A stretch of 64,000 nucleotides of DNA. Source: an uncultured Gammaproteobacteria bacterium. GTDB taxonomy: Bacteria > Patescibacteriota > Microgenomatia > Levybacterales > UBA12049. The stretch lies in NCBI GenBank assembly GCA_964525395.1, contig CAZGGU010000002.1:30263-94262 (forward strand), read 5' to 3'. Below are positions 1 through 64,000 of the stretch, one piece after another (within the stretch, counting starts at the first letter, position 1; each line of letters begins with the position of its first letter). A model generated the notes under the pieces. That model saw only the letters and a program-made list of their open reading frames with translations, was not told where the DNA came from and made no database searches. Position numbers and translations under genes: made by a program.

Positions 1-2
1 AG

Positions 3-656
3 AAGCTTAGACGCGATGGCATTTTACCTGCAAACGTCTATGGAAAAGATATCAAGTCACAGTCGCTTCAGCTTCCCCAAGAAGAATTTAATAAAGTTTT
101 CGCAGAAGCAGGAGAAACTGGAGTAATTGATCTTACATACGATAAAACTACTATCCCTGTTTTAGTTCACAATATCCATAAAGACTGGAGAAATCAGGTA
201 ATTCATGCAGATTTCTTTAAGGTTAACCTTAAAGAAAAAGTTACAGCTATGATTCCTGTTGAAGTCATTGGTGAACCTAAGGCTGTTACTGAGCAAATTG
301 GTATTCTCATGAACATCACAAATGAAGTTGAAGTTGAAGCACTACCTACTGAACTGCCTGAAAAGATTGAAGTAAATGTAGAAAATATGGCTACAATTGA
401 CGATCAAATCGCAGTTTCTGACTTAAAAGCGCCTGAGGAAGTTGAAATTCTCACAGATCCAAATCTAGTTGTAGTTAAAATTGGAGAATTAGTTACTAAA
501 GAAGCGCTCGAGGAAGCAGCTGCTGAAGAAGCTGCGGCCGAGGCTGCAGCAACAGAAGGCTCTGAAGGCGAAGGCGGAGAAACTCCAGCTGAAGGCGAAG
601 CAACTGAAGGACAAAGTGAAGGCGGATCAGAAGAAAAACCAGCTGAAGAAGCTTAA
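3..656 (+). CDS. rplY: 50S ribosomal protein L25/general stress protein Ctc (5'-partial), with Glu/Ala-rich acidic C-terminal tail
   Basis: Frame 3 from nt 3 translates KLRRDGILPANVYGKDIKSQSLQLPQEEF...VLVHNIHKDWRNQVIHADFFKV, the L25/Ctc signature; continues without stop into the listed 249..656 ORF; C-term EEAAAEEAAAEAAATEGSEGEG low-complexity tail. Confidence 0.8.
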   Translation, partial: KLRRDGILPANVYGKDIKSQSLQLPQEEFNKVFAEAGETGVIDLTYDKTTIPVLVHNIHKDWRNQVIHADFFKVNLKEKVTAMIPVEVIGEPKAVTEQIGILMNITNEVEVEALPTELPEKIEVNVENMATIDDQIAVSDLKAPEEVEILTDPNLVVVKIGELVTKEALEEAAAEEAAAEAAATEGSEGEGGETPAEGEATEGQSEGGSEEKPAEEA

Positions 657-1075
657 TTACCTAAAAATTCCTCAAAGTCTTTCCCCTCTTTAAAATTCGG
701 GTCTAAACTCAAAGATTTATCCAGATTTTCTTGCGCCTCATCAAAGTTTTTTATCTTGTAATTAATAAGTGCGAGACTAAAATATGCATCTCTATAGTCT
801 GGTCGCTCTTTGATTTGATATTCCCAAAAAGCTTTATCAGAAAGAGTTTTTATCTTCTCAGCTGTTAAGCGCTTTTCCTCATTAAAATTACGATATAAAT
901 CTACACTAACGACCAAAATCGCGGCCAAAATGCAGAATATACCTGTAAAACAGATCAGCTCGTCACGATCAATATTTTCGGGAATAAATCGGGAATTACT
1001 CGGTAATTGTTTTAATTTCTGAGGCTTAGCTTTTTTATAGACTTTTTTAGTTTTAGAAGTATTTTTAAATTTCAT
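653..1075 (-). CDS. small membrane-anchored protein with TPR-like repeat
   Basis: Lys-rich N-term, one hydrophobic helix (ICFTGIFCILAAILVVSV), C-terminal AYFSLALINYKIKNFDEAQENLDKSLSLDP resembles a TPR unit. Confidence 0.35.
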   Translation of the reverse strand: MKFKNTSKTKKVYKKAKPQKLKQLPSNSRFIPENIDRDELICFTGIFCILAAILVVSVDLYRNFNEEKRLTAEKIKTLSDKAFWEYQIKERPDYRDAYFSLALINYKIKNFDEAQENLDKSLSLDPNFKEGKDFEEFLGN

Positions 1076-1095
1076 TACTTAGCTTCATTGACTCC

Positions 1096-3207
1096 CTACC
1101 TCACGGTCGGCCATTTTTCCGTAATTAATAACCGAGTATTTCCCGATAATTTACCGAATATTTCCTCTGTTATAAAAGGCATGAAAGGATGAAGGAGCTT
1201 TAATTGAATTATGAATAATGAATTAAGAATCAAGAATGAGTCAGAATCTATTCTCGATTTAACATTCTCAACATATCTATCTGCAAACTCGTGCCAAGTA
1301 AATTCATATATTCTCTCGGCAGCCAAGTTCAGTTCATATTTGACTATATGCTTATCTACTTTTCCAATTAAATCACCTAGACTTTTAACAAATTCTTTAT
1401 CAACTTCATTCTTTGCGAGATCTGAGAGATTTTCCAAATCAATATGCTTTAATTCAAACTCGCCCTTATTCATCTCAATAAACCTTCCAATATTCCAAAG
1501 CTTATTTGTAAAGTTCCTCTGCCCTCTTATCTTGTCTTCTGCTAGAGATAAATCATTTCCTGCAGCTGATCCGAAGATTAACGCCATGCGTACGGCATCT
1601 GCAGAATATTTTCCTACCATCTCAAGAGGATTAACCACATTTCCTTTACTCTTACTCATCTTCTGACCCTTACCGTCCCGAACAAGACCATGGAAATATA
1701 CTGTTTCGAATGGAATCTCATCAGTTGCATATAAACCAAGCATGATCATACGACAAACCCACCATGGTAAAATATCATATGCCGTTTCCATCACAGATGT
1801 TGGATAAAACTTTTCAAAATCTCCAGGTTGAGTAGACTTGAGCGTCGCAAATGGCCATTGACCTGAAGAAAACCATGTATCAAAGGTGTCAATATCTTGA
1901 GTTAGTTTTACCGATTTACACTTAGCGCATGATTTTGGCGCATCCCCTTCTGTAACCATCCACTCCCCACAATCATCACATTTCCAAGCAGGAATTCTCA
2001 TTCCCCAAACTATTTGACGGGAGATATTCCAATCATGAAATCCTTCCAGCCACTGCTCCATTACCTTTTTAAATCGAGGAGGAACTATTTGAATCTCTTT
2101 CTTTAGAGACTTAATAGCCCTATCAGCAAGTGGCCTAACCTTAATAAACCATTGCTCCATAGGCAATGGTTCAAGCACTCTTCCACATTTATAACAGGTG
2201 GCGACGTTATGAACATATTTTTCATCAATGTGATCCATTAGATTTTTTTCAACTAAATCTGCCACAACTTTTTCTCTCGCATCCTTAATTTTAAGTCCAG
2301 CATATTTTCCTGCAGCATCTGTTAACTTACCATCAAAACCGATTACTTGCTTCATGGGCAAATCGTGCCTTTTACCTATTTCAAAGTCTGTAAAATCATG
2401 AGCAGGAGTGATTTTTACAACTCCAGTACCAAACTCAGGGTCCACCGCCTCATCCCCAACCACTTGCAATTTAACTGGACCAATAAGAGAGTCTATTTCA
2501 ATTTCTTGTCCAATATATTTCTTATATCTTTTATCATTTGGGTGAACTGCCACTGCAGTATCTCCAAATTTGGTTTCTGGACGAACTGTTGCCAAAACAA
2601 AGGGACCATACTTCATATAATACAGTGGGTCGTTTTGCTCTACATATTTCACTTCGAGATCAGAAAAGCCAGTTCCATCCTTAGTGCAGTAATTAACAAG
2701 CTTTAAATCTCTGTACACCAAACCTTCATCAAAAAGTTTTTTAAATGTTCCATATACTACTTTTACTATTTGGGGGTCAAGCGTAAACTTTAACCTACTC
2801 CAGTCAAGAGAAAATCCAAGAGCCTTTAATTGCGCTTCCATAGTTCCGCGATTATTTTGCACAAAGTCCCAAATCATTTTGTAAAGAGTTTCGCGGTCAA
2901 AATCAAACCTAGATTTACCTTCTTTTTGAAGATGCTTCTCAAATACGAACTGTGTCTCAAAGCCTGCATGATCTGCTCCAGGAAGCCACAATGCTGCATC
3001 TCCGAGCATTCTGTGATATCGAGTTAAGATATCCTCCACAACATACATGGCGTGCCCAAAGTGAAGAGGTGCATTAGCATTAGGCGGTGGCAGAATAATA
3101 GTGAAGGGCTTACCGTTAGGATTTACCTCAGGCGCAAAAGAGTTTGACTCTTCCCATTTTTTATAAATATGTGGCTCGACTTCTTGATGATTATAGACTT
3201 TATCCAT
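1096..3207 (-). CDS. valS: valyl-tRNA synthetase (class Ia aaRS), short form
   Basis: HIGH motif PPPNANAPLHFGHA, KMSKSKGN motif, WNISRQ(IVWG) and ITPAHDFTDFEIGKRHDLP motifs typical of ValRS; 703 aa, so lacks the long C-terminal coiled-coil. Confidence 0.75.
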   Translation of the reverse strand: MDKVYNHQEVEPHIYKKWEESNSFAPEVNPNGKPFTIILPPPNANAPLHFGHAMYVVEDILTRYHRMLGDAALWLPGADHAGFETQFVFEKHLQKEGKSRFDFDRETLYKMIWDFVQNNRGTMEAQLKALGFSLDWSRLKFTLDPQIVKVVYGTFKKLFDEGLVYRDLKLVNYCTKDGTGFSDLEVKYVEQNDPLYYMKYGPFVLATVRPETKFGDTAVAVHPNDKRYKKYIGQEIEIDSLIGPVKLQVVGDEAVDPEFGTGVVKITPAHDFTDFEIGKRHDLPMKQVIGFDGKLTDAAGKYAGLKIKDAREKVVADLVEKNLMDHIDEKYVHNVATCYKCGRVLEPLPMEQWFIKVRPLADRAIKSLKKEIQIVPPRFKKVMEQWLEGFHDWNISRQIVWGMRIPAWKCDDCGEWMVTEGDAPKSCAKCKSVKLTQDIDTFDTWFSSGQWPFATLKSTQPGDFEKFYPTSVMETAYDILPWWVCRMIMLGLYATDEIPFETVYFHGLVRDGKGQKMSKSKGNVVNPLEMVGKYSADAVRMALIFGSAAGNDLSLAEDKIRGQRNFTNKLWNIGRFIEMNKGEFELKHIDLENLSDLAKNEVDKEFVKSLGDLIGKVDKHIVKYELNLAAERIYEFTWHEFADRYVENVKSRIDSDSFLILNSLFIIQLKLLHPFMPFITEEIFGKLSGNTRLLITEKWPTVR

Positions 3208-4166
3208 TACTTTTTCTTTACAGCTAGTGAGACGTCCTCCTGCATCTTTTTTAGATCAACGTGGGACTTCCAGAAAAAGTAACCTACTACAGCGAACGTA
3301 ATAATTGGTGAAACATAGCTAGGAATTTCTACATGGAATCCATGAAGAATCATGATCAGACCCAAGAAGAAAATAGAATACATTGCTCCATTTTTAAGAA
3401 ATTTATACTTAACTATTCGATCAATATTGCTGATCGTTAGCTTTCTAAGTATTAATGCACCAAGTCCATTACCTATTAAAATCAAAGGCACAGAAAATGT
3501 AAACGCAAAGGCTCCTATCACACCATCGATAGAAAAAGTTGTATCTAATACCTCAAGATATGCAATTTTTGAAACATCAGACATATTATTTTTCTTATCA
3601 AGAAGCTTTGCCTCCTGCTGCTCAGCATACTGTCTAAAGCCATGAATAATAAAAAATGCGGTAGAACCAACCACTGCTGCAAAAGCAAGCATGTTATCAA
3701 TTCTCATAGCAAACCAAACGATAAAGAGCAGTATCATAGATACCACAGCGAAAAACCAAGCGCCTTGGCTTTGAAAAAATTTCTCTCCTCGCAAGCCAAA
3801 ATTTTTCGGCTCAAGAAACAACCAATTAAAGAATAAGAAGACCAAAAAAACTCCTCCACCAAGAAGCAATAGTGGGGCTGCATGCTGGATAGCGTCCTTT
3901 ACAACCTCGGAACTACCAAAGGAAACTCCTAATACTTCAATGGGACCAAGACTTGGAGTAGCAGCCCAAATAATCAGAAAAGGCAAAAGCCCACGAACCA
4001 CAAATACTGCAAAGAAAAATCCGTAAGTTAAAAACCATCTTCTGGCTTTCTTGCCCATCCCTGCTAGCACCTCTGCATTAATCACGGCATTATCAATTGA
4101 GGTGATAATTTCAAAAATTGTGAGACCTAAAACGGTTAATATGATTGCTAAATATTCCATAATCAA
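3207..4166 (-). CDS. polytopic integral membrane protein, TerC/DUF475-like
   Basis: ~8 hydrophobic segments; N-terminal TSIDNAVINAEVLAGMG motif resembles TerC/DUF475 family; 1-nt stop/start overlap with valS. Confidence 0.35.
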   Translation of the reverse strand: MIMEYLAIILTVLGLTIFEIITSIDNAVINAEVLAGMGKKARRWFLTYGFFFAVFVVRGLLPFLIIWAATPSLGPIEVLGVSFGSSEVVKDAIQHAAPLLLLGGGVFLVFLFFNWLFLEPKNFGLRGEKFFQSQGAWFFAVVSMILLFIVWFAMRIDNMLAFAAVVGSTAFFIIHGFRQYAEQQEAKLLDKKNNMSDVSKIAYLEVLDTTFSIDGVIGAFAFTFSVPLILIGNGLGALILRKLTISNIDRIVKYKFLKNGAMYSIFFLGLIMILHGFHVEIPSYVSPIITFAVVGYFFWKSHVDLKKMQEDVSLAVKKK

Positions 4167-4199
4167 GCTTGATTTTAGCAGATTTGAGGCAAAAATGCT

Positions 4200-6818
4200 C
4201 TACTTCTGGCTAATAATATATTTTAACTCAATATCAGATTTAATCTGACCCGCATAAGCACCTTTTCCGACAATCTGGTAACCATCAGGTAAAGAAAAGT
4301 TCAAATTAAAAGGCAAGTATTCCGTTCCAGGCTGCTTAAAAAGCTTAAGAGAATATATTGCTGATTTATTTGTTGTGTTGAAAGAGTAAGGCAAGTCGTA
4401 ATTTATTAAAATGTTTTTGGAGCTAGATTTAGGAATATTAATAAACATTCCATAATAATTTTTACCAAGTACTTCTCCGGAATCAACTTCAAGTCCCACT
4501 GGTTTTTTAAAATTAATAGATTCATAAACCCTGAAATCTGTCTGCATTTGAGAGATTTCAAATTGCTTCTTGTCGATTAAGATTGAGGTTATCTGGCTTC
4601 CTGCCGGTAAAACTATCTTCATGTAATTAGAATAATTTAACTCAGATGATGAATTTTTATAACTAACTGAGACTGATGATTTAATCTTTCCAGAGGGATT
4701 AAAGCTTACCTTCTTAACAACACTTCTTGAAATGCTTGTGTTCACTTTATTCTTGCCCACATTAGTTTCAGAGATGGCTAAGTAGTCGTTTATTTGCTCC
4801 TCACCACGGTTGTCCCAAATAGCTGATGACCAACCGTTCGCTGTAAAAACATTCTGGAGACTGGGATTTTGCATTGCGAAAATAATATGTTTTTCCTTGA
4901 TAAGTCTCCCAATCTCTTCTGCGGTTTTTGTCATTGAGCGGTTTTCATTACTATCAATATTTGTTTTAATTCCATCAGCTACTTCTCCAAAATACCCTTC
5001 CCTATTTCCAGCTTCAAAATTTTCTGCACCGATTGTTTTAGAATCCACCATCACACCGCCACTAAGTTCTAACAAAGATTTTAAAAAATCACTATCCACT
5101 CCAATCACCCCATCTACCTCACTACCACTAGACTTTCCGTACATTCCCGAGGCGCTTATTGCGCTTTTTACAAAATCTGGGCTATTCAAACTGTCTTTGA
5201 TCAAGATATTCTTCTCTCCCATAAATCTTCTGTATTCAAAAGGTGGAAATGTATCTTGCTTAATTTTTTGATCAACTTCAGCTGGAGTTAAAACCTTAAA
5301 CTGCGTTATCTTTGCGTTTTTAACTTTTAAATCTACGAAAGAATTTATCTCTCCTCCACCTGGTCTAGCACTAGCATTATCAAACAAAATAACTAAATAG
5401 TTTTTTTCACCGTCAAATCCTAAAATCTCAGGTAAAATATCTGAAGAGTTAATAAAAAGATCAGTAAAAGGCTCAAGATTTTCCAACTTATCTCTATATT
5501 CTTTTGGCAAGTTTCCTTCAGCGTTTAATTTAGATGTCGTAGCCAGTGCAGATTTAAAATTATTGGAAGCAATTTGAAAATCTTCCTTAGGATTCGCACT
5601 TGACCCTTTATAAACTTTTTGGAGCGTCTCAAATCCTTCAAGCATACTAATGGTGGCGTCCGCTAGATCCTGTCCATTCCCAACGGAATCATGAATTTTT
5701 TCTGCTTCTCTTTTAAGACCAATGACTTCAGCTTCAGCGATTAATGGCTCTGACGTTTTTTCAGCAAAAGAAAAAAACGTCTTTGAATTATTCGCTTGCT
5801 TTATAGCTTTTTCAAAATCTCCTTTACCCGAGGACTTTACGGCGCTTCTAATCTCCCACTCCCCTAGTTTGGTGTACGCAACAGTGGAGAAAAATGGAAG
5901 AAGGGCTAGAAAAAGACATGCCAAAAGAAAAAATAAAACAGGCCTAAATATTCTATTCTTCACCCTTCTGTCTTTATTAATAACCTTCACTTCCCTATCT
6001 TCTTTTTCTTGTAGATCTAATTCTTTTATCTTCTTTTCCAAGTCATATTTTGAAATCGCATGTACTGCATTTTTAGGATAATAAATCCTTCTCTCCTTCT
6101 TTTCTTTTCCAAAATCGATTTTTAGATCTGGGTCAACTTTTTGAAAGACATTAGCTAGAGAAATATCAGTGATGGGATGTGGGTAAAAAAGTAAGATTAC
6201 TTTTTGGATAATATTTAATGTAGTCGCTTTGATGATTAACTTAATCGTATCCTCAAAGCTTACTGGAAAACTTAAAGACAAACCACTTCCTGGAACTTCG
6301 ATTTTTCCGAGCTTTCTTGCCTCTATTATATATCTTGAAACTGATGCATCTTTATCAAAAAATACTTTCTTATCAAAGATATCACCAAAGATTAATACCT
6401 TGGAATTGGCATATTCTGCAGCGATAGAATCGGCATGATCAATATCTGTATTGCGCAAACTCCCAATGAAAAACAAAGGAGCATCATGCTGCCTGGCCAG
6501 TTTTATAAATGAAAAGGCAGACTCCCTCGTTACGCTTCCCCCATCATCTATTAAAAATATCTTTTTATATTTGGCTTGTGGCACTAATGGAATCTTCTTT
6601 TTAAATTTAATTGGAATAATATTCTTTTCTTTTTTAATTTCAGCTGCAGAAAGAATAACGACTAAATAATCCTTGGCAAATTCTTTAGCAAGTGCCTCAC
6701 CTATTATCCCTACCTTATCGACAATGAGAATTACGTGATAGCTTGCCTGTGGTTCGGTGGTCAAAGTGGCAGATTTCATGAGTATATTAATTTTATGCGG
6801 AAGGAAGCATGTTATCAA
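4200..6818 (-). CDS. large (872 aa) membrane protein of unknown function (N-terminal Rossmann-like region, one TM, large extracytoplasmic domain, possibly DUF4012-like)
   Basis: Long ORF; central TM FRPVLFFLLACLFLALLPFF; N-term VILIVDKVGIIGEALAKEF resembles nucleotide-binding fold; no recognisable catalytic motif. Confidence 0.3.
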   Translation of the reverse strand: MITCFLPHKINILMKSATLTTEPQASYHVILIVDKVGIIGEALAKEFAKDYLVVILSAAEIKKEKNIIPIKFKKKIPLVPQAKYKKIFLIDDGGSVTRESAFSFIKLARQHDAPLFFIGSLRNTDIDHADSIAAEYANSKVLIFGDIFDKKVFFDKDASVSRYIIEARKLGKIEVPGSGLSLSFPVSFEDTIKLIIKATTLNIIQKVILLFYPHPITDISLANVFQKVDPDLKIDFGKEKKERRIYYPKNAVHAISKYDLEKKIKELDLQEKEDREVKVINKDRRVKNRIFRPVLFFLLACLFLALLPFFSTVAYTKLGEWEIRSAVKSSGKGDFEKAIKQANNSKTFFSFAEKTSEPLIAEAEVIGLKREAEKIHDSVGNGQDLADATISMLEGFETLQKVYKGSSANPKEDFQIASNNFKSALATTSKLNAEGNLPKEYRDKLENLEPFTDLFINSSDILPEILGFDGEKNYLVILFDNASARPGGGEINSFVDLKVKNAKITQFKVLTPAEVDQKIKQDTFPPFEYRRFMGEKNILIKDSLNSPDFVKSAISASGMYGKSSGSEVDGVIGVDSDFLKSLLELSGGVMVDSKTIGAENFEAGNREGYFGEVADGIKTNIDSNENRSMTKTAEEIGRLIKEKHIIFAMQNPSLQNVFTANGWSSAIWDNRGEEQINDYLAISETNVGKNKVNTSISRSVVKKVSFNPSGKIKSSVSVSYKNSSSELNYSNYMKIVLPAGSQITSILIDKKQFEISQMQTDFRVYESINFKKPVGLEVDSGEVLGKNYYGMFINIPKSSSKNILINYDLPYSFNTTNKSAIYSLKLFKQPGTEYLPFNLNFSLPDGYQIVGKGAYAGQIKSDIELKYIISQK

Positions 6819-7233
6819 GTGCGAGGTTCACCATACGGTCAGCTTTGGTATTCTGCTCACGATAAACATGCTCATAAGAAATTGGGAGCCCAATTTCTAA
6901 TTCTTTTTGCTTGGCGTTAATTAAAAGTGCTTTTAATGAAGGACTTTTTACTTTATACATTCCAGTTATCTGCATAACTGCCAGCTTAGAATCCATAAAG
7001 AAATTAATTTTTTCTAGATTTGGCATCTCCCCCCTATTCTCTATTACCCAAGAGAGTGCTTCAATAATCGCTGAGTATTCAGCGAAGTTGTTGGTTTGAA
7101 TTCCTAGAACTTTTCCAATATCTTTTACAGTCTCCCCTGCGCTGTCTTCAATATGCACACCAAGAGCAGAAGGTCCCGGGTTTCCTCTAGAACCACCATC
7201 TGTAAAAATCTTAATTAGCTTCAAATCATGCAT
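6793..7233 (-). CDS. rnhA: ribonuclease HI
   Basis: TDGGSRGNPGPSA...NNFAEYSAIIEAL...DSKLAVMQ motifs characteristic of RNase H type 1. Confidence 0.8.
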   Translation of the reverse strand: MHDLKLIKIFTDGGSRGNPGPSALGVHIEDSAGETVKDIGKVLGIQTNNFAEYSAIIEALSWVIENRGEMPNLEKINFFMDSKLAVMQITGMYKVKSPSLKALLINAKQKELEIGLPISYEHVYREQNTKADRMVNLALDNMLPSA

Positions 7234-7432
7234 GTTCGTTCTCCGTTTCTAGTAATATTCAATGGTTTAGCGATTTGAAGACAAATCGTTCGATAATTTT
7301 TTAAATTTGTCCTAGTTTAACAGTCAAATCGTTAGACTATATTTCTGAAAACGGCCTACAAAACCTATTCTAGCAGATAATTGGAGTTACTATTCGAGGA
7401 TTGTTCATGAAACGGAACACGAACATAAACTC

Positions 7433-7441
7433 TGCTATAAT
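7433..7441 (+). promoter_or_regulatory. extended -10 promoter element (TGcTATAAT) upstream of HD-domain gene
   Basis: tgctataat 7 nt before ATG at 7448; in 214-nt intergenic gap. Confidence 0.4.
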
Positions 7442-7447
7442 CGCTTT

Positions 7448-7936
7448 ATGAATAATTTCGATAATGAATTTGAGGACGCAATTAGATTTTTAACAAATAA
7501 CATGCCGGCAGCGGAAGACTTAGAAAAGCCAACACTTTTTCATTCTTTAAGAGTCGGTGTTTATCTTTATACAAATAACTACAGCAGGGAAATATGCATT
7601 GCTGGTTTATTGCATGATTTAATTGAAGATTCTGAAGTAGATGAAAAAGAGATAGAAGAAGATTTCGGAAGAGAAGCTGCTCTACTTGTTCAGGCAAACT
7701 CCAAAAATAAAGAGCTAGAAAATGTATACGAAGATCTGATAAGTAGGTGCATTAAAACGGGGGAGAGTGCTTTAATTGTAAAAGCTGCAGACATATTGGA
7801 TAACTACAACTACTACATAAGAATTAATAACGCTGGAGGACTAGATTATGTAAAGATGATTTCATCCATATTGCTTAAAGAAAAACCTGATGAATTTAAA
7901 GACCCGATCTTTGAAGAATTAAAGTTAATAAAATAG
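7448..7936 (+). CDS. HD-domain phosphohydrolase
   Basis: HSLRVG...LLHDLIED...KAADILDN = H..HD..D metal-binding pattern of HD superfamily. Confidence 0.6.
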   Translation: MNNFDNEFEDAIRFLTNNMPAAEDLEKPTLFHSLRVGVYLYTNNYSREICIAGLLHDLIEDSEVDEKEIEEDFGREAALLVQANSKNKELENVYEDLISRCIKTGESALIVKAADILDNYNYYIRINNAGGLDYVKMISSILLKEKPDEFKDPIFEELKLIK

Positions 7937-7943
7937 GGGATTA

Positions 7944-8414
7944 TTAGCGAGGCCTTACTACGAGGGTTCTTTCTTTTCCTTCTCCGACTGATTCTGAGAT
8001 TACTTGATCATCTTCTTGAAATCTTAAATGGACAATTCTTCTTTCCCAAGGCTTAAGGTTTGGGAGAAAAATTTCTCTATTTTCTGAAAGAGCTCTTTCT
8101 TTTGTTTGAGCTGCTAAATTATCTAGATAATCTGAGCGGTTCTTTTTATAATCTCCAACCTCTACTGAAACTCTTTTATATTCACCATTATTCTTAGCAA
8201 GCATTAGAGAAATAACTAGCTGAAGTGCATCTAGAGTATCTCCATGATGACCAATTATTAGTCCTGGATCTTCTGATGAAATTACCACATCAAGCATTTC
8301 TTCGTTTTCTGTTACTTCAAATGAATCGGTAATGCCGACTGCTTCAAAGAGGTCTTTTATTATCTGTTCGTTAGTTTTTTCGCCTTTAGCCATAAGTCTT
8401 CCATTCCTCCCCAT
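7944..8414 (-). CDS. khpB: Jag/KhpB RNA-binding protein (KH + R3H domains)
   Basis: Position downstream of yidC in the conserved rnpA-yidD-yidC-jag cluster; C-terminal R3H-like ...ERRIVHLRFQEDDQVISESVGEGKERTLVV; true start likely the internal Met (~8393) to reduce overlap with yidC. Confidence 0.65.
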   Translation of the reverse strand: MGRNGRLMAKGEKTNEQIIKDLFEAVGITDSFEVTENEEMLDVVISSEDPGLIIGHHGDTLDALQLVISLMLAKNNGEYKRVSVEVGDYKKNRSDYLDNLAAQTKERALSENREIFLPNLKPWERRIVHLRFQEDDQVISESVGEGKERTLVVRPR

Positions 8415-9211
8415 CCGGAGATTTTATATTGCTGTATGATACCAAAAATCGAGAAAGTATTCCAGTAGAGAGATAAACCGAAAGGCAAAGTAAAGGAAAA
8501 GATGCCAATCATGACAGGGAAGATGTATGCTGACTGTTTTTGGAATACTGTAGCGAAATCATCCTGGCCTTTTTTATTGGCAGGGAGTTTAAGCTTAGGA
8601 TCTTCTGGTGGAGTAGAGAACATCATCTTAGACTGCACAAACTGGAAAAGACCTGTAATTAGTGGTATTGCAAGACCAATAATGATAAGCATTAACATTC
8701 CCTCTTTGCTACCTTCGGTAAAAAGCTGTTGTGGACTTTTACCCAAAGGGATACCAAAAAAATAAGGGTCCCATTTATCCTTTAATGCAAGCGGGGGAAT
8801 CACAATGCTATTTATATAAGAAACAACCTCATTTGGACTTTTATGCACAACTGAATTTAAAACATTGTATAAGCCAAAAATAATTGGGAGCTGAATAAGA
8901 GTAGGGAGACATCCTGCGAGGGGATTGATGCCATGCTCTTTATAAAGCTTTTGGGTTTCTTCTTGAATTCTTTTTGAGTCGCCTTTGTGCTTAGACTTAA
9001 TGTGTGAAATGTGGGGCGCAATCGCCTGCATTTTCTTCGATGTTTTCATTTGCGCATTGATAAAGGGGTAGAGGATTAAACGAATTATCATGGTTAAACC
9101 AATAATGGCAAATCCAAGCGCATAAGGAACATGAAGAGCAAATAGGACCTGATAAATAGCAACTAAAACATTAATGATGGGGTGAATTATTATAGTATTA
9201 AATATTTCCAT
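8360..9211 (-). CDS. yidC: membrane protein insertase YidC (short Gram-positive/Oxa1 type)
   Basis: Multi-TM; conserved INPLAGCLPTLIQLPIIFGLYNVL region of YidC/Oxa1 family; synteny with rnpA/yidD. Confidence 0.8.
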   Translation of the reverse strand: MEIFNTIIIHPIINVLVAIYQVLFALHVPYALGFAIIGLTMIIRLILYPFINAQMKTSKKMQAIAPHISHIKSKHKGDSKRIQEETQKLYKEHGINPLAGCLPTLIQLPIIFGLYNVLNSVVHKSPNEVVSYINSIVIPPLALKDKWDPYFFGIPLGKSPQQLFTEGSKEGMLMLIIIGLAIPLITGLFQFVQSKMMFSTPPEDPKLKLPANKKGQDDFATVFQKQSAYIFPVMIGIFSFTLPFGLSLYWNTFSIFGIIQQYKISGWGGMEDLWLKAKKLTNR

Positions 9212-9213
9212 TA

Positions 9214-9420
9214 TTATGAACTAAAGGGCTGGCATTTAAGAATTCTCGCGAATCCTAAGGCTGAACCCTGAATGACACCTTTCTCAAGAATCATTCTTTT
9301 AGTGTATCTTGAACAGGTCTCTTCAAATCTACATCCAAAACCTGGTCCAAGAATGTTTATTATAGCTGTTGAGATGAAAATTTGGTAGAAGGAAATAATT
9401 TTTACTGCAATATGTCTCAT
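9214..9420 (-). CDS. yidD: membrane protein insertion efficiency factor YidD
   Basis: 68 aa, GCRFEETCSRYTKRMILEKGVIQGSALGFARILKCQPF matches the YidD Cys motif. Confidence 0.75.
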   Translation of the reverse strand: MRHIAVKIISFYQIFISTAIINILGPGFGCRFEETCSRYTKRMILEKGVIQGSALGFARILKCQPFSS

Positions 9421-9743
9421 TTTAGTAATTTTTCTTGTTTTAAAACTTCAATTAATATTTTTTCAGTATCCACTCGATCAACTTCTACTATTTCTTTTTT
9501 AAGATAAAACGCTAAATCAAAGCCTTTTTCAATATTCTCTAGCTTTTCCTCGATTATACTCCTAACTTTTCTTTTTGCGGAATTTCTAACCACAGCAGAT
9601 GAAGAAACTTTTTTTGAAACGATGAAACCAAATCTAGAGCATTCTGAATTATTTTGACTTATTTTCAGATTAAATAGGGGAGTAGCAATGTTTTTGGAAC
9701 CAGACAAACTAAAACTAGTCAGCCTGTTTTCTTTTTTGAGCAT
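9417..9743 (-). CDS. rnpA: RNase P protein component
   Basis: 108 aa basic protein between rpmH and yidD; RFGFIVSKKVSSSAVVRNSAKRKVR motif. Confidence 0.75.
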   Translation of the reverse strand: MLKKENRLTSFSLSGSKNIATPLFNLKISQNNSECSRFGFIVSKKVSSSAVVRNSAKRKVRSIIEEKLENIEKGFDLAFYLKKEIVEVDRVDTEKILIEVLKQEKLLK

Positions 9744-9877
9744 TAAACAGTAAGCCTTGTTCTACCTGATTGCCTTCTTCTTTTAAGAACTTTTCTACCA
9801 CCATTGTCGCTCATTCTTGCCAGGAATCCGTGTTTTCTAGCTCTTTTAATTTTCTTGAGTTTTCTGAACTTCTCCAT
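9743..9877 (-). CDS. rpmH: 50S ribosomal protein L34
   Basis: [44 protein letters not shown] = L34; the listed 66-aa ORF (to 9943) is an upstream extension; Met at 9877 gives the canonical 44-aa protein. Confidence 0.85.
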
Positions 9878-9935
9878 AGGCATAAAGTATATCAAATTAG
9901 CCTCTTTTTTAAAAGTGGTAAAAAAAGAGCTGGTT

Positions 9936-9944
9936 TTATCCACT
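9936..9944 (+). promoter_or_regulatory. DnaA box (TTATCCACT, 8/9)
   Basis: ttatccact in rpmH-dnaA intergenic region. Confidence 0.5.
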
Positions 9945-9952
9945 TAAGCTTA

Positions 9953-9984
9953 TTGACAGCAGGGCGCCCTGATTTGATAAACTG
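9953..9984 (+). promoter_or_regulatory. putative dnaA promoter (TTGACA -35, 17-nt spacer containing GGGCGCCC palindrome, TGATAAACT extended -10-like)
   Basis: ttgaca at 9953-9958; ttTGaTAAAcT 17 nt downstream. Confidence 0.35.
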
Positions 9985-9996
9985 CAAAAACTAGCT

Positions 9997-11349
9997 ATGT
10001 TATCCACAATTGATCAACTTTGGGAAAAAGTACTTGCCGAAATACAAACTGAAGTTTCAGGTGCCAACTTTTTAACACTCTTCAAAAACACCACACTTTT
10101 GTCCCTGGAGGATAAAGTTGCCACTATTTCCGCTCCTAGCCCTATGATAATTGATTTACTTAATAAGCGTTTTTATGAAATTACCAAGAAAGTAATCGAC
10201 AAACACACAGGGGAGGATGTAAAGATTATTTTTGTTCCTAAAGCCATACAAAAACCCAACACTAATCCAGCTGACCATGGCCCGCTTTTTTCTGCCTTAC
10301 AACCAGTAGAAAAACCTATTGGCCACCTGCCAAGAGTGCGCCCTGATTTTATTTTTCAAAATTTCGCTGTTTCGGGATCCAACCAGCTGGCTTTCGTTTC
10401 TGCGAATACTGTGGCTAAAAAATTAGGAACCACATATAATCCTCTGTTTATTTATGGTCCCGTAGGGGTGGGCAAAACCCACTTAATGCATGCTGTGGCC
10501 AACGAAGCATATGCAGATGATCCTAATAGAAAGATTATGTATATAACTAGTGAGGAGTTTACCAATGAGGTAGTTGAGGCAATTAGAACCAACGACACAG
10601 CAAGAATGAAGCGTAGATTTAGGAACTTAGACCTTATCATGATTGATGATATTCAGTTCGTAGCCGGCAAGGAAAGAGTACAAGAAGAACTTTTCCACAC
10701 CTTCAATATCTTGGTGGATAACCAGGCCCAGATTATCCTAACCTCAGACCGCCCACCCTCAGAACTCCGCAAGGTAGAAAAAAGATTAGTATCTCGTTTT
10801 TCTGGAGGGCTCACGGTCGATATTGATTCTCCTGATTATGAGCTGCGTTGCGCCATCCTGCTTACAAAGGCTAAAAAATTTAACTTTGATTTAGATATAG
10901 AGACCGCCAAGATAATTGCATCTAAAACGGAAGATACGAGAGAACTTGAAGGACTGCTTCTTCGAGTTATGTCAGAAGCATCAAGCGAGGAGGGAAACCT
11001 TAGTCCGGATATGGCTAAAAAGGCGCTTTCAGCTAAAAGAGAAACTCCTCGTACTATGTTTCCTGAAGAGGTAATTAAAATCCTTTGCGAGTTCTACGGC
11101 GTAAAGCCTACGGCTCTCAAAGGCGACAAAAGAGACGCCAAACTAGTGCGCGCTAGGCAAACTTGCATGTTTGTTCTTAAAAAAGAGGGGGGACTTACTT
11201 ATGCTGAGATTGGAAACCTTCTGGGAGGCAGGGACCACACTACAGTAATGCATGGAGTGGAAAAGATTGAACTACTTTTGGCTAACGAAAAATATACAGA
11301 AGAAGCCTTGGGAATAAAAGAAGTCCACACTAGGGCTGTGGAAAACTAA
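9997..11349 (+). CDS. dnaA: chromosomal replication initiator protein DnaA
   Basis: Walker A GPVGVGKTHLMHAVANE, Walker B LIMIDDIQF, C-terminal DNA-binding helix-turn-helix; position next to dnaN and rpmH. Confidence 0.95.
   Translation: MLSTIDQLWEKVLAEIQTEVSGANFLTLFKNTTLLSLEDKVATISAPSPMIIDLLNKRFYEITKKVIDKHTGEDVKIIFVPKAIQKPNTNPADHGPLFSALQPVEKPIGHLPRVRPDFIFQNFAVSGSNQLAFVSANTVAKKLGTTYNPLFIYGPVGVGKTHLMHAVANEAYADDPNRKIMYITSEEFTNEVVEAIRTNDTARMKRRFRNLDLIMIDDIQFVAGKERVQEELFHTFNILVDNQAQIILTSDRPPSELRKVEKRLVSRFSGGLTVDIDSPDYELRCAILLTKAKKFNFDLDIETAKIIASKTEDTRELEGLLLRVMSEASSEEGNLSPDMAKKALSAKRETPRTMFPEEVIKILCEFYGVKPTALKGDKRDAKLVRARQTCMFVLKKEGGLTYAEIGNLLGGRDHTTVMHGVEKIELLLANEKYTEEALGIKEVHTRAVEN
10000..10008 (+). 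promoter_or_regulatory. perfect DnaA box TTATCCACA embedded in codons 2-4 of dnaA
   Basis: atgTTATCCACAattgat; exact 9-mer consensus. Confidence 0.55.
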
Positions 11350-11495
11350 AATTATTATGCACAATCTGACTCACTCAAATCTAGGCACATTCCATCCACA
11401 TTACTTTTCCACCAGTTATCCACATAAATCTAGCCACACTTCGTTGCTTTTTTCCACTTTTCCTGGTAACCTACTACAACTACAAATTTATATAT
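11350..11495. other. putative oriC: DnaA-box cluster and AT-rich unwinding stretch between dnaA and dnaN
   Basis: Perfect TTATCCACA at 11416-11424; CCATCCACA at 11392-11400; TTTTCCACT at 11451-11459; tagCCACAc at 11431-11439; AT-rich aaatttatatatatg immediately before dnaN. Confidence 0.6.
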
Positions 11496-12614
11496 ATGTT
11501 TGAAATCACAATTCTCTCTGATAAGTTAAAGTCTGGATTGTCATTTGCTAACCATGCAATTTCTTCTAGATCTCAATTGCCAATTCTCTTGAATTTTCTC
11601 TTACAAACTAAAGACGGAAAACTGGAGATCCATGCAACAGACTTGGAAATAGGAATTATTTATAAGACTCCTGTAAAAATTGATGGAGAAGGGGGAGTAA
11701 CGGTTTCAGCTAAAACATTTCTCGATCTAGTATCTAGCGTAAACAAAGACAAGATATCTCTTAAGAAAGATGTAGATACGCTTTTCTTAACAGCAGAGAA
11801 ATTGAAAACTTCATTTCCAACCATCTCCGCTGCTGATTTCCCCAAACTATATTCTGAGCTAGGTGAAAAAAGAGCAGAGTTTGATAAAGATGCGCTCGAG
11901 AAAGAGTTGTCTAAGATCGTGTTTGCTGCTGCTATGGACGCAGCAAGACCAGAGCTATTAGGAGTTCTTATTAAACAGGAAAAGGGGAGTAAGGGTTTGA
12001 CTTTGGTAGCTACCGATGGATTTAGATTATCACTTAAAAAAGGTTTTGGTGGTGGATCAGTGGCTAGCGAGGAAGCCAGCTTCCTAATACCCGCAAGAGT
12101 TATCAAGGAAGCACTCAGTCTTAAGGATGATAAGCAAAAAATTGAAATTTACACCCCAGAATCTAGTAACCAAGTTATTTTTGATACACCCGAAGCTACA
12201 ATTGTTGGACGCCTGATTGAGGGGACATACCCTAATTACGAGAATATCATCCCTGAAGATTTTGCCACCAAAGTCGAATTTGATCGCGAAGAAGTTTTAA
12301 ACGCAGTAAGGCAATGTTCAATCTTTGCTCGTGAAGCTGCCAATATTATAAAAATGTCCATAATGAGCGATAAGGTCGTTTTTAGTGCATCGGCTTCAGC
12401 GGTTGGGGATAATGAAGTAGAGGTGGAGGCTAAAGTAGATGGGGAAGAAAATCAAATAGCTTTTAATTCTAAGTACCTTATCGATTTTTTAAATAGCATC
12501 ACTGATGAGAGAATTATTTTTCAAATGAATGGACCATTAACCTCTGGCGTATTTAAAATAGTGGGGGATGAATCGTTTTTGCATCTAATAATGCCTATTC
12601 AGATAAAAGATTAA
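11496..12614 (+). CDS. dnaN: DNA polymerase III beta sliding clamp
   Basis: 372 aa, three-domain length; N-terminus MFEITILSDKLKSGLSFANHAISSRSQLPILLNF typical of DnaN; follows dnaA. Confidence 0.9.
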   Translation: MFEITILSDKLKSGLSFANHAISSRSQLPILLNFLLQTKDGKLEIHATDLEIGIIYKTPVKIDGEGGVTVSAKTFLDLVSSVNKDKISLKKDVDTLFLTAEKLKTSFPTISAADFPKLYSELGEKRAEFDKDALEKELSKIVFAAAMDAARPELLGVLIKQEKGSKGLTLVATDGFRLSLKKGFGGGSVASEEASFLIPARVIKEALSLKDDKQKIEIYTPESSNQVIFDTPEATIVGRLIEGTYPNYENIIPEDFATKVEFDREEVLNAVRQCSIFAREAANIIKMSIMSDKVVFSASASAVGDNEVEVEAKVDGEENQIAFNSKYLIDFLNSITDERIIFQMNGPLTSGVFKIVGDESFLHLIMPIQIKD

Positions 12615-13237
12615 TTTGCTTCAGCCGAAGGAGTAGTCGAGAGATTTAGCTCTGGTGCAATATTAACCATAAAACTCTGTTGATTTTGAGGAGCGAAATA
12701 TAATATTTCTCCGACATCTTTTCCATCACTTTTTATACCGACACCTTTAGTTAAGAAAATATCCCAAGGATAACCGTCGTTTAATTCAAATAGAGTCATG
12801 TTCGGTTTTCCATATTCTGACTTGAACTCAGAAACTGTCTTTCTATAATTCCCATAAACATTTTCAGTTGAATAAACAACTAGATTGTTTTTAACAAGAA
12901 TTACATTCTGGTGGGATTCAACTGGTGTTTTATAAAACAGGTAGGTTTTATCTGTAGTTCTTTTTATTTCATTTGCTTTGCCATTTATTTTTTGCGCCTC
13001 AGCAAAATTAGTTTTACCTGGGGTTATTTTATTAATTTGTGAGTATTCTGTTTCAAGCGCCTCTGTAGTAGAAGAATTTAGAGCTGGGGAAGGGGAGGGT
13101 GAATTATTCCCTCCTGGAACAAATGAAGTGCCGCTGACGATTGAAATTACCAATAGAATAAAGGCAATAATTGAGAATATGCCAATTAAAAACATTGTAA
13201 TTATTATTTTTTTGTCTGGTAAATCAAATCCATCCAT
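12611..13237 (-). CDS. membrane-anchored extracytoplasmic protein, last gene of T4SS-like operon
   Basis: N-terminal TM IITMFLIGIFSIIAFILLVISIV followed by SPSPSP linker; stop codon overlaps dnaN stop (convergent, 4 nt). Confidence 0.4.
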   Translation of the reverse strand: MDGFDLPDKKIIITMFLIGIFSIIAFILLVISIVSGTSFVPGGNNSPSPSPALNSSTTEALETEYSQINKITPGKTNFAEAQKINGKANEIKRTTDKTYLFYKTPVESHQNVILVKNNLVVYSTENVYGNYRKTVSEFKSEYGKPNMTLFELNDGYPWDIFLTKGVGIKSDGKDVGEILYFAPQNQQSFMVNIAPELNLSTTPSAEAN

Positions 13238-13953
13238 TATTTAAAAGAATATCCTCCAAATATATTATTTTTCACCCAATTTTCTCCGATAGGGCAGCTT
13301 CTGCTCCCCTGAGAAACAATTTGATCTGCCATAAATTCAGCCATACTCTCATTTGAGCCGCTTATATTTCTACCCAAGCTTCTTGCATAGGATGTGTCAT
13401 ATGTGTAGAAAAAATAAGGCGGAAACAATCCAGAAGCAAAAGTGTAGCAGTTTTTGTCCTTGTTGTATGCTTGAGATTCAAATTGTTGAAAAAGCCTCAT
13501 GTGGCCATTTCTAATAATGTGACCAGATTCATGAACTAGTCTTGCTTTTCTCTCGCTATTGCTTGCACAGCTTAAGCTATAACTTCTCAATGTTAGCGTA
13601 CTTGTTCCATCACCGTTGGATTGAACAGTTGCGGGGCATCCTCCTTCGCCAGTTGATATAAATTCAAGTCTGGTTGGGCCTGAACTCCTCAATAATTGTT
13701 TATATTTGGGAGCAGCTGATGCTTCAAGATATATTTTATAGACATCCTGAAGATATGCTTTAGGAGGATTCCCTTGTACTATTATGTTGAAGTCATCTCT
13801 TAAGCATTTAGCGGGATTGTCTAAGCAGGCTTGTGTGGGTTTTACTCCACTTCCAACAATAAGCCTTAAGACTGACTGATCAGCTGCGCGAGCGCTTGAA
13901 GAACTTATCAATAAAAGAAAAATTGGTAAGAAAATTATTAAGATTTTTTTCAT
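13237..13953 (-). CDS. secreted Cys-rich protein with zinc-metallopeptidase-like HExxH...H motif
   Basis: Signal peptide MKKILIIFLPIFLLLISSSSARA; LVHESGHIIRNGH motif; 4-nt overlaps with both flanking genes. Confidence 0.4.
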   Translation of the reverse strand: MKKILIIFLPIFLLLISSSSARAADQSVLRLIVGSGVKPTQACLDNPAKCLRDDFNIIVQGNPPKAYLQDVYKIYLEASAAPKYKQLLRSSGPTRLEFISTGEGGCPATVQSNGDGTSTLTLRSYSLSCASNSERKARLVHESGHIIRNGHMRLFQQFESQAYNKDKNCYTFASGLFPPYFFYTYDTSYARSLGRNISGSNESMAEFMADQIVSQGSRSCPIGENWVKNNIFGGYSFK

Positions 13954-15950
13954 GATTTACCCTCCTGTGCAGTACAAGCGCTACAAGATCCACTCGGAGA
14001 TCTTACTTCACCTCGTCTTATTATATCCTTGCATGCGCTAGTATTTTTAAATTTATCATAGTAACAAAGACATCTGGCGGTTCCCCAATAGCTAAAGTTT
14101 TTTCCATCCCTGGCCAAGGAGTTGTTATATGACACAGCGTTTTCTACCTGTTTTTGCCAAGTCACGTCTCCGCGGTCATCAGCCTGAGTCCAAATCTTGA
14201 ATGGGTTAGGGAAGCTTCTTCTCATCTGGAACTTTCCCCATGATCCCCCCGCGCCGTTTCGCCCATAACCGTTTGGCGTATTGGTCTCACATTTGGCAAT
14301 CGATTTCCACATGTTTTGATTAGCCACGTTTGCCTCTGTTTGCTCAATTACTCTGTTTAATTTAGCTTCTGAATATGTGCATAACGGATCACCGAAATTG
14401 GTTGCAGAGGACTGGGGAAAATCTTTTTTAAGAGTAGTCATAATTTCCCGATATTTACCGTTGCAGGTGTTATTGCTTGGCCTAGCTGTAGCGCCTTCAA
14501 ACAGTCCGCCATTTTCTCCGGAGGTGCCTCCATCATTGGTAAGTGTCACGCCACTCATGGTCAGAATCATGCTCGTGGCGCCTGTATCAGTTTGCAGGGT
14601 CCCGCTAACTGTAAATTCATAGTGTCTTTTGGTTCCACCTGTGTTTGGCAGGCTCCACTGATAGATAAAATAGGTAGTATCTACGGGAACGCTAATTATT
14701 TTAGGTTTAGGATTGTCTGGTGTTTCAATGTTTGCGAAAAATCTATTACTGATTTGAACATTGGCCTTTAAGTTGCTTGGGTTAGTATCGAGCTTAGCGG
14801 TGTCAACATCGATGATTACTTTTACTGAAACCTTATCGCCTTTACTTCCTGCTGGGCAGTTTACTCTGCAGCCATCTGCTGTAGCAAGATAAGCCTCGCC
14901 CCCCACAAAAGTGACAGAGGTGGGTTTTTCCTGTGGACCCGGTGGCGGCTGTGTGACTTGATCAGGGTTATTGCCACAATAGTTTGCTCCGAAAAAGTCT
15001 CCAATCGGATTATTCACTACGCTACAGCCCAGTATTAGTATAATTATTACTAGTAGAAAAATTGCAAATATTACTCCCACCACAGGTCCCCATATCTCGA
15101 TTGTGGAAAGTAGTGTTCTGGCTACTGCTTTTTTGCCTTGAGACTTCAAAGTCTTTCCTAAAGCTTTTTTGGTTATTCTACCCCTTTTTCTCAGAGCTCT
15201 TCCGGCCGGCCTTGCTTTTGATGGAGCAGTGGACACTTGAGGTGTTGATTGCGGTTCTGGGAGCGGTTCTGGTATGGGTTCAGACCTTCCCCAGTCATCG
15301 AAATTGCTTGGGATGATTTCGGGATCAGGATAGTAGCCAATTTCAGATATAGACGGGGTGGTAGCGCTTGGGGTGGTGGTTGCGTTTTGTTTGGTAGCTT
15401 CTTGCGCACTGTTTTCTTGCTGAGGATTCAAGGAGACTGAAGGAACGCTTGATTCAATTTCGCCCCATTCAGATTTAAGTTGAGCTAAATCCTGCGGAGT
15501 AGTTTCAGAAATTTTTTCCCCAGCTTTTTGCATTTGGTCAAAGCGCGTCTTGGGTTGGGTGGGAGCATTTTCGATCGAAGTATTATTTGGTTTATCTTTT
15601 TTCTCTTCTGCTTCTGGTTTTTTAGGCTCAGGTTTTGGCTTTGGGGCAAAAGGCGCGTCCCATCCCGAAAGCGCATTGCTAAATACATTTCCCCCTGGAG
15701 TTTCTTTAGGCATTTCCTTAATCTCAGGTTTTTCTGGTTCAGGGGCTTGAATTCTTGATGCTAGCCAATCTTGTCGGGCAAGAAGTGTGCCCGGAATGTC
15801 TCTTATTCCTTTAGAGCGTAAAACTGCCTCAAGGTCTACCTGGGAACCACTCAGTGCAATTTCTTTTTCTTGCGGGGTAAGTAGGCTATAAACAAGCTCA
15901 AAACGCCTAGAGTTTCTTAGTCTTTTCTCAGCTGTAGGATCGTTTGCCAT
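13950..15950 (-). CDS. bitopic membrane protein with C-terminal Rpf/transglycosylase-like (lysozyme-like) domain; candidate T4SS cell-wall hydrolase (VirB1/PrgK/TcpG analog)
   Basis: Central TM VVGVIFAIFLLVIIILILG; Pro/Lys-rich linker; C-terminal KCETNTPNGYGRNGAGGSWGKFQM...W...SYWGTARCL resembles Rpf transglycosylase-like domain (CESGGNW..NGYYGGLQF...W...C). Confidence 0.5.
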   Translation of the reverse strand: MANDPTAEKRLRNSRRFELVYSLLTPQEKEIALSGSQVDLEAVLRSKGIRDIPGTLLARQDWLASRIQAPEPEKPEIKEMPKETPGGNVFSNALSGWDAPFAPKPKPEPKKPEAEEKKDKPNNTSIENAPTQPKTRFDQMQKAGEKISETTPQDLAQLKSEWGEIESSVPSVSLNPQQENSAQEATKQNATTTPSATTPSISEIGYYPDPEIIPSNFDDWGRSEPIPEPLPEPQSTPQVSTAPSKARPAGRALRKRGRITKKALGKTLKSQGKKAVARTLLSTIEIWGPVVGVIFAIFLLVIIILILGCSVVNNPIGDFFGANYCGNNPDQVTQPPPGPQEKPTSVTFVGGEAYLATADGCRVNCPAGSKGDKVSVKVIIDVDTAKLDTNPSNLKANVQISNRFFANIETPDNPKPKIISVPVDTTYFIYQWSLPNTGGTKRHYEFTVSGTLQTDTGATSMILTMSGVTLTNDGGTSGENGGLFEGATARPSNNTCNGKYREIMTTLKKDFPQSSATNFGDPLCTYSEAKLNRVIEQTEANVANQNMWKSIAKCETNTPNGYGRNGAGGSWGKFQMRRSFPNPFKIWTQADDRGDVTWQKQVENAVSYNNSLARDGKNFSYWGTARCLCYYDKFKNTSACKDIIRRGEVRSPSGSCSACTAQEGKS

Positions 15951-15953
15951 ATG

Positions 15954-17987
15954 TTAGAAAGTTTTAGTTGCATCATTAATGTTTTGACTAGGTAGAGGTG
16001 ATTCTGGCGCTGATTGAAAGCCAAAATCAACCGGAGCTGATGGTTGATGGGATGCAGGCGGAATGGGTGCAGGTTGGGTTGGGCTTGCAGCCTCAATATT
16101 CAGATTAGGGTTGGTTGTTATTTCTACTTTTTCTTCTTGGGGATGAGATTCGATGGCTGAGCCAAATTGTGATTCCAGTGTATTGTCAGGGCGCTGCTCT
16201 TGTTCTTTAAGTGCTTTTAGTTTGAGAACTTCTTCGGGATTGGAAGTAATAAGTTCATGTTCAAATGGCGCAGCCAAAACCTTCATGGCCACATGACTTT
16301 GGCCAGCGAAGAATAATCCTTCACCGATGTTGGCAGAGAGCAAGAGTTGTTTTTCTTGTTCGGAAAGATAGAAAATATTTGATACCAAATCAATCTGCGT
16401 TGGGCTTTGTTTCAGCAGCATTTGAATAGATGAGTTTGAAAGTACAGCCTTGCCGTAATCATTGGACAAAAAGTCCTGAACATCCTGTGTTGCAGTAGTT
16501 AGAGCAAGGTAATATTTACGAGCTCGCTTAGCAATTCCGTGTACAAAAGAAGCTGAATCTTGATACTTCATTAAATACCATGCCTCATCTAAGACTAGTA
16601 GGCGTTTTTTAAGATCTTTTCTTACCTTGGTCCAAATAAAATCAAGAATGATATGCATTGCCACAGGACGTAGTTGATCTTCAAGTCCTTGCGTTGAGAA
16701 AATAGTCAAAGGATTTTTAATATCAAAGTTAGACTGCTGATTAAATATTCCAGCCATGCTGCCTTTAATAAATTTCTCAAGCCTGAGAGCCAAGTCTCTA
16801 GCAATAGGATCTTCTGTGCCAAGCAAGACCTTGTATAAATCTTCCATAAGGGGTGGTTCTTTAGTTTGCGTTGAAGGATCAGGGGTAATTCCTTTTTGAC
16901 GATAGGTTTCCACTAGCGCGCGGTCAAGAATGGCGTCATGTTGTGCGTCAATGTCTCCCAAAACAATCCTGAGTAGGGCGTGCAGAGACAGGATTTTTAG
17001 TCCTAGTTCGTTTTCCCCCTCTTCGTATCTTCCTGAAAGATCAAAAGGATTAATCTTAATAGGTGAGGCTGGGGTAAACTCTACATATTCTCCTCCCATA
17101 GCTCGCGTAAGCTCTCCATACTCGCCTTCAGGGTCAATAACGATAACCTCTGTACCAAACATAAACTGCCTCATGATTTCTAGCTTGATCAAATAAGATT
17201 TTCCAGATCCTGACTTTCCGAATACTACCTCATTGCCGTTCTCAAGAGAATATCGATCAAAGACTATTAATGAGCCATTGAGTTGATTAATGCCATACAT
17301 GACGCCCTTATCTTGAGTAAGTGTGGCTGATGTGAAGGGAAAGGTGGATGCAAGACTGGTAGTGTCCATATTGCGCGTGAGAAGAAGCTCATCTCGCGCT
17401 AAAGGCACAGTGGATTTAAATCCCTCCTCCATCTGTAATGTTGAAGGTTTAGCGGTCAAGAGAATTGAAGCAAGAAGGGTCTTGAGTCTTTTTCCTGCTT
17501 CTTTTAGTTCTTCTAAATCATCAGCAACGAGTGTTACATAGAGGCTAAATTGGAAAAATCTCTCAATACCTTTGGCAAGCTCCTCTTGAACGGCAAGCGC
17601 ATCTTCGAGAGAGGCTTGAACTGTGGGATCCAAAACTTTTCCATCTTCTTCTTGCTTGGAAAGCGTAGCTTCCATTTCAGCGATTTTTCTTCTTAAGTCT
17701 CCCAAAATATCTCCAGATGACTGAGGATAGCAAAACATGGAGATGTTTAGTGATTGATCAAAATCAATTAAAGGCTCTAGCCAATTCGGCGAAACGTATC
17801 TTGGATATCCAACCACGAAAAATGTTTTAAAATATTTTTCTCCGACGCGAATGTGTCCGAAATCGACCTCTACGGATGGGGGAGCGATAATGTCAGTCAC
17901 ACTGTTCATTCCACGCTCGAAATGCTCAAGTGGTTTATTCGTTTTGGTTGGCATTGGAACAACAGGAGCTTTTTTTCGTCCAAACAT
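15954..17987 (-). CDS. virB4: type IV secretion ATPase VirB4/TrbE/PrgJ family (main body)
   Basis: Walker A FGKSGSGKSYLIK, Walker B LLVLDEAWYL, conserved VirB4 N-domain segment HIRVGEKYFKTFFVVGYPRYVSPNWLEPL. Confidence 0.8.
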   Translation of the reverse strand: MFGRKKAPVVPMPTKTNKPLEHFERGMNSVTDIIAPPSVEVDFGHIRVGEKYFKTFFVVGYPRYVSPNWLEPLIDFDQSLNISMFCYPQSSGDILGDLRRKIAEMEATLSKQEEDGKVLDPTVQASLEDALAVQEELAKGIERFFQFSLYVTLVADDLEELKEAGKRLKTLLASILLTAKPSTLQMEEGFKSTVPLARDELLLTRNMDTTSLASTFPFTSATLTQDKGVMYGINQLNGSLIVFDRYSLENGNEVVFGKSGSGKSYLIKLEIMRQFMFGTEVIVIDPEGEYGELTRAMGGEYVEFTPASPIKINPFDLSGRYEEGENELGLKILSLHALLRIVLGDIDAQHDAILDRALVETYRQKGITPDPSTQTKEPPLMEDLYKVLLGTEDPIARDLALRLEKFIKGSMAGIFNQQSNFDIKNPLTIFSTQGLEDQLRPVAMHIILDFIWTKVRKDLKKRLLVLDEAWYLMKYQDSASFVHGIAKRARKYYLALTTATQDVQDFLSNDYGKAVLSNSSIQMLLKQSPTQIDLVSNIFYLSEQEKQLLLSANIGEGLFFAGQSHVAMKVLAAPFEHELITSNPEEVLKLKALKEQEQRPDNTLESQFGSAIESHPQEEKVEITTNPNLNIEAASPTQPAPIPPASHQPSAPVDFGFQSAPESPLPSQNINDATKTF

Positions 17988-18649
17988 TATTTATTTCCTC
18001 CCTTCACAGTTTTTGCTGATACGTATGGATTATGAATTCCGTCGGTAAGGTTAGAGCGTCCAGCTTCTTCATTGAACGATTCATAGTAAAGCTCAATTAG
18101 CTCCTCTTTCTCTAGAACTTTTGACTTAAGGCCAACGCGCTGAAGTTCTTGCATAAGAGAACGTGCTTTTGAGACAAGCATAGGCTTGGCTTCTTTAGCA
18201 AAATCTTCTTTATTTCTAATATTGGTCACTGCTCCTGCGCCCTTTTCCAGAAAAGAATAGGTAAAAACAAGATAAAATTTCTTATCAAGGACTGTTTCTT
18301 TTTGGATAAGGTTGGCTACAAAATCCTTATAGAGAAGGATGTGTTTGGAAAGTAGGGGATTGTTCGTTTTCTTTGACTCTGCGTCTAGAAGATGAACGTA
18401 GGAGCTAATATCAAGCTTTCTGGAAACAATCAGAATCTGAATTGGGTAAGAAAGTGAATTTAGGAAAGAAGCATACGAGAGAATTTTAACTTGCTGCTCC
18501 TCAGGCGACTGCAAAGCGAAGTTGGTAGCGGTAATTTCTAGAACCATGCATGCCTGATTGCCGGGTAAAACCACTACGCTCTCGAATATGTCCTGAATTT
18601 CAATAAAGCGTTGAGTGGTTGTATTTATTTTTTGGGCAGATTTGCTCAT
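17987..18649 (-). CDS. separately encoded VirB4 N-terminal segment (split virB4), translationally coupled
   Basis: VVVLPGNQACMVLEITATNFALQSPEEQQVKILSYASFLNSL matches the first conserved block of the CagE/TrbE/VirB4 N-domain; stop overlaps next start as TAATG at 17985-17989. Confidence 0.5.
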   Translation of the reverse strand: MSKSAQKINTTTQRFIEIQDIFESVVVLPGNQACMVLEITATNFALQSPEEQQVKILSYASFLNSLSYPIQILIVSRKLDISSYVHLLDAESKKTNNPLLSKHILLYKDFVANLIQKETVLDKKFYLVFTYSFLEKGAGAVTNIRNKEDFAKEAKPMLVSKARSLMQELQRVGLKSKVLEKEELIELYYESFNEEAGRSNLTDGIHNPYVSAKTVKGGNK

Positions 18650-19885
18650 TTAGTTAAAAAGCTCCCTCCTAAGCTCTTCCCTTTTATCCACCGAAGTTAC
18701 TTCAATTGGCATAATTGGATGACCGGTTGCTTCGATTTGAACAATGTCGAATTTATTTTCTTCTTTAGGGTCTTCAAAGCTCAGGAAATATTTGCCATTT
18801 GAAACAGAGGTGGCTGAAGCAAATTGACCAAGGCCATTGGTTTTAAATGCTCTGACAGGATTATCTTCTTCGTCTTTTACTTCAACTAATACGTTCTGAA
18901 GTGGATTTCCTCTCGGGTCTTTTACAATTCCAGTGATAAGATTGGGCGCTTCAGGCATGCTAAGAACTCCTGCAGCCTTGGTTTGATTTGGCGCCACTTG
19001 CTTTACTCTTGGTTCCTGAGTTGCTTGAGGTGCTGGAGGGTTGGGCTGGCTCGTTGGCTGAGCAGGAATCACTGGAGGAGTTGAATGATCCTCAAGCTTA
19101 GAGTTGATCTTAAGAACCTCTCGCTCTAGTTCTTCTTTTTGACGAGTTGCTTCAGCAAGCATTTTTTCTAACTCTGCGATTTTTTGATCAGCAGCATCTT
19201 GATTTACGGCTGGAGCGGTTTGCTCAAGTGTTTTGCTTGCCTCAATTTGTTTTTCAAGAATCGCAGTTTCTGCATCTATTTTTTTCTCTGCAGCTTCCAC
19301 TTTTGCCTTTTGCTCTTGGTCTAGTTGATCTTGTTGAGCTTTTTCTTGAGCGGCTCTAGCAAGCTCGTCTGCGCTTGGTTGATTAGGAGTAGGAGCTACT
19401 TGTGCTGGCGCTGGGACTGGAGCTTGAATTGGTTGGATTTGTTGAACAGGTTGAGCTGAGATTTGATTTAATTCAATAGTTTGCATAACGGGAATATTTG
19501 GTGCTTGAACTGGCACGTGTGGCGCAGGCAAGGGGATGACTTGGGGTATCTGCTTCTCGGAAACTGTTTGCTTCTGGGTTTTAGTGATATCTCCACCATC
19601 TTTTCCATAAATATATTTCGTGGGGGAAAGCATGGCTCTGAAAAGATTGATAAACATAGTGTCCATTGGGCGTCCGTCCACGGGAACGAAGGTAAAGATT
19701 ATTCCTATAGTTACAATCACAATTGAGATTGGCCAAGAAATGATGTGAGGAATTGGCAACAGGAAAGAGATAAACCAGCCAATCAAAACGACAACTGCCA
19801 AATACACAAACTGCCTAACGGTCATAGAACCGATAAGCTTAAATTGAAAGCCTGTAATGTCTTGGGGAATTGGGTGATTCTCCAT
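18650..19885 (-). CDS. PrgI/VirB3-like two-TM protein fused to long Pro/Gln-rich coiled-coil and C-terminal globular domain
   Basis: N-term IPQDITGFQFKLIGSMTVRQFVYLAVVVLIGWFISFLL followed by second TM matches PrgI-family topology/motif (P.D...K....T.RQ); central coiled-coil EQKAKVEAAEKKIDAETAILEKQIE. Confidence 0.45.
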   Translation of the reverse strand: MENHPIPQDITGFQFKLIGSMTVRQFVYLAVVVLIGWFISFLLPIPHIISWPISIVIVTIGIIFTFVPVDGRPMDTMFINLFRAMLSPTKYIYGKDGGDITKTQKQTVSEKQIPQVIPLPAPHVPVQAPNIPVMQTIELNQISAQPVQQIQPIQAPVPAPAQVAPTPNQPSADELARAAQEKAQQDQLDQEQKAKVEAAEKKIDAETAILEKQIEASKTLEQTAPAVNQDAADQKIAELEKMLAEATRQKEELEREVLKINSKLEDHSTPPVIPAQPTSQPNPPAPQATQEPRVKQVAPNQTKAAGVLSMPEAPNLITGIVKDPRGNPLQNVLVEVKDEEDNPVRAFKTNGLGQFASATSVSNGKYFLSFEDPKEENKFDIVQIEATGHPIMPIEVTSVDKREELRRELFN

Positions 19886-20013
19886 CTATTCTCTTTCCCT
19901 GCCTAATATTAACAATAGAATAATATGTGAAAAATCCCATTTCAAGGCTATCGAAATAGATCAGGTTTAGAAGAAATTGGCCTTAAATGTGAAAAGCCAT
20001 TTCTGACTAGAAG

Positions 20014-20388
20014 TTATTGAGTGCCCCTGCCTGCTCTAAGGTTAGTCGCGTTGGTAGTTGCATTGCATGATGTAAAGCCAAATTTAGTAATGCAGCCAAC
20101 TCCTGTTATGCCAGCAATAATATTTAAAACAGCGAAGGACATAAGTATAACTATGAGACCGATTAGAGCCCAAGTGATAGTTTTTTTAGCCCCATCTGCT
20201 GCCTTAGGGTCTCCTCCAGAGGTGATATATTTTATTCCGCCAAGAATTACTAAGAAAAGTGCAATTATTCCTGCGAAGGTTAGAGCCCAAAAAATAAGGT
20301 TTTGAAATAGTACAGTTGCACAGTCTAAGGTAAGTATCTCCCCATACTTACTATCAAACGCACAAGCATTACCAGCTAATTTAAACAT
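20014..20388 (-). CDS. VirB2/TrbC-like pilin paralog 3
   Basis: Two hydrophobic helices flanking ILGGIKYITSGGDPKAADGAKKTITWALIGL; shared motif with the two upstream paralogs. Confidence 0.55.
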   Translation of the reverse strand: MFKLAGNACAFDSKYGEILTLDCATVLFQNLIFWALTFAGIIALFLVILGGIKYITSGGDPKAADGAKKTITWALIGLIVILMSFAVLNIIAGITGVGCITKFGFTSCNATTNATNLRAGRGTQ

Positions 20389-20431
20389 AAATTTAGCGTA
20401 ACAAAGAGGGGATTAAATCTCAAGCGGAAGT

Positions 20432-20851
20432 TTAACTGTTGGTGTAATTGGTAAGTGTGGGAAGAGTTAAATTGGTTAAGTTAATTCCGAAAAAGCCAAG
20501 TAAAATGTTCAAGATAAAGAATGACAAGAACATGATTGCGAGACCGATAAGAGCTGCTACAATCATTTGTCTTGATGCATCAACCTTCTTGGAGTCTCCG
20601 CCTGACATTATCCACTGAATTCCTCCAAAAATAAGGAAGCCGAGAGCAATAATTACGCCGATTACGAAAACTACTTGGATAAGGGTAGCCACTATTCCGC
20701 TGAAATCAGAGAGAGTTAATTTACAAAGTCCGCCAAATCCTCCACCAGGGCATACGCTAATTTTTTGTTGAGCATGTGCTTGAGGAGCGAGTGTTAAGAA
20801 TGGTACCGCTGAAAGTGAAATGGCAGTTATCTTTTTCATGTATATAAACAT
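20432..20851 (-). CDS. VirB2/TrbC-like pilin paralog 2 (with cleavable signal peptide)
   Basis: Signal peptide ...LTLAPQAHAQQ; FLIFGGIQWIMSGGDSKKVDASRQMIVAALIGLAIMFLSFFILN. Confidence 0.55.
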   Translation of the reverse strand: MFIYMKKITAISLSAVPFLTLAPQAHAQQKISVCPGGGFGGLCKLTLSDFSGIVATLIQVVFVIGVIIALGFLIFGGIQWIMSGGDSKKVDASRQMIVAALIGLAIMFLSFFILNILLGFFGINLTNLTLPTLTNYTNS

Positions 20852-20887
20852 CGTAGAAATATTTTAAATTCTTGTCAAGGGGTCAAT

Positions 20888-21223
20888 TTATGTGAGCTTT
20901 AAAAGATTGAGTCCGAAGAATCTGCCGACTACATTAATTATGAAAAATGCTAAGAAGGTGATGATAAGGCCAATCGCTGCGAAAGTAATTTTCTTTCTGG
21001 CCCCATCTACAGCTTTCGCATCTCCACCTGATGAAATCCACTGAATCCCGCCCCACATGATGAAAAATAAGGCTGCTAAGACTGCAGCAATAAACATGTA
21101 TGTAATTCCCAAGCGAATTACACCTTGAAGAGTGGGGAGACCAGACTCAGGCATGCCACCAATGGGTTTTAAATCAATTTGTTTGCCGTCACTGGGAACT
21201 TTAAGTGCTATTTCTCTAATCAT
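20888..21223 (-). CDS. VirB2/TrbC-like pilin paralog 1
   Basis: FFIMWGGIQWISSGGDAKAVDGARKKITFAAIGLIITFLAFFIIN; two TM hairpin. Confidence 0.55.
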   Translation of the reverse strand: MIREIALKVPSDGKQIDLKPIGGMPESGLPTLQGVIRLGITYMFIAAVLAALFFIMWGGIQWISSGGDAKAVDGARKKITFAAIGLIITFLAFFIINVVGRFFGLNLLKLT

Positions 21224-21225
21224 AT

Positions 21226-22470
21226 TTAACTAAATCCTGGAAGACCAAGGATATCAACTGTAATTAATCTAAGAATTGAGAGAGAAAAGATGATGAGTAA
21301 AAGTCCTGCAACGGCTGCTATTATGGCTTCTCTTGCTTCTGCTATTTTTTTAGGGTCCCCCTGTGAGGTCATTAGTTTAAATCCATTAGCGATAAAAAGA
21401 ATAATAAGAATTCCACCGGAAAGACTGAGGACGAGAATCAGCACGCTTCTAGCAAAGCCTTCAGGATTAATCCCAATCTTACCTATAGCTGTGTTGCAGG
21501 AGTTTGGAATTGCTTCGCCGGATTTAGGCTGACAGGGATTAGAAACTTTATTGCCCGGGTAGTCATAGCAGCCCAACTTTCCATCTGTGCCTGTGGTGCA
21601 GTATTTGCCACCGCATTCGGAATCATTATTGCAGCCTGAATGACCACCGTTTTGATCCACCGTGAAAGAGTCTGAGCAGTTTGTGTTATATTTGCCATCG
21701 ATCTGGACTTTATATGAGTTTTCTCCTATTAAATCATTTCCTACCGATACTCCCGCCGCTGCCTCGAGTTCACTTCTAGTTGGTGTAAATCTTTTTATCT
21801 CTGATCCATTTTCAGTTCCATTTATTTGAATAATTCTGACAAGCATTTTATCTTCAGGTTTTTCTGTAAACTCCTTTTTAAATGCAGCTTTTATTTTAAC
21901 TTCAGTTCCAGGCTTAAAATCAGTGTTTAGATATGTAATCGTGCAAAACTTATTGTCAACGCTAGTTTTTTGAATTTCCAAAGAGGCGCTTCCTAGGCTG
22001 CAGAGTAGAAAATCTCTGTTTTGACCCTGCTCTCCTTGGTGTCCGGTGGTTCTTAAATTGAATTCATATTTGCCAGGGTTGAAATCTGATGCATGATCCC
22101 CCTTTGTGTTTCCATTTCGATCAAATGGGGTATTAACAGTTGCGAGAGTATCTTCTTCGAATCGTTCCAGCGTCACTTTCGCAGGTACATTTGATTTATA
22201 AAATAAATCTCCAGTATCTTCTCCAATCGTACGAATGTCTCCTCCTTGTGGATTTATTGTCATTTCAATATTTGACGTAAGTGGAATTTGTTGACCCTTT
22301 ATTTTTAAGGTGATGCTATTTATTATATGGTCATCATCTCCTGCAGACTGTTTTTCTGAAATCTTCTGGATAGAACATTCACTTTTAGAATTTTGAGCAT
22401 AAGTAGGCTGAGTGTAAGTTGAAACAATCAGTATTAAAAAGAGTAGGACAGCAAAGATAATTCTTTTCAC
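21226..22470 (-). CDS. secreted Cys-rich extracellular domain fused to C-terminal pilin-like module (candidate minor pilin/tip adhesin)
   Basis: Signal peptide MKRIIFAVLLFLILIVSTYTQPTYA; Cys-rich GCNNDSECGGKYCTTGTDGKLGCYDYPGNKVSNPCQPK; C-terminal ILFIANGFKLMTSQGDPKKIAEAREAIIAAVAGLLLIIF shares the pilin paralog motif. Confidence 0.5.
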   Translation of the reverse strand: MKRIIFAVLLFLILIVSTYTQPTYAQNSKSECSIQKISEKQSAGDDDHIINSITLKIKGQQIPLTSNIEMTINPQGGDIRTIGEDTGDLFYKSNVPAKVTLERFEEDTLATVNTPFDRNGNTKGDHASDFNPGKYEFNLRTTGHQGEQGQNRDFLLCSLGSASLEIQKTSVDNKFCTITYLNTDFKPGTEVKIKAAFKKEFTEKPEDKMLVRIIQINGTENGSEIKRFTPTRSELEAAAGVSVGNDLIGENSYKVQIDGKYNTNCSDSFTVDQNGGHSGCNNDSECGGKYCTTGTDGKLGCYDYPGNKVSNPCQPKSGEAIPNSCNTAIGKIGINPEGFARSVLILVLSLSGGILIILFIANGFKLMTSQGDPKKIAEAREAIIAAVAGLLLIIFSLSILRLITVDILGLPGFS

Positions 22471-22506
22471 AATTTTATCGTAGAAGAAAATGAGATTTTT
22501 GGCAAG

Positions 22507-23814
22507 TTAAGGTGTGAATTTAAAGCCGCGTCCTTTTACAGTTTGCAGATGAAGCGGTGAATTAGGGTTTTCTTCAATTTTTTTCCTAACCCTAAAAATA
22601 AGTTGATCAAGCGCTTGCTCTGAGACCCCAACTGTAGTGCCTAAATCTCCCCAAACTGCAGAGATGATTTCCTCTCTTTCGATTATCTTGTCAGGATTCA
22701 TTAGCAGATAAGCAAGAAGCTTAAATTCAGCAGATGTTAAAGATTCTGAAATAATAATTTTTCCTTTTTTAATTTCTTTAGACTCTTTATTAAAACTAAT
22801 CTTTTGAGTATCTGTCTCATTTTGTTTTTTTGCATAAGACATGAGTAGCGGAAGAGCAAATTTATTATCCCTAACTAATCCTACTGCCACGAGATGTGAA
22901 GAATCGTGAGCTTTGTTTTCCTCGATGAGGTTTTGCTCAAATGGAGTAAAATATTTCCAAATTTCTTCCAAAACTGCCTTGATTCTGCTGTTTGAAAATA
23001 AAGATTTTTCTAAATTTTCTTGTTCACCGTTTTCTAGACAAGCCTCAGCTGCTACTCTGGTTAGTTTTCCTACGCCTCCAGTTAAATTCGTGACTGTCTC
23101 GAGTGTTTGCTCTGAAAGTTTTTTATTCGCTTGTTTTTGAATATAATTTAACCTGAAATCTAAAACTGCCTTATTCATCAGCGGCAAATATACTATATTT
23201 CCTACTACGAATTCGTAATAATCAGCAATTAAATCATTTTCTACTATTTCTTCGAGTGGGCGAGAGAGAGGAAAGATAGCAGAGAAGCGATATTTAGCTC
23301 TGTCTCTAAGAACCCTAAGATTGCTAAAAAATTGTGGCGTAAGCATTGGGAGATATTCCTCAAAGCGATCGAAGAGAAAAACAACTGTATATTCTTTTTC
23401 AAGTGACAGATAATCAATAGATTTTCGCAGTCCTTGAAACAGAACTAGTTCATCGTTGGTTTTGAGGCTTTGTTCGAAAAGTCCACGAATATATTTAGAT
23501 TCTTCTTCCAGATGGCGTTCTTCAAAAGAATCAAGTAGCTCAAGAAACATATACTTGGTAGCCTCAGTTAATGGTCGTTTTTTAATTTCAGAGAAATTCA
23601 TCATGACGAAGTGAAACCATTTTTCGTTTTCCTTGAGGTGAAGAGTTCTGGCTTCGCGATTGTAGGAAAGAAGTCCCATGATGTTGGATCTTCCTACGCC
23701 TGGAAGAGAAACGATTTGCGCAGAATTTCCAGATTTTATATATGAGAGGACTTTATCAATTTCATCAAACCATGAATCTGGGGGATATAGAGATTCGAAA
23801 TGTTTAGGATCCAT
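22507..23814 (-). CDS. transcriptional regulator: N-terminal P-loop/STAND-like NTPase domain + C-terminal OmpR/PhoB-type winged-helix DNA-binding domain
   Basis: C-term LTSAEFKLLAYLLMNPDKIIEREEIISAVWGDLGTTVGVSEQALDQLIFRVRKKIEENPNSPLHLQTVKGRGFKF = trans_reg_C wHTH; N-term SLPGVGRSNIMG (degenerate Walker A) and VVFLFDRFEE (Walker B-like). Confidence 0.55.
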   Translation of the reverse strand: MDPKHFESLYPPDSWFDEIDKVLSYIKSGNSAQIVSLPGVGRSNIMGLLSYNREARTLHLKENEKWFHFVMMNFSEIKKRPLTEATKYMFLELLDSFEERHLEEESKYIRGLFEQSLKTNDELVLFQGLRKSIDYLSLEKEYTVVFLFDRFEEYLPMLTPQFFSNLRVLRDRAKYRFSAIFPLSRPLEEIVENDLIADYYEFVVGNIVYLPLMNKAVLDFRLNYIQKQANKKLSEQTLETVTNLTGGVGKLTRVAAEACLENGEQENLEKSLFSNSRIKAVLEEIWKYFTPFEQNLIEENKAHDSSHLVAVGLVRDNKFALPLLMSYAKKQNETDTQKISFNKESKEIKKGKIIISESLTSAEFKLLAYLLMNPDKIIEREEIISAVWGDLGTTVGVSEQALDQLIFRVRKKIEENPNSPLHLQTVKGRGFKFTP

Positions 23815-23914
23815 TAAAACATTGTAATCTAACTAGCCTCAAAACGTCAATTTTATAAGGCTTTTGTAATGTAGATATCAAGTCTATAGTTTGATTTTTC
23901 CTTAAACTACGCAC

Positions 23915-26900
23915 ATGGAAAGAGAAGCTTTCACGCCAGAAGAATTGACAGGACAAGGCCAAAACGCCTATTCTAGAAGTATGCCAGAAACACCTGATAA
24001 TCCTATTAAAGGTCCTGAACAAATACCGCCTCAAAGAGTAAAAAGACCACATTCAGAAGTTAACCCATCGTCAATTGAAGAAAGAATTCAGCAAATGGCG
24101 GAGGAATATCGAGGAAAAGGAATTCCTGTAGATTTTGGCACTCTCCAAGCTTTTAGAGCTCTTGCAGAAAGAGGAATTATGCCAATGGGTGGAGGCGCAG
24201 ACGATCCCGATGGGGGACCTGCGGGGGGAAGAAGACGAAGAAGAGCGGGAGCAGATGGAGTGCCGCCAATTCCACTAGATGAACAAATTAATGCATTTGC
24301 AGAAGCGAATGGGCTTAGTCCTGAAACCGACCGTGCTTATATTCTTAACGCGTTGGACCGTCAAAGAGCAGATGATGAGAGAAGAGCTGCTAGAGCTCAA
24401 GGGGCAGAGGGGTGGAGAACTATGTATCTTAAGGATCAGGACATGGAAATTTTGAACAGAAATCCCATGGAGTGGATCGAGGAAAAGTTTAATGAAATAA
24501 ATGCTCTTGCTAAGAAAGGAGCAGAACTTGATTCTCCTGCGCTTCAGCGTATTCAAACACTTTTCGGAGAAGCGCATGAGTACGTAGCTAATTTTAAGAA
24601 AAATGATCCTGAGCTAGTTCAGCAATTTACTGATGTATTTTTAGGAAGACTTAACTTAATGTTTATGGCTTCCACTATTGAGCTACGAGATTTAGAGTCT
24701 GCAGGGAAAATGGCAAGAAGAACAAAAGCTTCTACTCTATTTAGTGCGATGGAATATGAAGATGGAAAAGTAGGAATGCTCTATAACAGAATGCAAACTA
24801 TGTATGAAGATTACAGATTGGCTATCGGAGGAGTAGATAGAAAAATATTACCCGAGTTTGAATCTCGATTCCAGCAATTTATTATAGACGGAGAAATGAA
24901 GATGGCGAAGAGAGGGGTAGGTGAATATGCGGCCAAATATGCAGAAATAACGGCTATTGTTAATGGGCAAGGATTGTCAGAAAGACAAAGAGTAATACTT
25001 GGGAAGATGGGAATAAATCCCGATGATCCTATTCAGGCTACCCCAGAAAAGCTAGAAGAAGCAAGACAAGCTGAGATAAATGACAGAATTGAGCTAGATA
25101 TTAGAAGAGCAATGGGACCTGCTTGGGATATTTTCCGTATAACCCAGCGTCATGCGGTTATTAATGCTAGAGCGCATAAAACAAATTCTAGAGATGTTAA
25201 GAAATTGGCTGGAGGTTGGAAGGAGTTTTTAGGTCAGAATGGTGCTGCTTTTGCTTCATTTAACGCGGAAAATATGCTCTGGGAGGAATATGGCCTCTAT
25301 ACTGGTCATGATTGGGCTTTTGTAAGAGAAATTAAGCGTGATCTGGCAACTTCAGAGATAGCAGATAGGCTCAAAAATATTAAGAAAAAAAGAGCTAAAT
25401 TAAATGCTGGTGAAGATCCAGATAAAGATGATCATCATGTAAGCGATGAGGATGAAGGAGAAGAGGATCATCATGTTCTTCATGATGAACATCCAGAAAC
25501 ACCTGAACAAAGAAATGTTAGATTTGCGGAAATACGTAGACAGCTTCAAATTGAAGAGAATATTTTACGCAACATGACACAAGCAGATGTGGATGAGTTT
25601 GGAAAGACGCTCTTTAGAGATATGTATGCAGCTGCTGATTTTTACTCCTCTGGGTGGAGAATGAACGGTATCTTAGATCAGCTTGACAAGTATGGAAATT
25701 ATTTAAATTCTCAGGATGGGGTGGATCCACATCATCCAGTATTTGATTCCAAAAATTTCGGAATGTTTGTTCGATTAAGGGCAGATGCAGGTGGTAGAAG
25801 AGATACCTGGGAAAGAATTGCCACATTTCGACAGGAGGAAATATTAAGGCTTTACAGAGATAAAATTCTGACAGAGCCTAGCCCACAGTACGATAGCCAT
25901 GGTCATAAAATTAAGGCAAAAAAGCCAGCGCCAGATTATATGAAGCCGTCGCTTGATTTATTCTTCGGTAAGCTTAGAGAAATGGGAATAACTACTGACG
26001 ATTTACCTGCAGAATTAAAAGATGCTCAAACAACTGAATACGATGTATTTAAATTAAGGTATGGAGCAGCGATTCAAACTATTCGCCAGCAGGAGATGGA
26101 GGCTAGGGGAAATGGAGTACCGCGTCAAATAGACTTTTCTGCAATTGAGGTAGGATCAGATGACTATGTAAGATTTAAAGAAATAATTGATAATTCAGTG
26201 GGAAAGGAAGGAGCAATTGATGATGTCATAAGAGTTTACAAGGAAATGAATAGATTCATTGGACGTAGGGATGCTATTGGTTTTGAACCCAAGGTGATTG
26301 ATAGGCTTATTTATGATCCCAAGTTTGCGGATATTTACACGAGAGTGATAACAGCAGATGATATCCTTTCAACAAAGATTGAAGGACCCTCATCGCCTAT
26401 AACTTCTCTTACTCAAAGTGTTTCCGTAGATCAGGCAACTGACGCACTTGTTAGAAATTTTAATGATTTAGGCCATGCGGGAAATGCAATGGGTGGACTT
26501 TTGACGTTCGTTAAAGAAGAGCACGAAGAACCTAGATTAAAGGCAGCGCTTGAATTCGCTGAAGAAGCAAGCATGTATGGAGGGCAGGATGCTAGAGCTA
26601 AGAATGTAAGATTTACTTTTGGAACTTATCTTAATCTAGCGAAGAAAGATTGGCTTTGGGACACAATGGATTTTGAGTCAGGGCCTGCAAGAAAAGCGAT
26701 TTCAAATGCACAGAAAATATATGGGCCACAGTTGAAGGCTAAATCAAGAGCAGAATTAAGACATGAATTAGATGAAATTAGATATAAGCTCGAGGGCGCC
26801 TTTGGAGGACACCTCGGTGATAAATATTATAGAGAGCTTGAGCATATGCTTGAGGTAACTAGTGGAGATTCTAATAAGATGAGATTTATGTCATTCATGA

Positions 26901-27028
26901 TTGTTTTAATTGCAGCAGCTCTTGTAACACCAGTTGGAGTTTCTAAAGATAGCTTTAATGATGTTGGAGGACTTCTCGCAGGTGGTGGGGGCGGCGGCGG
27001 TGGTGGTGGGGGCGGAGGCCATCATTAA
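23915..27028 (+). CDS. 1037-aa hydrophilic, charged/coiled-coil protein, tail-anchored (single C-terminal TM) with C-terminal poly-Gly-HH tail; unknown function
   Basis: No signal peptide; only hydrophobic segment FMSFMIVLIAAALVTPVGV near C-terminus followed by GGGGGGGGGGGGGHH; locally GC-rich 5' region encoding GGGADDPDGGPAGGRRRRRAGADG. Confidence 0.5.
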   Translation: MEREAFTPEELTGQGQNAYSRSMPETPDNPIKGPEQIPPQRVKRPHSEVNPSSIEERIQQMAEEYRGKGIPVDFGTLQAFRALAERGIMPMGGGADDPDGGPAGGRRRRRAGADGVPPIPLDEQINAFAEANGLSPETDRAYILNALDRQRADDERRAARAQGAEGWRTMYLKDQDMEILNRNPMEWIEEKFNEINALAKKGAELDSPALQRIQTLFGEAHEYVANFKKNDPELVQQFTDVFLGRLNLMFMASTIELRDLESAGKMARRTKASTLFSAMEYEDGKVGMLYNRMQTMYEDYRLAIGGVDRKILPEFESRFQQFIIDGEMKMAKRGVGEYAAKYAEITAIVNGQGLSERQRVILGKMGINPDDPIQATPEKLEEARQAEINDRIELDIRRAMGPAWDIFRITQRHAVINARAHKTNSRDVKKLAGGWKEFLGQNGAAFASFNAENMLWEEYGLYTGHDWAFVREIKRDLATSEIADRLKNIKKKRAKLNAGEDPDKDDHHVSDEDEGEEDHHVLHDEHPETPEQRNVRFAEIRRQLQIEENILRNMTQADVDEFGKTLFRDMYAAADFYSSGWRMNGILDQLDKYGNYLNSQDGVDPHHPVFDSKNFGMFVRLRADAGGRRDTWERIATFRQEEILRLYRDKILTEPSPQYDSHGHKIKAKKPAPDYMKPSLDLFFGKLREMGITTDDLPAELKDAQTTEYDVFKLRYGAAIQTIRQQEMEARGNGVPRQIDFSAIEVGSDDYVRFKEIIDNSVGKEGAIDDVIRVYKEMNRFIGRRDAIGFEPKVIDRLIYDPKFADIYTRVITADDILSTKIEGPSSPITSLTQSVSVDQATDALVRNFNDLGHAGNAMGGLLTFVKEEHEEPRLKAALEFAEEASMYGGQDARAKNVRFTFGTYLNLAKKDWLWDTMDFESGPARKAISNAQKIYGPQLKAKSRAELRHELDEIRYKLEGAFGGHLGDKYYRELEHMLEVTSGDSNKMRFMSFMIVLIAAALVTPVGVSKDSFNDVGGLLAGGGGGGGGGGGGGHH

Positions 27029-27053
27029 TTGACATAGGTATTAAACTTTAATC

Positions 27054-28625
27054 TTAATGGCCACTACCGTACGGTTTCGTAAATCCTGAATATATCATTG
27101 CCTTCGCAAGAATATTAGTTCCTTTTCCACCTCCATGTTGAGCATGTACGTTCCTTGCCCATGTGTCAGCTGCAGTCTTTGGAATTCCTAAGTATTTTCC
27201 GCCAACTCCGAGTGGTCCCATAATATTTCCAAAATTAACACCTGGAGCTTTGAACGCATCTTTAGTGGTGGTTAAGACATTTGGTAGCATTAAAATAAAT
27301 CCAAGACCAACTATTGCCCCGATTGCTTCGGTATTCGTTCCGCCAACCAGTGGGGGAACGAATCTCGTTACAGAGTCGCCATTAAAGGATTCAATGAAGT
27401 AGGAGGCAAGTAGGAAAAAAGCTACAGCTACTGGATAAACGGCTAAATTGGCTAAAAGATCTTTAATCCATACTCCTATCCCAGCTTTGGAGCCTGGCAT
27501 AACTCCAGCGATAATCCAAAATGGAGCAAAAATAATATCAAGAATTAAGTTTACATAGGCAACAACGAGTACGACCCAAACCCTAAATAAACAGACAACT
27601 ACCGCAATGGCAATAATTAAAAATGCTAGGATGTTTACAATCACACCAACTACGCCACCAATTATATTTCCCACAATATCTCCATTGCCGAAGTTAGAAG
27701 ATGGACCAGTAAAGACTGATTTGATAACTTCAGCAAAAGCAGATGATACTTGTCCTGCGATTCCCAGTATTCCGCCATTTTCACTAAAAGCGGCATTAGC
27801 TGCATTAAAAGGATTAGAGGCTCCCACGACTGCATTAGCAGCTTCAGGAGACACTACAGTTGAGGTAGCGCTTTGGATGACAAAAGCAAAAAGGTAGGTA
27901 GCTACGAACATGATATCAATGAGTAATCCGGCGATTGCAAATGAGAAGGTAACTGCAATTATTCCCATAATTATTTTGGGTAATTGATTTTGAATGGTCA
28001 TCACGTCATGTGCGTCAATATGGACCCTAAGCATTATTCCAAGACCGACAACGACGAAGGCGAGAATTAGAATTAAGTAGACAATATTTCTCATAGCCAC
28101 CCACAGTGGAAGAACGGGCTGGAGGCCGCAAAAGCCAACTCCTCTAGAAAGATTTTTACATGGATCAGTATTTTCTTGAGCATAAACTTTATCTCCTACG
28201 CCGAAATTACCTTTAAGATATGCAGTATATTGAGTAAAAGAGGCGGGCGGGGTAAAAGTCATATCAATTGCCTTTCCCATAACGGCGATTAAACCTCCCC
28301 CATTTTCTACATAACCGATTTTACCTGTTTCTGGATTTACACCTAGACACTGTGTGCCTGGTCTGGTTGGGTCCACTCCTGTGAGTTGGCAAGCCATAGC
28401 CGACATGGTTTCGATAAGTAGTATCTGAACTCCATTATGCATGTTCATTTCTACATTCGCTTCAGCATCTAAATTTTCTGTTTGTATATCAGCTTGAGGA
28501 GTAGTGGCCTCAATTTCATCAAGTGTTCCTGGAGTTTGCGCATAGGTTTTATGTGAAATTCCAGCGAAAAGAGCGAGGAATAAAAAGAAAGCAAGAAAAA
28601 ATAATTTCTGGGCAGAAATTCTCAT
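27054..28625 (-). CDS. VirB6/TrbL-like polytopic membrane protein
   Basis: Signal peptide then large periplasmic-type domain, then >=7 hydrophobic helices and Gly-rich C-tail; architecture of VirB6/TrbL/PrgH family; adjacent to T4SS genes. Confidence 0.5.
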   Translation of the reverse strand: MRISAQKLFFLAFFLFLALFAGISHKTYAQTPGTLDEIEATTPQADIQTENLDAEANVEMNMHNGVQILLIETMSAMACQLTGVDPTRPGTQCLGVNPETGKIGYVENGGGLIAVMGKAIDMTFTPPASFTQYTAYLKGNFGVGDKVYAQENTDPCKNLSRGVGFCGLQPVLPLWVAMRNIVYLILILAFVVVGLGIMLRVHIDAHDVMTIQNQLPKIIMGIIAVTFSFAIAGLLIDIMFVATYLFAFVIQSATSTVVSPEAANAVVGASNPFNAANAAFSENGGILGIAGQVSSAFAEVIKSVFTGPSSNFGNGDIVGNIIGGVVGVIVNILAFLIIAIAVVVCLFRVWVVLVVAYVNLILDIIFAPFWIIAGVMPGSKAGIGVWIKDLLANLAVYPVAVAFFLLASYFIESFNGDSVTRFVPPLVGGTNTEAIGAIVGLGFILMLPNVLTTTKDAFKAPGVNFGNIMGPLGVGGKYLGIPKTAADTWARNVHAQHGGGKGTNILAKAMIYSGFTKPYGSGH

Positions 28626-28667
28626 TAATTTCAGTTTGATTTATTTGAGGAAATAAGTCAATAGAAA

Positions 28668-28676
28668 TGATATAAT
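28668..28676 (+). promoter_or_regulatory. extended -10 element TGATATAAT upstream of tRNA-Ser
   Basis: tgatataat 18 nt upstream of tRNA 5' end. Confidence 0.45.
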
Positions 28677-28694
28677 ATTGAGGCTAAAATTTTA

Positions 28695-28781
28695 GGAGAG
28701 GTCGCATAGTGGTCTAGTGCGGATGTCTTGAAAACATCTGTGGGTGCAAGCCTACCGCGAGTTCGAATCTCGCTCTCTCCG
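28695..28781 (+). tRNA. tRNA-Ser (anticodon UGA), type II long variable arm
   Basis: Acceptor GGAGAGG/TCTCTCC, D-arm GCA-TAGTGGTCTAG-TGC, anticodon stem GATGT/ACATC with loop CTTGAAA, T-arm GCGAG-TTCGAAT-CTCGC. Confidence 0.85.
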
Positions 28782-28815
28782 CATATAGCGAGATGAGAAG
28801 TTTATGGTGAGCTTG

Positions 28816-28843
28816 TCGAATCCAAATCTCGCTCTCTCCGCAC
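28816..28843 (+). repeat. direct repeat of the tRNA-Ser 3' end (tcgaatc..atctcgctctctccgca), att-like remnant
   Basis: 17-nt perfect repeat of 28767-28783 at 28827-28843 plus upstream tcgaatc; also hairpin atctcgct/agcgagat at 28767-28790. Confidence 0.6.
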
Positions 28844-28878
28844 TAGAATAAAATTCCTCCTAATGATAAACTAAATTT

Positions 28879-29391
28879 ATGGAGTCTGCTCAGCCTCTTC
28901 ATCATGAAACTAAAACCCTGCTTTCTTGGAGCGCGTATGGTAGGCCTTATGTAAGGCGAGGAAAACAGTTTTATTTAACCGCCACACTTCTAGCGATTTT
29001 AATTTGTATTATTCTTTTTCTTTTTCATCAATACTTATTTATATTTTTAGTTGGTTCGTTTCTTTTTGTAGCTTTTGCTTTTGCATACACGCCTCCGAAA
29101 AATTATCATTATAAAATTTCGAGTGAAGGCATACTTATTGAAAAGAAGTTTTATCTCTGGGAAGAGCTTTATGACTTTTATTTTATGAAGAAGAATGGGG
29201 AGGAAATATTGTATGTTAGGACTGAATCATTTTATCCAGGAGCTTTAGTAATTCCACTTGGAGAACTGCCCAAAGACCAGGTAAAGCAGGCAATTATCAA
29301 TTATCTTCCCTATAGAGAATATGTAGAGCCTACGTTTATGGATAAATCAGGAGATTGGCTGGTAAAAAATTTTCCTCTTGAGAAAAATTAG
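28879..29391 (+). CDS. membrane protein, two TM + C-terminal bacterial PH-like domain
   Basis: Two hydrophobic helices LLAILICIILFLF / IFLVGSFLFVAFAFA; C-term resembles YdbS/YdbT-type bPH fold (weak). Confidence 0.35.
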   Translation: MESAQPLHHETKTLLSWSAYGRPYVRRGKQFYLTATLLAILICIILFLFHQYLFIFLVGSFLFVAFAFAYTPPKNYHYKISSEGILIEKKFYLWEELYDFYFMKKNGEEILYVRTESFYPGALVIPLGELPKDQVKQAIINYLPYREYVEPTFMDKSGDWLVKNFPLEKN

Positions 29392-29476
29392 CGGAGGGTA
29401 CAGGATTTGAACCTGTGAAGAGCTTTCACCCTCGGGTTTTCGAAACCCGTGCAATTGGCCACTATGCGAACCCTCC
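29392..29476 (-). tRNA. tRNA-Ser (anticodon CGA), type II
   Basis: Reverse complement GGAGGGT-TC-GCA-TAGTGGCCAAT-TGC-A-CGGGT-TTCGAAA-ACCCG-long V arm-ACAGG-TTCAAAT-CCTGT-ACCCTCC-G. Confidence 0.8.
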
Positions 29477-29493
29477 TCAAGTTATATATTTTG

Positions 29494-29567
29494 TACCCTC
29501 GAATGGAGTCGAACCATCGGCCTTAGCGTCCGCAACGCTACGCTCTATCCAGCTGAGCTACGAGGGC
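29494..29567 (-). tRNA. tRNA-Arg (anticodon GCG by my folding)
   Basis: Reverse complement GCCCTCG-TA-GCTC-AGCTGGATA-GAGC-G-TAGCG-TTGCGGA-CGCTA-AGGCC-GATGG-TTCGACT-CCATT-CGAGGGT-A; D-arm identical to canonical tRNA-Arg. Confidence 0.7.
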
Positions 29568-29684
29568 ATGTTTATATTATATCAATAAATAAGCTTATAA
29601 GATAATTTTTGTAATCTTTTTATAAAGTTAATATCAAGCCTCATTAATCTTTAAGAGCTAAACTACGCTTAGAAAGGAGAAGAT

Positions 29685-29903
29685 ATGTATCCCAAAGAAG
29701 GACAAATAAAAATTCAGGAAGCATTAGCAGAAGCAGAGCAGATTGTGTTTGAAGAGCAATATACAGCTGCTCAGGAAGAAGCAGAAGAAGCTGAGCTTGA
29801 GCAAAGACTTATGGAAGTAGAATTAGCAGCAGCAGCGCAGGAAGAAGCAGAGAGACAAGCTGAGATTACTCAAGAAAAAATTGCAGAAGTTGTAGGAGTG
29901 TAA
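29685..29903 (+). CDS. small highly acidic coiled-coil protein (72 aa)
   Basis: ORF with RBS-like aggagaag upstream; E/A/Q-rich. Confidence 0.3.
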   Translation: MYPKEGQIKIQEALAEAEQIVFEEQYTAAQEEAEEAELEQRLMEVELAAAAQEEAERQAEITQEKIAEVVGV

Positions 29904-29904
29904 C

Positions 29905-30237
29905 ATGAAAGAATTAAAAGACTTAATGAAAGATGTCGAGCGAGATCTTTTAATAGGAATAGTGATCTCAGTAAAACATAAACGATTGACTCTAAAAGAG
30001 TCAGAGAAAATTGCGAAAGAGTTTATAGAGGAAAAAACGGAAGATTATGAAAAACTTTTCAAAAAACTCTTTGAAATGGGTAAGAAATATAAAATAGTCA
30101 GAAAAATTTATGTTAAATATGCGCCGGAATATGAATATATGAAAAAAGAAAGGGACTTAAAAATTATGAGAAATTACATAGAAGAAAAAGATTATGAATC
30201 TGCCATTGAATTCGTGAAAGGAAACTATGGATACTAA
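29905..30237 (+). CDS. small K/E-rich hypothetical protein (110 aa)
   Basis: ORF immediately following previous (2-nt gap). Confidence 0.3.
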   Translation: MKELKDLMKDVERDLLIGIVISVKHKRLTLKESEKIAKEFIEEKTEDYEKLFKKLFEMGKKYKIVRKIYVKYAPEYEYMKKERDLKIMRNYIEEKDYESAIEFVKGNYGY

Positions 30238-30745
30238 TTTTGAGTCAACAACTCAAACTATTTCATCTCAGCCACCAGTTATCGAGCCCATTGAGGCTGG
30301 GGATTTAGACCTCCCAGTGATTGATAAGAAGGGAGACTCTCTGAGAATTACCTCTCAAGCACTTGAAGATTTTGAAGCCGAAGGGGAATCAATTATGAGT
30401 ATTCCGGGCTCACCTCATGAAAAACTTGCAGCATTAGCAGGAGGGAATATAATGCTCGAAGAGTTAAGAAAGGGAGGGAGTAAAAAAGAAAATAAAACAG
30501 ACAAAGCTCAAGAACTCAGCTTAGAGGAAAGAGTGTTAAAACTCCAAGAGGAGTTATTAAAATTGATGATTGCCAGAATGAAAGCAGAGAAAAAAGATCC
30601 TAAGAAAGAAGACGAAATTTATAAAAAACTGAAAAAACTTCTAGAGGAGGCAGAAGGGGAAGGTAAGGCTAATATTCTTCAGTCGCTCATGAATATCACA
30701 TTTATGCTTTATATGATTTCGAATGAAAATTCTTCAAGAGCTTAA
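30227..30745 (+). CDS. hypothetical protein (172 aa), acidic N-half, K/E coiled-coil, hydrophobic C-terminus
   Basis: ORF overlapping previous by 11 nt; C-term ILQSLMNITFMLYMIS. Confidence 0.3.
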   Translation: MDTNFESTTQTISSQPPVIEPIEAGDLDLPVIDKKGDSLRITSQALEDFEAEGESIMSIPGSPHEKLAALAGGNIMLEELRKGGSKKENKTDKAQELSLEERVLKLQEELLKLMIARMKAEKKDPKKEDEIYKKLKKLLEEAEGEGKANILQSLMNITFMLYMISNENSSRA

Positions 30746-30753
30746 ATATTTTC

Positions 30754-30762
30754 TGGTATAAT
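30754..30762 (+). promoter_or_regulatory. extended -10 element TGGTATAAT upstream of tRNA-Ser(GGA)
   Basis: tggtataat 18 nt upstream of tRNA 5' end. Confidence 0.45.
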
Positions 30763-30780
30763 ACGCACACACTAAGAACT

Positions 30781-30867
30781 GGAGAGTTCGCATAGTGGTC
30801 TAGTGCGTTCGCTTGGAAAGCGGATGTGGTCGTAAGGCTACCGGGAGTTCGAATCTCCCACTCTCCG
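30781..30867 (+). tRNA. tRNA-Ser (anticodon GGA), type II
   Basis: GGAGAGT-TC-GCA..TGC-G-TTCGC-TTGGAAA-GCGGA-long V arm-GGGAG-TTCGAAT-CTCCC-ACTCTCC-G. Confidence 0.85.
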
Positions 30868-30881
30868 CAGTTAAAGTCTTA

Positions 30882-31322
30882 TTATCCTTGAGGGATCAAT
30901 TGTTTGGCTTCTTTCCACACTCTTTTATCAGAAGGGTAAGTTAGTCGTTTTTCTACTTCTTCCGCTGGAATCCATTCAACATTTTCCATTTCTTCATCGT
31001 GAATTGCTGTGTCTCCACCAGTAGCTCTCATCAAGAAATAATAAACGGTTTTTTTAATTTCTTCTTTTTCATTTTCTCCATTCCAAAAATATGTATACCA
31101 AATAGGTGACAGGGGTCGCTCAATTATAGCCTCTATTCCTGTTTCTTCTTTAACTTCGCGAACAGCTGTTTCTTCTTTTTCTTCGTGGGCTATATCCTCA
31201 CGGTCGCCAATAAGTCCTTTCGGGAAAACCCAGCCATGATGATAGGAGTGTTGGCAAACAAGGATCATGAGATTGGGATCAAATTTATAAACTACGCCAC
31301 CCGCAGAAGATTCTTCAGTCAT
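30882..31322 (-). CDS. NUDIX hydrolase
   Basis: Nudix box GWVFPKGLIGDREDIAHEEKEETAVREVKEETGI (G.5E.7REV.EE.GI). Confidence 0.8.
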   Translation of the reverse strand: MTEESSAGGVVYKFDPNLMILVCQHSYHHGWVFPKGLIGDREDIAHEEKEETAVREVKEETGIEAIIERPLSPIWYTYFWNGENEKEEIKKTVYYFLMRATGGDTAIHDEEMENVEWIPAEEVEKRLTYPSDKRVWKEAKQLIPQG

Positions 31323-31339
31323 GGAGAGATTATATCAGA

Positions 31340-32425
31340 TTAAAAGGTAATTCTTTCACAAGAGAGATGTGGGATAAGAACAATCATGTGGAAGAATCTC
31401 ACAGGAGTGTAGTTTAATTGGCATCTAAAGATTGGTCCATGAACTATTACTTTTGGAGTAGGTGTAGGAATTCCAGGGGTTGGGGAAAGTGTAACTGTAG
31501 GAGTCATGGTTGGTGAAGTAGTAGGCGTGGAAGTTGGACTTACGCTTGGCATGTTGGTAGGGGAAACAGTCGGAGAATTACTTGGCATAGGGCTCATGGT
31601 TGGAGAAGCAGATGGCTCGTTTGATGGGGTTGGAGAAGCAGTAGCTGAAGGATTTACGCTAGGAGTCATGGTTGGTGATGCGCTTGGAGTAATAGTGGGC
31701 ATTGGGGTGGCAGTAGCTCCACCGGGAGTTTCAGTTCCTGATGCTTTATTCTGAGACTGTGTAAGAACTCTAACTACGAAATCATTAATGTTATTTTCTG
31801 TGTCTTCGCCATTTCCATTAGCTTCATCAGGTCCCCCAAAAGCCATAGTTGAAGTAGTAGAGCTTGCATTAGCTTTTCTTTCTACGCTTTGTCCTGGTTC
31901 AGGGTTGGTGAGAGGATTTCCCTCGCCAAGAGTATTAATGACAGTTCCAAAGGTTACTGCATCTACGAGTGCGCCAGTATCGATTGCCCCATCTCTTAGG
32001 CCGATACTGTTATTGTCTGCAATTGTTGCGCTTGTAGCCCTGTCGCAGGAAAGAGTAGCAACGAGATCATTATTGCACCAAAGAAAATATCCGTTGGCTG
32101 GTATTACATCACCGTCATTAAAAGCAACTATGCTGTCGTCAGCATCTCCAGTAGAAGACCTTTTTACTAGTCGATATTCTTTGAGGTCAACGTCTGAAGC
32201 GGTAGGATTATAAAGTTCTATGAAGTCATGGGTTGATGCGCCATCTTCTCCTGTTTGAACTTCTGAAATTACTACATGATTAGCAGTAGCAGCAGAAGCG
32301 AAATGGGATTTTTGAAAGAAAAGAAAACCTACGAAGAGAATTATGAAGATTCCTAGAAAAGCTGGCAGTAGTCTTTTCATTACTTTATGTATAATCCTAT
32401 TTTTCAGCTCTGTCAACTGAGTCAA
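31340..32425 (-). CDS. secreted/anchored protein with lamin-tail domain (LTD) and long Pro/Thr/Ser-rich repeat linker
   Basis: N-term TM; [38 protein letters not shown] matches LTD signature; 31440-31760 encodes SPT(M/V)xPS-type repeats. Confidence 0.55.
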
Positions 32426-32440
32426 AAGAGGTCAAATGCT

Positions 32441-32533
32441 TGGCGGAGGAGATGGGATTTGAACCCATGTGAGCGTTATTCACACTCAGGAATTTAGCAA
32501 ACTCCCGCAATGGACCAACTATGCGACTCCTCC
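32441..32533 (-). tRNA. tRNA-Ser (anticodon GCU), type II, CCA encoded
   Basis: Reverse complement GGAGGAG-TC-GCA..TGC-G-GGAGT-TTGCTAA-ATTCC-long V arm-ATGGG-TTCAAAT-CCCAT-CTCCTCC-G-CCA. Confidence 0.8.
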
Positions 32534-32673
32534 TCGTCAAAGCATGACCTTTTGTCTTCATTAAGCTAAAGCTTAATTTCGACTTGAGGGGCATCTTTTC
32601 CTCTTAAAATTCTTTCAGAATTTTATAGAACCCGAGACTAGTGGTTATTATATCATTTGAAGGCTAGAAAAAC

Positions 32674-33048
32674 TTGCAATTTCTCCACAAACAATCAATA
32701 CTAATATATAGTATGCCGCTTGAAGAAAGTGAAAAATTGGAGTTGGAAAAAAGAATGGTGGATTTGATGCTAGATCAAATGGCGGAAGGAAAGCTAACAG
32801 ACAACCAAGCACAATCTATTTCCAGATATTGCGAAGAAAGCTTGAAAAACGTGAAGAATAAACAGCATCTCTCAGAATTCCTCTCAGTTTTAGTCAGTAA
32901 ATATCCTTTTTTCCAAAGCATTCAAGCTTCAGAGCAAGGTAAAGTGGACGAAGCGGTAGATAAAGAGGTTCATGAGGGAGCCTTAGTACTCGCTCAGCAC
33001 GGAAAGATCGAGGAGGCGATCAAGCTGACCCAAACAGCTACCAATTAG
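32674..33048 (+). CDS. hypothetical acidic protein (124 aa)
   Basis: ORF directly upstream (2-nt gap) of the 598-aa tail-anchored protein. Confidence 0.35.
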   Translation: MQFLHKQSILIYSMPLEESEKLELEKRMVDLMLDQMAEGKLTDNQAQSISRYCEESLKNVKNKQHLSEFLSVLVSKYPFFQSIQASEQGKVDEAVDKEVHEGALVLAQHGKIEEAIKLTQTATN

Positions 33049-33049
33049 T

Positions 33050-34846
33050 ATGCCAGACGAGCAGATATTAGCCCAAGCTACACTTGAGAAAAACCCTATT
33101 CCTTCAGGAGGAGTGTTATCTCCTGATCAGCAGCGTGCAAAAGATATTAGAATAAAAATGGGAGAAGGTAAGGGGCTATCTGCTTTTGATGCTGCAATAA
33201 GCTCCTCACAAAGAGTTGAGGTTGGAGCAAGAACGAAAACGCTAGATGCGAATTTTGGAATTGATCGCGATCCCACAACTGGTGCTAAAAAGAGAGACGC
33301 TGCAGCTGAGCCTGGCTCTCAAGATAGATATGATCGTGCCCAAAAAGCCCTTCAACAAGCTGAAGAAATACTTAGTGTTGGTTTAACCACAGACAGAGAT
33401 GCTTTGCTTGCAAATTTGGAAAGCGCTATGTCTGTTTTGCCAGGATATAGTGATTACTTGTCTACAATTTCTGATCCTAATATTCGAAAAGCTATGGTCG
33501 AAGATCTTCTAAGAAACCCAAAATTAATGGAAAAGATCCGAGCTGGGCATGATCGAGTGACTGCTGAATCAGCGAGATTAAAAGATGAAGTAACAGAAGC
33601 CAAGAAAAAAGCAGACGAGGCAGAAGCAGCTAGGGTTAAGAAGCAGGGAGAAAGAGATGCTGTTAGCGGGAAAGGCGGTACCCTTGATTCAGCTAGGACA
33701 GCAGAGCTGAGTTTTGCTGACACTAGTACGGCAGGAGCAAAGGGAACAGAATTAGAAGTTCTTCAGAAAGATTCTACAGGAGCTCCAAGAGATCTGGAGG
33801 CAGAAGAAAGAGATGCCTTGAATGCTAGAAATCGTGCAAAGACGCTATTCGATGCTAGAAATAAGAGATTTGCAGATGTGCAAGTGGCAGGAAAAGTTCC
33901 AGGCAATAAAGAATATGACGAAGCTGAAGGATTATTGAATGTTGCTCAAAGAGATTTAAGCAATTCTGAAAATAGTTATTCGAGAGCAAGAAAAGATAAA
34001 GCAAGAAGAACAGAGCTTGAGAAAGAGAAGGCAGAGCTTCCTGGAAAAATAAGACAGCTTGAGGCTGATGAAATTAGATTGATCGGTGAATATTCTGATG
34101 CTGAAAAAGCAGCTTTAATAGCTAGGGCAGACTTAAACTCTAAACAAGTAGATCGAGCTGCAGCTGAAGAGGCATACGCTTCGAATGCTGAAAGAGTAGT
34201 ACCCGATGCTCTCAGAGATCACTTAAGAGAGCAGATGCATGCAGCAGATGAGGCGAATAGAGCGCTTCTGGATAAAATGGAAACAGATGCTAGAACAGCG
34301 GGAGAAAAAAATATAGTTAAGCAAATTAAGGAAAGATATTTAACGAAAAAAAGAAATTTACGTGGTAACGAAGAATTAGCTTTTGATAAAAATAAAGCTA
34401 AGGAAGATGTTGCCTTCTTTATGAACGGTGGAACTCCGGACAAAATGGTACAAGCGGCTTTAGAGGCGACTTATGGTGCCGGAAGTCCAAAGGTTGCTGA
34501 GTTTATGGCAAAGCCAGACTTCGTTTCTACGTATGGAAATGAGATAGTAAAGCAGGCTTTTATGAGATATGTGGCTGATGGTGGTAAGATATCTGCTGCA
34601 CAACAAGCATATATCGAGGCTCAGCCATGGGGTCAAGGCTTAATCGAATCTGCTTTATCTGCCCCAAGCGTTAAAGCTAAAGAAAAAGAACTTAAAGAAA
34701 AAGGATTACTGCCTTCAGGTGGTTTCGTGGAGTTAGTAAAAAATAATAAAGGTAAAATTGGATTAGGTATATTGCTTATGATCGCGATGGGGCTATTGGC
34801 TCCTACTGCCATTCCTATGATCGCTGGTGCGGTGGGTGCGGTATAA
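33050..34846 (+). CDS. 598-aa charged coiled-coil protein with C-terminal hydrophobic anchor (tail-anchored), unknown function
   Basis: No signal peptide; extensive K/E/A/R coiled-coil; C-terminus IGLGILLMIAMGLLAPTAIPMIAGAVGAV. Confidence 0.45.
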   Translation: MPDEQILAQATLEKNPIPSGGVLSPDQQRAKDIRIKMGEGKGLSAFDAAISSSQRVEVGARTKTLDANFGIDRDPTTGAKKRDAAAEPGSQDRYDRAQKALQQAEEILSVGLTTDRDALLANLESAMSVLPGYSDYLSTISDPNIRKAMVEDLLRNPKLMEKIRAGHDRVTAESARLKDEVTEAKKKADEAEAARVKKQGERDAVSGKGGTLDSARTAELSFADTSTAGAKGTELEVLQKDSTGAPRDLEAEERDALNARNRAKTLFDARNKRFADVQVAGKVPGNKEYDEAEGLLNVAQRDLSNSENSYSRARKDKARRTELEKEKAELPGKIRQLEADEIRLIGEYSDAEKAALIARADLNSKQVDRAAAEEAYASNAERVVPDALRDHLREQMHAADEANRALLDKMETDARTAGEKNIVKQIKERYLTKKRNLRGNEELAFDKNKAKEDVAFFMNGGTPDKMVQAALEATYGAGSPKVAEFMAKPDFVSTYGNEIVKQAFMRYVADGGKISAAQQAYIEAQPWGQGLIESALSAPSVKAKEKELKEKGLLPSGGFVELVKNNKGKIGLGILLMIAMGLLAPTAIPMIAGAVGAV

Positions 34847-34854
34847 ATAAAAAA

Positions 34855-35412
34855 TTAAGCTTCGTAAGAGTAAATTTTTCCTGGAGTATGTTCGAATGAG
34901 CACATTTGCTCATCGCTCATTTTCTCGAAGTATTTTCTAATTGGACGTAGGGAATTTCCGCACGCGCAGATAAAAATTACATCATTTTGCCAAATGTTTA
35001 AGATTATTTCGTCGATAAATCCCTTAACGCGCTCATCTACCTGCTTAAGACTTTCCCCATTGGGTGGGGCAGCGTCATATGAGCGGTGCCACTTTTCAAA
35101 GTCTTTGGGATAAAGATGCTGGATGTTTGCCTTACTTTTTCCTGTAAGATCACCATAATCTCGCTCTAGCAGTCTAGGATCAGCCACCATTTCAAATTCC
35201 TTATGACCTTTAAGTGCTATTTCTAGAGTGGATTTGGTTCTAGTATTTGGAGCGCAGTAGGCCTTAGTGACCTTTTGATCTTTAAGAAAAACTCTTATTT
35301 CTTCAGCTTCTTTTTCACCCTCTTCGGTGAGCTTGGGATCTCGTCTGCCTGAAAAAACACCTGCTTTATTATCTTCAGTCTGTGCATGACGGAATAAAAA
35401 TATTTTTGCCAT
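34855..35412 (-). CDS. histidine phosphatase family protein (phosphoglycerate mutase-like)
   Basis: N-terminal LFRHAQTEDN (RHG catalytic motif), 185 aa. Confidence 0.65.
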   Translation of the reverse strand: MAKIFLFRHAQTEDNKAGVFSGRRDPKLTEEGEKEAEEIRVFLKDQKVTKAYCAPNTRTKSTLEIALKGHKEFEMVADPRLLERDYGDLTGKSKANIQHLYPKDFEKWHRSYDAAPPNGESLKQVDERVKGFIDEIILNIWQNDVIFICACGNSLRPIRKYFEKMSDEQMCSFEHTPGKIYSYEA

Positions 35413-35436
35413 AATACTATTATAGCAGGAGAAAAA

Positions 35437-36135
35437 GTGCCAAGTATTTTAGATATTTTATTTCCGAAATACTGCGTGAATTGCCGGAAGTCTGGAGATT
35501 TTTTGTGCCCTAATTGTTTTTCTAAACTTAGTTATGATGTAAATAATATCTGCTTAGCTTGTACCAAGCCTAGCTATAATTCACTTACTCATCCGAATTG
35601 TCGAAATAAAAATAGGATTGAAGGAGCATTTGCCTGTTTGGTTTTCGATTCTATTACCAAGAAACTAGTTCACCAATTTAAATATGAGCCGTATTTATCT
35701 AGCCTTGCTCCTTTTATAACGGACTTAATGTTTGAGTCTCTCATCCAGAATGAAGAGTTTGTCAAACTGCAAAAACAGGAAATAATTTTGGTTCCAATAC
35801 CACTTAGTAAAAAGAAATATAGAAGTAGGGGATATAACCAGTCGGAGCTTGTTTCCAAAGAGCTATCTAAAAAGCTTCATTGGAAAACTCTGAATGCCTT
35901 AATTCGCGTGAAAGATACGAAGACTCAGGTAGGGTTAACCAAAGAAGAGAGAAGGGATAATATTCACGACGCTTTTAAAATTAATCCAAAATTTGTAAAA
36001 GAAATTGCCAATAAGAATATTTTATTAATAGATGATGTGGTGACGACAGGCGCGACATTTAATGAGGCAACTCGAATACTGAAGCTAGAAAAAGTGGGTA
36101 ATGTTTGGGGAATTGCTTTTGCGAAGGAGGATTAA
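35437..36135 (+). CDS. comFC: ComF family protein (ComFC-like phosphoribosyltransferase with double zinc ribbon)
   Basis: CVNCRKSGDFLCPNC...CLACTKP...HPNCR zinc-ribbon pair; C-terminal PRTase motif ILLIDDVVTTGATF. Confidence 0.7.
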   Translation: MPSILDILFPKYCVNCRKSGDFLCPNCFSKLSYDVNNICLACTKPSYNSLTHPNCRNKNRIEGAFACLVFDSITKKLVHQFKYEPYLSSLAPFITDLMFESLIQNEEFVKLQKQEIILVPIPLSKKKYRSRGYNQSELVSKELSKKLHWKTLNALIRVKDTKTQVGLTKEERRDNIHDAFKINPKFVKEIANKNILLIDDVVTTGATFNEATRILKLEKVGNVWGIAFAKED

Positions 36136-36140
36136 AACCT

Positions 36141-36170
36141 AAAAATCCGCAGTTACGCGGATTTTATTTG
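36141..36170. terminator. bidirectional rho-independent terminator (serves comFC on + and putative tmRNA on -)
   Basis: aaaaatccgcagttacgcggatttttatttg: 6-bp GC stem atccgc/gcggat, 6-nt loop, flanked by A-run and T-run. Confidence 0.6.
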
Positions 36171-36578
36171 TGGAGATGTCGAGGAGTGACCTCGAGTGCA
36201 AGAAGTTTATTTTTAAACGTCTACAAGCTTAGCTAAATGTTTTTTTGATCACTCTATTCTTTGAAATTTAGCATCCATAAATAGAGTCAAGGTTATAAAT
36301 ACAATAAGGACCTAACCGGCTTCCTTACAGTTTTTCTCAGCTGTTTTTATGCTCAAATTGCCTCACTGAGAAAAGGACAAAGCGAACATCCTAAATCTTA
36401 AACAACAGCAAAAGCTGGTGCTCCGAATTGAGGAACAGAAAGGTTAGGGATTAACCCCTTTACCTTAGCTGTTAAAATGCCTTTATTAGCATTTATTTTT
36501 TGATTATGTTTAACGACTACTATCAAAGTCGGCTTGCAATTTATTAATGTACTAACTTGTCGATGCAATGCATCCCCA
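36171..36578 (-). ncRNA. ssrA: candidate tmRNA (ssrA) downstream of smpB
   Basis: Minus-strand 5' end GGGGAUGCAUUGCAUCGAC..UGCAAGCCGAC resembles tmRNA 5' consensus GGGGnUG..GGAUUCGAC..GCnnGCCGAG; 3' end CGACAUCUCCA can pair with the 5' GGGGAUG as an acceptor stem; internal frame ..PNLSVPQFGAPAFAVV-UAA could be the tag ORF; 480-nt gene-free gap. Confidence 0.4.
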
Positions 36579-36617
36579 AGGCCTATATATTAACACTCTT
36601 GAGGCTAAAAGTCAAGT

Positions 36618-37052
36618 TTATAAGGCTAATTCACGGTCTAAATCACGCTGTAGGTCTTTGCGTTTTTTAGCATCTTTTTTATCAAATTGCTTTTTTCCGC
36701 GACCAATTCCTACCTCAAGTTTTATTAGCCCATGTTTGAGATAAAAGGCGATGGGTACTAAGGCTGATCCAGCTCCATCAGTTTTACCTTTGAGGCTAAT
36801 TATTTCCCTTTTATGAAGAAGAAGTTTTCGAGATCTAGTTTCATCATAATTTTCTGGCCTAGCGTATTCATAAGGAAAAATCTTGGCATTAATTAGATAT
36901 GCTTCTGAGCCTATTATTCTTACGTGGCTGCCTGATAAATCGGCATGCCCTAGTTTTACTGCCTTAACTTCAGCTCCGATAAGATTTATCCCAGCTTCTA
37001 TTTTTTCACCTATTTGATAGTCATAAAATGCACGTTTATTAGTTATTTTCAT
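36618..37052 (-). CDS. smpB: SsrA-binding protein SmpB
   Basis: 144 aa; KITNKRAFYDYQIGEKIEAGINLIGAEVKAV...LLLHKREI motifs of SmpB; basic C-tail. Confidence 0.85.
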   Translation of the reverse strand: MKITNKRAFYDYQIGEKIEAGINLIGAEVKAVKLGHADLSGSHVRIIGSEAYLINAKIFPYEYARPENYDETRSRKLLLHKREIISLKGKTDGAGSALVPIAFYLKHGLIKLEVGIGRGKKQFDKKDAKKRKDLQRDLDRELAL

Positions 37053-37183
37053 CCTTCGACAGGCTCAGGACAAGTAGGTGGAGTCTGCATTGCTATGATA
37101 CTAGAGAAGAAGGGAATTGTAAATTTATTCACGCACCTCTGACAAGTGATGGCTTTTTGATTGGAATAAAAAAGGTGTAGAAT

Positions 37184-39274
37184 TTACTTTAGCACGATTT
37201 TGTAGATTTTGTCTCCAGAAAGAATAAAAAGATTCTTTGCAGATTCATTTACGTCCAGTCCCTTGGCATTTTTAATTATATCTGCACTATATTCGCTTAG
37301 GAATTTACCATCTTTGTCCATGATTACTACACGCGAGTTGCCGTTGTCTAAGATATAAAGGTTATCTGTGTTTTCATTGGTGTAGATCTTAGTCGGATTT
37401 GAAAGTGCACGAGAAAGGCCAGAGACTTCAAATGCGTCTTCTTTTCCTCTAGTATATTTTTTAATCGAACCATCTTTATTAAGCACATATACTGAGCCGT
37501 CTATTGCCATGTCTACGCTGTTTGAAAAGTCTGGAGCAGTACTGAAATAATCAGATTTGGTAAAATCTGAACCTGAAGGAGCGAACTTTAAGACATTGTC
37601 GGATTTGTCGAGTACATAAACATTTGAGCCGAAGGTCCCGATGCCTCCTGCGTTTTTCCAATCTTTATCAATGATCGATTCAGACTTATCGTTGCCTTTA
37701 TCGATTTTAGTAACACCTTTGCTGTCGATGTAGTAAATAAAGTCATCGTTTTGAGAAAAAGCCGTACCAGAGTTGTCGATCTCCGCAGCTAAGAGCTTGG
37801 AATCGGATTTACTGGCCTCTGTTGCTTGATTTCCACCACCTGTTGATCCGCCTGAAGATTCACCCAGTTCTGCATTTACTTTAGAAAGTAGATCCTCAAT
37901 CTGATTATCCTCATCCGAGCCTTCTTTAAAAGTATCTTTATTTGTATTCAGCAGATTTTGTGCATCTTGGAAACTCTCCTGTGCAAGGGGAGCATTAAGG
38001 TCTTTTAAACTAATTCCTTCGTTGTATTTATCATTTGCCTCAGAATAAACTGCGTCAAATTTGGCTTGATCGTCCTTGCTGCCTTTGGTTATTACAGCGA
38101 AAACAATAGCAATAATAATGATTAAAACTAGTAGGCCGGCTACAATTGCAATAATTTTTCTTGATTTACTTAAACCTCTAGCGCCTTTTAGACTTGAAAG
38201 TTTGAATCCCATACCTAGTTTTCTTCTAGATCTTGGAATATCAGTCAGGAATGGAGATTCTTGAATTTCTTCTTTTGTATCTTCCTTGGCTGTGAATTCT
38301 GGATTGGAAAAATGTGGGGGTGGCTGGTTTTCAAATGGACGAATATTCTCAGGATTTGTGTTGCTCATGCTTTGATTAATCTGAGAAAAAGCAGGCTCTT
38401 TAGGCACACTAAGATTTCGGAATTCATCCCCCATATTGGTTGGAGTCGGCTCTGGTGTTTTTTCTTCATTGAGGGGTTCCGCTGTTATTGTTTCAACTGT
38501 TTCAACTGAGTGGGGTTGTAGAGGATCTATTTCCTCCACAGTTTCATTTGTTTCGATTAGTGTGGGCGTATCTAGGGGGGGTGTACTTTGTTCCTCAATT
38601 GCTTCTCCTAAGCTTTCATCTTCTGGTTTTTCTTCTTCAGTTGTAGCTACCACTGCTGCTACAGGAACATCTTCAAATGCCCCAATTTTATAAACAAGTA
38701 TTACTGCAGCTGCTCCGCCTTCGATTCTTTCGTGGATGTGTGGCGCCAATTCTTCTGAGATTTCATCTGGAGTTGATTTGTCCATAGAGGATGCTAAGGT
38801 AGAGGTGGAGATAATTTTCTGGAATTGAGAAGTCTGGAGAACTATGGAATCTCCGTCTTGAACGTAACCTGATGCTGATTTTACATTTCCAGAAGTATCA
38901 CCTTCTAAAACAGTGCCAATTTTTTCTCCTCTTTTAAGCACCGCTTTTCCACCACCGATTGCATAAAGATATAAAACGTTGTCACTTAAGTAACAGACGA
39001 TAAATGAAGGCTTTACGTTTTCGCCAACTCTAGCAATGGTGGTTTCCACTGCTCCTTTAATAGATTCCAGGTCTTTGGCCTCGATTGTGAAAAACTCGCT
39101 TTCTAGGGTTGAGATAATATCTTTGCCAATTTTTGCTAAATCATCTGTGGGTTCTGCAGCGGTGGACTCAAGAGAAAGCGCAGCAAAGAGTTTACCAGCG
39201 CTGTAAGCTTGTGACCAAGCGTTTGGAGTAGGGTTCGCGACTACTTTAGAAAATGCTAAATTATTATCTGCCAT
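37184..39274 (-). CDS. membrane protein with N-terminal cytoplasmic domain, acidic linker, TM and C-terminal NHL/beta-propeller-like repeats
   Basis: TM KIIAIVAGLLVLIIIIAIVFAVI; C-terminal repeated YVLDKSDN / YVLNKDGS / YILDNGNSRVVIMDKDGK motifs typical of NHL-type propeller blades. Confidence 0.4.
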   Translation of the reverse strand: MADNNLAFSKVVANPTPNAWSQAYSAGKLFAALSLESTAAEPTDDLAKIGKDIISTLESEFFTIEAKDLESIKGAVETTIARVGENVKPSFIVCYLSDNVLYLYAIGGGKAVLKRGEKIGTVLEGDTSGNVKSASGYVQDGDSIVLQTSQFQKIISTSTLASSMDKSTPDEISEELAPHIHERIEGGAAAVILVYKIGAFEDVPVAAVVATTEEEKPEDESLGEAIEEQSTPPLDTPTLIETNETVEEIDPLQPHSVETVETITAEPLNEEKTPEPTPTNMGDEFRNLSVPKEPAFSQINQSMSNTNPENIRPFENQPPPHFSNPEFTAKEDTKEEIQESPFLTDIPRSRRKLGMGFKLSSLKGARGLSKSRKIIAIVAGLLVLIIIIAIVFAVITKGSKDDQAKFDAVYSEANDKYNEGISLKDLNAPLAQESFQDAQNLLNTNKDTFKEGSDEDNQIEDLLSKVNAELGESSGGSTGGGNQATEASKSDSKLLAAEIDNSGTAFSQNDDFIYYIDSKGVTKIDKGNDKSESIIDKDWKNAGGIGTFGSNVYVLDKSDNVLKFAPSGSDFTKSDYFSTAPDFSNSVDMAIDGSVYVLNKDGSIKKYTRGKEDAFEVSGLSRALSNPTKIYTNENTDNLYILDNGNSRVVIMDKDGKFLSEYSADIIKNAKGLDVNESAKNLFILSGDKIYKIVLK

Positions 39275-39385
39275 CTCGTCGGGTCAAGGCCTTTATTCTT
39301 CATCCTCGCTTTCGCTTGGACTTTCTTTATCGGCCTGCCCCTCCTCTTCAAAATACTTCGTATTTTGATATTGAATTGTTAGGGC

Positions 39386-39625
39386 TTAGAGTATAACAAG
39401 GGCAGCAACAAAAATCAAAATTCCAATTAGTATATTAACTAATGCAAAGTAATTAATCAAGCTAGAAGCTCCCTTATCATTTACCACGCGGCTCATTGCT
39501 CTAGCTTGTTGGAGAATTATCAATAAAAAAATGATATAGATTCCGCTTAATATTAAGAATCCAATTTTCAGTAAATAGTTTTGAAGAAAAAATATTATTG
39601 TTTCAAGCATGGCCACTCTTTCCAA
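39386..39625 (-). CDS. small two-TM membrane protein (79 aa)
   Basis: Two hydrophobic helices; 23-nt overlap with upstream bPH gene. Confidence 0.3.
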   Translation of the reverse strand: MERVAMLETIIFFLQNYLLKIGFLILSGIYIIFLLIILQQARAMSRVVNDKGASSLINYFALVNILIGILIFVAALVIL

Positions 39626-40349
39626 TTAAATTATTAATTATTTTTATAACACGTTCTGGATGAGGAACAGCGAGGAATTCGAAATTAGAGGCAGTGCCTG
39701 CAGTCTGCAGATGAACATCACCATAATCGAAAATTGATCTAATAAGGCCAACTTGGACATAGCTTACATCTTCAACTTGCGAGAGTTTAGTGGCGGAAAC
39801 ATGTTCAACGATTATGTTTGAATAGTCCACATCCATCACTCTAACATTGGTAACAATTGAGATGTTATAAAACCAAGTAAGGTAGTTAACAAACATATAC
39901 CCACTGATTATGACGAAATAGTAAAAAGAATAAATAATTAATTTTGCCTCGGGTGTGAAGAAGGTAAGGGAAATAAATCCAGAATAAATTAAAAGTTCTA
40001 TTCCAATTGGAATTAGAGAGAAGAGAATTGCTTTAATTATCCAGGGTAGGTTAGTAATAAAGTGGCGTCGTAGCATAAGAAGAAGGATTTCTTGTTCTTG
40101 CTGATCCCCAAAAACTACAGATTTAGGATTATCGCAGTATCCTGTAAAAAGATGAAGATGTCTATGCGATTTATCTTGACTTGCGTGTGATTCGTGCGGC
40201 TTAGTGGTTGACTCTGGACGGAAATTACTGGTTGATGTATTTACGTTTATTATTGGTGAATCGGTCGTAGCTGGTGTAGTGCTCGGTTGAGCTTCAGGTT
40301 GATGTTGGCTTGGCACTGGATTAGTATCGTCAATAAAAATGTCAGGCAT
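39603..40349 (-). CDS. membrane protein with bacterial PH (bPH_2, YdbS/YdbT-like) domain
   Basis: Two TM helices followed by ...VRVMDVDYSNIIVEHVSATKLSQVEDVSYVQVGLIRSIFDYGDVHLQTAG pattern of bPH_2. Confidence 0.45.
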   Translation of the reverse strand: MPDIFIDDTNPVPSQHQPEAQPSTTPATTDSPIINVNTSTSNFRPESTTKPHESHASQDKSHRHLHLFTGYCDNPKSVVFGDQQEQEILLLMLRRHFITNLPWIIKAILFSLIPIGIELLIYSGFISLTFFTPEAKLIIYSFYYFVIISGYMFVNYLTWFYNISIVTNVRVMDVDYSNIIVEHVSATKLSQVEDVSYVQVGLIRSIFDYGDVHLQTAGTASNFEFLAVPHPERVIKIINNLIGKSGHA

Positions 40350-40391
40350 AATATTAGAGATAAGTATGCCTAATTATAGCAAGTTTTGCAA

Positions 40392-42029
40392 TTATTTTTT
40401 CTCTACGTTAAAGAAGGCAAATCCTGATTGAGGAATTGAGAGTCTTCCGGGAGCGCGAAGGTTAAACGCTCTTTTAAAATCATCGCCTGAGATGTTTACT
40501 CCGTTAACAGTAACAGAGTTAGTTGTTCCATTTCCTTGAGAAACAGAAACGCTTGTCGCAGATCCGATTGACCCAGGAGTGACAGATCTTAACTCATCCA
40601 TGGAATAAGGATTTCCACCCCAGCAGGAAGTAGTAACAGGGGTAATGCGGGATGTATCCACGCCGCCGCTTCTGAGAGCGATGGCAGCATTAACTATGTC
40701 AGCCATTTCTTCAGGACTCAGCCACGGATTATCTCTCCCGCATTTATCTGAAGATGTAGAATATCCCTGCGTATACCAAGCTTTATAAAGCCAAGGAGAG
40801 CCACCAACTTTTTCCCATGCTTTATCGATAAAATTACCTCCACCTGATCCGTCAGTGGTGTCCCACCCTCGTGTGGAAGTAAAACCTCCATGAGTTGAAG
40901 CATAGTAGGTTACTACATCTTCTAATACTTGTCCGCGAGTTGCTTCAACTGCGGCTCGCCAGGCATCTGGAGGACTGCTAGCTTTGCCATCGTTATAGAC
41001 CTGGCATGCTTCTGTCGTGCAGATTTCTGTTCCCTGAGATTTATACCTATAAGCATAAGTTCTAGCAGCAATTGCCTGCGCTTTAAGAGCCTCTGGATGC
41101 CAGCTGGAGGGCATTTCTGCAATTCCCATCATATATCGTCCTTCGAAATCCATGGCTCCGAAACCGGCAACGTTAATAGTTCCTCCAGTATCTTTGGCTA
41201 CTGGATCTTTGCCGTAGTAAGCGTTAAGAATTTGTGCTGCGGTTTGCCCATTTTGTGCTCTTCCTCTGGCACCATATTGACTCATGCCTTTTCTGTGAGT
41301 ATGCGCTCCGAAAGAAAATACTGCAAAATATCCAGCAGGGGCTGATTCGCGAAATCCTTTGATAGAAGCTTTGTAGTCATCTGCCAAATCACTGTCTCCT
41401 ACGTTGGCGTTAAATCCACCAGATCTGGCATTAATAATCGATTGTTGTTTGGCTGAAAGATCAGCAATTTTACCTGATAATTCTGTTTGATACTTTTGTG
41501 CATCTCCAATTACTTTATCTAAGTTGATTTTAAGTTCGGCTAGTCGAATTTTTTCACTTTCCAAATCTTTTTTCTTTTTTTCTAAGCCTTGAAGAGTAAG
41601 AGCGATATTAGTTATTTTTTCTTTGTCTTGGTCAGCAGCAGCTTTATGATATGCAAGAAGTCTGGTTACCTCAGATGCGCTTGTCCCTGAAATAAAGGTG
41701 AGAAGAGGAGAATTATAATAGCTTTTAATATAGAAATCACGAATCGCGATATTCAACTCGTCCGTTTGTTTTTCTAGCTGCTTGTAGCCATCGTCAATTT
41801 CTTTTTGTTTTTGTGCAGTATCATACTCGATATAAGCTACTCTTTTTTTAATTCCATCCACCTGAGCTATTAATGGACTAGTAGCAGCTTTTGATTGATT
41901 TAAAGCGCTAGTTAAATCATTTATTTGTTTTCCTAAATCATCTAACTCATCACCTCTGGCTGTTTGAGTACCAAGAAATAAGGAGCTGGTTAAAAGTAGC
42001 AAAAATGTAAGTGTAAAAAGTTTGGGCAT
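40392..42029 (-). CDS. SpoIID/LytB-domain protein (cell-wall amidase enhancer/lytic transglycosylase family) with N-terminal coiled-coil
   Basis: Signal peptide; conserved SpoIID motifs GMSQYGA and EALKAQAIAARTYA; N-terminal 200 aa coiled-coil. Confidence 0.6.
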   Translation of the reverse strand: MPKLFTLTFLLLLTSSLFLGTQTARGDELDDLGKQINDLTSALNQSKAATSPLIAQVDGIKKRVAYIEYDTAQKQKEIDDGYKQLEKQTDELNIAIRDFYIKSYYNSPLLTFISGTSASEVTRLLAYHKAAADQDKEKITNIALTLQGLEKKKKDLESEKIRLAELKINLDKVIGDAQKYQTELSGKIADLSAKQQSIINARSGGFNANVGDSDLADDYKASIKGFRESAPAGYFAVFSFGAHTHRKGMSQYGARGRAQNGQTAAQILNAYYGKDPVAKDTGGTINVAGFGAMDFEGRYMMGIAEMPSSWHPEALKAQAIAARTYAYRYKSQGTEICTTEACQVYNDGKASSPPDAWRAAVEATRGQVLEDVVTYYASTHGGFTSTRGWDTTDGSGGGNFIDKAWEKVGGSPWLYKAWYTQGYSTSSDKCGRDNPWLSPEEMADIVNAAIALRSGGVDTSRITPVTTSCWGGNPYSMDELRSVTPGSIGSATSVSVSQGNGTTNSVTVNGVNISGDDFKRAFNLRAPGRLSIPQSGFAFFNVEKK

Positions 42030-42109
42030 CTAGATATTATATCATCCCAATAAAACTATATCTAATTTGAATTCAGTTTGATTTAGCGATCTATATTAGG
42101 GTTAAAATG

Positions 42110-42137
42110 TTGACAATATTTTTCGGTGTGATATAGT
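42110..42137 (+). promoter_or_regulatory. sigma70-type promoter TTGACA-16 nt-TATAGT
   Basis: ttgacaatatttttcggtgtgatatagt, 12 nt upstream of ATG at 42149. Confidence 0.5.
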
Positions 42138-42148
42138 AACCGAGCCAA

Positions 42149-42739
42149 ATGGAAGAAATATCTTATAACACAACACCAACTCGCACTAAGAGGAAAGTGC
42201 CAAAAAGACTTATAATTTTTATTGTTTTCTTTATTATCATTTTGGCACTCATTGGTGGTTTAATCTTCTTTGTAACACGCGATTCTTCAGACAATTCTAA
42301 TGCAGAGCAAACAATTACTCTTCCTGAAGAAACACAAACTGAAGAACAGCCTGTGGTTACGGAAACTGAAACTCCAACTCCTGAGGAAACAGAGGCTCCA
42401 ACGAAAGCCACTACTCCCACAAAAGGACCAACTCCGACAGGATCAAGTTCTAGCAACACTAATTCATCTGTAAAAGTAGCTATTCAAAATGGAAGTGGCG
42501 AATCAGGGGTAGCTGGAACAGCAAGTAACTTAGTAAAAGAAGCTGGTTTTACAATAGCTTCTACTGGAAATGCTGATAATTTTGATTACGAAGATGTTAC
42601 GATTAAGATAAAAGCTTCCAAAAAAAGCTTCCTTTCAGCTCTCGAGGATTCACTCTCAGGTGACTATACTATTGGGACAACTTCTTCAGATCTTCCTGAG
42701 TCCACCACTTACGATGCTCTTGTAATCATTGGAAAATAA
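42149..42739 (+). CDS. membrane-anchored LytR C-terminal (LytR_C) domain protein
   Basis: N-terminal TM, PT-rich linker, C-terminal SVKVAIQNGSGESGVAGTASNLVKEAGFTIASTGNADNFDYEDVTI pattern of LytR_C. Confidence 0.5.
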   Translation: MEEISYNTTPTRTKRKVPKRLIIFIVFFIIILALIGGLIFFVTRDSSDNSNAEQTITLPEETQTEEQPVVTETETPTPEETEAPTKATTPTKGPTPTGSSSSNTNSSVKVAIQNGSGESGVAGTASNLVKEAGFTIASTGNADNFDYEDVTIKIKASKKSFLSALEDSLSGDYTIGTTSSDLPESTTYDALVIIGK

Positions 42740-42754
42740 TCATAGACTTATTCC

Positions 42755-43384
42755 ATGGGAATAGCTCCTTCAATTCTGGAAAATAATTGGGAAGATATCG
42801 AAAAAAAACTCAAGATTTGCCAAGGATTTGCTCGCACGATTCACGTTGATTTTATCGATGGTAAATTTGCTCCAAACACAACGTTTTTAGACTTTGCTCC
42901 ATTTAAAGAATATTCAGAATATTTCGTTCTTGAAGCGCATTTAATGGTGGAGAATCCAATCCAGTATTTAGATCCACTTTTTTCTGCAGGATTTAAAAAA
43001 GTAATTGCTCAGGTAGAGAAACTTCCTGACCAAGTAGAATTTGTCGCAAAGGCACAGCTCTTGGGAAGCGTTGGTTTGGCTCTTGATCTAGATACTTCGA
43101 TTTCTGCCATTACTGTTAATAAAGATGATTTAGATCAAATACTTTTAATGAGCGTTAAGGCAGGCGCAGCACATCAAGAGTTTGATTCATCAGTTTTGGA
43201 GAAATTAAGAAATTTAAAAGAAGAATATTTAGGAGAAATTGAAATAGACGGAGGAGTAAACGTAAAAAACATTAAAACTCTTTTTGACGAAGGGGCTATG
43301 AGTTTTTCTGTAAATAGTTTTATTTTCAGCGCAGAGAATTCAGAAGCACAGTTTAGGCTACTCGAATCCAAGATTGATTATTAA
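42755..43384 (+). CDS. rpe: ribulose-phosphate 3-epimerase
   Basis: IAPSIL...HVDFIDGKFAPNTTF...HLMVENP motifs, 209 aa. Confidence 0.7.
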   Translation: MGIAPSILENNWEDIEKKLKICQGFARTIHVDFIDGKFAPNTTFLDFAPFKEYSEYFVLEAHLMVENPIQYLDPLFSAGFKKVIAQVEKLPDQVEFVAKAQLLGSVGLALDLDTSISAITVNKDDLDQILLMSVKAGAAHQEFDSSVLEKLRNLKEEYLGEIEIDGGVNVKNIKTLFDEGAMSFSVNSFIFSAENSEAQFRLLESKIDY

Positions 43385-46167
43385 GGCTGAGGTTTTGGAC
43401 TGTTTTCATTTAGAACCAGAGGCCTGCAGAAATCTCTTCCTTCACTTCCTCTAACGAAGTATTCATTTTTACCCCCGCAAGACTTAGTGACTATATTTAC
43501 AGGAACTTCATATACCTCATCGCTTGGCTTGTCGCCGGCAAGCATGTTTTTCATAATTTTATTCCAAATTGGAGCTGCGCCAGTAATACCTGAAGCTAGG
43601 ATTGGATTCATTGGGGTATTATCATTATTTCCTACCCAGACAGCTACTAAATTACCTGGCGTGTAGCCTATGGTCCAGTTGTCTCTTTTGTTATCTGTCG
43701 TACCTGTTTTAACTGAAACAGTGTGCCCCGGGATGACTAAAGGTGAGTTAAGGCCAAACTCCATTGCGCGCGCTTGGTTGTCAGCTAAAATATTGGAAAT
43801 AATGTAAGCTACTTCAGCTGGAAGAACTTGTTTTTCTTTAACGTTTTTCTTTTCTTCAAGAACAGCTCCTTGATAGGTGGTTACTTTAAGAAGTGGGTTC
43901 AAATCTACTCTTTTACCACTGTTTGAAAGAGTCCCATAAACGGTAGCCATATCTGTCATTTTAGCTTCAGCCGCGCCTAAAGTTACGGCCAAGCCATATT
44001 GATCTGGATTTCCCCAAGATGATACACCCATATTTTCTGCGAGCCCAACCATATTAGCAATTCCTACTTGGTTAAGGGTTTTAACAGCTGGGATATTTAT
44101 TGAATTTCCAAGAGCGTAGCGAAGGCTTATGTTGCCTCTAAATCTTCCGTCATAATTTACTGGTGAGTAAGGTGGTGCTCCAGGAGAAGCGAATGAGACA
44201 GGGGTGTCAGGGATATTAGTCGCTGCAGTGTAGCCGTTCATTAATGCTGCGGAGTATGTAATGACTTTTACGGTGGAGCCTGGTTGACGAAGGGCAGTGG
44301 TTACATTGTAATTAGAATCAAAATAATCTTTTCCTCCAACCATAGCTAGGATATCTCCATTTTTAGGATTGGTTATTAACGCTCCTGCATTAGTGAAGTT
44401 AAGATACTTGCCGTTTTCAACCTCAGCACTAATAATATCCTGCGCCATCTCCTGCTTGTTAACATCAAGCGATGTGATAACGGTTAATCCGCCGCGCTCG
44501 ACCATATTAATTCCATATTTTTGAATAAGGAGATCTTTTACATACATGACGAAATGTGGTGCCTTAATAGCTTCCTGAGGAGGTTTGAAAGTTAGCTTTT
44601 CCTTATATGCTTTATCAGCCTCTTTCTGAGAAATATATTTAGCATTAACCATCTGGTCAAGAACTTGTTTTTGTCTATTTTTCCAAAGATTGTCATTTTG
44701 GTGAGGTGAATAAACACTTGGTGCTTGAGGCAAGCCTGCTAAGAAAGCTGACTCAGCTAGATCAATTTCAGATACACTTTTGCCAAAATATGTCTGTGCG
44801 GCTGCTTCTGCGCCCCAAGCAGTTCCACCGTAAGGAACTTGATTCAAATACATTTCTAAGATTTCGTCTTTCGTATAAATCCTGTTTGCCCAAACTGCTA
44901 AAACAATTTCTTTGACCTTGCGTTCAATTGAGCGCTCAGGTGTTAAGAGTCTTGCTTTAATAAGTTGCTGGGTAATAGTGGAGCCTCCCTGAAGCGGTTT
45001 TCCAGTAACGTCAGCATATGCGCTTCTGGCAATTCCTGTTACATCAAATCCAGGAGTTGTGTAAAAGTTTTTATCTTCAATCGCGATAGTCGCATTTTTT
45101 AAATTGTTGGGAACCTTGGAAAGAGGAACATTGGTTCTATTTTGATTTGCATAAATTTGATAAAGAAGAACTTTGTTTCTGTCATAAATTTTCGTTGTTT
45201 GGGAAACTTCTTGATTAGCTAGAGTATGTGGGTTTGGTAAGCTTTGGACAAATAAAAAGCCTGCCATTGGTAAAAAGAAAAAGAAAAATGAGAATGTTAC
45301 TCCAACAAAAAGATATTTAAATCTGGTGCCAAAAGGCACGCGAATAGGATTGATTCTTTTTCTACCGCGTTTGCCATGTCTTAGATGGGGAAGGGAGAGG
45401 CTTGGTAGCGAAGGCTTTGGAAGTTTTGGTTTTGGCAAAGAGATGCTTGGTAGAGCAATTTTAGGTAACGATATATTTGGCAAATTAACTTCTGGCATGG
45501 AGACAGACGGTTTTGAAATTGAAACACTTGGTAAGGCTGGTTTTGAAATTGTTGGTTTGGGAACGGAAATCGAAGGCAGTTCTGGTTTGGAGACTTTTGG
45601 TAAAGTTATTTGTGGCTTGTTGATTTTGGGCAAGCTAAACTTAGGTAAAGCTATTTTAGGAAAAGTGAATGTTGGGATTACAATCGTTGGCCGTTTTATA
45701 TTCGGTCGTTCGATCTTAGGAACGGGAATTCGAAGTTTATAGCTAGATTTTTCAATACTAAATTCAGGAACAATAAGTTTAAATTTAGGCTTAATCTTTT
45801 TAAGATTTATATTAAAACTAAGCTGAGGAATTTTAAGTTCTGGAGCTTTAACTCTAGGAAAATCAATAGAGAACTCAGGTTTTCTGAAGCTAATATTTGG
45901 TTTTTGGATATTGGGCTTGGAGAACTTTAATTTGTCGCTTAATTTATCAGACGAATATATTTCCGTTTCGACAACTTTTTCACTTTTTAGTATGTTGATA
46001 TTTTTTAGCCTATAAAAATCAGGAGTCTTAATGCTCGCTCTGTTTTTTGAAAATGAAATAACCCCCCTAAAAATTTTCGCGAAAAAGCCGAAGATGAGAA
46101 GAACTACATCTCCGATAAAAATCAATATTTTAGCTACGAAAACAACATAAAGTTGAAAGTATTTCAT
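43381..46167 (-). CDS. class A penicillin-binding protein (PBP1A: transglycosylase + transpeptidase) with long N-terminal cytoplasmic Pro/Lys/Ser repeat region
   Basis: GT51 motifs ...LQGGSTITQQL; transpeptidase SxxK GSTVKVI; N-terminal ~260 aa of (I/S)LPK(x)-type degenerate repeats encoded 45330-45760. Confidence 0.8.
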   Translation of the reverse strand: MKYFQLYVVFVAKILIFIGDVVLLIFGFFAKIFRGVISFSKNRASIKTPDFYRLKNINILKSEKVVETEIYSSDKLSDKLKFSKPNIQKPNISFRKPEFSIDFPRVKAPELKIPQLSFNINLKKIKPKFKLIVPEFSIEKSSYKLRIPVPKIERPNIKRPTIVIPTFTFPKIALPKFSLPKINKPQITLPKVSKPELPSISVPKPTISKPALPSVSISKPSVSMPEVNLPNISLPKIALPSISLPKPKLPKPSLPSLSLPHLRHGKRGRKRINPIRVPFGTRFKYLFVGVTFSFFFFFLPMAGFLFVQSLPNPHTLANQEVSQTTKIYDRNKVLLYQIYANQNRTNVPLSKVPNNLKNATIAIEDKNFYTTPGFDVTGIARSAYADVTGKPLQGGSTITQQLIKARLLTPERSIERKVKEIVLAVWANRIYTKDEILEMYLNQVPYGGTAWGAEAAAQTYFGKSVSEIDLAESAFLAGLPQAPSVYSPHQNDNLWKNRQKQVLDQMVNAKYISQKEADKAYKEKLTFKPPQEAIKAPHFVMYVKDLLIQKYGINMVERGGLTVITSLDVNKQEMAQDIISAEVENGKYLNFTNAGALITNPKNGDILAMVGGKDYFDSNYNVTTALRQPGSTVKVITYSAALMNGYTAATNIPDTPVSFASPGAPPYSPVNYDGRFRGNISLRYALGNSINIPAVKTLNQVGIANMVGLAENMGVSSWGNPDQYGLAVTLGAAEAKMTDMATVYGTLSNSGKRVDLNPLLKVTTYQGAVLEEKKNVKEKQVLPAEVAYIISNILADNQARAMEFGLNSPLVIPGHTVSVKTGTTDNKRDNWTIGYTPGNLVAVWVGNNDNTPMNPILASGITGAAPIWNKIMKNMLAGDKPSDEVYEVPVNIVTKSCGGKNEYFVRGSEGRDFCRPLVLNENSPKPQP

Positions 46168-46244
46168 ATTTTTAATGAGCAGGGGAAGATTACACGGAGA
46201 TTATACAAGATTGCGATTTTTTTGGGAAGAGGGGAGTTTAAAAT

Positions 46245-48410
46245 TTATTGTCCTGGAGTAGGTGAAGGAGTTGTGCTTGGATGAGGACAGTCTACGCAAT
46301 AACGGTCTCCTGTATCATCCGTCACGACATATTGTTCTTTAGCCTCTATATTATCGGTTTGGCCTGGTTTTGCAAGATCTTGGGTTGATTTGTCAATCCA
46401 AACGCTGGTTTTGCCTGGATCACGACGCTTTGGAAATTTATCTTTGATGAAATAATCTGAAGTAGTTTCGCATTGTGCGCCTGGAGCAGGAAATAATCCT
46501 GATTGTTTACAAACGCTAAGTTTTAGTACATTTTTAGGCTGAGTATAGGGCGTTGTTTTTTTACCGTCCAGCACAAAAGTCATAATATTATGCCAAATCG
46601 GAGAAGCTCCTGCGACACCGGAGGATACGCCAGACATCGGAGTATTATCATTATTTCCTACCCAGGATGCTACTAAATAATTTGGTGTGTATCCAAAAGT
46701 CCAGTTATCTTTATAGTCATTAGTAGTTCCAGTTTTAACTGAAACAGTTTGATCTCTAATTACTAAATCTGAATTTGCACCAAACCCTAGAAGTCTAGCT
46801 CGATTATCGGCAAGCATATCTGAAACGATAAATGCTACTTCTTCAGGTAGAATTTTTTTGCCAAAAATAGGTGATTTAACGTCTTTTTTCTCCAGGACTT
46901 TGCCTTTAGAATCTTTAACTTCTAAAATTGGATTAAGATCCACCCTATATCCTTTATTAGCAAACACGCCAAATGCTGTAGCCATATCTACCATTCTGAT
47001 CTCTCCTCCCCCTAGGGTTAGTGAGAGTCCATATCTTTCTGGATCGGTCAGAGTAGTGAGTCCCATTGCTGAAGCTGTAGCCATCATGTTTTCTATACCA
47101 TTTAATTTAAGCATTTTTACTGCTGGAATATTAAGAGAGGAGCCTAAAGAATCTCTCATAGAGACTACGCCATGAAATTTTCCATCATAATTTCTAGGAC
47201 AATAGCCTTTTCCTCCACCCTGAGGAAAGCAGATTTCTTTATCCACGAAAGTAGTGGCAGGACTGTAGCCATTTTGAATACCCACAGCATAATTAATTGG
47301 TTTGATTGATGAGCCCGGTTGGCGATGGGCTAGGGTGATATTTACGTTGCCATCAATTGAGTTATCGAAGTAATCTTTACTTCCTACCATGGCTAAAATA
47401 TCACCATTGGAGGGATTGGTAACTAGCGCAGCGCCATTGGAAACTCTCGCGAATTTTAACTTAGCTACTTCGGTAGCTACAGCTAGTTCTGCGAATTCTT
47501 GGATAGGCAAATCAAGTGTGGTTTTTACTTTAAATCCGCCTTCTTCCGTAAATTTTTTACCATATTTTTCAGTAAGCAGATCGCGAACATATAAAACGAA
47601 ATGTGGAGCCTTAATATTGTTAGAAATATTTTTGTATTTTAGTTTTTCAGCTTTAGCTTTTTTCTCCTGATCTGCGGTGATAAAGCCCTGTTCACGCATA
47701 GCTTTTAGCACTTGCTCTTGTCTCTCTTTGGCATATTCTGGATGAGATCCAAACGGAGAATAAAGAGATGGGCTCTGAGGAAGACCAGCCAGAAGAGCCG
47801 ATTCAGCTAGATCAAGTTCTTTGGCACTTTTTCCGAAATAAGTCTGTGCTGCAGCTTCAATTCCATAAGCAGTTCCGCCATAAGGAATTTGATTAAGATA
47901 AAGCTCAAGTATTTTATCTTTGGAGTACAAAGTTTCTGTGGCAAAAGCGAGAATGATTTCTTTCACTTTTCTTTTATATGTTTGCTCTGGGGTTAAAAGA
48001 CTACTTTTAATAAGCTGTTGCGTTAAAGTTGAACCCCCTTGAGTTGCTTTTCCGGTAACATTACCCACCAGAGCCCTCCCAATTCCCCTAAAGTCTATTG
48101 GCCCATGGTGATAAAAATCTTTATCTTCAATTGCGATAGTCGCATTTTGCACGTTTTTAGGAATATCCTTTAGAGGAATTTGAACTCTGTTTTTTTCTGA
48201 GTAAACATTATAAAGAAGCTTTCCGTTTCGATCATAAATTTGACTAGACTCAGGAATGTTGGTTGGATTATTAAGTCTAGTAGGTGAGGGAAGATCTTTA
48301 AGAATGAAAAGGTACATTGCGATGATGGCAACAATCATCAGCGCGATTAAGACAAAACCCAAATACTTTTTGCCACGAGTACTTTTCCACACTTTTTTAA
48401 CCTTTTTCAT
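46245..48410 (-). CDS. class A penicillin-binding protein (second paralog, no repeat extension)
   Basis: GT51 ...TQGGSTLTQQLIK; SxxK GSSIKPINYA. Confidence 0.8.
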   Translation of the reverse strand: MKKVKKVWKSTRGKKYLGFVLIALMIVAIIAMYLFILKDLPSPTRLNNPTNIPESSQIYDRNGKLLYNVYSEKNRVQIPLKDIPKNVQNATIAIEDKDFYHHGPIDFRGIGRALVGNVTGKATQGGSTLTQQLIKSSLLTPEQTYKRKVKEIILAFATETLYSKDKILELYLNQIPYGGTAYGIEAAAQTYFGKSAKELDLAESALLAGLPQSPSLYSPFGSHPEYAKERQEQVLKAMREQGFITADQEKKAKAEKLKYKNISNNIKAPHFVLYVRDLLTEKYGKKFTEEGGFKVKTTLDLPIQEFAELAVATEVAKLKFARVSNGAALVTNPSNGDILAMVGSKDYFDNSIDGNVNITLAHRQPGSSIKPINYAVGIQNGYSPATTFVDKEICFPQGGGKGYCPRNYDGKFHGVVSMRDSLGSSLNIPAVKMLKLNGIENMMATASAMGLTTLTDPERYGLSLTLGGGEIRMVDMATAFGVFANKGYRVDLNPILEVKDSKGKVLEKKDVKSPIFGKKILPEEVAFIVSDMLADNRARLLGFGANSDLVIRDQTVSVKTGTTNDYKDNWTFGYTPNYLVASWVGNNDNTPMSGVSSGVAGASPIWHNIMTFVLDGKKTTPYTQPKNVLKLSVCKQSGLFPAPGAQCETTSDYFIKDKFPKRRDPGKTSVWIDKSTQDLAKPGQTDNIEAKEQYVVTDDTGDRYCVDCPHPSTTPSPTPGQ

Positions 48411-48477
48411 CTAATTTTGATTATAACACCGTCTGAGTTTAGAAGACAAAACTATAACTATTATATATAATGAAGGA

Positions 48478-49503
48478 ATGTTTGAGCAGATTCCGCAGTT
48501 TTTCCAATTCTTAACTATTCCCTTTCAATATGTTAATTTTATCGACGTTGTAATAATTTTTGTCGTTCTTATTTTCGTGATCGAGGGTTATGCGCTAGGA
48601 TTTATTCGCGGAATTTTAGATTTTTTGAGTTTTGTTTTATCTTTTGCTTTTGCCTTGGCTTTTTATGATCTTTTTGGACAACTTTTAGTTAATGTTTTTT
48701 CTGCACCTAAAGGAATAGCAAATGCAATTGGATTCTTCTTGGCTGCAATTATCTGCGAAATTGTGGTGACTTTTGCTATTAGATATTTTCTTTTACCATT
48801 TATTCTAGATAGAACAGAGAATATAGATTACCCAAGAAATGCCGAGAAATGGCTAGGAGTAATTCCAGGCATTTTGTCTGCATTTGTTCTTCTGGCTTTT
48901 CTTTTAACATTATTAGTAGCTTTTCCATTTTCTCCATTCTTATCTACATCGATTGCTTCTTCACGTTTAGGAAATCCTTTAGTCTCCAATATTCAAGGCC
49001 TTGATAAAAATTTGAACAATGTGTTTGGGGGAGCAGTAAACGATGCGCTCACTTTTTTAACGGTTGAGCCAAAAAGCGAAGATTTACTTAAGCTTAATTT
49101 TTCAACTACCAACATCAAACCTAATCCAGAAGCAGAGGCTGAGATGTTTAATTTGCTTAATATTGAGCGAGAGAAGGCAGGGTTAGATAAGCTTGATATT
49201 AATGCTGCAGAGCTAGAAGTAGCGAGAAAACATTGTTCAGACATGTTCGTCCGCGGATATTTTTCTCACTATACGCCTGAAGGAAAATCTCCCTTTGATC
49301 GAATGGCAGAGGGAAATGTGAAGTTTACATATGCAGGTGAAAACCTAGCTTTAGCTCCGAATGCAAAGCTCGCCATGCAAGGACTTATGAATAGTCCAGG
49401 ACATAAAGCAAATATTCTATCGGAGAAGTTTGGAGAAGTTGGGATTGGCGTAATTGACGGTGGAGTTTACGGACAAATGTTTTGCCAGGAATTTAAAGAC
49501 TAA
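48478..49503 (+). CDS. CvpA-family membrane domain fused to C-terminal CAP (SCP/PR-1, YkwD-like) domain
   Basis: N-terminal 4 TM resembling CvpA; C-term YFSHYTPEGKSPFDRMAEG...SPGHKANIL...VGIGV CAP motifs. Confidence 0.5.
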   Translation: MFEQIPQFFQFLTIPFQYVNFIDVVIIFVVLIFVIEGYALGFIRGILDFLSFVLSFAFALAFYDLFGQLLVNVFSAPKGIANAIGFFLAAIICEIVVTFAIRYFLLPFILDRTENIDYPRNAEKWLGVIPGILSAFVLLAFLLTLLVAFPFSPFLSTSIASSRLGNPLVSNIQGLDKNLNNVFGGAVNDALTFLTVEPKSEDLLKLNFSTTNIKPNPEAEAEMFNLLNIEREKAGLDKLDINAAELEVARKHCSDMFVRGYFSHYTPEGKSPFDRMAEGNVKFTYAGENLALAPNAKLAMQGLMNSPGHKANILSEKFGEVGIGVIDGGVYGQMFCQEFKD

Positions 49504-49505
49504 TT

Positions 49506-50546
49506 ATGAATCCCCAGATTAAAAGTATTTCTGATGCTTCGGTTCGAGGAAAGAGAGTATTCGTTCGTTGTGACTTTGATATTTCAGTTGAGTCGGGAAA
49601 GATAATTGATGATTCACGTTTAGTTTCCGCTATTGGAACTATTGAATACCTACTCTCAGAAGGCGCAGAAGTTATAGCGGCTGGACATATGGGGCGCCCT
49701 GATGGATTTGAGTCTAGTTTGAGCTTGGCTCCAGTGGCGCAGTGGTTCGGTAAGCAGTTTGATAAAGAGATTGAGTCCTCTCAGCTTAGAGGTTTTGAAG
49801 GATGGCTTATCAAAGATGGGTTGATAATTCTAGAAAATCTCCGGTTTTATGCAGGTGAAGAGGAGAATGCTTTGGAATTTGCAGAGTCTCTAGCTAGTCT
49901 CGCAGATATTTATGTAAATGAAGCGTTTGGAGTGTGCCACAGAGAAAACTCTTCAATTGTTGGTGTTCCTAAATTACTTCCTCATTTCGCAGGCTTCCAT
50001 TTAATAAAAGAATTAAAAATTCTTTCTCAAATTTTGTACAAGCCCAAAAGACCACTAACCATTATAGTAGGAGGAGCTAAAATTGAGACTAAATTGCCCC
50101 TAATTTCTAAAATGCATCAGTTCGCGGATTTCGTTTTAGTGGGTGGTGAGCTAGCTGAAGAAACTAAAACCCTTGCTCATATGGAGCACGAGAAAATTAG
50201 GAGGAGGAGGGGAAAAATAATAGTTGCTGATTTGATCTCTTCTCAAAAAGATATTACAGATGGTTCGCTTAATGAATTTAAAAAAATAATAAATGAGAGC
50301 GAAATGGTAGTTTGGAACGGTCCGATGGGGGAAATAAATGATGGAAAAAATGGATCAAGTTTGAATTTGGCTGAAATAATTATTAATTCCACAGCATATT
50401 CAGTAGTTGGTGGCGGAGATACAGTAGGATTTTTGAATACTCATGGTTTGGTAGATAAATTTGATTTTGTTTCTGTAGGCGGTGGCGCAATGCTCGAATA
50501 TTTATCTGGAGAAAAATTACCTGGTTTAATTGCCTTGGAAAATTAG
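49506..50546 (+). CDS. pgk: phosphoglycerate kinase (short)
   Basis: KRVFVRCDFD...DDSRL...AAGHMGRPDG and C-terminal VGGGDTVGF..GGGAMLEYL motifs. Confidence 0.75.
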   Translation: MNPQIKSISDASVRGKRVFVRCDFDISVESGKIIDDSRLVSAIGTIEYLLSEGAEVIAAGHMGRPDGFESSLSLAPVAQWFGKQFDKEIESSQLRGFEGWLIKDGLIILENLRFYAGEEENALEFAESLASLADIYVNEAFGVCHRENSSIVGVPKLLPHFAGFHLIKELKILSQILYKPKRPLTIIVGGAKIETKLPLISKMHQFADFVLVGGELAEETKTLAHMEHEKIRRRRGKIIVADLISSQKDITDGSLNEFKKIINESEMVVWNGPMGEINDGKNGSSLNLAEIIINSTAYSVVGGGDTVGFLNTHGLVDKFDFVSVGGGAMLEYLSGEKLPGLIALEN

Positions 50547-50562
50547 GGGTTGATCAATAAAT

Positions 50563-51174
50563 TTGCCGTGTTATACTGTGAAAATGCCTAAGGATTTAGT
50601 TGGAATTAGAAATATTACAATCTCAGGACGTATTGCTACAGGTACCACCACACTCGCTAAAAATCTTGCAGAAAAACTCGACTGGGAACTTCTTGAAGGA
50701 GGAGAATTATTTAGAAAATTTCATGAAGAACAGCTTAACGATAAGACAGAGATAGCAGTAGACAAAAGACCGGATGATATTGATTTAGAATATGAAGAAA
50801 AAGTTAAAAATATTCTAAAAACACAGTCTCATCAGATAATTCAATCACATCTAGCAGGTTTTGATGCACAGGGAATAGATGGTGTTTATAAAATAGTTGT
50901 AATTTGTGAAGATGAAAATGGCACAGATAAAACAGATATAAGAATTGATCGGCTAGTTAACAGGATCGGAAGTAATGTTTCAGAAGCTAAGAGGGAGATT
51001 GCAGAGCGCGAAAAAAACAACTTAGATAAATGGAGGAGGCTTTATGCAGAAAACGACCCAAATTGGGTATACTGGGATCCTAAATATTATGATTTGGTAA
51101 TTAATACTTATTCCCATAATGCTGAGCAAAGCTTAAATTTGGTTATCGAAAAACTTGGAATTACATCTGCTTGA
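50563..51174 (+). CDS. cytidylate-kinase-like P-loop family protein with atypical P-loop (GRIATGTTT, no Lys)
   Basis: ITISGRIATGTTTLAKNLAEKL resembles (d)CMP kinase N-terminus but lacks the GK[ST] lysine. Confidence 0.35.
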   Translation: MPCYTVKMPKDLVGIRNITISGRIATGTTTLAKNLAEKLDWELLEGGELFRKFHEEQLNDKTEIAVDKRPDDIDLEYEEKVKNILKTQSHQIIQSHLAGFDAQGIDGVYKIVVICEDENGTDKTDIRIDRLVNRIGSNVSEAKREIAEREKNNLDKWRRLYAENDPNWVYWDPKYYDLVINTYSHNAEQSLNLVIEKLGITSA

Positions 51175-51776
51175 ATTTATTTTTCCTCGGTGATAGAGTA
51201 GGTAAGATTAATTTTATGAGAAAGACGTTAATATTGTTTATATTTTTCATATTGCTATTTTCAAGGAAAACCTATGCTCAGACCATCACTCTTCCGCTCC
51301 CTTCTCCAGAAATTTCCACTCCCAGCGCTCAGCCCACAGGTAGTAATTATTTCTTGCCTTATCCGGGGATTTTGCCAGGAAACCCTCTTTATAGCCTGAA
51401 GCTTTTTAGAGACAAAATAACAGAATTTACAACTCAAAAAACTCTTGATAAGTCGTATTTCTATCTTCTCCAGTCAGATAAAAGAATAGCTTCTGGTATG
51501 GTTTTGTTTGATTCTGGCGATCAGGTGAAGGGTGAAAATACTATTTCCAAAGGGCAAAATTATTTAGAAAAATCCATAAATAAAATGATCCAAGCAAGAA
51601 GCGAAGGAGATAGTGTTATGGATTTATCCGCAAAAATTAAAGCGTCATCTTTAAAACAAAAAGAAATAATAAAAAAGTTATTGGAGAAATCTAGTGGAGA
51701 AACTAAAGAAAAACTGAAAGAAGATTTAAAAAGAGCTGAAAAACTTCAGAAAAGAGCAGATGCGTTTAAACAGTAG
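51171..51776 (+). CDS. secreted hypothetical protein
   Basis: Signal peptide MRKTLILFIFFILLFSRKTYAQ; K/E-rich C-terminus. Confidence 0.35.
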   Translation: MNLFFLGDRVGKINFMRKTLILFIFFILLFSRKTYAQTITLPLPSPEISTPSAQPTGSNYFLPYPGILPGNPLYSLKLFRDKITEFTTQKTLDKSYFYLLQSDKRIASGMVLFDSGDQVKGENTISKGQNYLEKSINKMIQARSEGDSVMDLSAKIKASSLKQKEIIKKLLEKSSGETKEKLKEDLKRAEKLQKRADAFKQ

Positions 51777-51943
51777 AGCTAGTAATTATTAAGTTTTTGT
51801 ATAAATATTTTATTCGCCCCTTTCTAATTTGACTCAAATTTTTTACCCGATTTTTCACCAGTATTTTTCTAAATTTTGGTCATTGTGGAAAACGAGGCTA
51901 GTTTTTAAGTTGAGGTGATTTGATACAATTGTTAGTAGTTGAC

Positions 51944-51991
51944 ACCCCTGATTTAGTGCCATATGATCATTCATGCCACTAGATTTAGTGG
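51944..51991 (+). promoter_or_regulatory. pair of NrdR-box-like palindromes spaced 32 bp upstream of nrdR-nrdJ
   Basis: ccactaGATTtagtgg at 51976-51991 (6-bp arms cACTA/TAGTg) and related acccctgATTTAGTGc at 51944-51959; consensus acaCwAtATaTwGtgt. Confidence 0.45.
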
Positions 51992-52016
51992 TGAACTTTG
52001 AAAGCCAAATTGACCT

Positions 52017-52466
52017 ATGAAATGTCCATATTGCGGATCTAGAGATACAGAAGTAGTCGAAACTAGAGACTCTGAAGATTTAGAAACTATTAGAAGAAGA
52101 CGAAGCTGTACGAAATGCGAAAAAAGATTTACTACTTATGAAAGAGTAGAGAATGTTAATCTCGTTGTCATTAAAAAAGATGGTAGGCGAGAGCAATTTA
52201 GTCGCGATAAATTAAAGAATGGAATTTTAAGATCCTGCGAAAAAACTACAGTAACAGTTGACGACGTGGAGAGAATAGTAATAGAAGTTGAAAGAGAATT
52301 AAGGGGTGGAGATTCGGTTGAAGTAGAAAGCAAGAAGATTGGTCAGTTGGTGGCAACAAGACTTAAGAAGCTAGACAAAATAGCATATATACGTTTTTCT
52401 AGTGTGTTTAAAAGATTTGTTGATATCGAAGATTTCGAAAAAGAAGTAAAAAAACTTATTAATTAA
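52017..52466 (+). CDS. nrdR: transcriptional repressor NrdR
   Basis: N-terminal zinc ribbon MKCPYCGS...CTKCEKRFTTYE and ATP-cone. Confidence 0.9.
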   Translation: MKCPYCGSRDTEVVETRDSEDLETIRRRRSCTKCEKRFTTYERVENVNLVVIKKDGRREQFSRDKLKNGILRSCEKTTVTVDDVERIVIEVERELRGGDSVEVESKKIGQLVATRLKKLDKIAYIRFSSVFKRFVDIEDFEKEVKKLIN

Positions 52467-52470
52467 AATT

Positions 52471-54867
52471 ATGAAACTTGACGGTGTACGAGAAAAAGTA
52501 TTTTTAGACAGATATTCTTTAAAAGATAAAGAAGGTAATGCCTTAGAAAAAACTCCAGATGAAATGTGGAGAAGAGTGGCTAAGGGTATTGCAAAACAGG
52601 AAAAAAAAGCTAATCAGAAAGTTTGGGAAAAGAAATTTTTCGATGTCATGGATGACTTCAAATTCGTTCCAGGAGGAAGAATTCTCTCAGGTGCTGGCAC
52701 AGAGTTCCAGGTAACTTACTTTAACTGCTTCGTGATTCCATCCCCAAAAGACTCTCGTGAAGGAATAATTGACTCCCTCAAACAGCTTGTTGAGATTCAA
52801 TCTCGCTCAGGCGGGGTCGGATTGAACTTGTCATCTCTTAGGCCACGTGGAGCTAGAGTTAAAAAGGTTAATGGTTTTTCTTCAGGTCCTGTAACTTGGG
52901 CTGGACTCTTTTCATATGCAACTCATGATGTGGTTCAGCAGGGCGGAAGTAGAAGAGGGGCAACAATGCTTATGCTTCATGATTGGCATCCTGACGTTGA
53001 AGAATTTATTACTGTTAAAGAAGATTTGAGCAAGATTAACGGCGCCAATCTTTCAGTTTGCGTATCAGACGCATTTATGGAAGCAGTTAAAGCTGATGCA
53101 GACTGGAATTTGGAATATCCAGATCTTGATGACCCGCACTATGATAAGGATTGGGATGGAGATCTTATTGGATGGAAAAAAGCAGGAAGAAAAACTAAAG
53201 TTTATAAAACAGTTAAAGCTAAAGAGCTTTGGGATCTTATCTGTACTGCAGCTTGGAGATCAGCTGAGCCAGGTCTTCATTTCTTAGAAAGATCAAATAA
53301 AAGAAGTAACACATGGTATTTTGAAAAGCTTATCGCGACTAATCCTTGCGGAGAGCAGCCACTTGGAGCATGGGCGGTTTGTAACTTAGGTGCTATGAAT
53401 TTAGCAGCTTACGTTAAAAATGAGAAGTTTGATTATGATAATTTCGCAAAAGACGTAAAAGTTGCCATGAGATTCTTAGATAACGTAATTGATGATACTT
53501 ATTATTTCTTCAAAGAAAATGAAGAGGTAGCTAAGGACATAAGACGCACTGGTCTTGGAATTCTAGGGCTAGCTGATGCACTTATTAAGATGAAATTAAG
53601 ATACGGTGCACCTGAATCAGAGGAGACAATAAAAAAAATCTTTGAGACTCTTAGAAACAGCGCATATGATGCTTCAGCAGATATTGCGAAAGAAAAAGGC
53701 GCATTCCCTAAGTTTAAGAAAGAGAAATATTTGAAAGGCTATCACATTGAGAGACTTCCTAAGGAAATTAGAGCAAAGATTGCTAAGAATGGAATCAGAA
53801 ATGCAGTACTTTTGACAATCGCTCCAACAGGAACAACATCGCTTATATCAGGTGTTTCTTCTGGAGTAGAGCCAGTTTATGAGTTTGAATTTATCCGCCG
53901 AGATAGACTTGGAGAGCACAAGATGTTCCATCCATTGTTCGAAGAGTGGCAGAAAGAAAATCCAGGAGCAGAAAAGCCACACTATTTCGCTTCTGCTAAT
54001 GATTTAACTCCAGAAGAGCATGTAAAGGTTCAAGCAATTGCTCAGGAATATATCGATTCTTCTATTTCTAAGACCGTTAATGCGCCTAATGCTCACACAG
54101 TTGAAGATGTAAAAAATCTTTATATGATGGCATATGACCAAGGCCTCAAGGGCGTTACTTATATGAGAGACGGGTCTCGTGAAGGAGTGCTTTCAAGAGT
54201 GGAAGAAAAGAAGTCTGAGACAGTAGTTGTTCCTCAAGTTCATGCTCCTGCAGAATATGTACGTGCGCCTCGCCCAATGATGGTAGAAGGTGTTACATAT
54301 AAAACTCAAACCCCAGTAGGAGACACTTATATTACGCTTAATCATGATCAGAATGGCGAGCCGTTTGAAGTATTTATTACGATTGGAAAACCAGGTACAG
54401 ACATCGCAGCTATGGCAGATGCTCTCGGCAGAATGGTGTCTTTGAATCTTCGTCTCGCAGGCAACCTGCCGCCGCGCGAGCGCATCAGGCAGGTTATTTC
54501 CCAGCTCTCAGGTATTGGGGGGGCAAGAAGTGTAGGATTTGGAGAAAATAGAGTTAGATCTCTTCCTGATGCAATCGCTATAGTTCTGGCTAAGCAGTAT
54601 GCATTTAAAGTAAACGGAGTAGTAGAGGATAAGCTCGCACCTAACACAACTCCAGTAGTTCCCGTCGCTGACGCACCTGCAGCAGCAACAGAATCTGTCC
54701 CTGAAAATATTACTGTACTTCAGCAGCTCCCACTCCAGGAGGGAATTACTATGGCGCCTCATGTTAAAACCAACAACTTCGATATTTGTCCTGAATGCGG
54801 AACTTCAGCTTTCGTATTCGAAGAAGGATGCGGCAAATGTTATGCCTGCGGTCACTCCGAATGCTAA
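52471..54867 (+). CDS. nrdJ: adenosylcobalamin-dependent ribonucleotide reductase (class II, NrdJ)
   Basis: ATNPCGEQPL active-site motif, RNR alpha fold length, C-terminal CPECG...CGKCYACGHSEC zinc ribbon; 4 nt after nrdR. Confidence 0.85.
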   Translation: MKLDGVREKVFLDRYSLKDKEGNALEKTPDEMWRRVAKGIAKQEKKANQKVWEKKFFDVMDDFKFVPGGRILSGAGTEFQVTYFNCFVIPSPKDSREGIIDSLKQLVEIQSRSGGVGLNLSSLRPRGARVKKVNGFSSGPVTWAGLFSYATHDVVQQGGSRRGATMLMLHDWHPDVEEFITVKEDLSKINGANLSVCVSDAFMEAVKADADWNLEYPDLDDPHYDKDWDGDLIGWKKAGRKTKVYKTVKAKELWDLICTAAWRSAEPGLHFLERSNKRSNTWYFEKLIATNPCGEQPLGAWAVCNLGAMNLAAYVKNEKFDYDNFAKDVKVAMRFLDNVIDDTYYFFKENEEVAKDIRRTGLGILGLADALIKMKLRYGAPESEETIKKIFETLRNSAYDASADIAKEKGAFPKFKKEKYLKGYHIERLPKEIRAKIAKNGIRNAVLLTIAPTGTTSLISGVSSGVEPVYEFEFIRRDRLGEHKMFHPLFEEWQKENPGAEKPHYFASANDLTPEEHVKVQAIAQEYIDSSISKTVNAPNAHTVEDVKNLYMMAYDQGLKGVTYMRDGSREGVLSRVEEKKSETVVVPQVHAPAEYVRAPRPMMVEGVTYKTQTPVGDTYITLNHDQNGEPFEVFITIGKPGTDIAAMADALGRMVSLNLRLAGNLPPRERIRQVISQLSGIGGARSVGFGENRVRSLPDAIAIVLAKQYAFKVNGVVEDKLAPNTTPVVPVADAPAAATESVPENITVLQQLPLQEGITMAPHVKTNNFDICPECGTSAFVFEEGCGKCYACGHSEC

Positions 54868-54904
54868 TTGCCTCTAGCGTTTAGGTTGGATTTCAATTAT
54901 ATTA

Positions 54905-55040
54905 ATCATCCAGTAAGGAATTGGGTAAGTGAGGCGTAAATCCTCCGCAGTGCCGCTACCGTAAAGTCGGAAAACCACCTTATGTAGTTCTCGAGCAAGA
55001 TTGTCGTCACACAAACTTCTCGTCTAGAGGAGTTTTTTTT
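54905..55040 (+). ncRNA. candidate cobalamin (B12) riboswitch
   Basis: AGUAAGGAAUUGGGUAAGUGAGGCGUAAAUCCUCCGCAGUGCCGCUACCGUAAAGUCGGAAAACCACC resembles the core AAGGGAA..GGUGAAAAUCC..GCCACUGUAA..B12-box; followed by run of 8 T and AGGAG SD; located between nrdJ and PduO-type ATR. Confidence 0.45.
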
Positions 55041-55081
55041 ATGGATTCGACAAGCTCACCATAATATTGAGTAGGGTCGAA

Positions 55082-55642
55082 ATGATTATGAGCAAAATTT
55101 ATACAAGAACAGGAGATACGGGTCAAACTTCACTTTTTGATGGCAAAAGAGTTCTCAAGTCAGACCCCAAGGTGGAAACTTATGGCACGATTGATGAATT
55201 AAATTCTACGATTGGTTTTGCCTCTACTTTTATTAAAGACAAACTTATCCTTAAAGAACTTGAAGAAATTCAGAATGATCTTTTGGAGGTTGGCTCCTCA
55301 CTTGCTGTTACCGACACGCTACCTTTAGATCAGTTAGAGCCTCGACCCGAGGAATTTGAAAAGCTGATTGATGAGTTAACTGTTAAGATGCCTCTTCTCA
55401 CGCAGTTTATTTTACCTAGTGGGGGAAAGGGTGGAGCAGCACTGCATGTAGCTAGAACTGTGGCTAGAAGAGCTGAAAGAAAGGTGATTGATCTTGCTCA
55501 ATCAGAAGAAGTGGACCCAATACTGATTAAATATCTTAATCGTTTGTCAGATTTACTCTTCACTTTTGCCCGCTACGTAAATTATAAAGAGAAATCCCTC
55601 GGCAAGCTCGGGACAAGAGAAAAAGTTTGGAAGAAAAAATGA
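55082..55642 (+). CDS. ATP:cob(I)alamin adenosyltransferase, PduO type
   Basis: MIMSKIYTRTGDTGQTSLFDGKRVLKSDPKVETYGTIDELNS matches PduO/MMAB N-terminal signature; listed ORF starts at TTG 55067, ATG at 55082 more likely. Confidence 0.75.
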   Translation: MIMSKIYTRTGDTGQTSLFDGKRVLKSDPKVETYGTIDELNSTIGFASTFIKDKLILKELEEIQNDLLEVGSSLAVTDTLPLDQLEPRPEEFEKLIDELTVKMPLLTQFILPSGGKGGAALHVARTVARRAERKVIDLAQSEEVDPILIKYLNRLSDLLFTFARYVNYKEKSLGKLGTREKVWKKK

Positions 55643-56757
55643 TAGAAACACAGGCACGAACATATACTCCAGAATTTGATCAAGAAGCATACGCTAGACT
55701 TTGGGCGTTACCAGTCTCAGAAAGAGTAGTCGAAAGAGAAAAACTAGATAAGTTAACCGGAAAAAACTTGGAAACAATGCTGGCTGAGCGCTTTAATGTT
55801 TTAGTCAGCAAATATAATTACGATATGATTGACGGTCAGCTTTGGGGAGAAGGGATGAATGAGCCGGCAATTGATTCATTTCGCCGAGGAGTTGTGTGGA
55901 GAAGAACTCATGGAAACCCTGATGATTGGCCCAGAGAAAAAGCAGAAATAGTAGGCTTTGAAATAATCGAGCAAATGCTTAGAGAAGAAAAGGATGTACT
56001 CTTAATTTCTCCTCCAGGGGGAAGTTATAAGCACAATTTTTATGATATTTTTAAGTGGAAAGATGGAAAAATTGAGGCTAGACGTTATTCATCTGCGCTA
56101 GAGATTGAGGATTACCAGAAATTGTTAGGAGTTGAACATAGTACTGCTGAAGAGTTTTTGGCAAACCCAATTGATATTTCTCAGACATTTATTTCAGCTG
56201 ATGAAGCACATAAATATTTACATAGAGATCACGAAACAACGAGTCTTGAGGTTTATGAGAATTACATTTTACCAGGAACTAGGGAGGCTATGTATGAAGT
56301 TCTTCAGGCATATTATGATGGAGATGAAGAGAGGCAGGAATTTTGGCTTAATGCATATGTAAATGCAGCAGATGAGATAAATGATTGGGCTCAGAATTTA
56401 ATTGATCAAGAGTTTAATGTCCCTGTGACTCCAATTGAATTTAGTGCATTTGATTATGCGAGACTTGCTAGCCAGGAGGTTAGAGAGGTTTCTACTGGTT
56501 GCGGATTGTCTGGCGGATTTAAATTAGGTGGCGATAGGGGTCCAGCGAATCCTTGGACTGTAAGTGAGTTTGGTAAAAAAGCTGAGGCATGCGGAACTTG
56601 TAATCAGTCGACTGAAGATGATCATTATCATTGTCCGGGTTGTGGCGGTTCATACGAGAGTGAAAGAAGCAAGCCTGCAGGTTCTAGGACCAAAGTCTGC
56701 GCTAAGGAGGTTACAGGGGATGTGGGAGGAATTTGTGGCTTCAAATTCGCTTGTTAA
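55627..56757 (+). CDS. hypothetical protein with C-terminal Cys-rich zinc-ribbon-like cluster
   Basis: CGTCNQSTEDDHYHCPGCGG...VCAKEV...ICGFKFAC; no other recognisable motif. Confidence 0.3.
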   Translation: MEEKMIETQARTYTPEFDQEAYARLWALPVSERVVEREKLDKLTGKNLETMLAERFNVLVSKYNYDMIDGQLWGEGMNEPAIDSFRRGVVWRRTHGNPDDWPREKAEIVGFEIIEQMLREEKDVLLISPPGGSYKHNFYDIFKWKDGKIEARRYSSALEIEDYQKLLGVEHSTAEEFLANPIDISQTFISADEAHKYLHRDHETTSLEVYENYILPGTREAMYEVLQAYYDGDEERQEFWLNAYVNAADEINDWAQNLIDQEFNVPVTPIEFSAFDYARLASQEVREVSTGCGLSGGFKLGGDRGPANPWTVSEFGKKAEACGTCNQSTEDDHYHCPGCGGSYESERSKPAGSRTKVCAKEVTGDVGGICGFKFAC

Positions 56758-56819
56758 CTGTAAAGATTTTGTTATCTTAATTTAAACCTAAATTTCGGCC
56801 ATTGTGGTAATATAGTTGT

Positions 56820-57209
56820 ATGGATCCCAACGCAAAACCAGATCAATTAATTCAGCCTGCAACCGTTCACCAAGGTGGGAGGGTAGAGGCTACGCCTATT
56901 GCCCCAAAACAGCATGTGGAATCATCTCATCCTATGCCAGAAATTCCACAAGTAGTTTCTGATGCGGGAGTCGCTGTGGTTGATACCGCTCCAAAGCTCA
57001 GCCACACCATGTTTAATCAAAACCCAGAGCCTAAAGTTGAATTGCCTCAAAATCAATCGCCAGCTTGGCTTGAGCAGCAGATTAAAGTTGATCTAAAAGC
57101 GCTCGATAATAACACTAATGATTCAAAAAGCTGGCTTGGAAGATTAAGAATTGCATTTCTTGAAAAACTCAGAATGAAAAAACTTGATCCGCATCCGACT
57201 GGAGTATAG
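56820..57209 (+). CDS. hypothetical protein (129 aa)
   Basis: ORF ending 2 nt before the T4CP gene. Confidence 0.3.
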   Translation: MDPNAKPDQLIQPATVHQGGRVEATPIAPKQHVESSHPMPEIPQVVSDAGVAVVDTAPKLSHTMFNQNPEPKVELPQNQSPAWLEQQIKVDLKALDNNTNDSKSWLGRLRIAFLEKLRMKKLDPHPTGV

Positions 57210-57211
57210 TT

Positions 57212-59569
57212 ATGGAAATTAATTTTGCATCATTTATTGTAGCTTTTATGGCTGTGCTTTTGGTCATGACAGGTGCTGGCGCACTAGTGGCTGTACTTGG
57301 TTATTATTCTTTTATCGCATATAAATTCCGCAATCGTAAAAAAGAAGCTCTCAAGAGAACACTTTTGCAAGTTGCACTTCCTAGGGACAATGAAGTAAAA
57401 ATTGATGCAGCAGAGCAGTTATTTGCTTCCTTTGGCTCTGTTTATAAAGGTGGTCGAACAGCCTTTCTTAAACCTCAGCCTATTTTTTCTTTTGAAATCG
57501 TAGGAATGCCAGGGGATATTCGGTTTTATGTTTCTGCTCCAAATAAATATCGAGATTTTGTGGAAAAACAGATAAACGGTGCCTATCCCGAGGCTGAAAT
57601 TGAAGAGGTTTCTGAACACCATTCGCCTAAGGAGGGATATGTAATTGGAAATGACTATAATATTTTCTCTGAAACTGGAAAAGTAGCTTTTACCTCACTT
57701 CATCTTAAAAAGCATAGTTATGAGCCTATTAAAACTTATAAAGATTATCCCGTGGACCCACTCTCTTCAATTACTTCTACTTTAGCGAAGATGACAGAAG
57801 GAGAGGGCGCAGCAATTCAGATTTGTATTTCGCCTGCTGATCCTAAATGGAAGAAAATTGGTAAAGCCTGGTTATCTAATACTAAGAAACATGAATCAAA
57901 TCCTGAAACTGCTAAATATTCACATGATGCGAAAGAGCTTGAGGGGGTGGAGACAAAGATCGGTAAACCAGGATTCGATTCGATCATTCGCATAGTAGTT
58001 TCATCTTCAACGCATGATTCAGCCGAAGCGCATCTTTCTAATATTAAAAACGCATTTAGCCAGTATTCGGGTGCTAATTCTTTTAGTAGTTCAAAACATC
58101 ATAACAAAGAATTTATGGATGAATTTATTTACCGTTATATGCCTAAGCATGGGCATATATCGATTCTTAATAATGAAGAGCTAGCTACTCTTTTTCATTT
58201 CCCAAATAAAGGCGTAGCAACACCTCATATTTTTTGGGTTGCTTCAAAGCGTGCTCCAGTGGCAGCCAATGTGCCTACATCAGGATTGTATCTAGGAAAA
58301 AGTTCATATCGTGGTTTGTCTCGAGACGTTTATATCGGAGACGATGATAGAAGAAGGCATATGTATATAATCGGAAAAACAGGTACAGGAAAAACAGAGT
58401 TTCTTAAGCAGATGATTATGCAGGACATTAAGGGTGGGAAGGGCTTAGCAGTAATCGATCCTCACGGAGATTTAATTGAAGATATTCTTACGATGGTTCC
58501 GCCGGAAAGAAGCGAGGATGTAATTCTTTTCGATCCTTCAGATTTGGCTCGTCCAATGGGACTTAATATGCTTGATGCTCATTCAGAAGAAGAAAAGCAC
58601 TACATAGTGTCTTCTGTGATTGGGCTTATGTACAAGCTCTTTGATCCTAATAAAACAGGTATTATCGGTCCTAGATTTGAGCATGCTGTTCGAAACGCGA
58701 TGCTTACAGTTATGTATAAGCCTGGAGCGACTTTTATTGAAGTTGTGCGTATTTTGACCGATGCGAAGTTCGTTCAAGAATTATTGCCCCTCGTTCAGGA
58801 TCCTATTGTTAAGCGTTATTGGACTGATCAAATTGCTCAAACTTCCGACTTTCATAAATCAGAAGTTCTTGACTATATCGTTTCCAAATTCGGTCGTTTC
58901 GTTACGAATAAAATGATCAGAAATATCATTGGTCAGTCTGATTCAGCTTATGATTTTCGAGACGTAATGGATAATGGCAAAATTTTGCTCGTTAATTTGT
59001 CTAAAGGTAAGATTGGAGAAGAGAACTCTAATTTCTTAGGTTTAATCATTGTTCCTAGAATTTTAGTAGCTGCAATGAGTAGACAGAATATTCCGCAGGA
59101 ACAGCGTCGAGACTTCTTCCTTTATGTGGACGAGTTTCAGAATTTCGCAACACCTGATTTTGCCCAGATTCTTTCTGAGGCACGTAAATATCGTTTAAAC
59201 TTGATCGTAGCGAATCAGTTTATCGGGCAGATGGAAGAAGAAGTTAAGAATGCTATTTTTGGAAATGTAGGCACTTTGGCTTCATTCCGCGTGGGCGTGA
59301 CGGATGCTAATTATCTTCAGCATGAATTCCAGCCAACATTTACTGAGGCAGATCTTATAAATATCGACCGTTTTAACTGTTATATGAGAACACTAGTTAA
59401 TGGAGAACCTATCTTGCCATTCTCACTAGACACTACAAAGGATATCGTGAAAGAAAAAGCTATGATGAATCCTAGAGTCGCAGAGCTAATTAAGCAATTA
59501 TCACGACTTAAATATGGGAAAGATGTGAATACAATTGAGCAGGTTATAGGGGAACGCGCAAGGCTTTAA
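57212..59569 (+). CDS. virD4: type IV coupling protein (VirD4/TraG/TcpA-like ATPase)
   Basis: N-terminal TM; Walker A IIGKTGTGKTEFL, Walker B LYVDEFQNF, ANQFIGQ sensor region; 785 aa. Confidence 0.7.
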   Translation: MEINFASFIVAFMAVLLVMTGAGALVAVLGYYSFIAYKFRNRKKEALKRTLLQVALPRDNEVKIDAAEQLFASFGSVYKGGRTAFLKPQPIFSFEIVGMPGDIRFYVSAPNKYRDFVEKQINGAYPEAEIEEVSEHHSPKEGYVIGNDYNIFSETGKVAFTSLHLKKHSYEPIKTYKDYPVDPLSSITSTLAKMTEGEGAAIQICISPADPKWKKIGKAWLSNTKKHESNPETAKYSHDAKELEGVETKIGKPGFDSIIRIVVSSSTHDSAEAHLSNIKNAFSQYSGANSFSSSKHHNKEFMDEFIYRYMPKHGHISILNNEELATLFHFPNKGVATPHIFWVASKRAPVAANVPTSGLYLGKSSYRGLSRDVYIGDDDRRRHMYIIGKTGTGKTEFLKQMIMQDIKGGKGLAVIDPHGDLIEDILTMVPPERSEDVILFDPSDLARPMGLNMLDAHSEEEKHYIVSSVIGLMYKLFDPNKTGIIGPRFEHAVRNAMLTVMYKPGATFIEVVRILTDAKFVQELLPLVQDPIVKRYWTDQIAQTSDFHKSEVLDYIVSKFGRFVTNKMIRNIIGQSDSAYDFRDVMDNGKILLVNLSKGKIGEENSNFLGLIIVPRILVAAMSRQNIPQEQRRDFFLYVDEFQNFATPDFAQILSEARKYRLNLIVANQFIGQMEEEVKNAIFGNVGTLASFRVGVTDANYLQHEFQPTFTEADLINIDRFNCYMRTLVNGEPILPFSLDTTKDIVKEKAMMNPRVAELIKQLSRLKYGKDVNTIEQVIGERARL

Positions 59570-59610
59570 GCTTCAAAATTAACCTCTTTTGGTTTATAAT
59601 ACACTCAACT

Positions 59611-59658
59611 GCTTCTGTAGCTCAGCCCCGATTAAATCGGGGTCAGCGGTTAGAGCGG
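59611..59658 (+). repeat. partial duplicate of tRNA-Ile 5' half interrupted by an 18-nt perfect hairpin (ccccgattaaatcggggt)
   Basis: gcttctgtagctcag + ccccgattaaatcggggt + cagcggttagagcg repeats nt 1-26 of the downstream tRNA (59668-59693), with cag duplicated at the insertion point. Confidence 0.6.
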
Positions 59659-59667
59659 TTAATAAAA

Positions 59668-59740
59668 GCTTCTGTAGCTCAGCGGTTAGAGCGCTATCCT
59701 TATAAGATAGATGTCCTTGGTTCGATCCCAAGCAGAAGCA
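59668..59740 (+). tRNA. tRNA-Ile (anticodon UAU as encoded)
   Basis: GCTTCTG-TA-GCTC-AGCGGTTA-GAGC-G-CTATC-CTTATAA-GATAG-ATGTC-CTTGG-TTCGATC-CCAAG-CAGAAGC-A. Confidence 0.75.
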
Positions 59741-59814
59741 CTTCGATAAACTCAGCGTAAATACTTCTTGCTCTTCAATAGGGGTGACACTTTCAAATAT
59801 TGCATAGGGTTTGA

Positions 59815-60024
59815 CTAAATTAGGAATTTCCATTCCACCAGGAGCATGTTTAATGGTTGGAGGTGTGTATAGGCGGAATAAGGATGATCCCCGAAATTAG
59901 GAGATTCGTATCTCTGAATCTGAATCACTCTTTGACCGTCTTCAACAATCTCCACTACTTTATCAGTAGCTTGATATGGATTTTCAATAAAAAATAATAC
60001 TTCTTTGGCGAGCTCTGTGCTCAC
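59815..60024 (-). CDS. small hypothetical protein (69 aa) between tRNA-Ile and recombinase
   Basis: ORF only; the overlapping 59594..59833 ORF covers the tRNA and is judged spurious. Confidence 0.2.
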   Translation of the reverse strand: MSTELAKEVLFFIENPYQATDKVVEIVEDGQRVIQIQRYESPNFGDHPYSAYTHLQPLNMLLVEWKFLI

Positions 60025-60059
60025 GAGGGAATTTAAGAAAAGTCAACAAAGCAATAGCT

Positions 60060-60920
60060 TTATAATTCTGTGAGGATTTGATTTTCAGGTGCTCTGTCTG
60101 GAACGAATTCTAGGTATCTCTCAGTGGTGGAGATTCTTTTATGTCCAAGGTTCTTAGAAAGTAAAACGATAGATGCGCCATGTTTAAGGTGATGGGCTAC
60201 ATATGTGTGTCTTAAGTCATTAACCTTCGCATTTTTAATCTCAGCGAGCCTGAAGTATCTTTCAACACTAGTTCTAATATTTCTAATTAGGAATGGTTTT
60301 CCTGATTTAGTGATAAACAAATGATCCTCTTCTACTTGTGGGCGAACATCTAGGTATTTTTTAAGTGCTTCTTGAGCCCTTTTGTTTAATGGTACAGTTC
60401 TTTCCTCGTGTTTTTCCATAGCCGGAATGTGGAGGGAATCTTTTTGAATATCTGATAATTTAAGTGCAGTAAGTTCTCCGATTCTGATTCCAGTTTGGAG
60501 TAAAAGTTCGATAATAGCTGACATTCTGGCGTCATTTCTTGCAGCATCTCTTAAAGCTCTATACTCTGTAGGAGTAAGGATTCTGGGAGGTGCGAGCTGA
60601 TATTTAGGGTGAGCTACGAGTAGGGAGGGATCATCTGTAACATATTCGTTAACTTTAAGGAATCTATAGAAAGTTCTAGTAGAGTTAATCTTTCTTGAAA
60701 CCGACTTAGGAGTATAGCCTTCTTCGTTCATTTTTCCAAGAAAAGCTTCGAGGTCAGCCTGAGAAACTTCATGAACATTTTGCTTTTCGAGGCTGTTCAA
60801 AAAGTCTACTAGCTGCTCGATATCTTTACCGTATGCTACAATTGTTGAGGTAGAATGACCCTTGGATTTAAGAAATTCTTTGAACTCCGCACTGGCATCT
60901 ACCAACTGAATCTGATTCAT
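60060..60920 (-). CDS. tyrosine site-specific recombinase (XerC/XerD family / integrase)
   Basis: Catalytic-domain motifs ..RIGELTALK.., HTYVAHHL.., LGHKRISTTERYLEF (R..H..R..Y). Confidence 0.7.
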   Translation of the reverse strand: MNQIQLVDASAEFKEFLKSKGHSTSTIVAYGKDIEQLVDFLNSLEKQNVHEVSQADLEAFLGKMNEEGYTPKSVSRKINSTRTFYRFLKVNEYVTDDPSLLVAHPKYQLAPPRILTPTEYRALRDAARNDARMSAIIELLLQTGIRIGELTALKLSDIQKDSLHIPAMEKHEERTVPLNKRAQEALKKYLDVRPQVEEDHLFITKSGKPFLIRNIRTSVERYFRLAEIKNAKVNDLRHTYVAHHLKHGASIVLLSKNLGHKRISTTERYLEFVPDRAPENQILTEL

Positions 60921-60921
60921 A

Positions 60922-61302
60922 ATGGCCTATAATATCACAAAATCGAACCAAGCGTCAACAGCTAAAACGATTTTATTTGTTATTGCAGTAATAATTAGCC
61001 TCATAATAATTAATATTTTAGTGCGTTCAATTTATGATACTTGGCGAAAAAAAGACTTAGTTGTTAAAGCCAAAACTAATTTAGCCCAGCAAAAAGAAGA
61101 AAATAGGAGGTTAAAAATGCAACTTTCTATGGTAAATGACCCAAATTTTGTCGAAAGAGAAGCTCGGGATAAGCTTTTCTTGGTAAAGCCTGGGGAGTCA
61201 AGCGTAATCGTGCCTCAGGATTTGGTAGATAAAAAAGAGAATAAAGAAATTATAATCGTGCCTAATTATCTACAGTGGATTAATTTGATATTGGGAAGAT
61301 AG
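60922..61302 (+). CDS. septum formation initiator family protein (FtsB/DivIC-like)
   Basis: Single TM + coiled-coil (RRLKMQL) + EREARDKLFLVKPGE motif. Confidence 0.6.
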   Translation: MAYNITKSNQASTAKTILFVIAVIISLIIINILVRSIYDTWRKKDLVVKAKTNLAQQKEENRRLKMQLSMVNDPNFVEREARDKLFLVKPGESSVIVPQDLVDKKENKEIIIVPNYLQWINLILGR

Positions 61303-61377
61303 TTGGTGGCGAGGTTTTCGTGCTTGAAGGCACATATGGAAGCTTACGCCTCTTATTTCTCGCCACCGTTTGCGAAG

Positions 61378-62415
61378 CTAATTCTCTACTTCTTTAGAGT
61401 AAGGAGCAGATCTTGTCAGAGAAGGATTGTTTGGCAGATTGATGAATGGACAGATCCGATTCTTCTGCGCCATAACGAACTGACCGGCAAGAATGATTGC
61501 GGGGGTGCCGTGTTCAATCTTGGAAGCCGGAAGACTGCTCTGTGTCTGGTATCGTTTGCGCAAAATGCGCGAGTGGTTCCAATCCTTGATCCTATCAAAA
61601 AAGAATATCGTCAAAACAATTAGGAAACTAATTCCAAAAACAAAAGCTACAACTGCTGTCAGGATAAGAATCCAACTCAGCGTACGTTCGACTCCTACTA
61701 GAAAGAAGGAGAAAACGATTGTGCCTGCTGCAGCCACGCTCCAAGGATAGATCACCTTAAATCGACCTTGAAACCAAAACCAACCTACGATATTTCGACC
61801 GTATCTTAGGTTTGTCCATTCGTTGAATTTGAAAATAGGCCAGCAAGGAGCCAAAAACAGAACGGCTAGCAGGTAAAACAATTTGTCAAAGAATGAAATT
61901 ACTGTTCTTACCCAACGCTTGTGCTTATTGTTTTCCATATATGAAATTAGTAGAAAGGATGAAATTGCTATCATGCCGATTGTGGTAAAGAATATCACCA
62001 TGAAAATTGTAAAAAAGAACTTATCAGGAGCGATCAGATAAACGACCATACTACTCAGGGTGATGATGACAGAGAGTGCGATCATCCAGAGTCGGACTGC
62101 TCTATAAAGACGAGCTTTGAAAAACCAAAAAATTGGTGCCCAAATCAGTACAACACGCATGTAGTGGCAGAGATTTTCTGCATAGCCTTGTCGGACTCTA
62201 CCGCCTTGGTTCATCCACCAGAGATAGACGCGATAGTGCCAGGAATTCTGGTTTACCGACATTGACTTGCGGTGTCGATCCACAGGATTTCCCGTGAATG
62301 ACATGTTTTTCGCACTCCTTTCTCTGTAGATATAGATTACTTCGCAAAATTTAAACGTGCATATAACCTCCAGTAGTTGGCCGCATTTGGCCAGGCTGTG
62401 ATTAAGTTTGAGCAT
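61378..62415 (-). CDS. polytopic membrane protein of unknown function (start probably internal)
   Basis: >=7 hydrophobic segments; overlapping + strand ORF 61303..61623 judged spurious. Confidence 0.35.
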   Translation of the reverse strand: MLKLNHSLAKCGQLLEVICTFKFCEVIYIYRERSAKNMSFTGNPVDRHRKSMSVNQNSWHYRVYLWWMNQGGRVRQGYAENLCHYMRVVLIWAPIFWFFKARLYRAVRLWMIALSVIITLSSMVVYLIAPDKFFFTIFMVIFFTTIGMIAISSFLLISYMENNKHKRWVRTVISFFDKLFYLLAVLFLAPCWPIFKFNEWTNLRYGRNIVGWFWFQGRFKVIYPWSVAAAGTIVFSFFLVGVERTLSWILILTAVVAFVFGISFLIVLTIFFFDRIKDWNHSRILRKRYQTQSSLPASKIEHGTPAIILAGQFVMAQKNRICPFINLPNNPSLTRSAPYSKEVEN

Positions 62416-62485
62416 TCTATCAAACTATAAGTCAGAAAACAATTAAAGCATTGAAATGTTGGCTTCATAAGATTATATTTCCCAC

Positions 62486-63115
62486 ATGAGCGAATTTAAT
62501 GAGCGCGATGTAGTATTTTTGAAGCAGGCTGGTGAAGCAGTGGTTGATCCAATATATCCAGGTCTTCTAGAAGGTATTTTAAGGCTAAAGCAAGAAGGTG
62601 TAGGGAGGTCTATTGTGATGGATAGAGCGAATGAAGTGGGGAAAACGGTACGAAGAGATGTGGGATATATTCTTCCATTAAAGCCTGATCAATCTCAGCA
62701 TTTGGTAATTTTCGTTAATGGTGGAATTTGCATAACTGAACCAAGTGATCCGAAAGAGAAAGCAGTTTACAAAGCAAAGATGCAACCAAACAATAGATCT
62801 CTCTCTGTAAATTTAGATGTCTCTATGGAAGATTTAATTCGTTTATGGATGGATGGTAGTACTTTTTTGAAATCAAAAGTAATAGTAGCAAATGAGAATG
62901 AAGAATCAGTCCCAGTGATTAATAAAGCAATTCAAGATGCGATTTTAATAGCTTTTGAGCTCAGAGACCAGAGAAGAGAAGCGCATCAGTCAAGTATTTC
63001 TCAGACCGCAGCAGAGCTTGTAAGAGTGCTTGATATTACATTTGATACACACTTATCAGACTCAGAAATAGAGGGTCTTGAAGTTTCTCCAGACCAAGAT
63101 GAGGAAATTGCTTAA
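62486..63115 (+). CDS. hypothetical protein (209 aa)
   Basis: ORF with acidic C-terminus; no motif recognised. Confidence 0.3.
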   Translation: MSEFNERDVVFLKQAGEAVVDPIYPGLLEGILRLKQEGVGRSIVMDRANEVGKTVRRDVGYILPLKPDQSQHLVIFVNGGICITEPSDPKEKAVYKAKMQPNNRSLSVNLDVSMEDLIRLWMDGSTFLKSKVIVANENEESVPVINKAIQDAILIAFELRDQRREAHQSSISQTAAELVRVLDITFDTHLSDSEIEGLEVSPDQDEEIA

Positions 63116-63257
63116 TTTGTTGCGGGGCTAGGAGTTGCGCCTAGCCTGTGAGATTATGAGCCTCACGTGCACTGTACACTACCCCGCGCGTAATGAGTAT
63201 TATAGCACTTGATTAGCCTCGGGTCAAACCTATAAAGTTTAATTTAGCCTTGATTTC

Positions 63258-63266
63258 TGTTATAAT
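63258..63266 (+). promoter_or_regulatory. extended -10 element TGTTATAAT upstream of tRNA
   Basis: tgttataat 11 nt before tRNA 5' end. Confidence 0.45.
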
Positions 63267-63277
63267 TATCGAGACTT

Positions 63278-63352
63278 GGCTGCGTAGCTCAGTGGTAGAG
63301 CGGTGTCTTCATAAGGCAATGGTCGCAGGTTCGAACCCCGCCGCAGCCACCA
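63278..63352 (+). tRNA. tRNA with CAU anticodon (Met or lysidine-Ile), CCA encoded
   Basis: GGCTGCG-TA-GCTC-AGTGGTA-GAGC-G-GTGTC-TTCATAA-GGCAA-TGGTC-GCAGG-TTCGAAC-CCCGC-CGCAGCC-A-CCA; one mismatch each in anticodon and T stems. Confidence 0.55.
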
Positions 63353-63365
63353 AATCACCCCAACT

Positions 63366-64000
63366 ATGAATATTGATCAACTAAAAAATAAAAAAATTGC
63401 AGTAATTGGTGAAGGAGTAGAGGGAAAATCTTCTTTTGAATATCTTAAATCACAAGGCGCAGATGCAGAAGTCTTAGATCAAGCGCAGGGTGAAGATTAC
63501 TTAAATGATCTTGATCGTTTTGATTTGATTGTTCGTTCGCCAGGCGTTAAGGCTTTAGACCTCCAAAAATTAGTAGATCCTAAAAAAATAACTTCTCAGA
63601 CTAAATTATTTTTTGAACTTGCTCCAACTAAAAATATTATTGGAGTAACAGGTACGAAAGGAAAGGGAACTACTTCTACTCTTATTTATGAAATGTTAAA
63701 AGCAGCTGGATTTGATGTCTATCTAGGGGGAAATATTGGTGTTCCACCTTTTAATTTCATGGATAAATTGACACCTGAATCATGGGTAGTTTTGGAAATG
63801 TCGTCATTTCAGCTTCAGGATCTTCAAAAAAGCCCGCATATTGCAGTCATGCTTATGGTGACATCGGAACATCTTGATTACCACAGCGATATCGAGGAGT
63901 ATATTGAGGCGAAGAGGAATATTCTATCCCACCAGACCACAGATGATATCGCAATAGTAAATAGAGATTATCCAGCCTCGAATGAATCCGATATATATAC
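63366..64000 (+). CDS. murD: UDP-N-acetylmuramoylalanine--D-glutamate ligase (3'-partial, runs off window)
   Basis: KKIAVIGEGVEGKSSFEYL...DLIVRSPGV...IGVTGTKGKGTTSTLI Mur ligase N-domain and P-loop; no stop before window end. Confidence 0.75.
   Translation, partial: MNIDQLKNKKIAVIGEGVEGKSSFEYLKSQGADAEVLDQAQGEDYLNDLDRFDLIVRSPGVKALDLQKLVDPKKITSQTKLFFELAPTKNIIGVTGTKGKGTTSTLIYEMLKAAGFDVYLGGNIGVPPFNFMDKLTPESWVVLEMSSFQLQDLQKSPHIAVMLMVTSEHLDYHSDIEEYIEAKRNILSHQTTDDIAIVNRDYPASNESDIY

What the first reader, a model, noticed from the sequence alone, without database searches (positions are those of the whole stretch)
28695..32533. Island of four tRNA-Ser isoacceptors (UGA, CGA, GGA, GCU) plus tRNA-Arg, with an att-like 3'-end repeat and unknown small acidic ORFs
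All four serine isoacceptors occur within 3.9 kb on alternating strands. tRNA-Ser(UGA) is followed 44 nt downstream by a 28-nt repeat of its own 3' end (28816-28843), the classic footprint of integrase-mediated insertion or excision at a tRNA.

Between the tRNAs lie three overlapping small genes of unknown function (29685-30745; acidic, coiled-coil, K/E-rich) and a membrane/bPH protein. Each tRNA has its own TGnTATAAT extended -10 element.
Basis: seen in the sequence. Interest (0 to 1): 0.5.

Follow-up and report, generated by a model that had tools for sequence, protein, structure and literature searches.

The report
Relic tRNA-targeting GIY-YIG nuclease cassette
The repeat after tRNA-Ser(UGA) is a gene-less copy of a widespread, apparently undescribed small element of Patescibacteria that sits behind tRNA genes, duplicates their last 18 bases and in its full form carries a tiny GIY-YIG nuclease gene; the serine-tRNA "island" around it is an old, conserved gene cluster, not acquired DNA.

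Summary
All five tRNAs, the small ORFs and the TGnTATAAT boxes are real. So is the repeat: 18 nt exact, 28766-28783 and 28825-28842.

The cluster is not an acquired island. All four Ser anticodons, usually with an adjacent Arg-GCG/Ser-CGA pair, lie upstream of the same VirB6-like T4SS gene in 28 of 80 Levybacteria species loci. They occur in 23 different orders and orientations. p170, NUDIX, LTD, p72 and p110 are conserved there, so they are not cargo.

The repeat is not an integrase scar. Bases 28788-28842 are one copy of a conserved about 55-nt module:
- a 5-nt T-stem mimic, then AT-GAGAAGTTTA;
- a covarying hairpin (NNN-TGAGC-N3-5-CGAA-N'N'N');
- tRNA nt 58 to 3' end.

A metagenome scan hit its 120-locus limit. 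It gave 99 unique copies behind 25 anticodon types, some in tandem arrays. No Rfam family matches.

In 10 copies a UPF0213-type GIY-YIG ORF (80-115 aa) lies between the tRNA and the module. Relatives carry such ORFs directly after tRNA-Ser(UGA).

Best reading: an ORF-less relic of a homing-endonuclease-like cassette that enters the tRNA T-loop and supplies a spare 3' end. The association is shown. Cleavage and homing are inferred.

The parts
28695..28782 (+). tRNA-Ser(UGA). The discriminator G is at 28781 and is followed by CA; no CCA is encoded.
   Evidence: ARAGORN; Rfam tRNA model 53.8 bits.
28668..28676 (+). Extended -10 box TGATATAAT, 19 nt upstream of tRNA-Ser(UGA).
   Evidence: 12 TGnTATAAT boxes in the window against 3.3 expected.
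28766..28783 (+). Copy 1 of the 18-nt repeat. It covers tRNA nt 58-60 (AAT), the T-stem 3' strand CTCGC, the acceptor 3' strand TCTCTCC, the discriminator G and CA.
28784..28787 (+). Linker TATA. In longer family members this position holds a terminator, hairpin A or the GIY-YIG ORF.
28788..28794 (+). P1 5' strand GCGAG, identical to the tRNA T-stem 5' strand, followed by the conserved AT. It pairs with 28826-28832.
   Evidence: identical to the T-stem 5' strand in 24 of 60 family members; P1 84.5% paired, 4 of 5 pairs change on both sides.
28795..28804 (+). Conserved unpaired segment GAGAAGTTTA. In some full-length copies the GIY-YIG ORF stops at the TGA that spans AT|GAGAAG.
   Evidence: Alignment A2.
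28805..28824 (+). Hairpin B: TGG / TGAGCTTGTCGAAT / CCA. The 3-bp stem covaries across the family. The loop can form U-A, tandem G.A/A.G and G-C pairs.
   Evidence: 100 of 116 unselected matches fully paired against 48% for shuffled partners. The model hit on 28788-28840 scores 58.9 bits.
28825..28842 (+). Copy 2 of the 18-nt repeat (tRNA nt 58 to discriminator plus CA). Under the insertion model this is the displaced original 3' end.
   Evidence: (nt 58-60 covary with the neighbouring tRNA's T-loop in 55 of 58 cases).
28879..29391 (+). p170, a membrane protein with a weak DUF5673 (bPH-like) match. It is a conserved cluster gene, not cargo.
   Evidence: tblastn hits in 43 of 80 Levybacteria loci at 57-70% identity; Pfam E 0.007.
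29391..29476 (-). tRNA-Ser(CGA), co-oriented with and 16 nt downstream of tRNA-Arg(GCG).
   Evidence: The Arg(GCG)/Ser(CGA) pair is adjacent in nearly all relatives.
29493..29567 (-). tRNA-Arg(GCG), with a TGATATAAT box at 29576-29584 (-).
29685..30745 (+). Three small overlapping ORFs: p72, p110 and p172. They are lineage-specific conserved genes. p110 looks by eye like a paralogue of p124 (32674-33048), but no alignment was run.
   Evidence: L009 has a 74-aa and a 114-aa counterpart in the same order. p110 has tblastn hits in 8 loci.
30781..30868 (+). tRNA-Ser(GGA), with a TGGTATAAT box at 30754-30762.
30882..32425 (-). NUDIX hydrolase (30882-31322) and a Lamin-tail-domain/PT-repeat protein (31340-32425). 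Both are conserved cluster genes.
   Evidence: Pfam; tblastn hits in 50 loci (NUDIX) and 6 loci (LTD).
32441..32533 (-). tRNA-Ser(GCU). The nearest TGATATAAT box is at 32647-32655 (-).
59742..59757 (+). CTTCGATAAACTCAG directly after the discriminator of tRNA-Ile(UAU). It matches 'box1', the left end of long and full-length elements, and is probably a second, more decayed relic.
   Evidence: compare the left ends shown.

Best explanation
Bases 28784-28842 are an ORF-less, probably inactive derivative of a small mobile cassette that targets tRNA genes.

Full-length form (shown by sequence comparison):
- an intact tRNA;
- box1 (CTTCGRCAAGCTCAG);
- an 80-115-aa UPF0213-type GIY-YIG nuclease ORF, whose 3' end contains box2, the inverted copy of box1;
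- a 5-nt mimic of the T-stem 5' strand, then AT-GAGAAGTTTA;
- hairpin B;
- a second copy of tRNA nt 58 to 3' end.

The cassette therefore reads as an insertion at T-loop position 57/58 that brings its own replacement 3' end, so the tRNA stays functional.

Inferred mechanism. The nuclease breaks a cassette-free tRNA gene in or near the T-loop. Repair copies the cassette from a filled allele. The tRNA body serves as the left homology arm and the 18-nt copy 2 as the right arm. Because both arms lie inside the conserved tRNA, the cassette can spread between genomes whose intergenic flanks differ.

Loss of the ORF between the inverted boxes gives 'long' ORF-less forms (hairpin A). Further deletion gives 'short' forms such as this one. 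Repeated breaks and unequal exchange between the 18-nt repeats would give the tandem arrays.

The same break-and-repair activity may explain why the four Ser tRNAs of this conserved cluster are shuffled in order and orientation among relatives.

Shown: the element family, its structure, its tRNA linkage, its linkage to GIY-YIG ORFs, and the limits of the duplication. Inferred: nuclease activity, the cleavage site, homing, and the role of hairpin B.
For: Family and spread.
- The motif recurs after other Ser tRNAs in the Levybacteria loci L009, L019, L021, L055 and L082.
- It gave 99 unique copies. 70 have a same-strand tRNA within 400 nt upstream, covering 25 anticodon types.

The duplicated tRNA end.
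- The 3' copy is identical to the tRNA in 46 of 60 cases.
- Element nt 58-60 covary with the tRNA's own T-loop: AAT/AAT 42, AGT/AGT 9, ATT/ATT 4. Identity usually ends 2-3 nt past the acceptor strand.

Structure.
- Stem B is fully paired in 100 of 116 unselected matches, against 48% for shuffled partners.
- P1 and stem B covariation score 0.58 against 0.205; no shuffle out of 500 reached it.

Link to the nuclease.
- The commonest neighbouring protein family (15 loci) is a small GIY-YIG ORF, Pfam PF01541 at E 1e-12 to 1e-17.
- In L118, L131, L155 and L189 the ORF lies between the tRNA and the module, ending at or inside it. L158, L182 and L202 show the same order with a short gap.
- box1 and box2 flank the ORF. 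In ORF-less long forms they make up hairpin A.
- 26 of 63 GIY-YIG ORFs start just after a same-strand tRNA. 12 of those 26 are followed by a copy of that tRNA's 3' end, behind several unrelated hairpin types.
- In L023, L041, L053 and L118 copy 2 differs from the resident tRNA, as expected for a displaced older allele.

Same site in relatives.
- L024 and L086 carry a GIY-YIG ORF directly after tRNA-Ser(UGA). 22 GIY-YIG ORFs occur in the 80 loci, 14 of them within 80 nt of a tRNA.

Precedent.
- Phage T4/T6 SegB is a GIY-YIG homing endonuclease sited in a tRNA cluster. It cuts tRNA-containing DNA and drives tandem amplification (PMC2330249; PMC13096335).
Against: - The 64-kb window has no GIY-YIG ORF. 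This copy cannot act on its own, and the rest of the genome was not available.
- Only 10 of 99 copies carry the ORF, so the ORF could be a passenger in hairpin A rather than the driver.
- In a filled allele the intact upstream tRNA still contains the presumed target. How the donor avoids self-cutting is unexplained.
- An 18-nt right homology arm is short for RecA-type repair.
- The origin of the 5-nt T-stem mimic is not explained. It is not part of a longer duplication and not an extended inverted copy.
- No matched pair of filled and empty alleles from near-identical strains was found.
- The strong conservation of the core is partly an ascertainment effect, because the scan required an exact 20-nt pattern.
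- GIY-YIG ORFs after tRNA-Ser(UGA) in L024 and L086 lack the core and the duplication.
Confidence: 0.68

Rival explanations
1. The repeat is a classical footprint of a tyrosine-integrase element (prophage or ICE) that integrated into and later left, or decayed at, tRNA-Ser(UGA). The two 18-mers would be remnants of attL and attR.
For: - The duplicated block, T-loop to 3' end, has the limits typical of T-loop-type att identity segments.
- A T4SS cluster lies next door at 13950-28625.
- Viral contigs do carry tRNA-Ser 3' fragments of the integrase type.
Against: - Only 41 nt lie between the copies, and these are a conserved structured motif shared with more than 100 unrelated loci at 25 tRNA anticodon types.
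- No integrase lies nearby. The only tyrosine recombinase is Xer-like, 27 kb away, with no matching repeat of its neighbouring tRNA-Ile 3' end.
- The T4SS lies on the 5' side of the tRNA and is conserved there in relatives.
- The neighbour-protein survey was dominated by a GIY-YIG family (15 loci); the next families occur in 5 or fewer loci. Only this top family was scanned against Pfam.
Confidence: 0.04
2. The module is a functional non-coding RNA, or a folded single-stranded DNA site, in its own right. It would be a T-arm/acceptor mimic made with or after the tRNA, for example a processing signal, a decoy for enzymes or toxins acting on tRNA 3' ends, or a guide or scaffold. The GIY-YIG ORF would be an occasional invader of its hairpin A loop, as homing-endonuclease genes invade intron loops.
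For: - Stem B and P1 covary and the single-stranded segment is invariant.
- 90% of copies lack the ORF.
- In full-length copies the ORF sits exactly between the two arms of hairpin A.
- P1 is limited to exactly the 5-bp T-stem, which looks like selection for a T-arm-like shape.
Against: - Occurrence is sporadic at orthologous tRNAs. Only the window and L055, out of about 40 relatives with tRNA-Ser(UGA), carry it.
- Many copies lie downstream of an intrinsic terminator that follows the tRNA.
- Tandem arrays of identical units occur.
- Other GIY-YIG subfamilies show the same tRNA 3' duplication behind unrelated hairpins.
- The fold of the window copy alone is not unusually stable, z = -0.92.
Confidence: 0.17
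3. The boxes and hairpins are a REP/MITE-like palindromic repeat family moved by some other enzyme, or spread by recombination. On this view their position next to tRNAs and GIY-YIG genes is secondary.
For: - Solitary box or hairpin copies lie away from any tRNA: 37052-37070 and 55043-55085 in the window, and many in relatives.
- box1 and box2 form terminal inverted repeats.
Against: - The full module is tied to tRNA 3' ends in 70 of 99 copies.
- It always ends with tRNA-specific sequence.
- No transposase-like family is enriched nearby.
Confidence: 0.08

Closest known systems
SegB and other free-standing GIY-YIG homing endonuclease genes of T-even phages
   Same: - A GIY-YIG nuclease gene sits among or next to tRNA genes.
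- It cuts tRNA-containing DNA.
- It spreads by break repair with co-conversion of flanks.
- It can drive tandem (segmental) amplification (PMC2330249; PMC13096335).
   Different: - SegB is a phage protein. From my own knowledge, not tested here, it is about 220 aa and has a DNA-binding domain.
- Here the proteins are 80-115 aa and consist of the catalytic domain only. They are of the UPF0213 type; the nearest solved structures are 1zg2 and 1ywl.
- They are chromosomal in Patescibacteria.
- They come with a conserved hairpin module and a precise duplication of tRNA nt 58 to 3' end.
- ORF-less miniature derivatives far outnumber full copies.
tRNA-targeting integrative elements (tyrosine-integrase att sites of the T-loop/3'-end class)
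   Same: - Direct repeat of the tRNA segment from the T-loop to the 3' end.
- The element supplies a replacement 3' end, so the tRNA stays intact.
- Displaced copies can differ from the resident tRNA.
- Tandem accretion occurs.
   Different: - No integrase is present.
- The insert is 41 to about 400 bp, not kilobases.
- A conserved structured core abuts the displaced copy.
- The associated enzyme is a nuclease, not a recombinase.
Degenerate stages of the homing-endonuclease cycle; MITE-like non-autonomous derivatives
   Same: - ORF-less copies greatly outnumber ORF-bearing ones.
- The ORF is lost between inverted repeats.
- Distribution among relatives is sporadic.
   Different: - The target-derived duplication is 18 nt and gene-specific.
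- Whether ORF-less copies are still mobilised in trans is unknown.
OMEGA systems (TnpB/IscB with omega or reRNA)
   Same: Architecture only. A small nuclease ORF is followed by a conserved structured segment that overlaps the ORF's 3' end, and then by about 16-18 nt equal to the flanking target sequence. Many stand-alone RNA-like copies lack the ORF.
   Different: - The nuclease fold differs: GIY-YIG rather than RuvC.
- There is no evidence of RNA guidance.
- The intact upstream tRNA would itself match such a guide.
Group I introns in tRNA genes of Patescibacteria (PMC13011429)
   Same: Selfish insertions in tRNA genes of the same phylum, sometimes carrying homing-endonuclease genes.
   Different: - Those introns lie in the anticodon loop and self-splice.
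- This element is not an intron. The tRNA upstream is uninterrupted and the module is too small to be a group I ribozyme.
- That paper reports neither T-loop insertions nor duplications.

Membership tests
tRNA genes | Cloverleaf fold and a score above the Rfam tRNA gathering threshold. | tested here: met
   ARAGORN finds all five. Rfam RF00005 scores are 50.8-63.7 bits against a gathering score of 29.
Integrase (att) footprint at a tRNA | Direct repeat of the tRNA 3' segment. | tested here: met
   18 nt exact at 28766-28783 and 28825-28842; none of 100 shuffles reached the observed 3 matches.
Integrase (att) footprint at a tRNA | An integrase or recombinase gene, or its remnant, associated with the repeat. 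| tested here: not met
   Pfam scans of the window ORFs found only a Xer-like recombinase at 60060-60920. The neighbour survey of family members was dominated by a GIY-YIG family; the other families were not scanned.
Integrase (att) footprint at a tRNA | The sequence between the repeats is element-specific cargo, not shared by unrelated genomes. | tested here: not met
   The 41-nt interval is a motif conserved in 99 unique copies at 25 tRNA anticodon types.
Free-standing GIY-YIG homing-endonuclease cassette | Encodes a GIY-YIG nuclease. | tested here: not met
   This holds for the window copy: no GIY-YIG ORF appears in the six-frame HMM search of the 64 kb. The feature is met for 10 of 99 family members, so the window copy is filed as an ORF-less derivative.
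Free-standing GIY-YIG homing-endonuclease cassette | Inserted in or next to a conserved host gene at a fixed position. | tested here: met
   The duplication limits are fixed at tRNA nt 58 and discriminator plus 1-2 nt across the family.
Free-standing GIY-YIG homing-endonuclease cassette | Presence/absence variation at orthologous sites. | tested here: inconclusive
   At tRNA-Ser(UGA), relatives show a short form (window), a long form (L055), a GIY-YIG ORF (L024, L086) or nothing (most loci). These are different species. No near-identical strain pair was found; L001 is identical to the window.
Free-standing GIY-YIG homing-endonuclease cassette | Site-specific cleavage of the cassette-free allele. 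| not testable with these tools
   This needs biochemistry.
Any described RNA family (Rfam 15) | A covariance-model match. | tested here: not met
   No family other than tRNA gave a meaningful match: at E up to 10 in window 28680-28900, or at E up to 1 in 13 element-bearing loci.
MITE | Terminal inverted repeats plus a short target-site duplication. | tested here: inconclusive
   Long forms have the inverted pair box1/box2. The window's short form has none. The duplication is 18 nt, longer than usual for a MITE.

The most novel reading that the evidence does not exclude
The conserved module may be a guide or scaffold RNA, or a folded single-stranded DNA, that programmes the domain-less 80-115-aa GIY-YIG nuclease. 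The hairpin scaffold plus the 18 tRNA-derived bases would direct cutting of cassette-free tRNA genes. That would be an OMEGA-like, nucleic-acid-guided system built on a GIY-YIG fold, and the many ORF-less copies would be stand-alone guides.
Probability: 0.07. Interest if true: 0.92.

Novelty: new variant of a known kind. Interest (0 to 1): 0.62.

Why it matters
- **A role for an orphan protein family.** If the reading is right, the UPF0213/YhbQ-type stand-alone GIY-YIG proteins gain a concrete, testable role as tRNA-gene homing nucleases. Structures of this family have been solved, but their depositors call them hypothetical proteins.
- **A new structured motif.** It adds an abundant conserved motif of Patescibacteria that no Rfam family matches.
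- **A new solution for a selfish element.** Keeping both homology arms inside the conserved target gene, and carrying a spare 3' end, lets it invade an essential tRNA without killing it.
- **A cause for tRNA-cluster shuffling.** Nuclease-induced breaks at T-loops would explain why tRNA clusters in these reduced genomes keep their content but change order: 23 arrangements in 28 species.
- **Annotation.** It warns against reading every tRNA 3'-end repeat as an integrase att site or genomic-island boundary.

Tried and rejected
- **Terminator or stable RNA fold.** The fold of 28783-28880 is not unusual, z = -0.92.
- **Known ribozymes and other RNA families.** I compared the motif by eye with hammerhead, HDV-like/theta, twister and pistol cores, and with C/D-box and K-turn patterns. 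The core sequences do not fit, and Rfam gave nothing.
- **Phage attP.** Exact 23-nt tRNA-Ser 3' matches in viral contigs are tRNA-Ser(GGA) genes or long classical att-type fragments running from the anticodon arm to the 3' end. They lack the core. Hits of the core pattern in viral contigs look like chance matches in coding sequence.
- **Mini-ORF.** ATG AGA AGT TTA NNN TGA would encode MRSLX. Rejected because the ATG is lost in the AC-GAGAAG variants and L009 has no stop.
- **P1 5' strand as part of a longer duplication of the tRNA.** The 7 nt upstream show only chance identity.
- **P1 as an extended inverted copy of the 3' strand (hairpin-end repair).** The extension beyond 5 bp is barely above the control. 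L009 and L055 are exceptions.
- **TnpB-like guide logic.** Kept only as the low-probability novel case, because copy 1 would be a self-target.
- **Closest VirB6 relatives.** P0002 and P0003 (59-62% identity) did not help. L229 has a peptidase gene, not the tRNA cluster, upstream of the VirB6-like gene, and L230 starts only 96 nt upstream of it.
- **Identical GIY-YIG proteins in different contexts.** P0179 and P0230 gave mostly one context each or non-tRNA contexts, so they were not informative for this element.
- **Literature.** Six full-text searches found no description of UPF0213-type cassettes that duplicate tRNA 3' ends.

Full report
**1. The observation**

ARAGORN and the Rfam tRNA model agree on five tRNAs:
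- Ser(UGA) 28695-28782 +
- Ser(CGA) 29391-29476 -
- Arg(GCG) 29493-29567 -
- Ser(GGA) 30781-30868 +
- Ser(GCU) 32441-32533 -

The repeat is real. AATCTCGCTCTCTCCGCA occurs at 28766-28783 and 28825-28842. The window holds three matches at up to 3 mismatches, the third inside tRNA-Ser(GGA), and none of 100 shuffles gave as many. Without gaps it extends to 26 nt at 88%. It covers T-loop nt 58-60, the T-stem 3' strand, the acceptor 3' strand, the discriminator and CA.

The small ORFs exist. TGnTATAAT boxes precede the four transcription units; the window has 12 against 3.3 expected. A near-identical contig from another sample (L001) carries the same sequence.

**2. The 'island' is an old, conserved cluster**

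The organism is a Patescibacterium close to Levybacteria. The window also holds rnpA, yidC, dnaA and dnaN, followed by a Gram-positive-type T4SS at 13950-28625.

I used the VirB6-like protein (27054-28625) as an anchor and fetched 80 species-representative loci. In 28 of them all four Ser anticodons lie within 10 kb upstream of that gene, usually with an adjacent, co-oriented Arg(GCG)/Ser(CGA) pair. Many of the remaining loci are cut by contig ends.

The content is conserved but the order and orientation are not. Those 28 loci show 23 different arrangements.

The genes between the tRNAs are conserved too:
- p170 in 43 loci, NUDIX in 50, the LTD protein in the 6 closest, and the flanking His-phosphatase, ComF-like and SmpB genes in 17-35.
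- p72 and p110 have clear counterparts in the same order in L009. p110 has tblastn hits in 8 loci.

These genes are therefore not cargo.

**3. What the repeat belongs to**

Copies of a tRNA's 3' end downstream of the gene turned up again in relatives. Each is preceded by the same motif: after Ser(UGA) in L055, Ser(GCU) in L009 and L082, and Ser(GGA) in L021, while L019 has a copy of a Ser(GGA)-type 3' end at the start of its contig.

The module reads:
- a 5-nt copy of the T-stem 5' strand, then AT and GAGAAGTTTA;
- a hairpin, NNN-TGAGC-N3-5-CGAA-N'N'N';
- AAT, the T-stem 3' strand, the acceptor 3' strand and the discriminator.

In the window this is GCGAG AT GAGAAGTTTA TGG TGAGCTTGTCGAAT CCA AAT CTCGC TCTCTCC GCA (28788-28842).

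A scan of metagenome contigs with ATGAGAAGTTTN{3,5}TGAGCN{3,6}CGAA stopped at its 120-locus limit. After removing duplicates there are 99 copies. Of these, 70 have a same-strand tRNA within 400 nt upstream, covering 25 anticodon types.

The tRNA-derived part behaves as a true local copy:
- It is identical to the neighbouring tRNA in 46 of 60 cases.
- The three bases before the T-stem copy follow the tRNA's own T-loop: AAT/AAT 42, AGT/AGT 9, ATT/ATT 4.
- Identity usually ends 2-3 nt past the acceptor strand.

So the duplicated block is tRNA nt 58 to discriminator plus 1-2 nt.

The hairpin stem covaries. Among pattern matches not selected for pairing, 100 of 116 are fully paired, against 48% with shuffled partners. 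The P1 stem is paired in 84.5% of cells, with many changes on both sides.

Several loci carry tandem arrays of 2-3 identical units with periods of 60-106 nt. No Rfam family matches. A covariance model built from 67 copies finds one full copy in the window, 28788-28840 at 58.9 bits, plus isolated hairpin-only pieces.

**4. Link to a nuclease gene**

I clustered the ORFs within 3.5 kb of the module in the metagenome loci. One family dominates, present in 15 loci: an 80-115-aa protein.
- It is a GIY-YIG catalytic domain, PF01541 at E 1e-12 to 1e-17.
- Its nearest solved relatives are the UPF0213 proteins 1zg2 and 1ywl.
- Its homologues are mostly annotated 'GIY-YIG nuclease family protein' in Patescibacteria.

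In L118, L131, L155 and L189 the order is tRNA, about 30-45 nt, ORF, module, with the ORF ending at or inside the module. L158, L182 and L202 show the same order with a short gap. In L189 the ORF stops at the TGA inside the invariant A-TGA-GAAG, and the same is inferred for L155 from its C-terminus.

The 5' UTR begins right after the tRNA with box1 (CTTCGRCAAGCTCAG). The ORF's last codons contain its inverted copy, box2 (CTGAGTTTGGTGAAG). In ORF-less 'long' forms box1 and box2 are brought together as hairpin A. In other lineages the spacer is an intrinsic terminator. In 'short' forms, as in the window, it is 3-27 nt.

The link also holds in the other direction:
- 26 of 63 GIY-YIG ORFs in all fetched loci start just after a same-strand tRNA.
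- 12 of those 26 are followed within 200 nt by a copy of that tRNA's 3' end, behind at least three unrelated hairpin types.
- In L023, L041, L053 and L118 the downstream copy differs from the resident tRNA, as expected for a displaced older allele.

In the Levybacteria loci there are 22 GIY-YIG ORFs, 14 of them within 80 nt of a tRNA. L024 and L086 have one directly after tRNA-Ser(UGA). The window itself has no such ORF.

**5. How it most likely works**

The facts above fit a cassette that is, in effect, inserted at T-loop position 57/58 and brings a replacement for nt 58-75. The tRNA stays intact while its old 3' end is pushed downstream.

By analogy with free-standing GIY-YIG homing endonucleases, I infer the following:
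- The nuclease breaks cassette-free tRNA genes near the T-loop.
- Repair copies the cassette from a filled allele.
- The tRNA body and the 18-nt copy 2 act as the two homology arms.

Phage SegB is the main precedent. It sits in the T4/T6 tRNA cluster, cuts tRNA-containing DNA and drives tandem amplification (PMC2330249; PMC13096335).

The window copy would be a late, ORF-less stage of that cycle. The CTTCGATAAACTCAG directly after tRNA-Ile(UAU) (59742-59757) looks like an even more decayed left end.

Several points remain unexplained:
- how the intact upstream tRNA of a filled allele escapes cutting;
- how the exact 5-nt T-stem mimic arises, since it is neither part of a longer duplication nor an extended inverted copy;
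- what hairpin B does.

Because 90% of copies lack the ORF, an independent function of the module as RNA or folded DNA remains a serious rival.

**6. Comparison with what is known, and novelty**

The form of the duplication matches T-loop-type integrase att sites. However, the enzyme, the size and the conserved core do not. The closest functional analogue is SegB, which differs in host, protein architecture and the lack of a known tRNA 3' duplication.

Six full-text literature searches found no description of UPF0213-type cassettes that duplicate tRNA 3' ends. The recent survey of tRNA introns in Patescibacteria does not mention such insertions.

I rate it a new variant of a known kind: a homing-endonuclease-like selfish element with an integrase-like way of preserving its tRNA target.

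**7. Verdict**

The integrase reading is only partly supported. The interest lies less in this relic copy than in the family it reveals.

Noticed in passing
window 59611-59667, just upstream of tRNA-Ile(UAU) 59668-59741: A partial copy of the tRNA's first ~26 nt sits here: GCTTCTGTAGCTCAGC ... TCAGCGGTTAGAGCGG. A 16-nt hairpin, CCCGATTAAATCGGGG, is inserted in the D-loop with a 5-nt duplication (TCAGC). The copy lies right after a TTTATAAT promoter-like box and before the intact gene. It is the 5'-side counterpart of the 3'-end duplication.
   Followed up: partly
window 37052-37070 (-): A solitary hairpin-B copy, TCC TGAGCCTGTCGAA GGA (16.3 bits, E 0.03). Its 3' stem overlaps the Shine-Dalgarno-like GAAGGA and the start codon of smpB. 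It could sequester the ribosome-binding site, or it could be a stray piece of an element.
   Followed up: no
window 55043-55085: A palindrome like hairpin A: TTCGACAAGCTCA ... TGAGTAGGGTCGAA. Its first 20 nt are the exact reverse complement of 28804-28823. It lies between the AdoCbl-II riboswitch (54913-54983) with its terminator and the cobalamin adenosyltransferase gene (55067-55642).
   Followed up: partly
L009 3205-3290; also L010, L012, L015, L017, L045, L061 and L083: Eight relatives carry an extra tRNA-Ser with anticodon ACU (anticodon loop TTACTAA), in most of them next to tRNA-Ser(GCU). As far as I know, an encoded A34 outside tRNA-Arg(ACG) is very unusual in bacteria. The window lacks this gene.
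   Followed up: no
L009-L088, the region upstream of the VirB6-like gene: The four-Ser plus Arg tRNA cluster keeps its content but appears in 23 different orders and orientations among 28 species. The Arg(GCG)/Ser(CGA) pair almost always stays together.
   Followed up: partly
window 29905-30745 and 32674-34846; L009 5197-5541 and 7015-9104: p110 and p124 look by eye like paralogues (about 110-125 aa, K/E-rich; no alignment was run). Each is followed by a coiled-coil protein (p172; p598). These two-gene modules lie beside the T4SS and have no Pfam or NCBIfam match.
   Followed up: partly
L114 about 3150-5900 (- strand): Two identical element copies of about 120 nt (hairpin A, core and tRNA 3' fragment) flank a 2.5-kb segment with three unannotated ORFs. 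No intact tRNA is predicted in the locus. This may be cargo captured between element copies.
   Followed up: no
window 23915-27028 (+): A 1037-aa protein with no Pfam match ends in a run of 13 glycines followed by HH. It lies between the T4SS regulator/pilin genes and the VirB6-like gene. Distant homologues occupy the same position in 14 relatives.
   Followed up: no
window 60060-60920 (-): A XerC/D-like tyrosine recombinase (286 aa) lies 320 nt downstream of tRNA-Ile(UAU) and next to an FtsB/DivIC-like gene. No second copy of the tRNA-Ile 3' end exists in the rest of the window, so it is probably the housekeeping Xer.
   Followed up: partly
window 9417-28625 and 57212-59569: The T4SS cluster (VirB4-like, PrgI, four pilin-like genes, VirB6-like) starts about 1.3 kb after dnaN, beside the rnpA-yidC-dnaA-dnaN region. 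A coupling-protein-like gene lies 29 kb further on.
   Followed up: no
L235 compared with L231-L240: The same 96-aa GIY-YIG protein (P0179) has one genomic context in nine contigs: infB on the left, then UDG, NUDIX and MgtE on the right. In L235 the right-hand neighbours are different (DUF4446 and a second infB-like gene), which suggests a rearrangement breakpoint at the nuclease gene.
   Followed up: no

Follow-up and report, generated by a model that had tools for sequence, protein, structure and literature searches.

A class-II cobalamin riboswitch between nrdJ and pduO in Levybacteria-like bacteria and its predicted control of B12 salvage genes

The 214-nt spacer between nrdJ and pduO (open reading frames of 798 and 184 aa) in the 64,000-nt stretch of DNA analysed here, hereafter the window, encodes an RNA that sequence comparison confirms as a true cobalamin riboswitch of class II, one more ordinary representative of a known family. 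The same RNA follows nrdJ, at the same position, in 16 distinct relatives. In the preferred reading, to which a probability of roughly 0.6 is given, it would be a B12-OFF switch acting on both the termination of transcription and the initiation of translation of the downstream B12 salvage genes. Its targets would be pduO and the 376-aa ORF that overlaps it in the window, and also DUF4430 and DUF6580 in those relatives that have a longer operon.

The aptamer and its neighbouring genes

The whole 64 kb window was scanned with cmscan against all 4227 Rfam families. The sole riboswitch match was to RF01689 (AdoCbl-II, clan CL00101), with 47.9 bits (gathering score 36.5) and E = 1.6e-8 for the whole window or 9e-11 for the spacer alone; the other matches were one tmRNA and seven tRNAs. 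The alignment spans model positions 1-81 of 81, which is full model coverage, and places all the helices: the four-way junction P3-P6 with its conserved core, the L4 T-loop and the P6 hairpin (Table 1). The aptamer is already detectable by the existing Rfam model. The original prediction had put a cobalamin riboswitch between a B12-dependent nrdJ and a PduO-type adenosyltransferase on the strength of a conserved-core sequence. That sequence is present in the spacer, at 54916-54981, and the covariance-model match above the curated threshold, together with the constant position in the 16 relatives, bears the prediction out. Of the clan, for which the scan displays the top-scoring member only, the best match is RF01689 and neither of the models named for the search, RF00174 and RF01482; the RNA is a class-II aptamer with a shortened J1/3, not the classical RF00174.

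Table 1. Features of the window in and around the nrdJ-pduO spacer
Feature	Position	Strand	Basis or remark
Promoter-like TTGACA-17-TATGAT	51939-51967	+	upstream of nrdR
NrdR-box-like repeats, two	about 51944-51959 and 51976-51991	+	each contains GATTTAGTG
nrdR	52017-52466	+	Pfam Zn_ribbon_NrdR and ATP-cone
nrdJ, AdoCbl-dependent class II ribonucleotide reductase	52471-54867	+	TIGR02504 NrdJ_Z, 595.4 bits (cutoff 399.95)
Cobalamin class-II aptamer	54913-54983	+	RF01689, full-length alignment; P1 and P4 covary in relatives
P1	54913-54918 / 54978-54983	+	cmscan alignment
J1/3, AAU only	54919-54921	+	6-nt deletion relative to the RF01689 model
P3, UGG / CCA		+	cmscan alignment
P4/L4 T-loop hairpin	54931-54945	+	cmscan alignment
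P5 with L5 UGCCG	L5 54951-54955	+	cmscan alignment
P6 hairpin	54959-54970	+	cmscan alignment
B12-box-like J6/3 (AAAA) and P3	54971-54977	+	cmscan alignment
J1/13 linker GUAGU, 5 nt	54984-54988	+	4-7 nt in 16/17 leaders; L095 value unreliable
Candidate antiterminator 5' strand UUCUCGAG	54988-54995	+	overlaps P13 5' strand and loop
P13-like hairpin UCU-CGAGCA-AGA; loop L13 54992-54997	54989-55000	+	in all 17 leaders
Terminator-like, SD-sequestering hairpin: AAACUUCUC / loop GUCUA / GAGGAGUUU	55013-55035	+	terminator scan
Shine-Dalgarno GAGGAG, riboswitch-controlled RBS	55027-55032	+	relatives' SD-U6-8-AUG opens the first downstream gene
U8 tract, putative terminator tail and SD-AUG spacer	55033-55040	+	U6-8 run there in all 17 leaders
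7-codon uORF MDSTSSP*	55041-55064	+	opened by the riboswitch-controlled AUG (55041-55043)
46-nt palindromic insert, arms TTCGAC.../...GTCGAA (55046-55081), TTATG direct-repeat flanks	55044-55089	+	absent from L083 and L081
pduO-type ATP:cob(I)alamin adenosyltransferase	55088-55642 (alternative start 55082)	+	TIGR00636, 175.4 bits (cutoff 108.45)
376-aa conserved protein, function uncharacterised	55627-56757	+	overlaps pduO stop codon by 16 nt

Since the whole aptamer is only 71 nt long, there is no room for the peripheral elements of class I, and both a P2 arm and a long P6 extension are missing. Class-IIa aptamers have a bulged J1/3, the last five nucleotides of which form a T-loop that contacts J6/3 and governs selectivity. 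In the AdoCbl-binding class-IIb aptamers J1/3 is short, either mismatched or paired, and P6 bears a short hairpin; J1/3 is absent altogether from some aptamers of class II (PMC6158498, PMC7367189). Assignment to Cbl-IIa (MeCbl/HyCbl-selective) was rejected, since the J1/3 of the window consists of AAU alone and that of most relatives of 2-4 nt. Class IIb is what the aptamer resembles, to judge from its short J1/3 and its P6 hairpin, selectivity itself not being readable from sequence. AdoCbl would make physiological sense as the effector and agrees with the short J1/3, the form of the ligand being a prediction. As class-II aptamers range from MeCbl- to AdoCbl-selective (PMC6158498), non-adenosylated cobalamin may also act as the repressor of an adenosyltransferase gene.

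Leaders of relatives, labelled L081-L112, were collected from contigs encoding close homologues of the adenosyltransferase (ATR) and by a metagenome scan with the invariant 28-nt core. With that of the window, 17 distinct leaders were obtained, the other 16 being from Levybacteria-like relatives. RF01689 scored at or above the gathering score in seven relatives' leaders (L081, L082, L083, L085, L092/93, L107), and in L112 it reached 35.2 bits (gathering score 36.5). L086, L108 and L110 have insertions of 27-55 nt in P4 and give no Rfam match, with the core kept; five more leaders (L095-L105) were found by an exact match to the 28-nt core, not by the Rfam scan. The window aptamer scores higher than that of any scanned relative. 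The 28-nt core is invariant and the flanks and loops diverge. The invariance leaves P3, P5 and P6 uninformative on covariation. Covariation is seen in the outer pair of P1 (A-U in 8 leaders, G-C in 3) and in a pair of P4 (A-U in 11, G-C in 2).

The surrounding genes are also constant: PGK, a cytidylate-kinase-like gene, DUF5667, nrdR, nrdJ, the spacer, optionally DUF4430 and DUF6580, then pduO, an uncharacterised protein, a small ORF and a TraG/VirD4-like gene. The riboswitch is followed by DUF4430-DUF6580-pduO in 7/16 relatives (L082, L085, L092, L105, L107, L110, L112; for L105 the operon type was judged by the first gene's N-terminus alone) and directly by pduO in the other nine, as in the window. 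The uncharacterised protein after pduO is roughly 335-440 aa in relatives and absent from L085 and L092; in the window, its 16-nt overlap with pduO makes the 376-aa ORF probably a part of the same transcription unit. The nrdJ product carries the RNR barrel and TSCPD domains of Pfam and scores higher on TIGR02504 than on the class I model TIGR02506 (359.5 bits). The ATR matches PF01923 with 188.7 bits (E 1.2e-55), and the closest of its named homologues belong to Candidatus Levybacteria, which is a CPR lineage. With Pfam and TIGR matches above cutoff, the identities proposed at the outset for NrdR, the class II RNR and the PduO ATR all hold.

The NrdR boxes of the original prediction were also recovered, as two copies of GATTTAGTG at 51950 and 51982, 32 bp apart, in repeats that overlap the promoter-like site; the second copy sits within the palindrome CCACTAGATTTAGTGG. 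In the consensus attributed to Rodionov and Gelfand (2005), NrdR boxes are palindromes of 16 bp that stand in tandem at the promoter with a spacing of about 31-32 bp. The arrangement found here fits such boxes, as judged against this consensus and not by a statistical model. A "complete regulatory circuit" had been proposed as well, and here the claim went too far: no B12 transporter was found within the 64 kb window, and nothing evident ties the riboswitch to the regulation of nrdJ itself. DUF4430 and DUF6580 are absent from the window operon and from the whole 64 kb, and the promoter search gave no candidate in the 45 nt that separate nrdJ from the aptamer.

Expression platform and proposed mechanism

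The platform consists of three helices, the P13-like hairpin, a terminator-like hairpin and a long-range helix. The P13-like stem is 3-4 bp across leaders and covaries (C-G in 8 and U-A in 5 at one pair; U-A in 10, A-U in 2 and G-U in 1 at another). The terminator-like hairpin has a 9-bp stem and a 5-nt loop followed by U8 (-10.1 kcal/mol), and the stem-loop with its U run was picked up by a scan for intrinsic (Rho-independent) terminators, termination itself being predicted. The 3' arm of this hairpin is GAGGAG-UUU and includes the Shine-Dalgarno (SD) sequence. The GAGGAG is a real SD because the AUG after the U run starts the first gene in 12 relatives, where the order SD-U6-8-AUG is found (L081, L083, L085, L092, L097, L101, L103, L105, L107, L108, L110, L112). 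The helix that buries the SD has 95.7% of its cells paired across 13 leaders, and its variation is one-sided only.

In the long-range helix, UUCYCGRG, made up of the 5' strand and loop of P13, pairs with CUCGRGAA at the end of the 5' arm and in the loop of the terminator hairpin. This candidate antiterminator is 4-10 bp in the first 12 relatives analysed and 7-10 bp in 9/12 of them, with duplex energies of -10.8 to -18.3 kcal/mol, and it is mutually exclusive with both the P13 hairpin and the terminator/sequestor helix. Pairs were counted in register-anchored segments of 13 leaders. Platform cells were paired at 88.6%, against 33.7-57.1% with slid partners; nine platform pairs change on both sides, five antiterminator pairs having changes on both sides, and the covariation score was reached by 0/500 shuffles. 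Two partners covary with the Y of CYCGRG, one in P13 (C-G 8, U-A 5) and one in the antiterminator (C-G 7, U-A 4); such dual covariation is, at the level of the alignment, the signature of two mutually exclusive helices. When P13 was enforced in folding, the predicted sequestration of the SD rose from 0.66 or less to about 1.0 (0.79-1.00) in 10/16 relatives. Five relatives without the insert described below are, like the window, terminator-dominant in equilibrium folding. Between L4 and the loop of the long-range helix no leader-specific complementarity was found, the loop compared being L4, not L5.

The loops L5 and L13 are complementary. L5 UGCCG can pair with L13 CGAGCA through U-A, G-C, C-G, a bulged A, C-G and G-C (5 bp), a pairing that includes CCG:CGG-type pairs and an unpaired purine. 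L5 also resembles the published consensus UCCCG (env8 numbering). The variants of L13 among the leaders (CGGGAUCA, CGGGACCA, CGAGACCA and CGAGCUU) all keep the complementarity to L5, with the terminal CG...CA retained except in L112, which has CGAGCU(U). L112 alone departs from the other leaders in L5 as well (AGCCG), and this U to A change is matched by A to U in L13, converting U-A to A-U; L5 is otherwise invariant in the sample, 12 loci of which were found with a probe spanning L5. The compensatory change is one event, supportive but not conclusive for the predicted L5-L13 kissing loop.

In the proposed mechanism, bound cobalamin would stabilise the kissing loop between L5 and the loop of P13, which begins 5 nt after P1. 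Locking of P13 would keep its 5' strand from pairing with the downstream CUUCUCG segment, which would then pair with GAGGAG-UUU to form the hairpin followed by U8. This hairpin would act as an intrinsic terminator and would also bury the SD. Without ligand, P13 (3 bp, about 0 kcal/mol) is predicted to be too weak to persist; the antiterminator/antisequestor helix would form, transcription would read through and the SD would be exposed. Dual control of termination and translation is proposed because the 3' arm of the terminator is also the SD. Repression is the favoured sign of regulation: the arrangement corresponds to that of a repressing riboswitch whose mechanism has been dissected (PMC10327014), and uptake-type genes, which B12 riboswitches classically repress, head the controlled operon in 7/16 relatives.

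Peculiarities of the window and competing readings

In the window the antiterminator has changed from CUCGAGAA to CUCGUCUA, leaving 4 bp (-0.7 kcal/mol). Even the best alternative register, at -6.2 kcal/mol, makes it the weakest of the 13 leaders measured (the others reaching -10.8 to -18.3 kcal/mol). The SD is predicted to be 99% sequestered even without P13, and in the minimum free energy fold of the full leader the terminator is kept and the aptamer disrupted. The window platform may be partly eroded. Since the SD is sequestered regardless of P13 and the MFE fold keeps the terminator, switching in the window may be kinetic, or impaired.

The second peculiarity is the palindromic insert, which is found in 3/17 leaders (window, L096, L082). 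Its fold is modestly stable (-10.9 kcal/mol, z -1.1). The left 23 nt of the insert recur at 28802-28824 on the minus strand. The insert parts the controlled SD and AUG from the pduO ATG, so that the controlled AUG lies 47 nt upstream, where it opens a uORF that ends within the insert hairpin loop, its stop codon 18-24 nt before the pduO start. The pduO gene itself starts just 3' of the hairpin, without a good SD. Equivalent uORFs are 7 codons in L096 and 18 codons in L082. The U8 tract and AGGAG named by the original prediction are both present, in the order GAGGAG, U8, AUG and not with the U tract first; and the AGGAG, proposed as the SD of the adenosyltransferase gene, is the riboswitch-controlled SD to judge from the relatives, but in the window it serves the uORF. 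The exposed SD and AUG would start the uORF here, and translation of pduO could follow by coupling or reinitiation. With the insert hairpin only modestly stable, coupling through uORF translation is a weakly supported suggestion.

These features could mean that the aptamer is intact but the switch impaired in the window. The hairpin and U8 would then be a largely constitutive terminator of nrdR-nrdJ and SD sequestor, and pduO would have a low expression that does not depend on B12, arising by read-through or from sequence made by the insert, the hairpin loop of which holds a -10-like CATAAT (TATAAT in L096). The weak antiterminator, the probability of 0.99 for a sequestered SD in unconstrained folding, the displacement of the controlled SD from the pduO ATG and the absence of the relatives' uptake genes all point this way. 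Against it, the window aptamer outscores those of all the relatives; P13, L13 and the complementarity to L5 are intact; the five insert-free relatives are equally terminator-dominant, and the thermodynamic proxy may miss kinetic control; and L096, with the same insert, has a strong 10-bp antiterminator. Impaired switching is considered a serious alternative, though an unlikely one on this evidence.

The dual control assumed in the preferred reading could also be translational only, the hairpin doing nothing but sequester the SD and the U tract being a mere SD-AUG spacer. This is how the characterised env8-type class-II switches work (PMC5028336). The sequestor helix of L082, L085, L086, L092 and L103 contains a large internal hairpin, which is unusual for intrinsic terminators, and intrinsic termination is not known to have been characterised in CPR bacteria. 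A pure run of U6-8 is nevertheless kept in 17/17 leaders, though any A/U-rich spacer would serve, and the stem with its U tract satisfies the terminator scan, which makes purely translational control rather unlikely.

The sign of regulation would be reversed if the long-range helix UUCYCGRG:CUCGRGAA were itself the functional P13. Stabilised by ligand, it would free the SD, and cobalamin would induce its own adenosylation. An activating corrinoid riboswitch in which P13 is the antiterminator exists (A. halodurans cobT; PMC10327014), and substrate induction of an adenosyltransferase would be sensible if the aptamer senses non-adenosylated cobalamin. Such an ON switch is very improbable here, as i) the L5-complementary CGAGCA is the loop of the small hairpin, and the long-range helix uses its first four bases for pairing; ii) the J1/13 of 4-7 nt and the hairpin of 12-14 nt match the repressing env8 layout; and iii) uptake-type genes come first in the operon in 7/16 relatives. 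The reading of the covariance-model match as a chance resemblance, with no structured RNA, is effectively refuted by the E-value against 4227 models, the conserved position in 16 relatives with the core invariant amid diverging flanks and loops, and the covarying stems, even though single-sequence folding of the leader is no more stable than that of shuffles (z -1.2 and -0.8).

B12 salvage and comparison with known systems

The B12-OFF switch of the preferred reading would have a wider operon as its target in seven relatives, where DUF4430-DUF6580-pduO is likely a B12 uptake and activation operon. DUF4430 is known solely as the C-terminal domain of transcobalamin (PMC4350170). DUF6580, a membrane protein in the relatives' operons, gave only a sub-threshold match to PF12822 (ECF S-component/BtuM-like; E 0.033, 14.6 bits, cutoff 30.7) and no match among PDB sequences, and no literature on it was found. 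A B12 function is probable for both by the logic of the regulon. At somewhat less than even odds, these genes may make up a previously undescribed B12 salvage module of Levybacteria-like CPR bacteria. It would consist of a DUF4430 binder, transcobalamin-like and either secreted or anchored; a DUF6580 permease that resembles S-components faintly and stands alone, no ECF energising module lying nearby; PduO; and a protein of ~380 aa that is restricted to the clade, has a C-terminal Cys4 zinc ribbon, invariant His/Glu/Arg residues and a new fold, and may process cobalamin for NrdJ as a reductase, dealkylase or chaperone. In this tentative scheme the aptamer would belong to a J1/3-less class-II lineage that senses AdoCbl via the combined terminator/SD sequestor.

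The current understanding of cobalamin riboswitches is not overturned by this RNA. The main value lies in the annotation and in a lead that would link DUF4430, DUF6580 and the 376-aa family, itself uncharacterised and also implicated, to B12 salvage in CPR bacteria. These ultra-small bacteria appear to keep a dedicated RNA cofactor sensor beside the class II RNR, the only evident B12 enzyme at the locus. The 17 leaders form a natural series, with short J1/3, a P13 of 3-4 bp, a bistable platform and one natural kissing-loop compensation, that could be used for testing how a class-II aptamer is coupled to a terminator.

In B. subtilis the last gene of the yvr operon, yvqK, encodes a PduO-type adenosyltransferase. 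The functional content of that operon is the same as that of DUF4430-DUF6580-pduO in the relatives. The yvrC-yvrB-yvrA-yvqK genes, a cobalamin uptake operon, are controlled by a cobalamin riboswitch (PMC7367189). The aptamer there is a class I/II hybrid, however, and the operon encodes an ABC transporter where the relatives have a transcobalamin-like domain protein and the DUF6580 membrane protein; from the window the uptake genes have been lost, unless they were never present.

The env8HyCbl and AdoCbl-variant class-IIa aptamers (RF01689; PDB 4FRN) share with the window aptamer the covariance model, the P3-P6 four-way junction and the lack of a P2 arm or long P6 extension. The J1/13 of env8 is 7 nt (PMC5028336) compared with 5 nt here, both leading to a P13 hairpin of 12-14 nt whose loop is able, by prediction in the window, to form a kissing helix with L5 that is broken by an unpaired purine. 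With a J1/3 of 2-4 nt, the selectivity-setting J1/3 T-loop of class IIa is missing here, and the RBS lies in a separate downstream terminator-like hairpin, not in L13; L13 is CGAGCA here and a purine-rich RBS loop in env8.

The short or absent J1/3 and the small P6 hairpin are shared with the class-IIb aptamers of E. faecalis eut and M. tuberculosis ppe2 (PMC7367189, PMC6158498), although the best Rfam match here is RF01689. In M. tuberculosis ppe2, a B12 switch of class-IIb-like type governs a uORF that must be translated if the downstream gene is to be translated too (PMC11260477). The window likewise has a uORF under putative riboswitch control, and coupling may operate in a similar way. 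The uORF here, unlike that of ppe2, derives from the 46-nt insert, and its stop codon precedes the pduO start instead of overlapping it.

A parallel in logic is the switch of P. megaterium metE, in which a kissing-loop-stabilised P13 permits the terminator and part of P13 otherwise pairs with the 5' arm of the terminator; its CCG:CGG-type kissing pairs were defined by mutagenesis (PMC10327014). The same terminator/antiterminator logic and the same type of kissing pairs are predicted here. The metE aptamer belongs to class I, not class II, and the terminator 3' arm here is also the SD, which predicts dual transcriptional and translational control. The antiterminator strand also differs, being the P13 5' strand and loop here and the 3' side of P13 in metE.

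A palindromic element at the controlled start codon

The 46-nt palindromic element between the riboswitch-controlled AUG and the pduO start has the arms TTCGACARGCTCA ... TGAGCTTGTCGAA, with TTATG repeats on both flanks. In 3 of the 17 leaders (the window and 16 distinct relatives) it sits exactly at the controlled start codon. Its left 23 nt, TGGATTCGACAAGCTCACCATAA, recur as an exact second copy at 28.8 kb of the window, and a 13-mer of the element occurs three times in the window, where 0.1 occurrences would be expected. One of the copies in the relative L082 adjoins a tRNA. The element has the appearance of a MITE-like or tRNA-associated repeat. At window 28695-28781 lies a tRNA whose 3' end, AATCTCGCTCTCTCCGCA, is present again about 45 nt downstream (region 28764-28842, + strand), and an arm of the element is placed between the two copies; the arrangement is like the scar that integration into a tRNA gene leaves behind.

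Variation around nrdJ and within the aptamer

Some relatives carry a small DUF6941 gene between nrdR and nrdJ, which the window lacks. In the relative L108 (1368-3754), nrdJ is broken into five ORFs by frameshifts or assembly errors; the riboswitch and pduO are still intact. Directly 3' of nrdJ, ahead of the aptamer, a long inverted repeat with the conserved loop UUUGGAA(A/G)U is seen in several relatives; the corresponding stretch of the window (54868-54912) contains a degenerate form, GGUUGGAUUUC. This repeat could serve as the nrdJ terminator, as a promoter region for the transcript that carries the riboswitch, or as a site for protein binding. Structured insertions of 27-55 nt are found within aptamer stem P4 in the spacers of three relatives, L086 (5803-5857), L108 and L110. 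The binding core is identical in all three, yet because of the insertions their Rfam scores fall below threshold; riboswitches with such P4 insertions would escape Rfam-based annotation.

Other genes of the window

The window also contains a tmRNA, dnaA, a T4SS-pilin cluster and a TraG/VirD4-like gene, as is typical for the type IV system of Patescibacteria. Two multi-pass membrane proteins are the only unassigned transporter candidates within the window.

Coordinates of repeats and genes in the window and in relatives' loci (L numbers)
Feature	Location	Strand	Remarks
Palindromic element	window 55044-55089
Exact copy, left 23 nt	window 28802-28824	-
Element sequence	window 37055-37067	+
Element sequence	L082 5110-5122, 10558-10570
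Element sequence	L096 6725-6737
DUF6941 gene	L081 3004-3405; L107 119-520; L108 998-1363; L110 61-459
Post-nrdJ inverted-repeat region	L081 5787-5860; L086 5742-5790; L107 2922-2990; L108 3755-3820; L110 2898-2965
tmRNA	window 36168-36577	-	82 bits; long insertion relative to model
dnaA	window 9997-11349	+
Three T4SS-pilin-domain genes	window 20014-22470	-	cluster
TraG/VirD4-like coupling protein	window 57212-59569	+
Multi-pass membrane protein	window 27054-28625	-	~9 predicted TM segments; no Pfam match
Multi-pass membrane protein	window 61378-62415	-	~6 predicted TM segments; no Pfam match

Follow-up and report, generated by a model that had tools for sequence, protein, structure and literature searches.

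A truncated tRNA-Ile copy between a VirD4-like ATPase gene and an Xer-type recombinase gene as the likely scar of a small GIY-YIG nuclease cassette

The locus described here lies in the window (i.e., the whole 64-kb stretch of DNA analysed) and comprises, in this order: a VirD4-like ATPase gene; a promoter; nt 1-15 of tRNA-Ile; a 17-nt palindrome; nt 12-26 of the same tRNA; an 11-nt spacer; the intact tRNA-Ile(UAU) gene; a variable spacer; an Xer-like recombinase gene on the minus strand; and divIC. The VirD4-like ORF, the tRNA-Ile, the 26-nt partial copy, a 69-aa ORF and the opposite-strand recombinase are all found where the original prediction had placed them. Positions 55525-61020, fragment included, recur without any difference in an independent Logan assembly (L161; SRR14271365).

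The first gene (57212-59569, plus strand) encodes a VirD4/TraG-like coupling-type ATPase of 785 aa with an N-terminal hydrophobic segment. Its TrwB/TraG-type P-loop domain is recognised by three Pfam T4CP families, all over the Pfam gathering cut-offs (TrwB_AAD_bind, 37.4 bits; T4SS-DNA_transf, 24.8 bits; TraG-D_C, 25.5 bits); the protein scores far under every cut-off of the NCBIfam T4CP equivalogs and has 5951 homologues at E<=1e-100. No relaxase or T4SS channel genes adjoin it, and the nearest VirB4-like ATPase gene (15954-17987, minus strand) is about 39 kb away, instead of the ~30 kb previously estimated. In many lineages, the neighbours of the VirD4-like gene are RNR, CobAT, tRNA-Ile and xer, with RNR and CobAT upstream of it in several candidate phyla; the order RNR-CobAT-VirD4-tRNA-Ile-xer-divIC is kept across Levy-, Gottesman-, Davies- and Woesebacteria. 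In a set of 120 related loci that extend far enough downstream, tRNA-Ile(UAU) is found 3' of the VirD4-like gene in 84, an Xer-like gene in 65 (on the opposite strand in 64 of them) and both together in 59. The GC content does not shift at the locus. The VirD4-like gene is a conserved chromosomal gene of Microgenomates that lies outside the scar.

The Xer-type tyrosine recombinase (286 aa; 60060-60920, minus strand) is a full-length Xer-like protein with a SAM-like N-domain and a catalytic domain (Pfam Phage_int_SAM_1 (SAM_1) and Phage_integrase). Its top NCBIfam matches are XerD, XerC and XerA, which at 174, 166 and 159 bits miss the respective equivalog cut-offs of 330, 335 and 220 bits; such scores are expected for a deep-branching phylum, but they do not demonstrate strict equivalog membership. 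Positions 2-272 of the 290 in the XerD model align to the protein, and its top PDB matches are XerD (1a0p, E = 6.7e-25) and XerA (5hxy, E = 4e-22). Orthologues that are likewise 286 aa long, and 79-93% identical, occur in four relatives (L164, L165, L168, L169), and in close relatives the gene adjoins divIC with or without the tRNA scar. The DivIC/FtsB-like septum formation initiator (60922-61302, plus strand; Pfam DivIC, 46.7 bits) adjoins xer in 35 related loci. No dif site was identified, and the cumulative GC skew does not turn at the locus. On the choice between Xer protein and integrase raised by the original prediction, the closest matches point to Xer: the recombinase appears to behave as a housekeeping Xer that is not implicated in the scar. 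The distance from the recombinase to the tRNA is 318 nt. The hypervariable spacer between them (59742-60059) contains an orphan 69-aa ORF (59815-60024, minus strand) without a Pfam match or similarity to the ORFs in the same place in L164, L165, L168 and L169. This spacer has no nucleotide match to L165, and is non-homologous between close relatives. As far as synteny and homology indicate, the genes for the VirD4-like ATPase and for the Xer recombinase have nothing to do with the scar; they are ordinary, vertically inherited chromosomal genes, stable in position, of an ultra-small (Patescibacteria) bacterium.

The left part of the disabled tRNA-Ile copy (GCTTCTGTAGCTCAG, tRNA nt 1-15; 59611-59625, plus strand) is an exact repeat of 59668-59682 and is identical in L165 (5334-5348); the exact match stretches one nucleotide further, 59611-59626 corresponding to tRNA nt 1-16. 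It is followed, in the D-loop, by the palindrome CCCCGATTAAATCGGGG (59626-59642), which has TCAG 4-nt repeats on either side and consists of a 7-bp stem and a 3-nt loop. The perfect hairpin already reported is therefore present, at 17 nt and not 18. In the 64-kb window it is found a single time, where 0.10 occurrences would be expected (<=3 mismatches), and the same 17-mer is the hallmark of the related cassettes. The right part of the copy (TCAGCGGTTAGAGCG, tRNA nt 12-26; 59643-59657, plus strand) exactly repeats 59679-59693, and L165 (5366-5379) is identical through nt 25. A chance 26-nt match to the tRNA-Ile 5' end was obtained in 0 of 100 shuffles. Between 59300 and 60200, there is neither a repeat of the tRNA-Ile 3' end nor, on either strand, a match of >=13/16 nt to any other part of this tRNA.

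The spacer that separates the copy from the intact gene (GGTTAATAAAA; 59657-59667, plus strand) aligns to L165 5634-5652, GGTTAATAA[GTAAAGAA]AA, i.e., the final codons (..W L I..) of an 84-aa ORF that abuts the tRNA in that relative; another possible alignment is to the last 10 nt of the L165 ORF, with 2 substitutions. By alignment to that ORF end, the spacer would be the 3'-end remnant of a deleted GIY-YIG nuclease ORF, and its match to the last nucleotides of the ORF argues that the window holds an ORF-deleted scar. No GIY-YIG gene, nor any protein remnant that could be recognised, came up in the window by tblastn, the ORF tail being reduced to about 11 nt; the window is therefore a scar and not itself a member of the GIY-YIG cassette class, to which comparison with relatives links it.

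Upstream of the copy there is a sigma-70-type promoter (59572-59600, plus strand) with 10/12 consensus matches (-35 TTCAAA, 59572-59577; -10 TATAAT, 59595-59600). In the naive alleles (L166, L162, L164), as in the majority of plain tRNA-Ile genes, about 10 nt (8-12) separate the end of the -10 box from tRNA position 1, and the promoter-to-fragment spacing in the window equals that of the naive alleles. This promoter appears to be the original tRNA-Ile promoter, now ahead of the fragment. The intact tRNA-Ile(UAU) (59668-59741, plus strand; ARAGORN; Rfam tRNA, 70.2 bits) is probably co-transcribed with a 57-nt structured leader (fragment, palindrome and ORF tail), from which RNase P would free it. 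In the predicted fold (MFE -48.9 kcal/mol, z = -3.2), the leader pairs within itself as a hairpin and the cloverleaf is undisturbed; the leader is probably inert. No Rfam family is matched by the fragment and palindrome, and no Rfam intron was detected at E<=1 in 55000-64000.

The closest relative, L165 (96% and 93% aa identity in VirD4 and Xer, respectively; 80-84% nt identity in the flanks), carries at the orthologous locus an identical 46-nt fragment with its palindrome, followed by 28 nt and by the 84-aa ORF, which encodes a GIY-YIG protein (Pfam 6e-15) and ends inside an identical tRNA-Ile. The identity of the fragment (46/46), with flanks only ~80% identical, could reflect recent transfer or selection for some function. 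The naive alleles of L166 (94% VirD4 aa identity), L162 (82%) and L164 (80%) run from promoter to tRNA without palindrome or ORF. The site is hence empty in L166, L162 and L164, filled in L165 and ORF-deleted in the window, and all three states are already present among relatives with 94-96% VirD4 identity. An orthologous xer gene accompanies the empty allele of L164, the filled alleles of L165, L168 and L169 and the scarred allele of the window. In addition, at least nine relatives have nested tRNA-Ile(UAU) copies at this locus, and the tRNA is flipped in 16 of the 84 loci. Allele states, flips, nested copies and non-homologous spacer together mark the tRNA-Ile locus as an apparent small-scale hotspot; the suggestion of a recombination hotspot holds in this sense, and not in that of an integrative boundary.

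The palindrome and ORF recur as a cassette at six further loci: tRNA-Ile (L168, L169), tRNA-Lys(UUU) (L172), tRNA-Lys(CUU) (L178), tRNA-His (L194) and tRNA-Arg(UCU) (L201). The layout (tRNA 1-15, CCCCGATTAAATCGGGG, 4-nt repeat, ORF, intact tRNA) is shared by L165, L172, L178, L194 and L201, where the duplicated piece is the 5' end of the own tRNA; L168 and L169 have a full replacement tRNA instead, and their duplicated piece comes from the displaced resident tRNA. The 17-mer is constant in position, after GCTCAR, and occupies the same D-loop site in L165, L168, L172, L194 and L201, and in reverse orientation in L178; in these six, the 4-nt repeat is each tRNA's own D-loop sequence (TCAG or TCAA). 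In L169, the 17-mer is found 3' of the inner tRNA, within what is left of the resident tRNA copy. The seven cassette ORFs (80-86 aa) are 70-82% identical, contain the catalytic domain only (Pfam 4e-16 to 2e-14) and share invariant Y5, Y16, R26, H30 and E62. A search of Patescibacteria assemblies yielded 287 homologues of the nuclease at E<=1e-10. None was found in phages, nor was any description of the cassette family found in the literature. In the relatives, an intact cassette is a single-gene element of ~0.3 kb that consists of the tRNA promoter, a copy of the tRNA 5' part (nt 1 to ~27) that the palindrome in its D-loop disrupts, the nuclease ORF and a complete tRNA. The ORF has no promoter of its own, and its stop is usually the conserved U8-A9-G10 (TAG) of the tRNA.

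With high probability, a small mobile cassette once invaded the tRNA-Ile(UAU) gene, and the truncated tRNA-Ile copy and hairpin are its left end; its only gene, encoding a single-domain GIY-YIG nuclease of ~84 aa, has since been deleted here. As for the movement of the cassette, we infer a route in which the nuclease would cut the conserved D-arm of naive tRNA genes and repair would copy the cassette in, as suggested by the position of the palindrome after GCTCAR and by the 4-nt repeat. The ORF would be transcribed from the tRNA promoter and RNase P would cut the tRNA from the same transcript, so that the host would keep its essential tRNA while the parasite would gain expression. Thanks to the palindrome, the leftover copy may escape being targeted or may not misfold with the real tRNA. 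The loss in the window would amount to 254-263 nt, among them nearly the whole ORF, leaving the promoter, the fragment with its palindrome, the 11-nt ORF tail and the tRNA.

The original prediction regarded the arrangement as the scar of an integrative element. A mobile-element scar is supported, in the form of a ~0.3-kb GIY-YIG cassette, but it is highly improbable that the arrangement is an att site or marks the edge of an integrated or decayed element through which the VirD4-like gene arrived. It is true that tRNA genes are classic integration sites, that a tyrosine recombinase is encoded 318 nt away from the tRNA and that the tRNA-xer spacer is non-homologous among close relatives. Nevertheless, what is repeated is the 5' end of the tRNA, at 10 nt from the gene and with no 3' repeat, and the recombinase, which best matches XerD, XerC and XerA, appears unrelated to the scar. 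Furthermore, a boundary of an element that brought T4SS components is contradicted by the gene order kept across candidate phyla (59/120 loci with both tRNA-Ile and xer) and by the uniform GC content. Unchanged gene order in relatives and a recombinase clustering with XerC/XerD had been named beforehand as evidence against such a boundary, and this is what the comparisons gave: the same order across lineages, with xer in empty, filled and scarred alleles, and a recombinase that groups with Xer. Just as improbable is a local accident in which replication slippage duplicated the tRNA 5' end in partial tandem and the palindrome arose by chance, with no mobile element. The repeats are short, exact and near each other, with no gene between them, as slippage would have it; but the same palindrome and 4-nt repeat occur at the same D-loop site in five other tRNA genes, plus the leftover copy of L169, each with a homologous GIY-YIG ORF, and the orthologous locus of L165 has the palindrome too, the spacer matching its ORF tail.

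The nested tRNA-Ile(UAU) genes at this same locus in at least nine relatives, in which the promoter also lies upstream of the outer 5' half, bring to mind a complete replacement tRNA that entered the resident gene in the anticodon loop, between nt 35 and 36, with outer halves that later decayed. Yet the window copy breaks at nt 25/26 and not 35/36, no 3' half was found, the leader-trailer helix is absent (-3.1 kcal/mol versus a median of -9.1 in nested loci) and the palindrome and ORF tail match the GIY-YIG cassette exactly, all of which makes such a remnant very unlikely. Retention of the fragment and palindrome for a function (e.g., as a pre-tRNA processing or stability element, or as a protein-binding site), instead of an inert scar, is unlikely to a lesser degree. 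It would agree with the 46/46 nt shared by the window and L165 despite ~80% identical flanks, with the 17-mer kept across cassettes whose ORFs are 70-82% identical and with the stable leader fold (z = -3.2); on the other hand, naive alleles manage without the fragment, the identity fits recent transfer equally well and no Rfam family is matched.

Beyond this locus, the cassettes may tentatively, at somewhat less than even chances, be taken as an undescribed selfish class in Patescibacteria, of which the window would preserve a relic: a ~0.3-kb single-gene GIY-YIG cassette that homes to the D-arm, a conserved part of many tRNA genes (to date those for Ile, Lys, His and Arg), hijacks the tRNA promoter, uses U8-A9-G10 as its stop, spares the host by duplicating the tRNA 5' part or bringing a whole replacement tRNA, and depends for recognition or immunity on an essential palindrome of fixed sequence, 17 nt long. 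Some observations stand against the cassette account. The window has no nuclease gene and is linked to the class via its relatives. The intact tRNA of the filled allele keeps an unbroken D-arm and, in consequence, site disruption alone cannot account for self-protection. The duplicated 5' piece is specific for each target tRNA, which ordinary homing by copying from another tRNA would not lead one to expect. Finally, the nucleases have no DNA-binding domain, and the function of their closest solved relatives, UPF0213, is not known.

If the class is real, the activity of this and related cassettes would explain why tRNA genes in this group are nested in 'Russian-doll' fashion or flipped in orientation, and why the spread of tRNA-Ile(UAU) sequence types is non-phylogenetic. 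If the family is an active homing system, a parasite could occupy a tRNA gene that is essential and single-copy without needing an intron; the family would also provide a mechanism for horizontal tRNA gene replacement, and very small nucleases (80-86 aa) for which both a palindrome and a conserved target in tRNA are defined. For the window, a false lead is removed, the VirD4-like ATPase and recombinase genes being vertically inherited core genes and not island cargo. In more general terms, partial tRNA copies in ultra-small bacteria may arise from tiny nuclease cassettes rather than integrases, which is relevant to island prediction and tRNA annotation in metagenome-assembled genomes.

Several known systems resemble the cassettes in part. 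Integrase islands also target tRNA genes and leave a partial copy, but they duplicate the tRNA 3' part at the far end of a kb-scale element with its own integrase, whereas here the duplication concerns the 5' part, spans 0.3 kb and has no apparent role for an integrase. Free-standing GIY-YIG homing genes at tRNA regions, such as segB of phage T4, likewise lie among or next to tRNA genes; according to two reports, SegB cuts in a tRNA gene leaving 2-nt 3' ends, can drive duplication of the tRNA locus, and its gene is inherited preferentially together with flanking tRNA sequence (PMC2330249, PMC13096335). SegB is a phage protein with DNA-binding modules, in contrast to cassette ORFs of 80-86 aa with the catalytic domain only; besides, the cassettes are embedded in the transcription unit of a cellular tRNA, whose 5' part they duplicate, and they contain the fixed 17-nt palindrome. 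The closest solved sequences are UPF0213 proteins (PDB 1zg2 BH0048, E = 6e-4; 1ywl EF2693, E = 1e-3), of the same size and single-domain, for which the literature searched documents no tRNA-gene association or mobility. In the same phylum, CPR rRNA genes contain GIY-YIG ORFs in non-intron insertion sequences (PMC11270868), similar to the cassettes in that a structural RNA gene is occupied without an intron; these insertions, however, are in rRNA and are described as sparse and probably not spread by homing, and that paper reports no tRNA cases or palindrome. Lastly, comparison may be made with GIY-YIG endonucleases encoded by introns (I-TevI type) and with the group I introns that Patescibacteria carry in tRNA genes (PMC13011429), which are equally selfish, keep tRNA function and belong to the same phylum. 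The cassettes differ from them in having no intron, in restoring the gene by duplication of its 5' part and not by splicing, and in occupying the D-arm and not the anticodon loop; their nuclease has a weak NCBIfam match to 'group I intron endonuclease' (26.6 bits versus a cut-off of 56).

The source genome belongs to the Patescibacteria (CPR), close to Candidatus Levybacteria, and the best genome-collection relatives of the 785-aa VirD4-like coupling ATPase encoded at 57212-59569 are Levybacteria MAGs (73-76%). This ORF matches the Pfam families TrwB_AAD_bind, T4SS-DNA_transf and TraG-D_C, all above cut-offs. A good sigma-70-type promoter (-35 at 59572-59577; -10 TATAAT at 59595-59600) overlaps the 3' flank of the ATPase ORF and is followed by: (i) a copy of tRNA-Ile nt 1-15 (59611-59625); (ii) the 17-nt palindrome CCCCGATTAAATCGGGG (59626-59642), given as an 18-nt hairpin in the original prediction; (iii) a copy of tRNA-Ile nt 12-26 (59643-59657); (iv) the spacer GGTTAATAAAA, which ends at 59667; and (v) the intact tRNA-Ile(UAU) gene (59668-59741). 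A 318-nt spacer (59742-60059), whose minus strand carries an orphan ORF of 69 aa, separates the tRNA from a 286-aa tyrosine recombinase (60060-60920, minus strand) and divIC (60922-61302). The tRNA-Ile repeats are exact, far above chance expectation, and positions 55525-61020 are identical in an independent Logan assembly, so that the features listed in the original prediction are indeed present. No T-run follows the hairpin, which speaks against its being an intrinsic terminator; in the predicted fold, the leader forms its own hairpin and leaves the tRNA-Ile cloverleaf undisturbed. An Rfam search at E≤1 of the window and five nested loci (see below) returned only tRNAs, with no ribozyme and no intron.

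The tRNA fragment and the recombinase had been read together as the possible boundary of an integrated or decayed mobile element that brought in the T4SS components. From genome and metagenome collections, 160 loci around ATPase homologues were fetched, 120 of them with at least 1.5 kb of downstream sequence. A tRNA-Ile(UAU) gene lies within 3 kb downstream of the ATPase in 84 of the 120 loci, an Xer-like gene within 6 kb in 65 (on the opposite strand in 64 of these 65), and both are found in 59, often with divIC next. Upstream of the ATPase, RNR and cobalamin adenosyltransferase genes occur in Levy-, Gottesman-, Woese- and other lineages. The ATPase family itself is very large (5951 proteins at E≤1e-100), and GC content is flat across the region. 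Regarding the recombinase, its best matches are XerD, XerC and XerA (NCBIfam), with scores below the strict equivalog cut-offs, and 1a0p and 5hxy (PDB); its orthologues are exactly 286 aa long and 79-93% identical in all close relatives. Conserved gene order and an Xer-type recombinase are the very outcomes that the original prediction had named as refuting it. Integrases leave 3' tRNA pieces at the far side of the element. Here, the duplicated piece is the 5' part of tRNA-Ile, 10 nt away from the intact gene, no 3' piece was found at the locus, and the window holds no second copy of the fragment or of an att core. An att scar was consequently rejected and, with it, the boundary of an island. 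What the relic led to is a seemingly undescribed, directly testable element family.

Genome and metagenome scans yielded no ATPase relative closer than 76%; the decisive relatives were reached only through a protein-cluster look-up, as the 90%-identity cluster of the ATPase holds two further sequences. In the related locus L165 (SRR29973912), the ATPase and Xer proteins are 96% and 93% identical to those of the window (aa), the flanks are 80-84% identical (nt), and the promoter is the same. The fragment with its palindrome (46 nt, L165 5334-5379) is also identical to that of the window. After 28 nt, it is followed by an 84-aa ORF (5408-5662) that encodes a GIY-YIG catalytic domain (Pfam, 6e-15) and whose last codons, ...GAATGGTTAATAAGTAAAGAAAAGCTTCTGTAG, extend into a tRNA-Ile gene (5653-5726) identical to that of the window. 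In three other relatives, L166, L162 and L164 (ATPase 94%, 82% and 80% aa identity, respectively), the -10 box leads straight into the tRNA, with neither palindrome nor ORF (alignment A1). Read from these alignments, near relatives hold three allelic states, i.e., empty, filled and scar, the window being the scar. For the window spacer, two alignments with the L165 ORF tail are possible: (i) GGTTAATAA..AA with an 8-nt gap; or (ii) the last 10 nt with two substitutions. By this comparison, 254-263 nt have been lost from the window, nearly the entire ORF among them, and no protein-level remnant of the nuclease is detectable in it. There is high confidence, then, that the window fragment is the scar of a GIY-YIG cassette. 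The suggestion of a mobile-element scar and recombination hotspot holds only loosely: a mobile element did leave a scar, and the hotspot is a small-scale one, but no island ends here.

In Patescibacteria assemblies, 287 homologues of the L165 nuclease were found at E≤1e-10, many of which lie on short contigs, and the DNA context was read for six of the 287. Four loci share one plan, while L168 and L169, both at tRNA-Ile, are variants. In L172, at tRNA-Lys(UUU), the order is GGGCCGGTAGCTCAG, CCCCGATTAAATCGGGG, TCAGCGGTAGAGCAGG, ORF and intact tRNA. The same plan is found in L178 at tRNA-Lys(CUU), where the 4-nt repeat is TCAA and the palindrome has the opposite orientation, in L194 at tRNA-His(GUG) and in L201 at tRNA-Arg(UCU). 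The signature of the cassette can be written as GCTCAR-CCCCGATTWAATCGGGG-TCAR, together with an ORF profile derived from alignment A2. In the shared-plan cassettes, the duplicated 5' piece is identical to the sequence of the respective target tRNA, and the 4-nt repeat flanking the palindrome matches the D-loop of the respective tRNA. The ORF begins a few nt past about nt 27 of the tRNA copy; five of the seven ORFs, that of L165 among them, end on a TAG within the tRNA, in most cases the conserved U8-A9-G10. Identity among the seven is 70-82%, with GIY-YIG catalytic positions Y5, Y16, R26, H30 and E62 invariant; the closest solved sequences are UPF0213 proteins. The family is coherent and is rated among the free-standing homing-endonuclease cassettes, and the window copy is a degraded relic of it. 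The GIY-YIG ORF had no match among the genomes of a phage collection. As to the palindrome, it occurs only once in the window, and a regular-expression search for CCCCG-type hairpins in the 160 loci gave nothing systematic. Fourteen exact palindrome matches in IMG/VR contigs were discarded as ordinary terminators with T-runs, without tRNA or GIY-YIG genes nearby.

Regarding the mechanism of the cassette, the tRNA promoter would drive the ORF, and RNase P would free the tRNA from that same transcript. The nuclease may cut naive tRNA genes in the D-arm, repair would then copy the cassette into the cut gene, and the palindrome could serve to disable the leftover tRNA copy. Confidence in homing is only moderate because: (i) in the filled allele, the intact tRNA copy keeps an uninterrupted D-arm; (ii) the duplicated piece is target-specific, which ordinary homing from another tRNA would not predict; and (iii) the cassette nucleases have no DNA-binding domain. 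The closest system on record is SegB, a free-standing GIY-YIG endonuclease of the T4 tRNA gene cluster (PMC2330249; PMC13096335). Group I introns at 35/36 in Patescibacteria tRNAs (PMC13011429) and GIY-YIG ORFs in CPR rRNA insertions (PMC11270868) have also been described. A literature search (nested tRNA, Patescibacteria tRNA-Ile UAU, Patescibacteria GIY-YIG, palindrome) found no description of tRNA-invading GIY-YIG cassettes, nested tRNA genes or the palindrome, and the cassette family appears to be undescribed so far.

Relatives show further events at tRNA-Ile. With a profile of 93 tRNA-Ile(UAU) genes, half-genes were seen to flank complete genes in about 15% of loci. Nine tRNA-Ile and two tRNA-Met loci are nested: one complete tRNA, bearing a short leader and a short trailer, interrupts another precisely between nt 35 and 36 of the anticodon loop (CTTA/.../TAA), e.g., L013 13810-13998, L111 8430-8616, L128 3603-3777, L102 4518-4692, L021 7837-8070, L103 6070-6380 and L094 5590-5850. 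A single outer promoter serves both tRNAs, and L103 has three nesting levels in the correct order. Leader and trailer pair with a median of -9.1 kcal/mol vs. -2.9 in plain tRNAs (p = 1e-5). The inserts, either tRNA-Ile(UAU) or tRNA-Met(CAU) in a tRNA of the same kind, carry no ORF and have no Rfam match; some of the outer genes are intact and some decayed. The distribution of tRNA-Ile sequence types (e.g., A1-U72 'AGGCCC') is discordant with the ATPase (host) tree and, in L128, the outer gene is of the clade's native type and the inner one of a Levybacteria type. Such nesting was rejected as the origin of the window fragment, which has the wrong break point, no helix and no 3' half. Both phenomena meet in L168, since the GIY-YIG cassette there carries a whole replacement tRNA: a complete foreign tRNA-Ile around which the resident tRNA is split in two, with a palindrome copy beside each piece. 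A link between nested tRNAs and GIY-YIG cassettes is offered as a hypothesis, given that no ORF-bearing versions of the 35/36 inserts were found.

Partial duplications of tRNA-Ile (L084, L002), tRNA-Pro (L038), tRNA-Glu (L079) and tRNA-Ser (L019) are found together with further GIY-YIG subfamilies, which have different hairpins. Moreover, tRNA-Ile(UAU) is on the opposite strand in 16 of 84 loci (L001, L004, L014, L019, L081, L086 and others); as these are scattered over the ATPase tree, the promoter and tRNA unit has flipped repeatedly. ARAGORN in intron mode left the nested genes undetected and found only other tRNAs (Met, Asn, Leu(CAA) and Arg(UCU)) with 160-240-nt anticodon-loop inserts (L003 7045-7307, L024 2955-3262, L055 9259-9513, L094 5215-5494, L096 8013-8285, L124 12382-12668 and L158 5275-5597), which probably correspond to the group I introns described in this phylum (PMC13011429). 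In L020 (12561-12625) and L085 (5117-5180), non-neighbours in the ATPase tree, the intact tRNA-Ile is closely followed by a leftover tRNA 3' fragment whose T-stem is split by a structured insert of 64 nt (CCCCGTA...TACGGGG, enclosing a further hairpin); the two inserts are homologous.

Elsewhere in the window, tRNA-Ser(UGA) (28695-28782) is followed by a second scar, up to 28841, composed of the T-stem 5' strand GCGAG, a 33-nt insert (ATGAGAAGTTTATGGTGAGCTTGTCGAATCCAA) and 17 nt that repeat the 3' end of the tRNA exactly (28825-28841). The insert motif also follows tRNA-Ser(UGA) in L019 and, in L002, makes up the 3' terminus of a distinct GIY-YIG ORF (93 aa) downstream of tRNA-Ile. On these sequence matches, the tRNA-Ser scar appears to derive from a second cassette family, one that would target the T-loop, with its ORF gone.

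The spacer between tRNA-Ile and the xer stop codon (59742-60059 in the window) is wholly non-homologous among the window, L164, L165, L168 and L169, between flanking genes that are 80-96% identical. The orphan ORFs in this interval (69, 71+155, 143, 159 and 197 aa) are unrelated, resembling neither each other nor any Pfam family. In L163, an HTH_23 gene separates the ATPase gene from the tRNA. The VirB4-like ATPase (15954-17987, minus strand; P-loop_TraG, AAA_10, DUF87) belongs to a same-strand run of ORFs without Pfam hits (12600-20000), the T4SS-like locus to which the original prediction refers; it lies ~39 kb from the VirD4-like gene, not ~30 kb as predicted. In L013, a near-threshold cobalamin riboswitch match (6364-6476; 31.0 vs. 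31.5 bits) adjoins the genes for cobalamin adenosyltransferase and class II RNR that precede the ATPase; window positions 55000-64000 gave no match of this kind. A tRNA-Ile with a UAU anticodon for AUA decoding is unusual in bacteria. In the window genome, AUA is decoded by such a tRNA (59668-59741), whose position is kept in most Microgenomates loci, and two tRNA(CAU) genes (63119-63188 and 63278-63352) lie 3.4 kb downstream of it.
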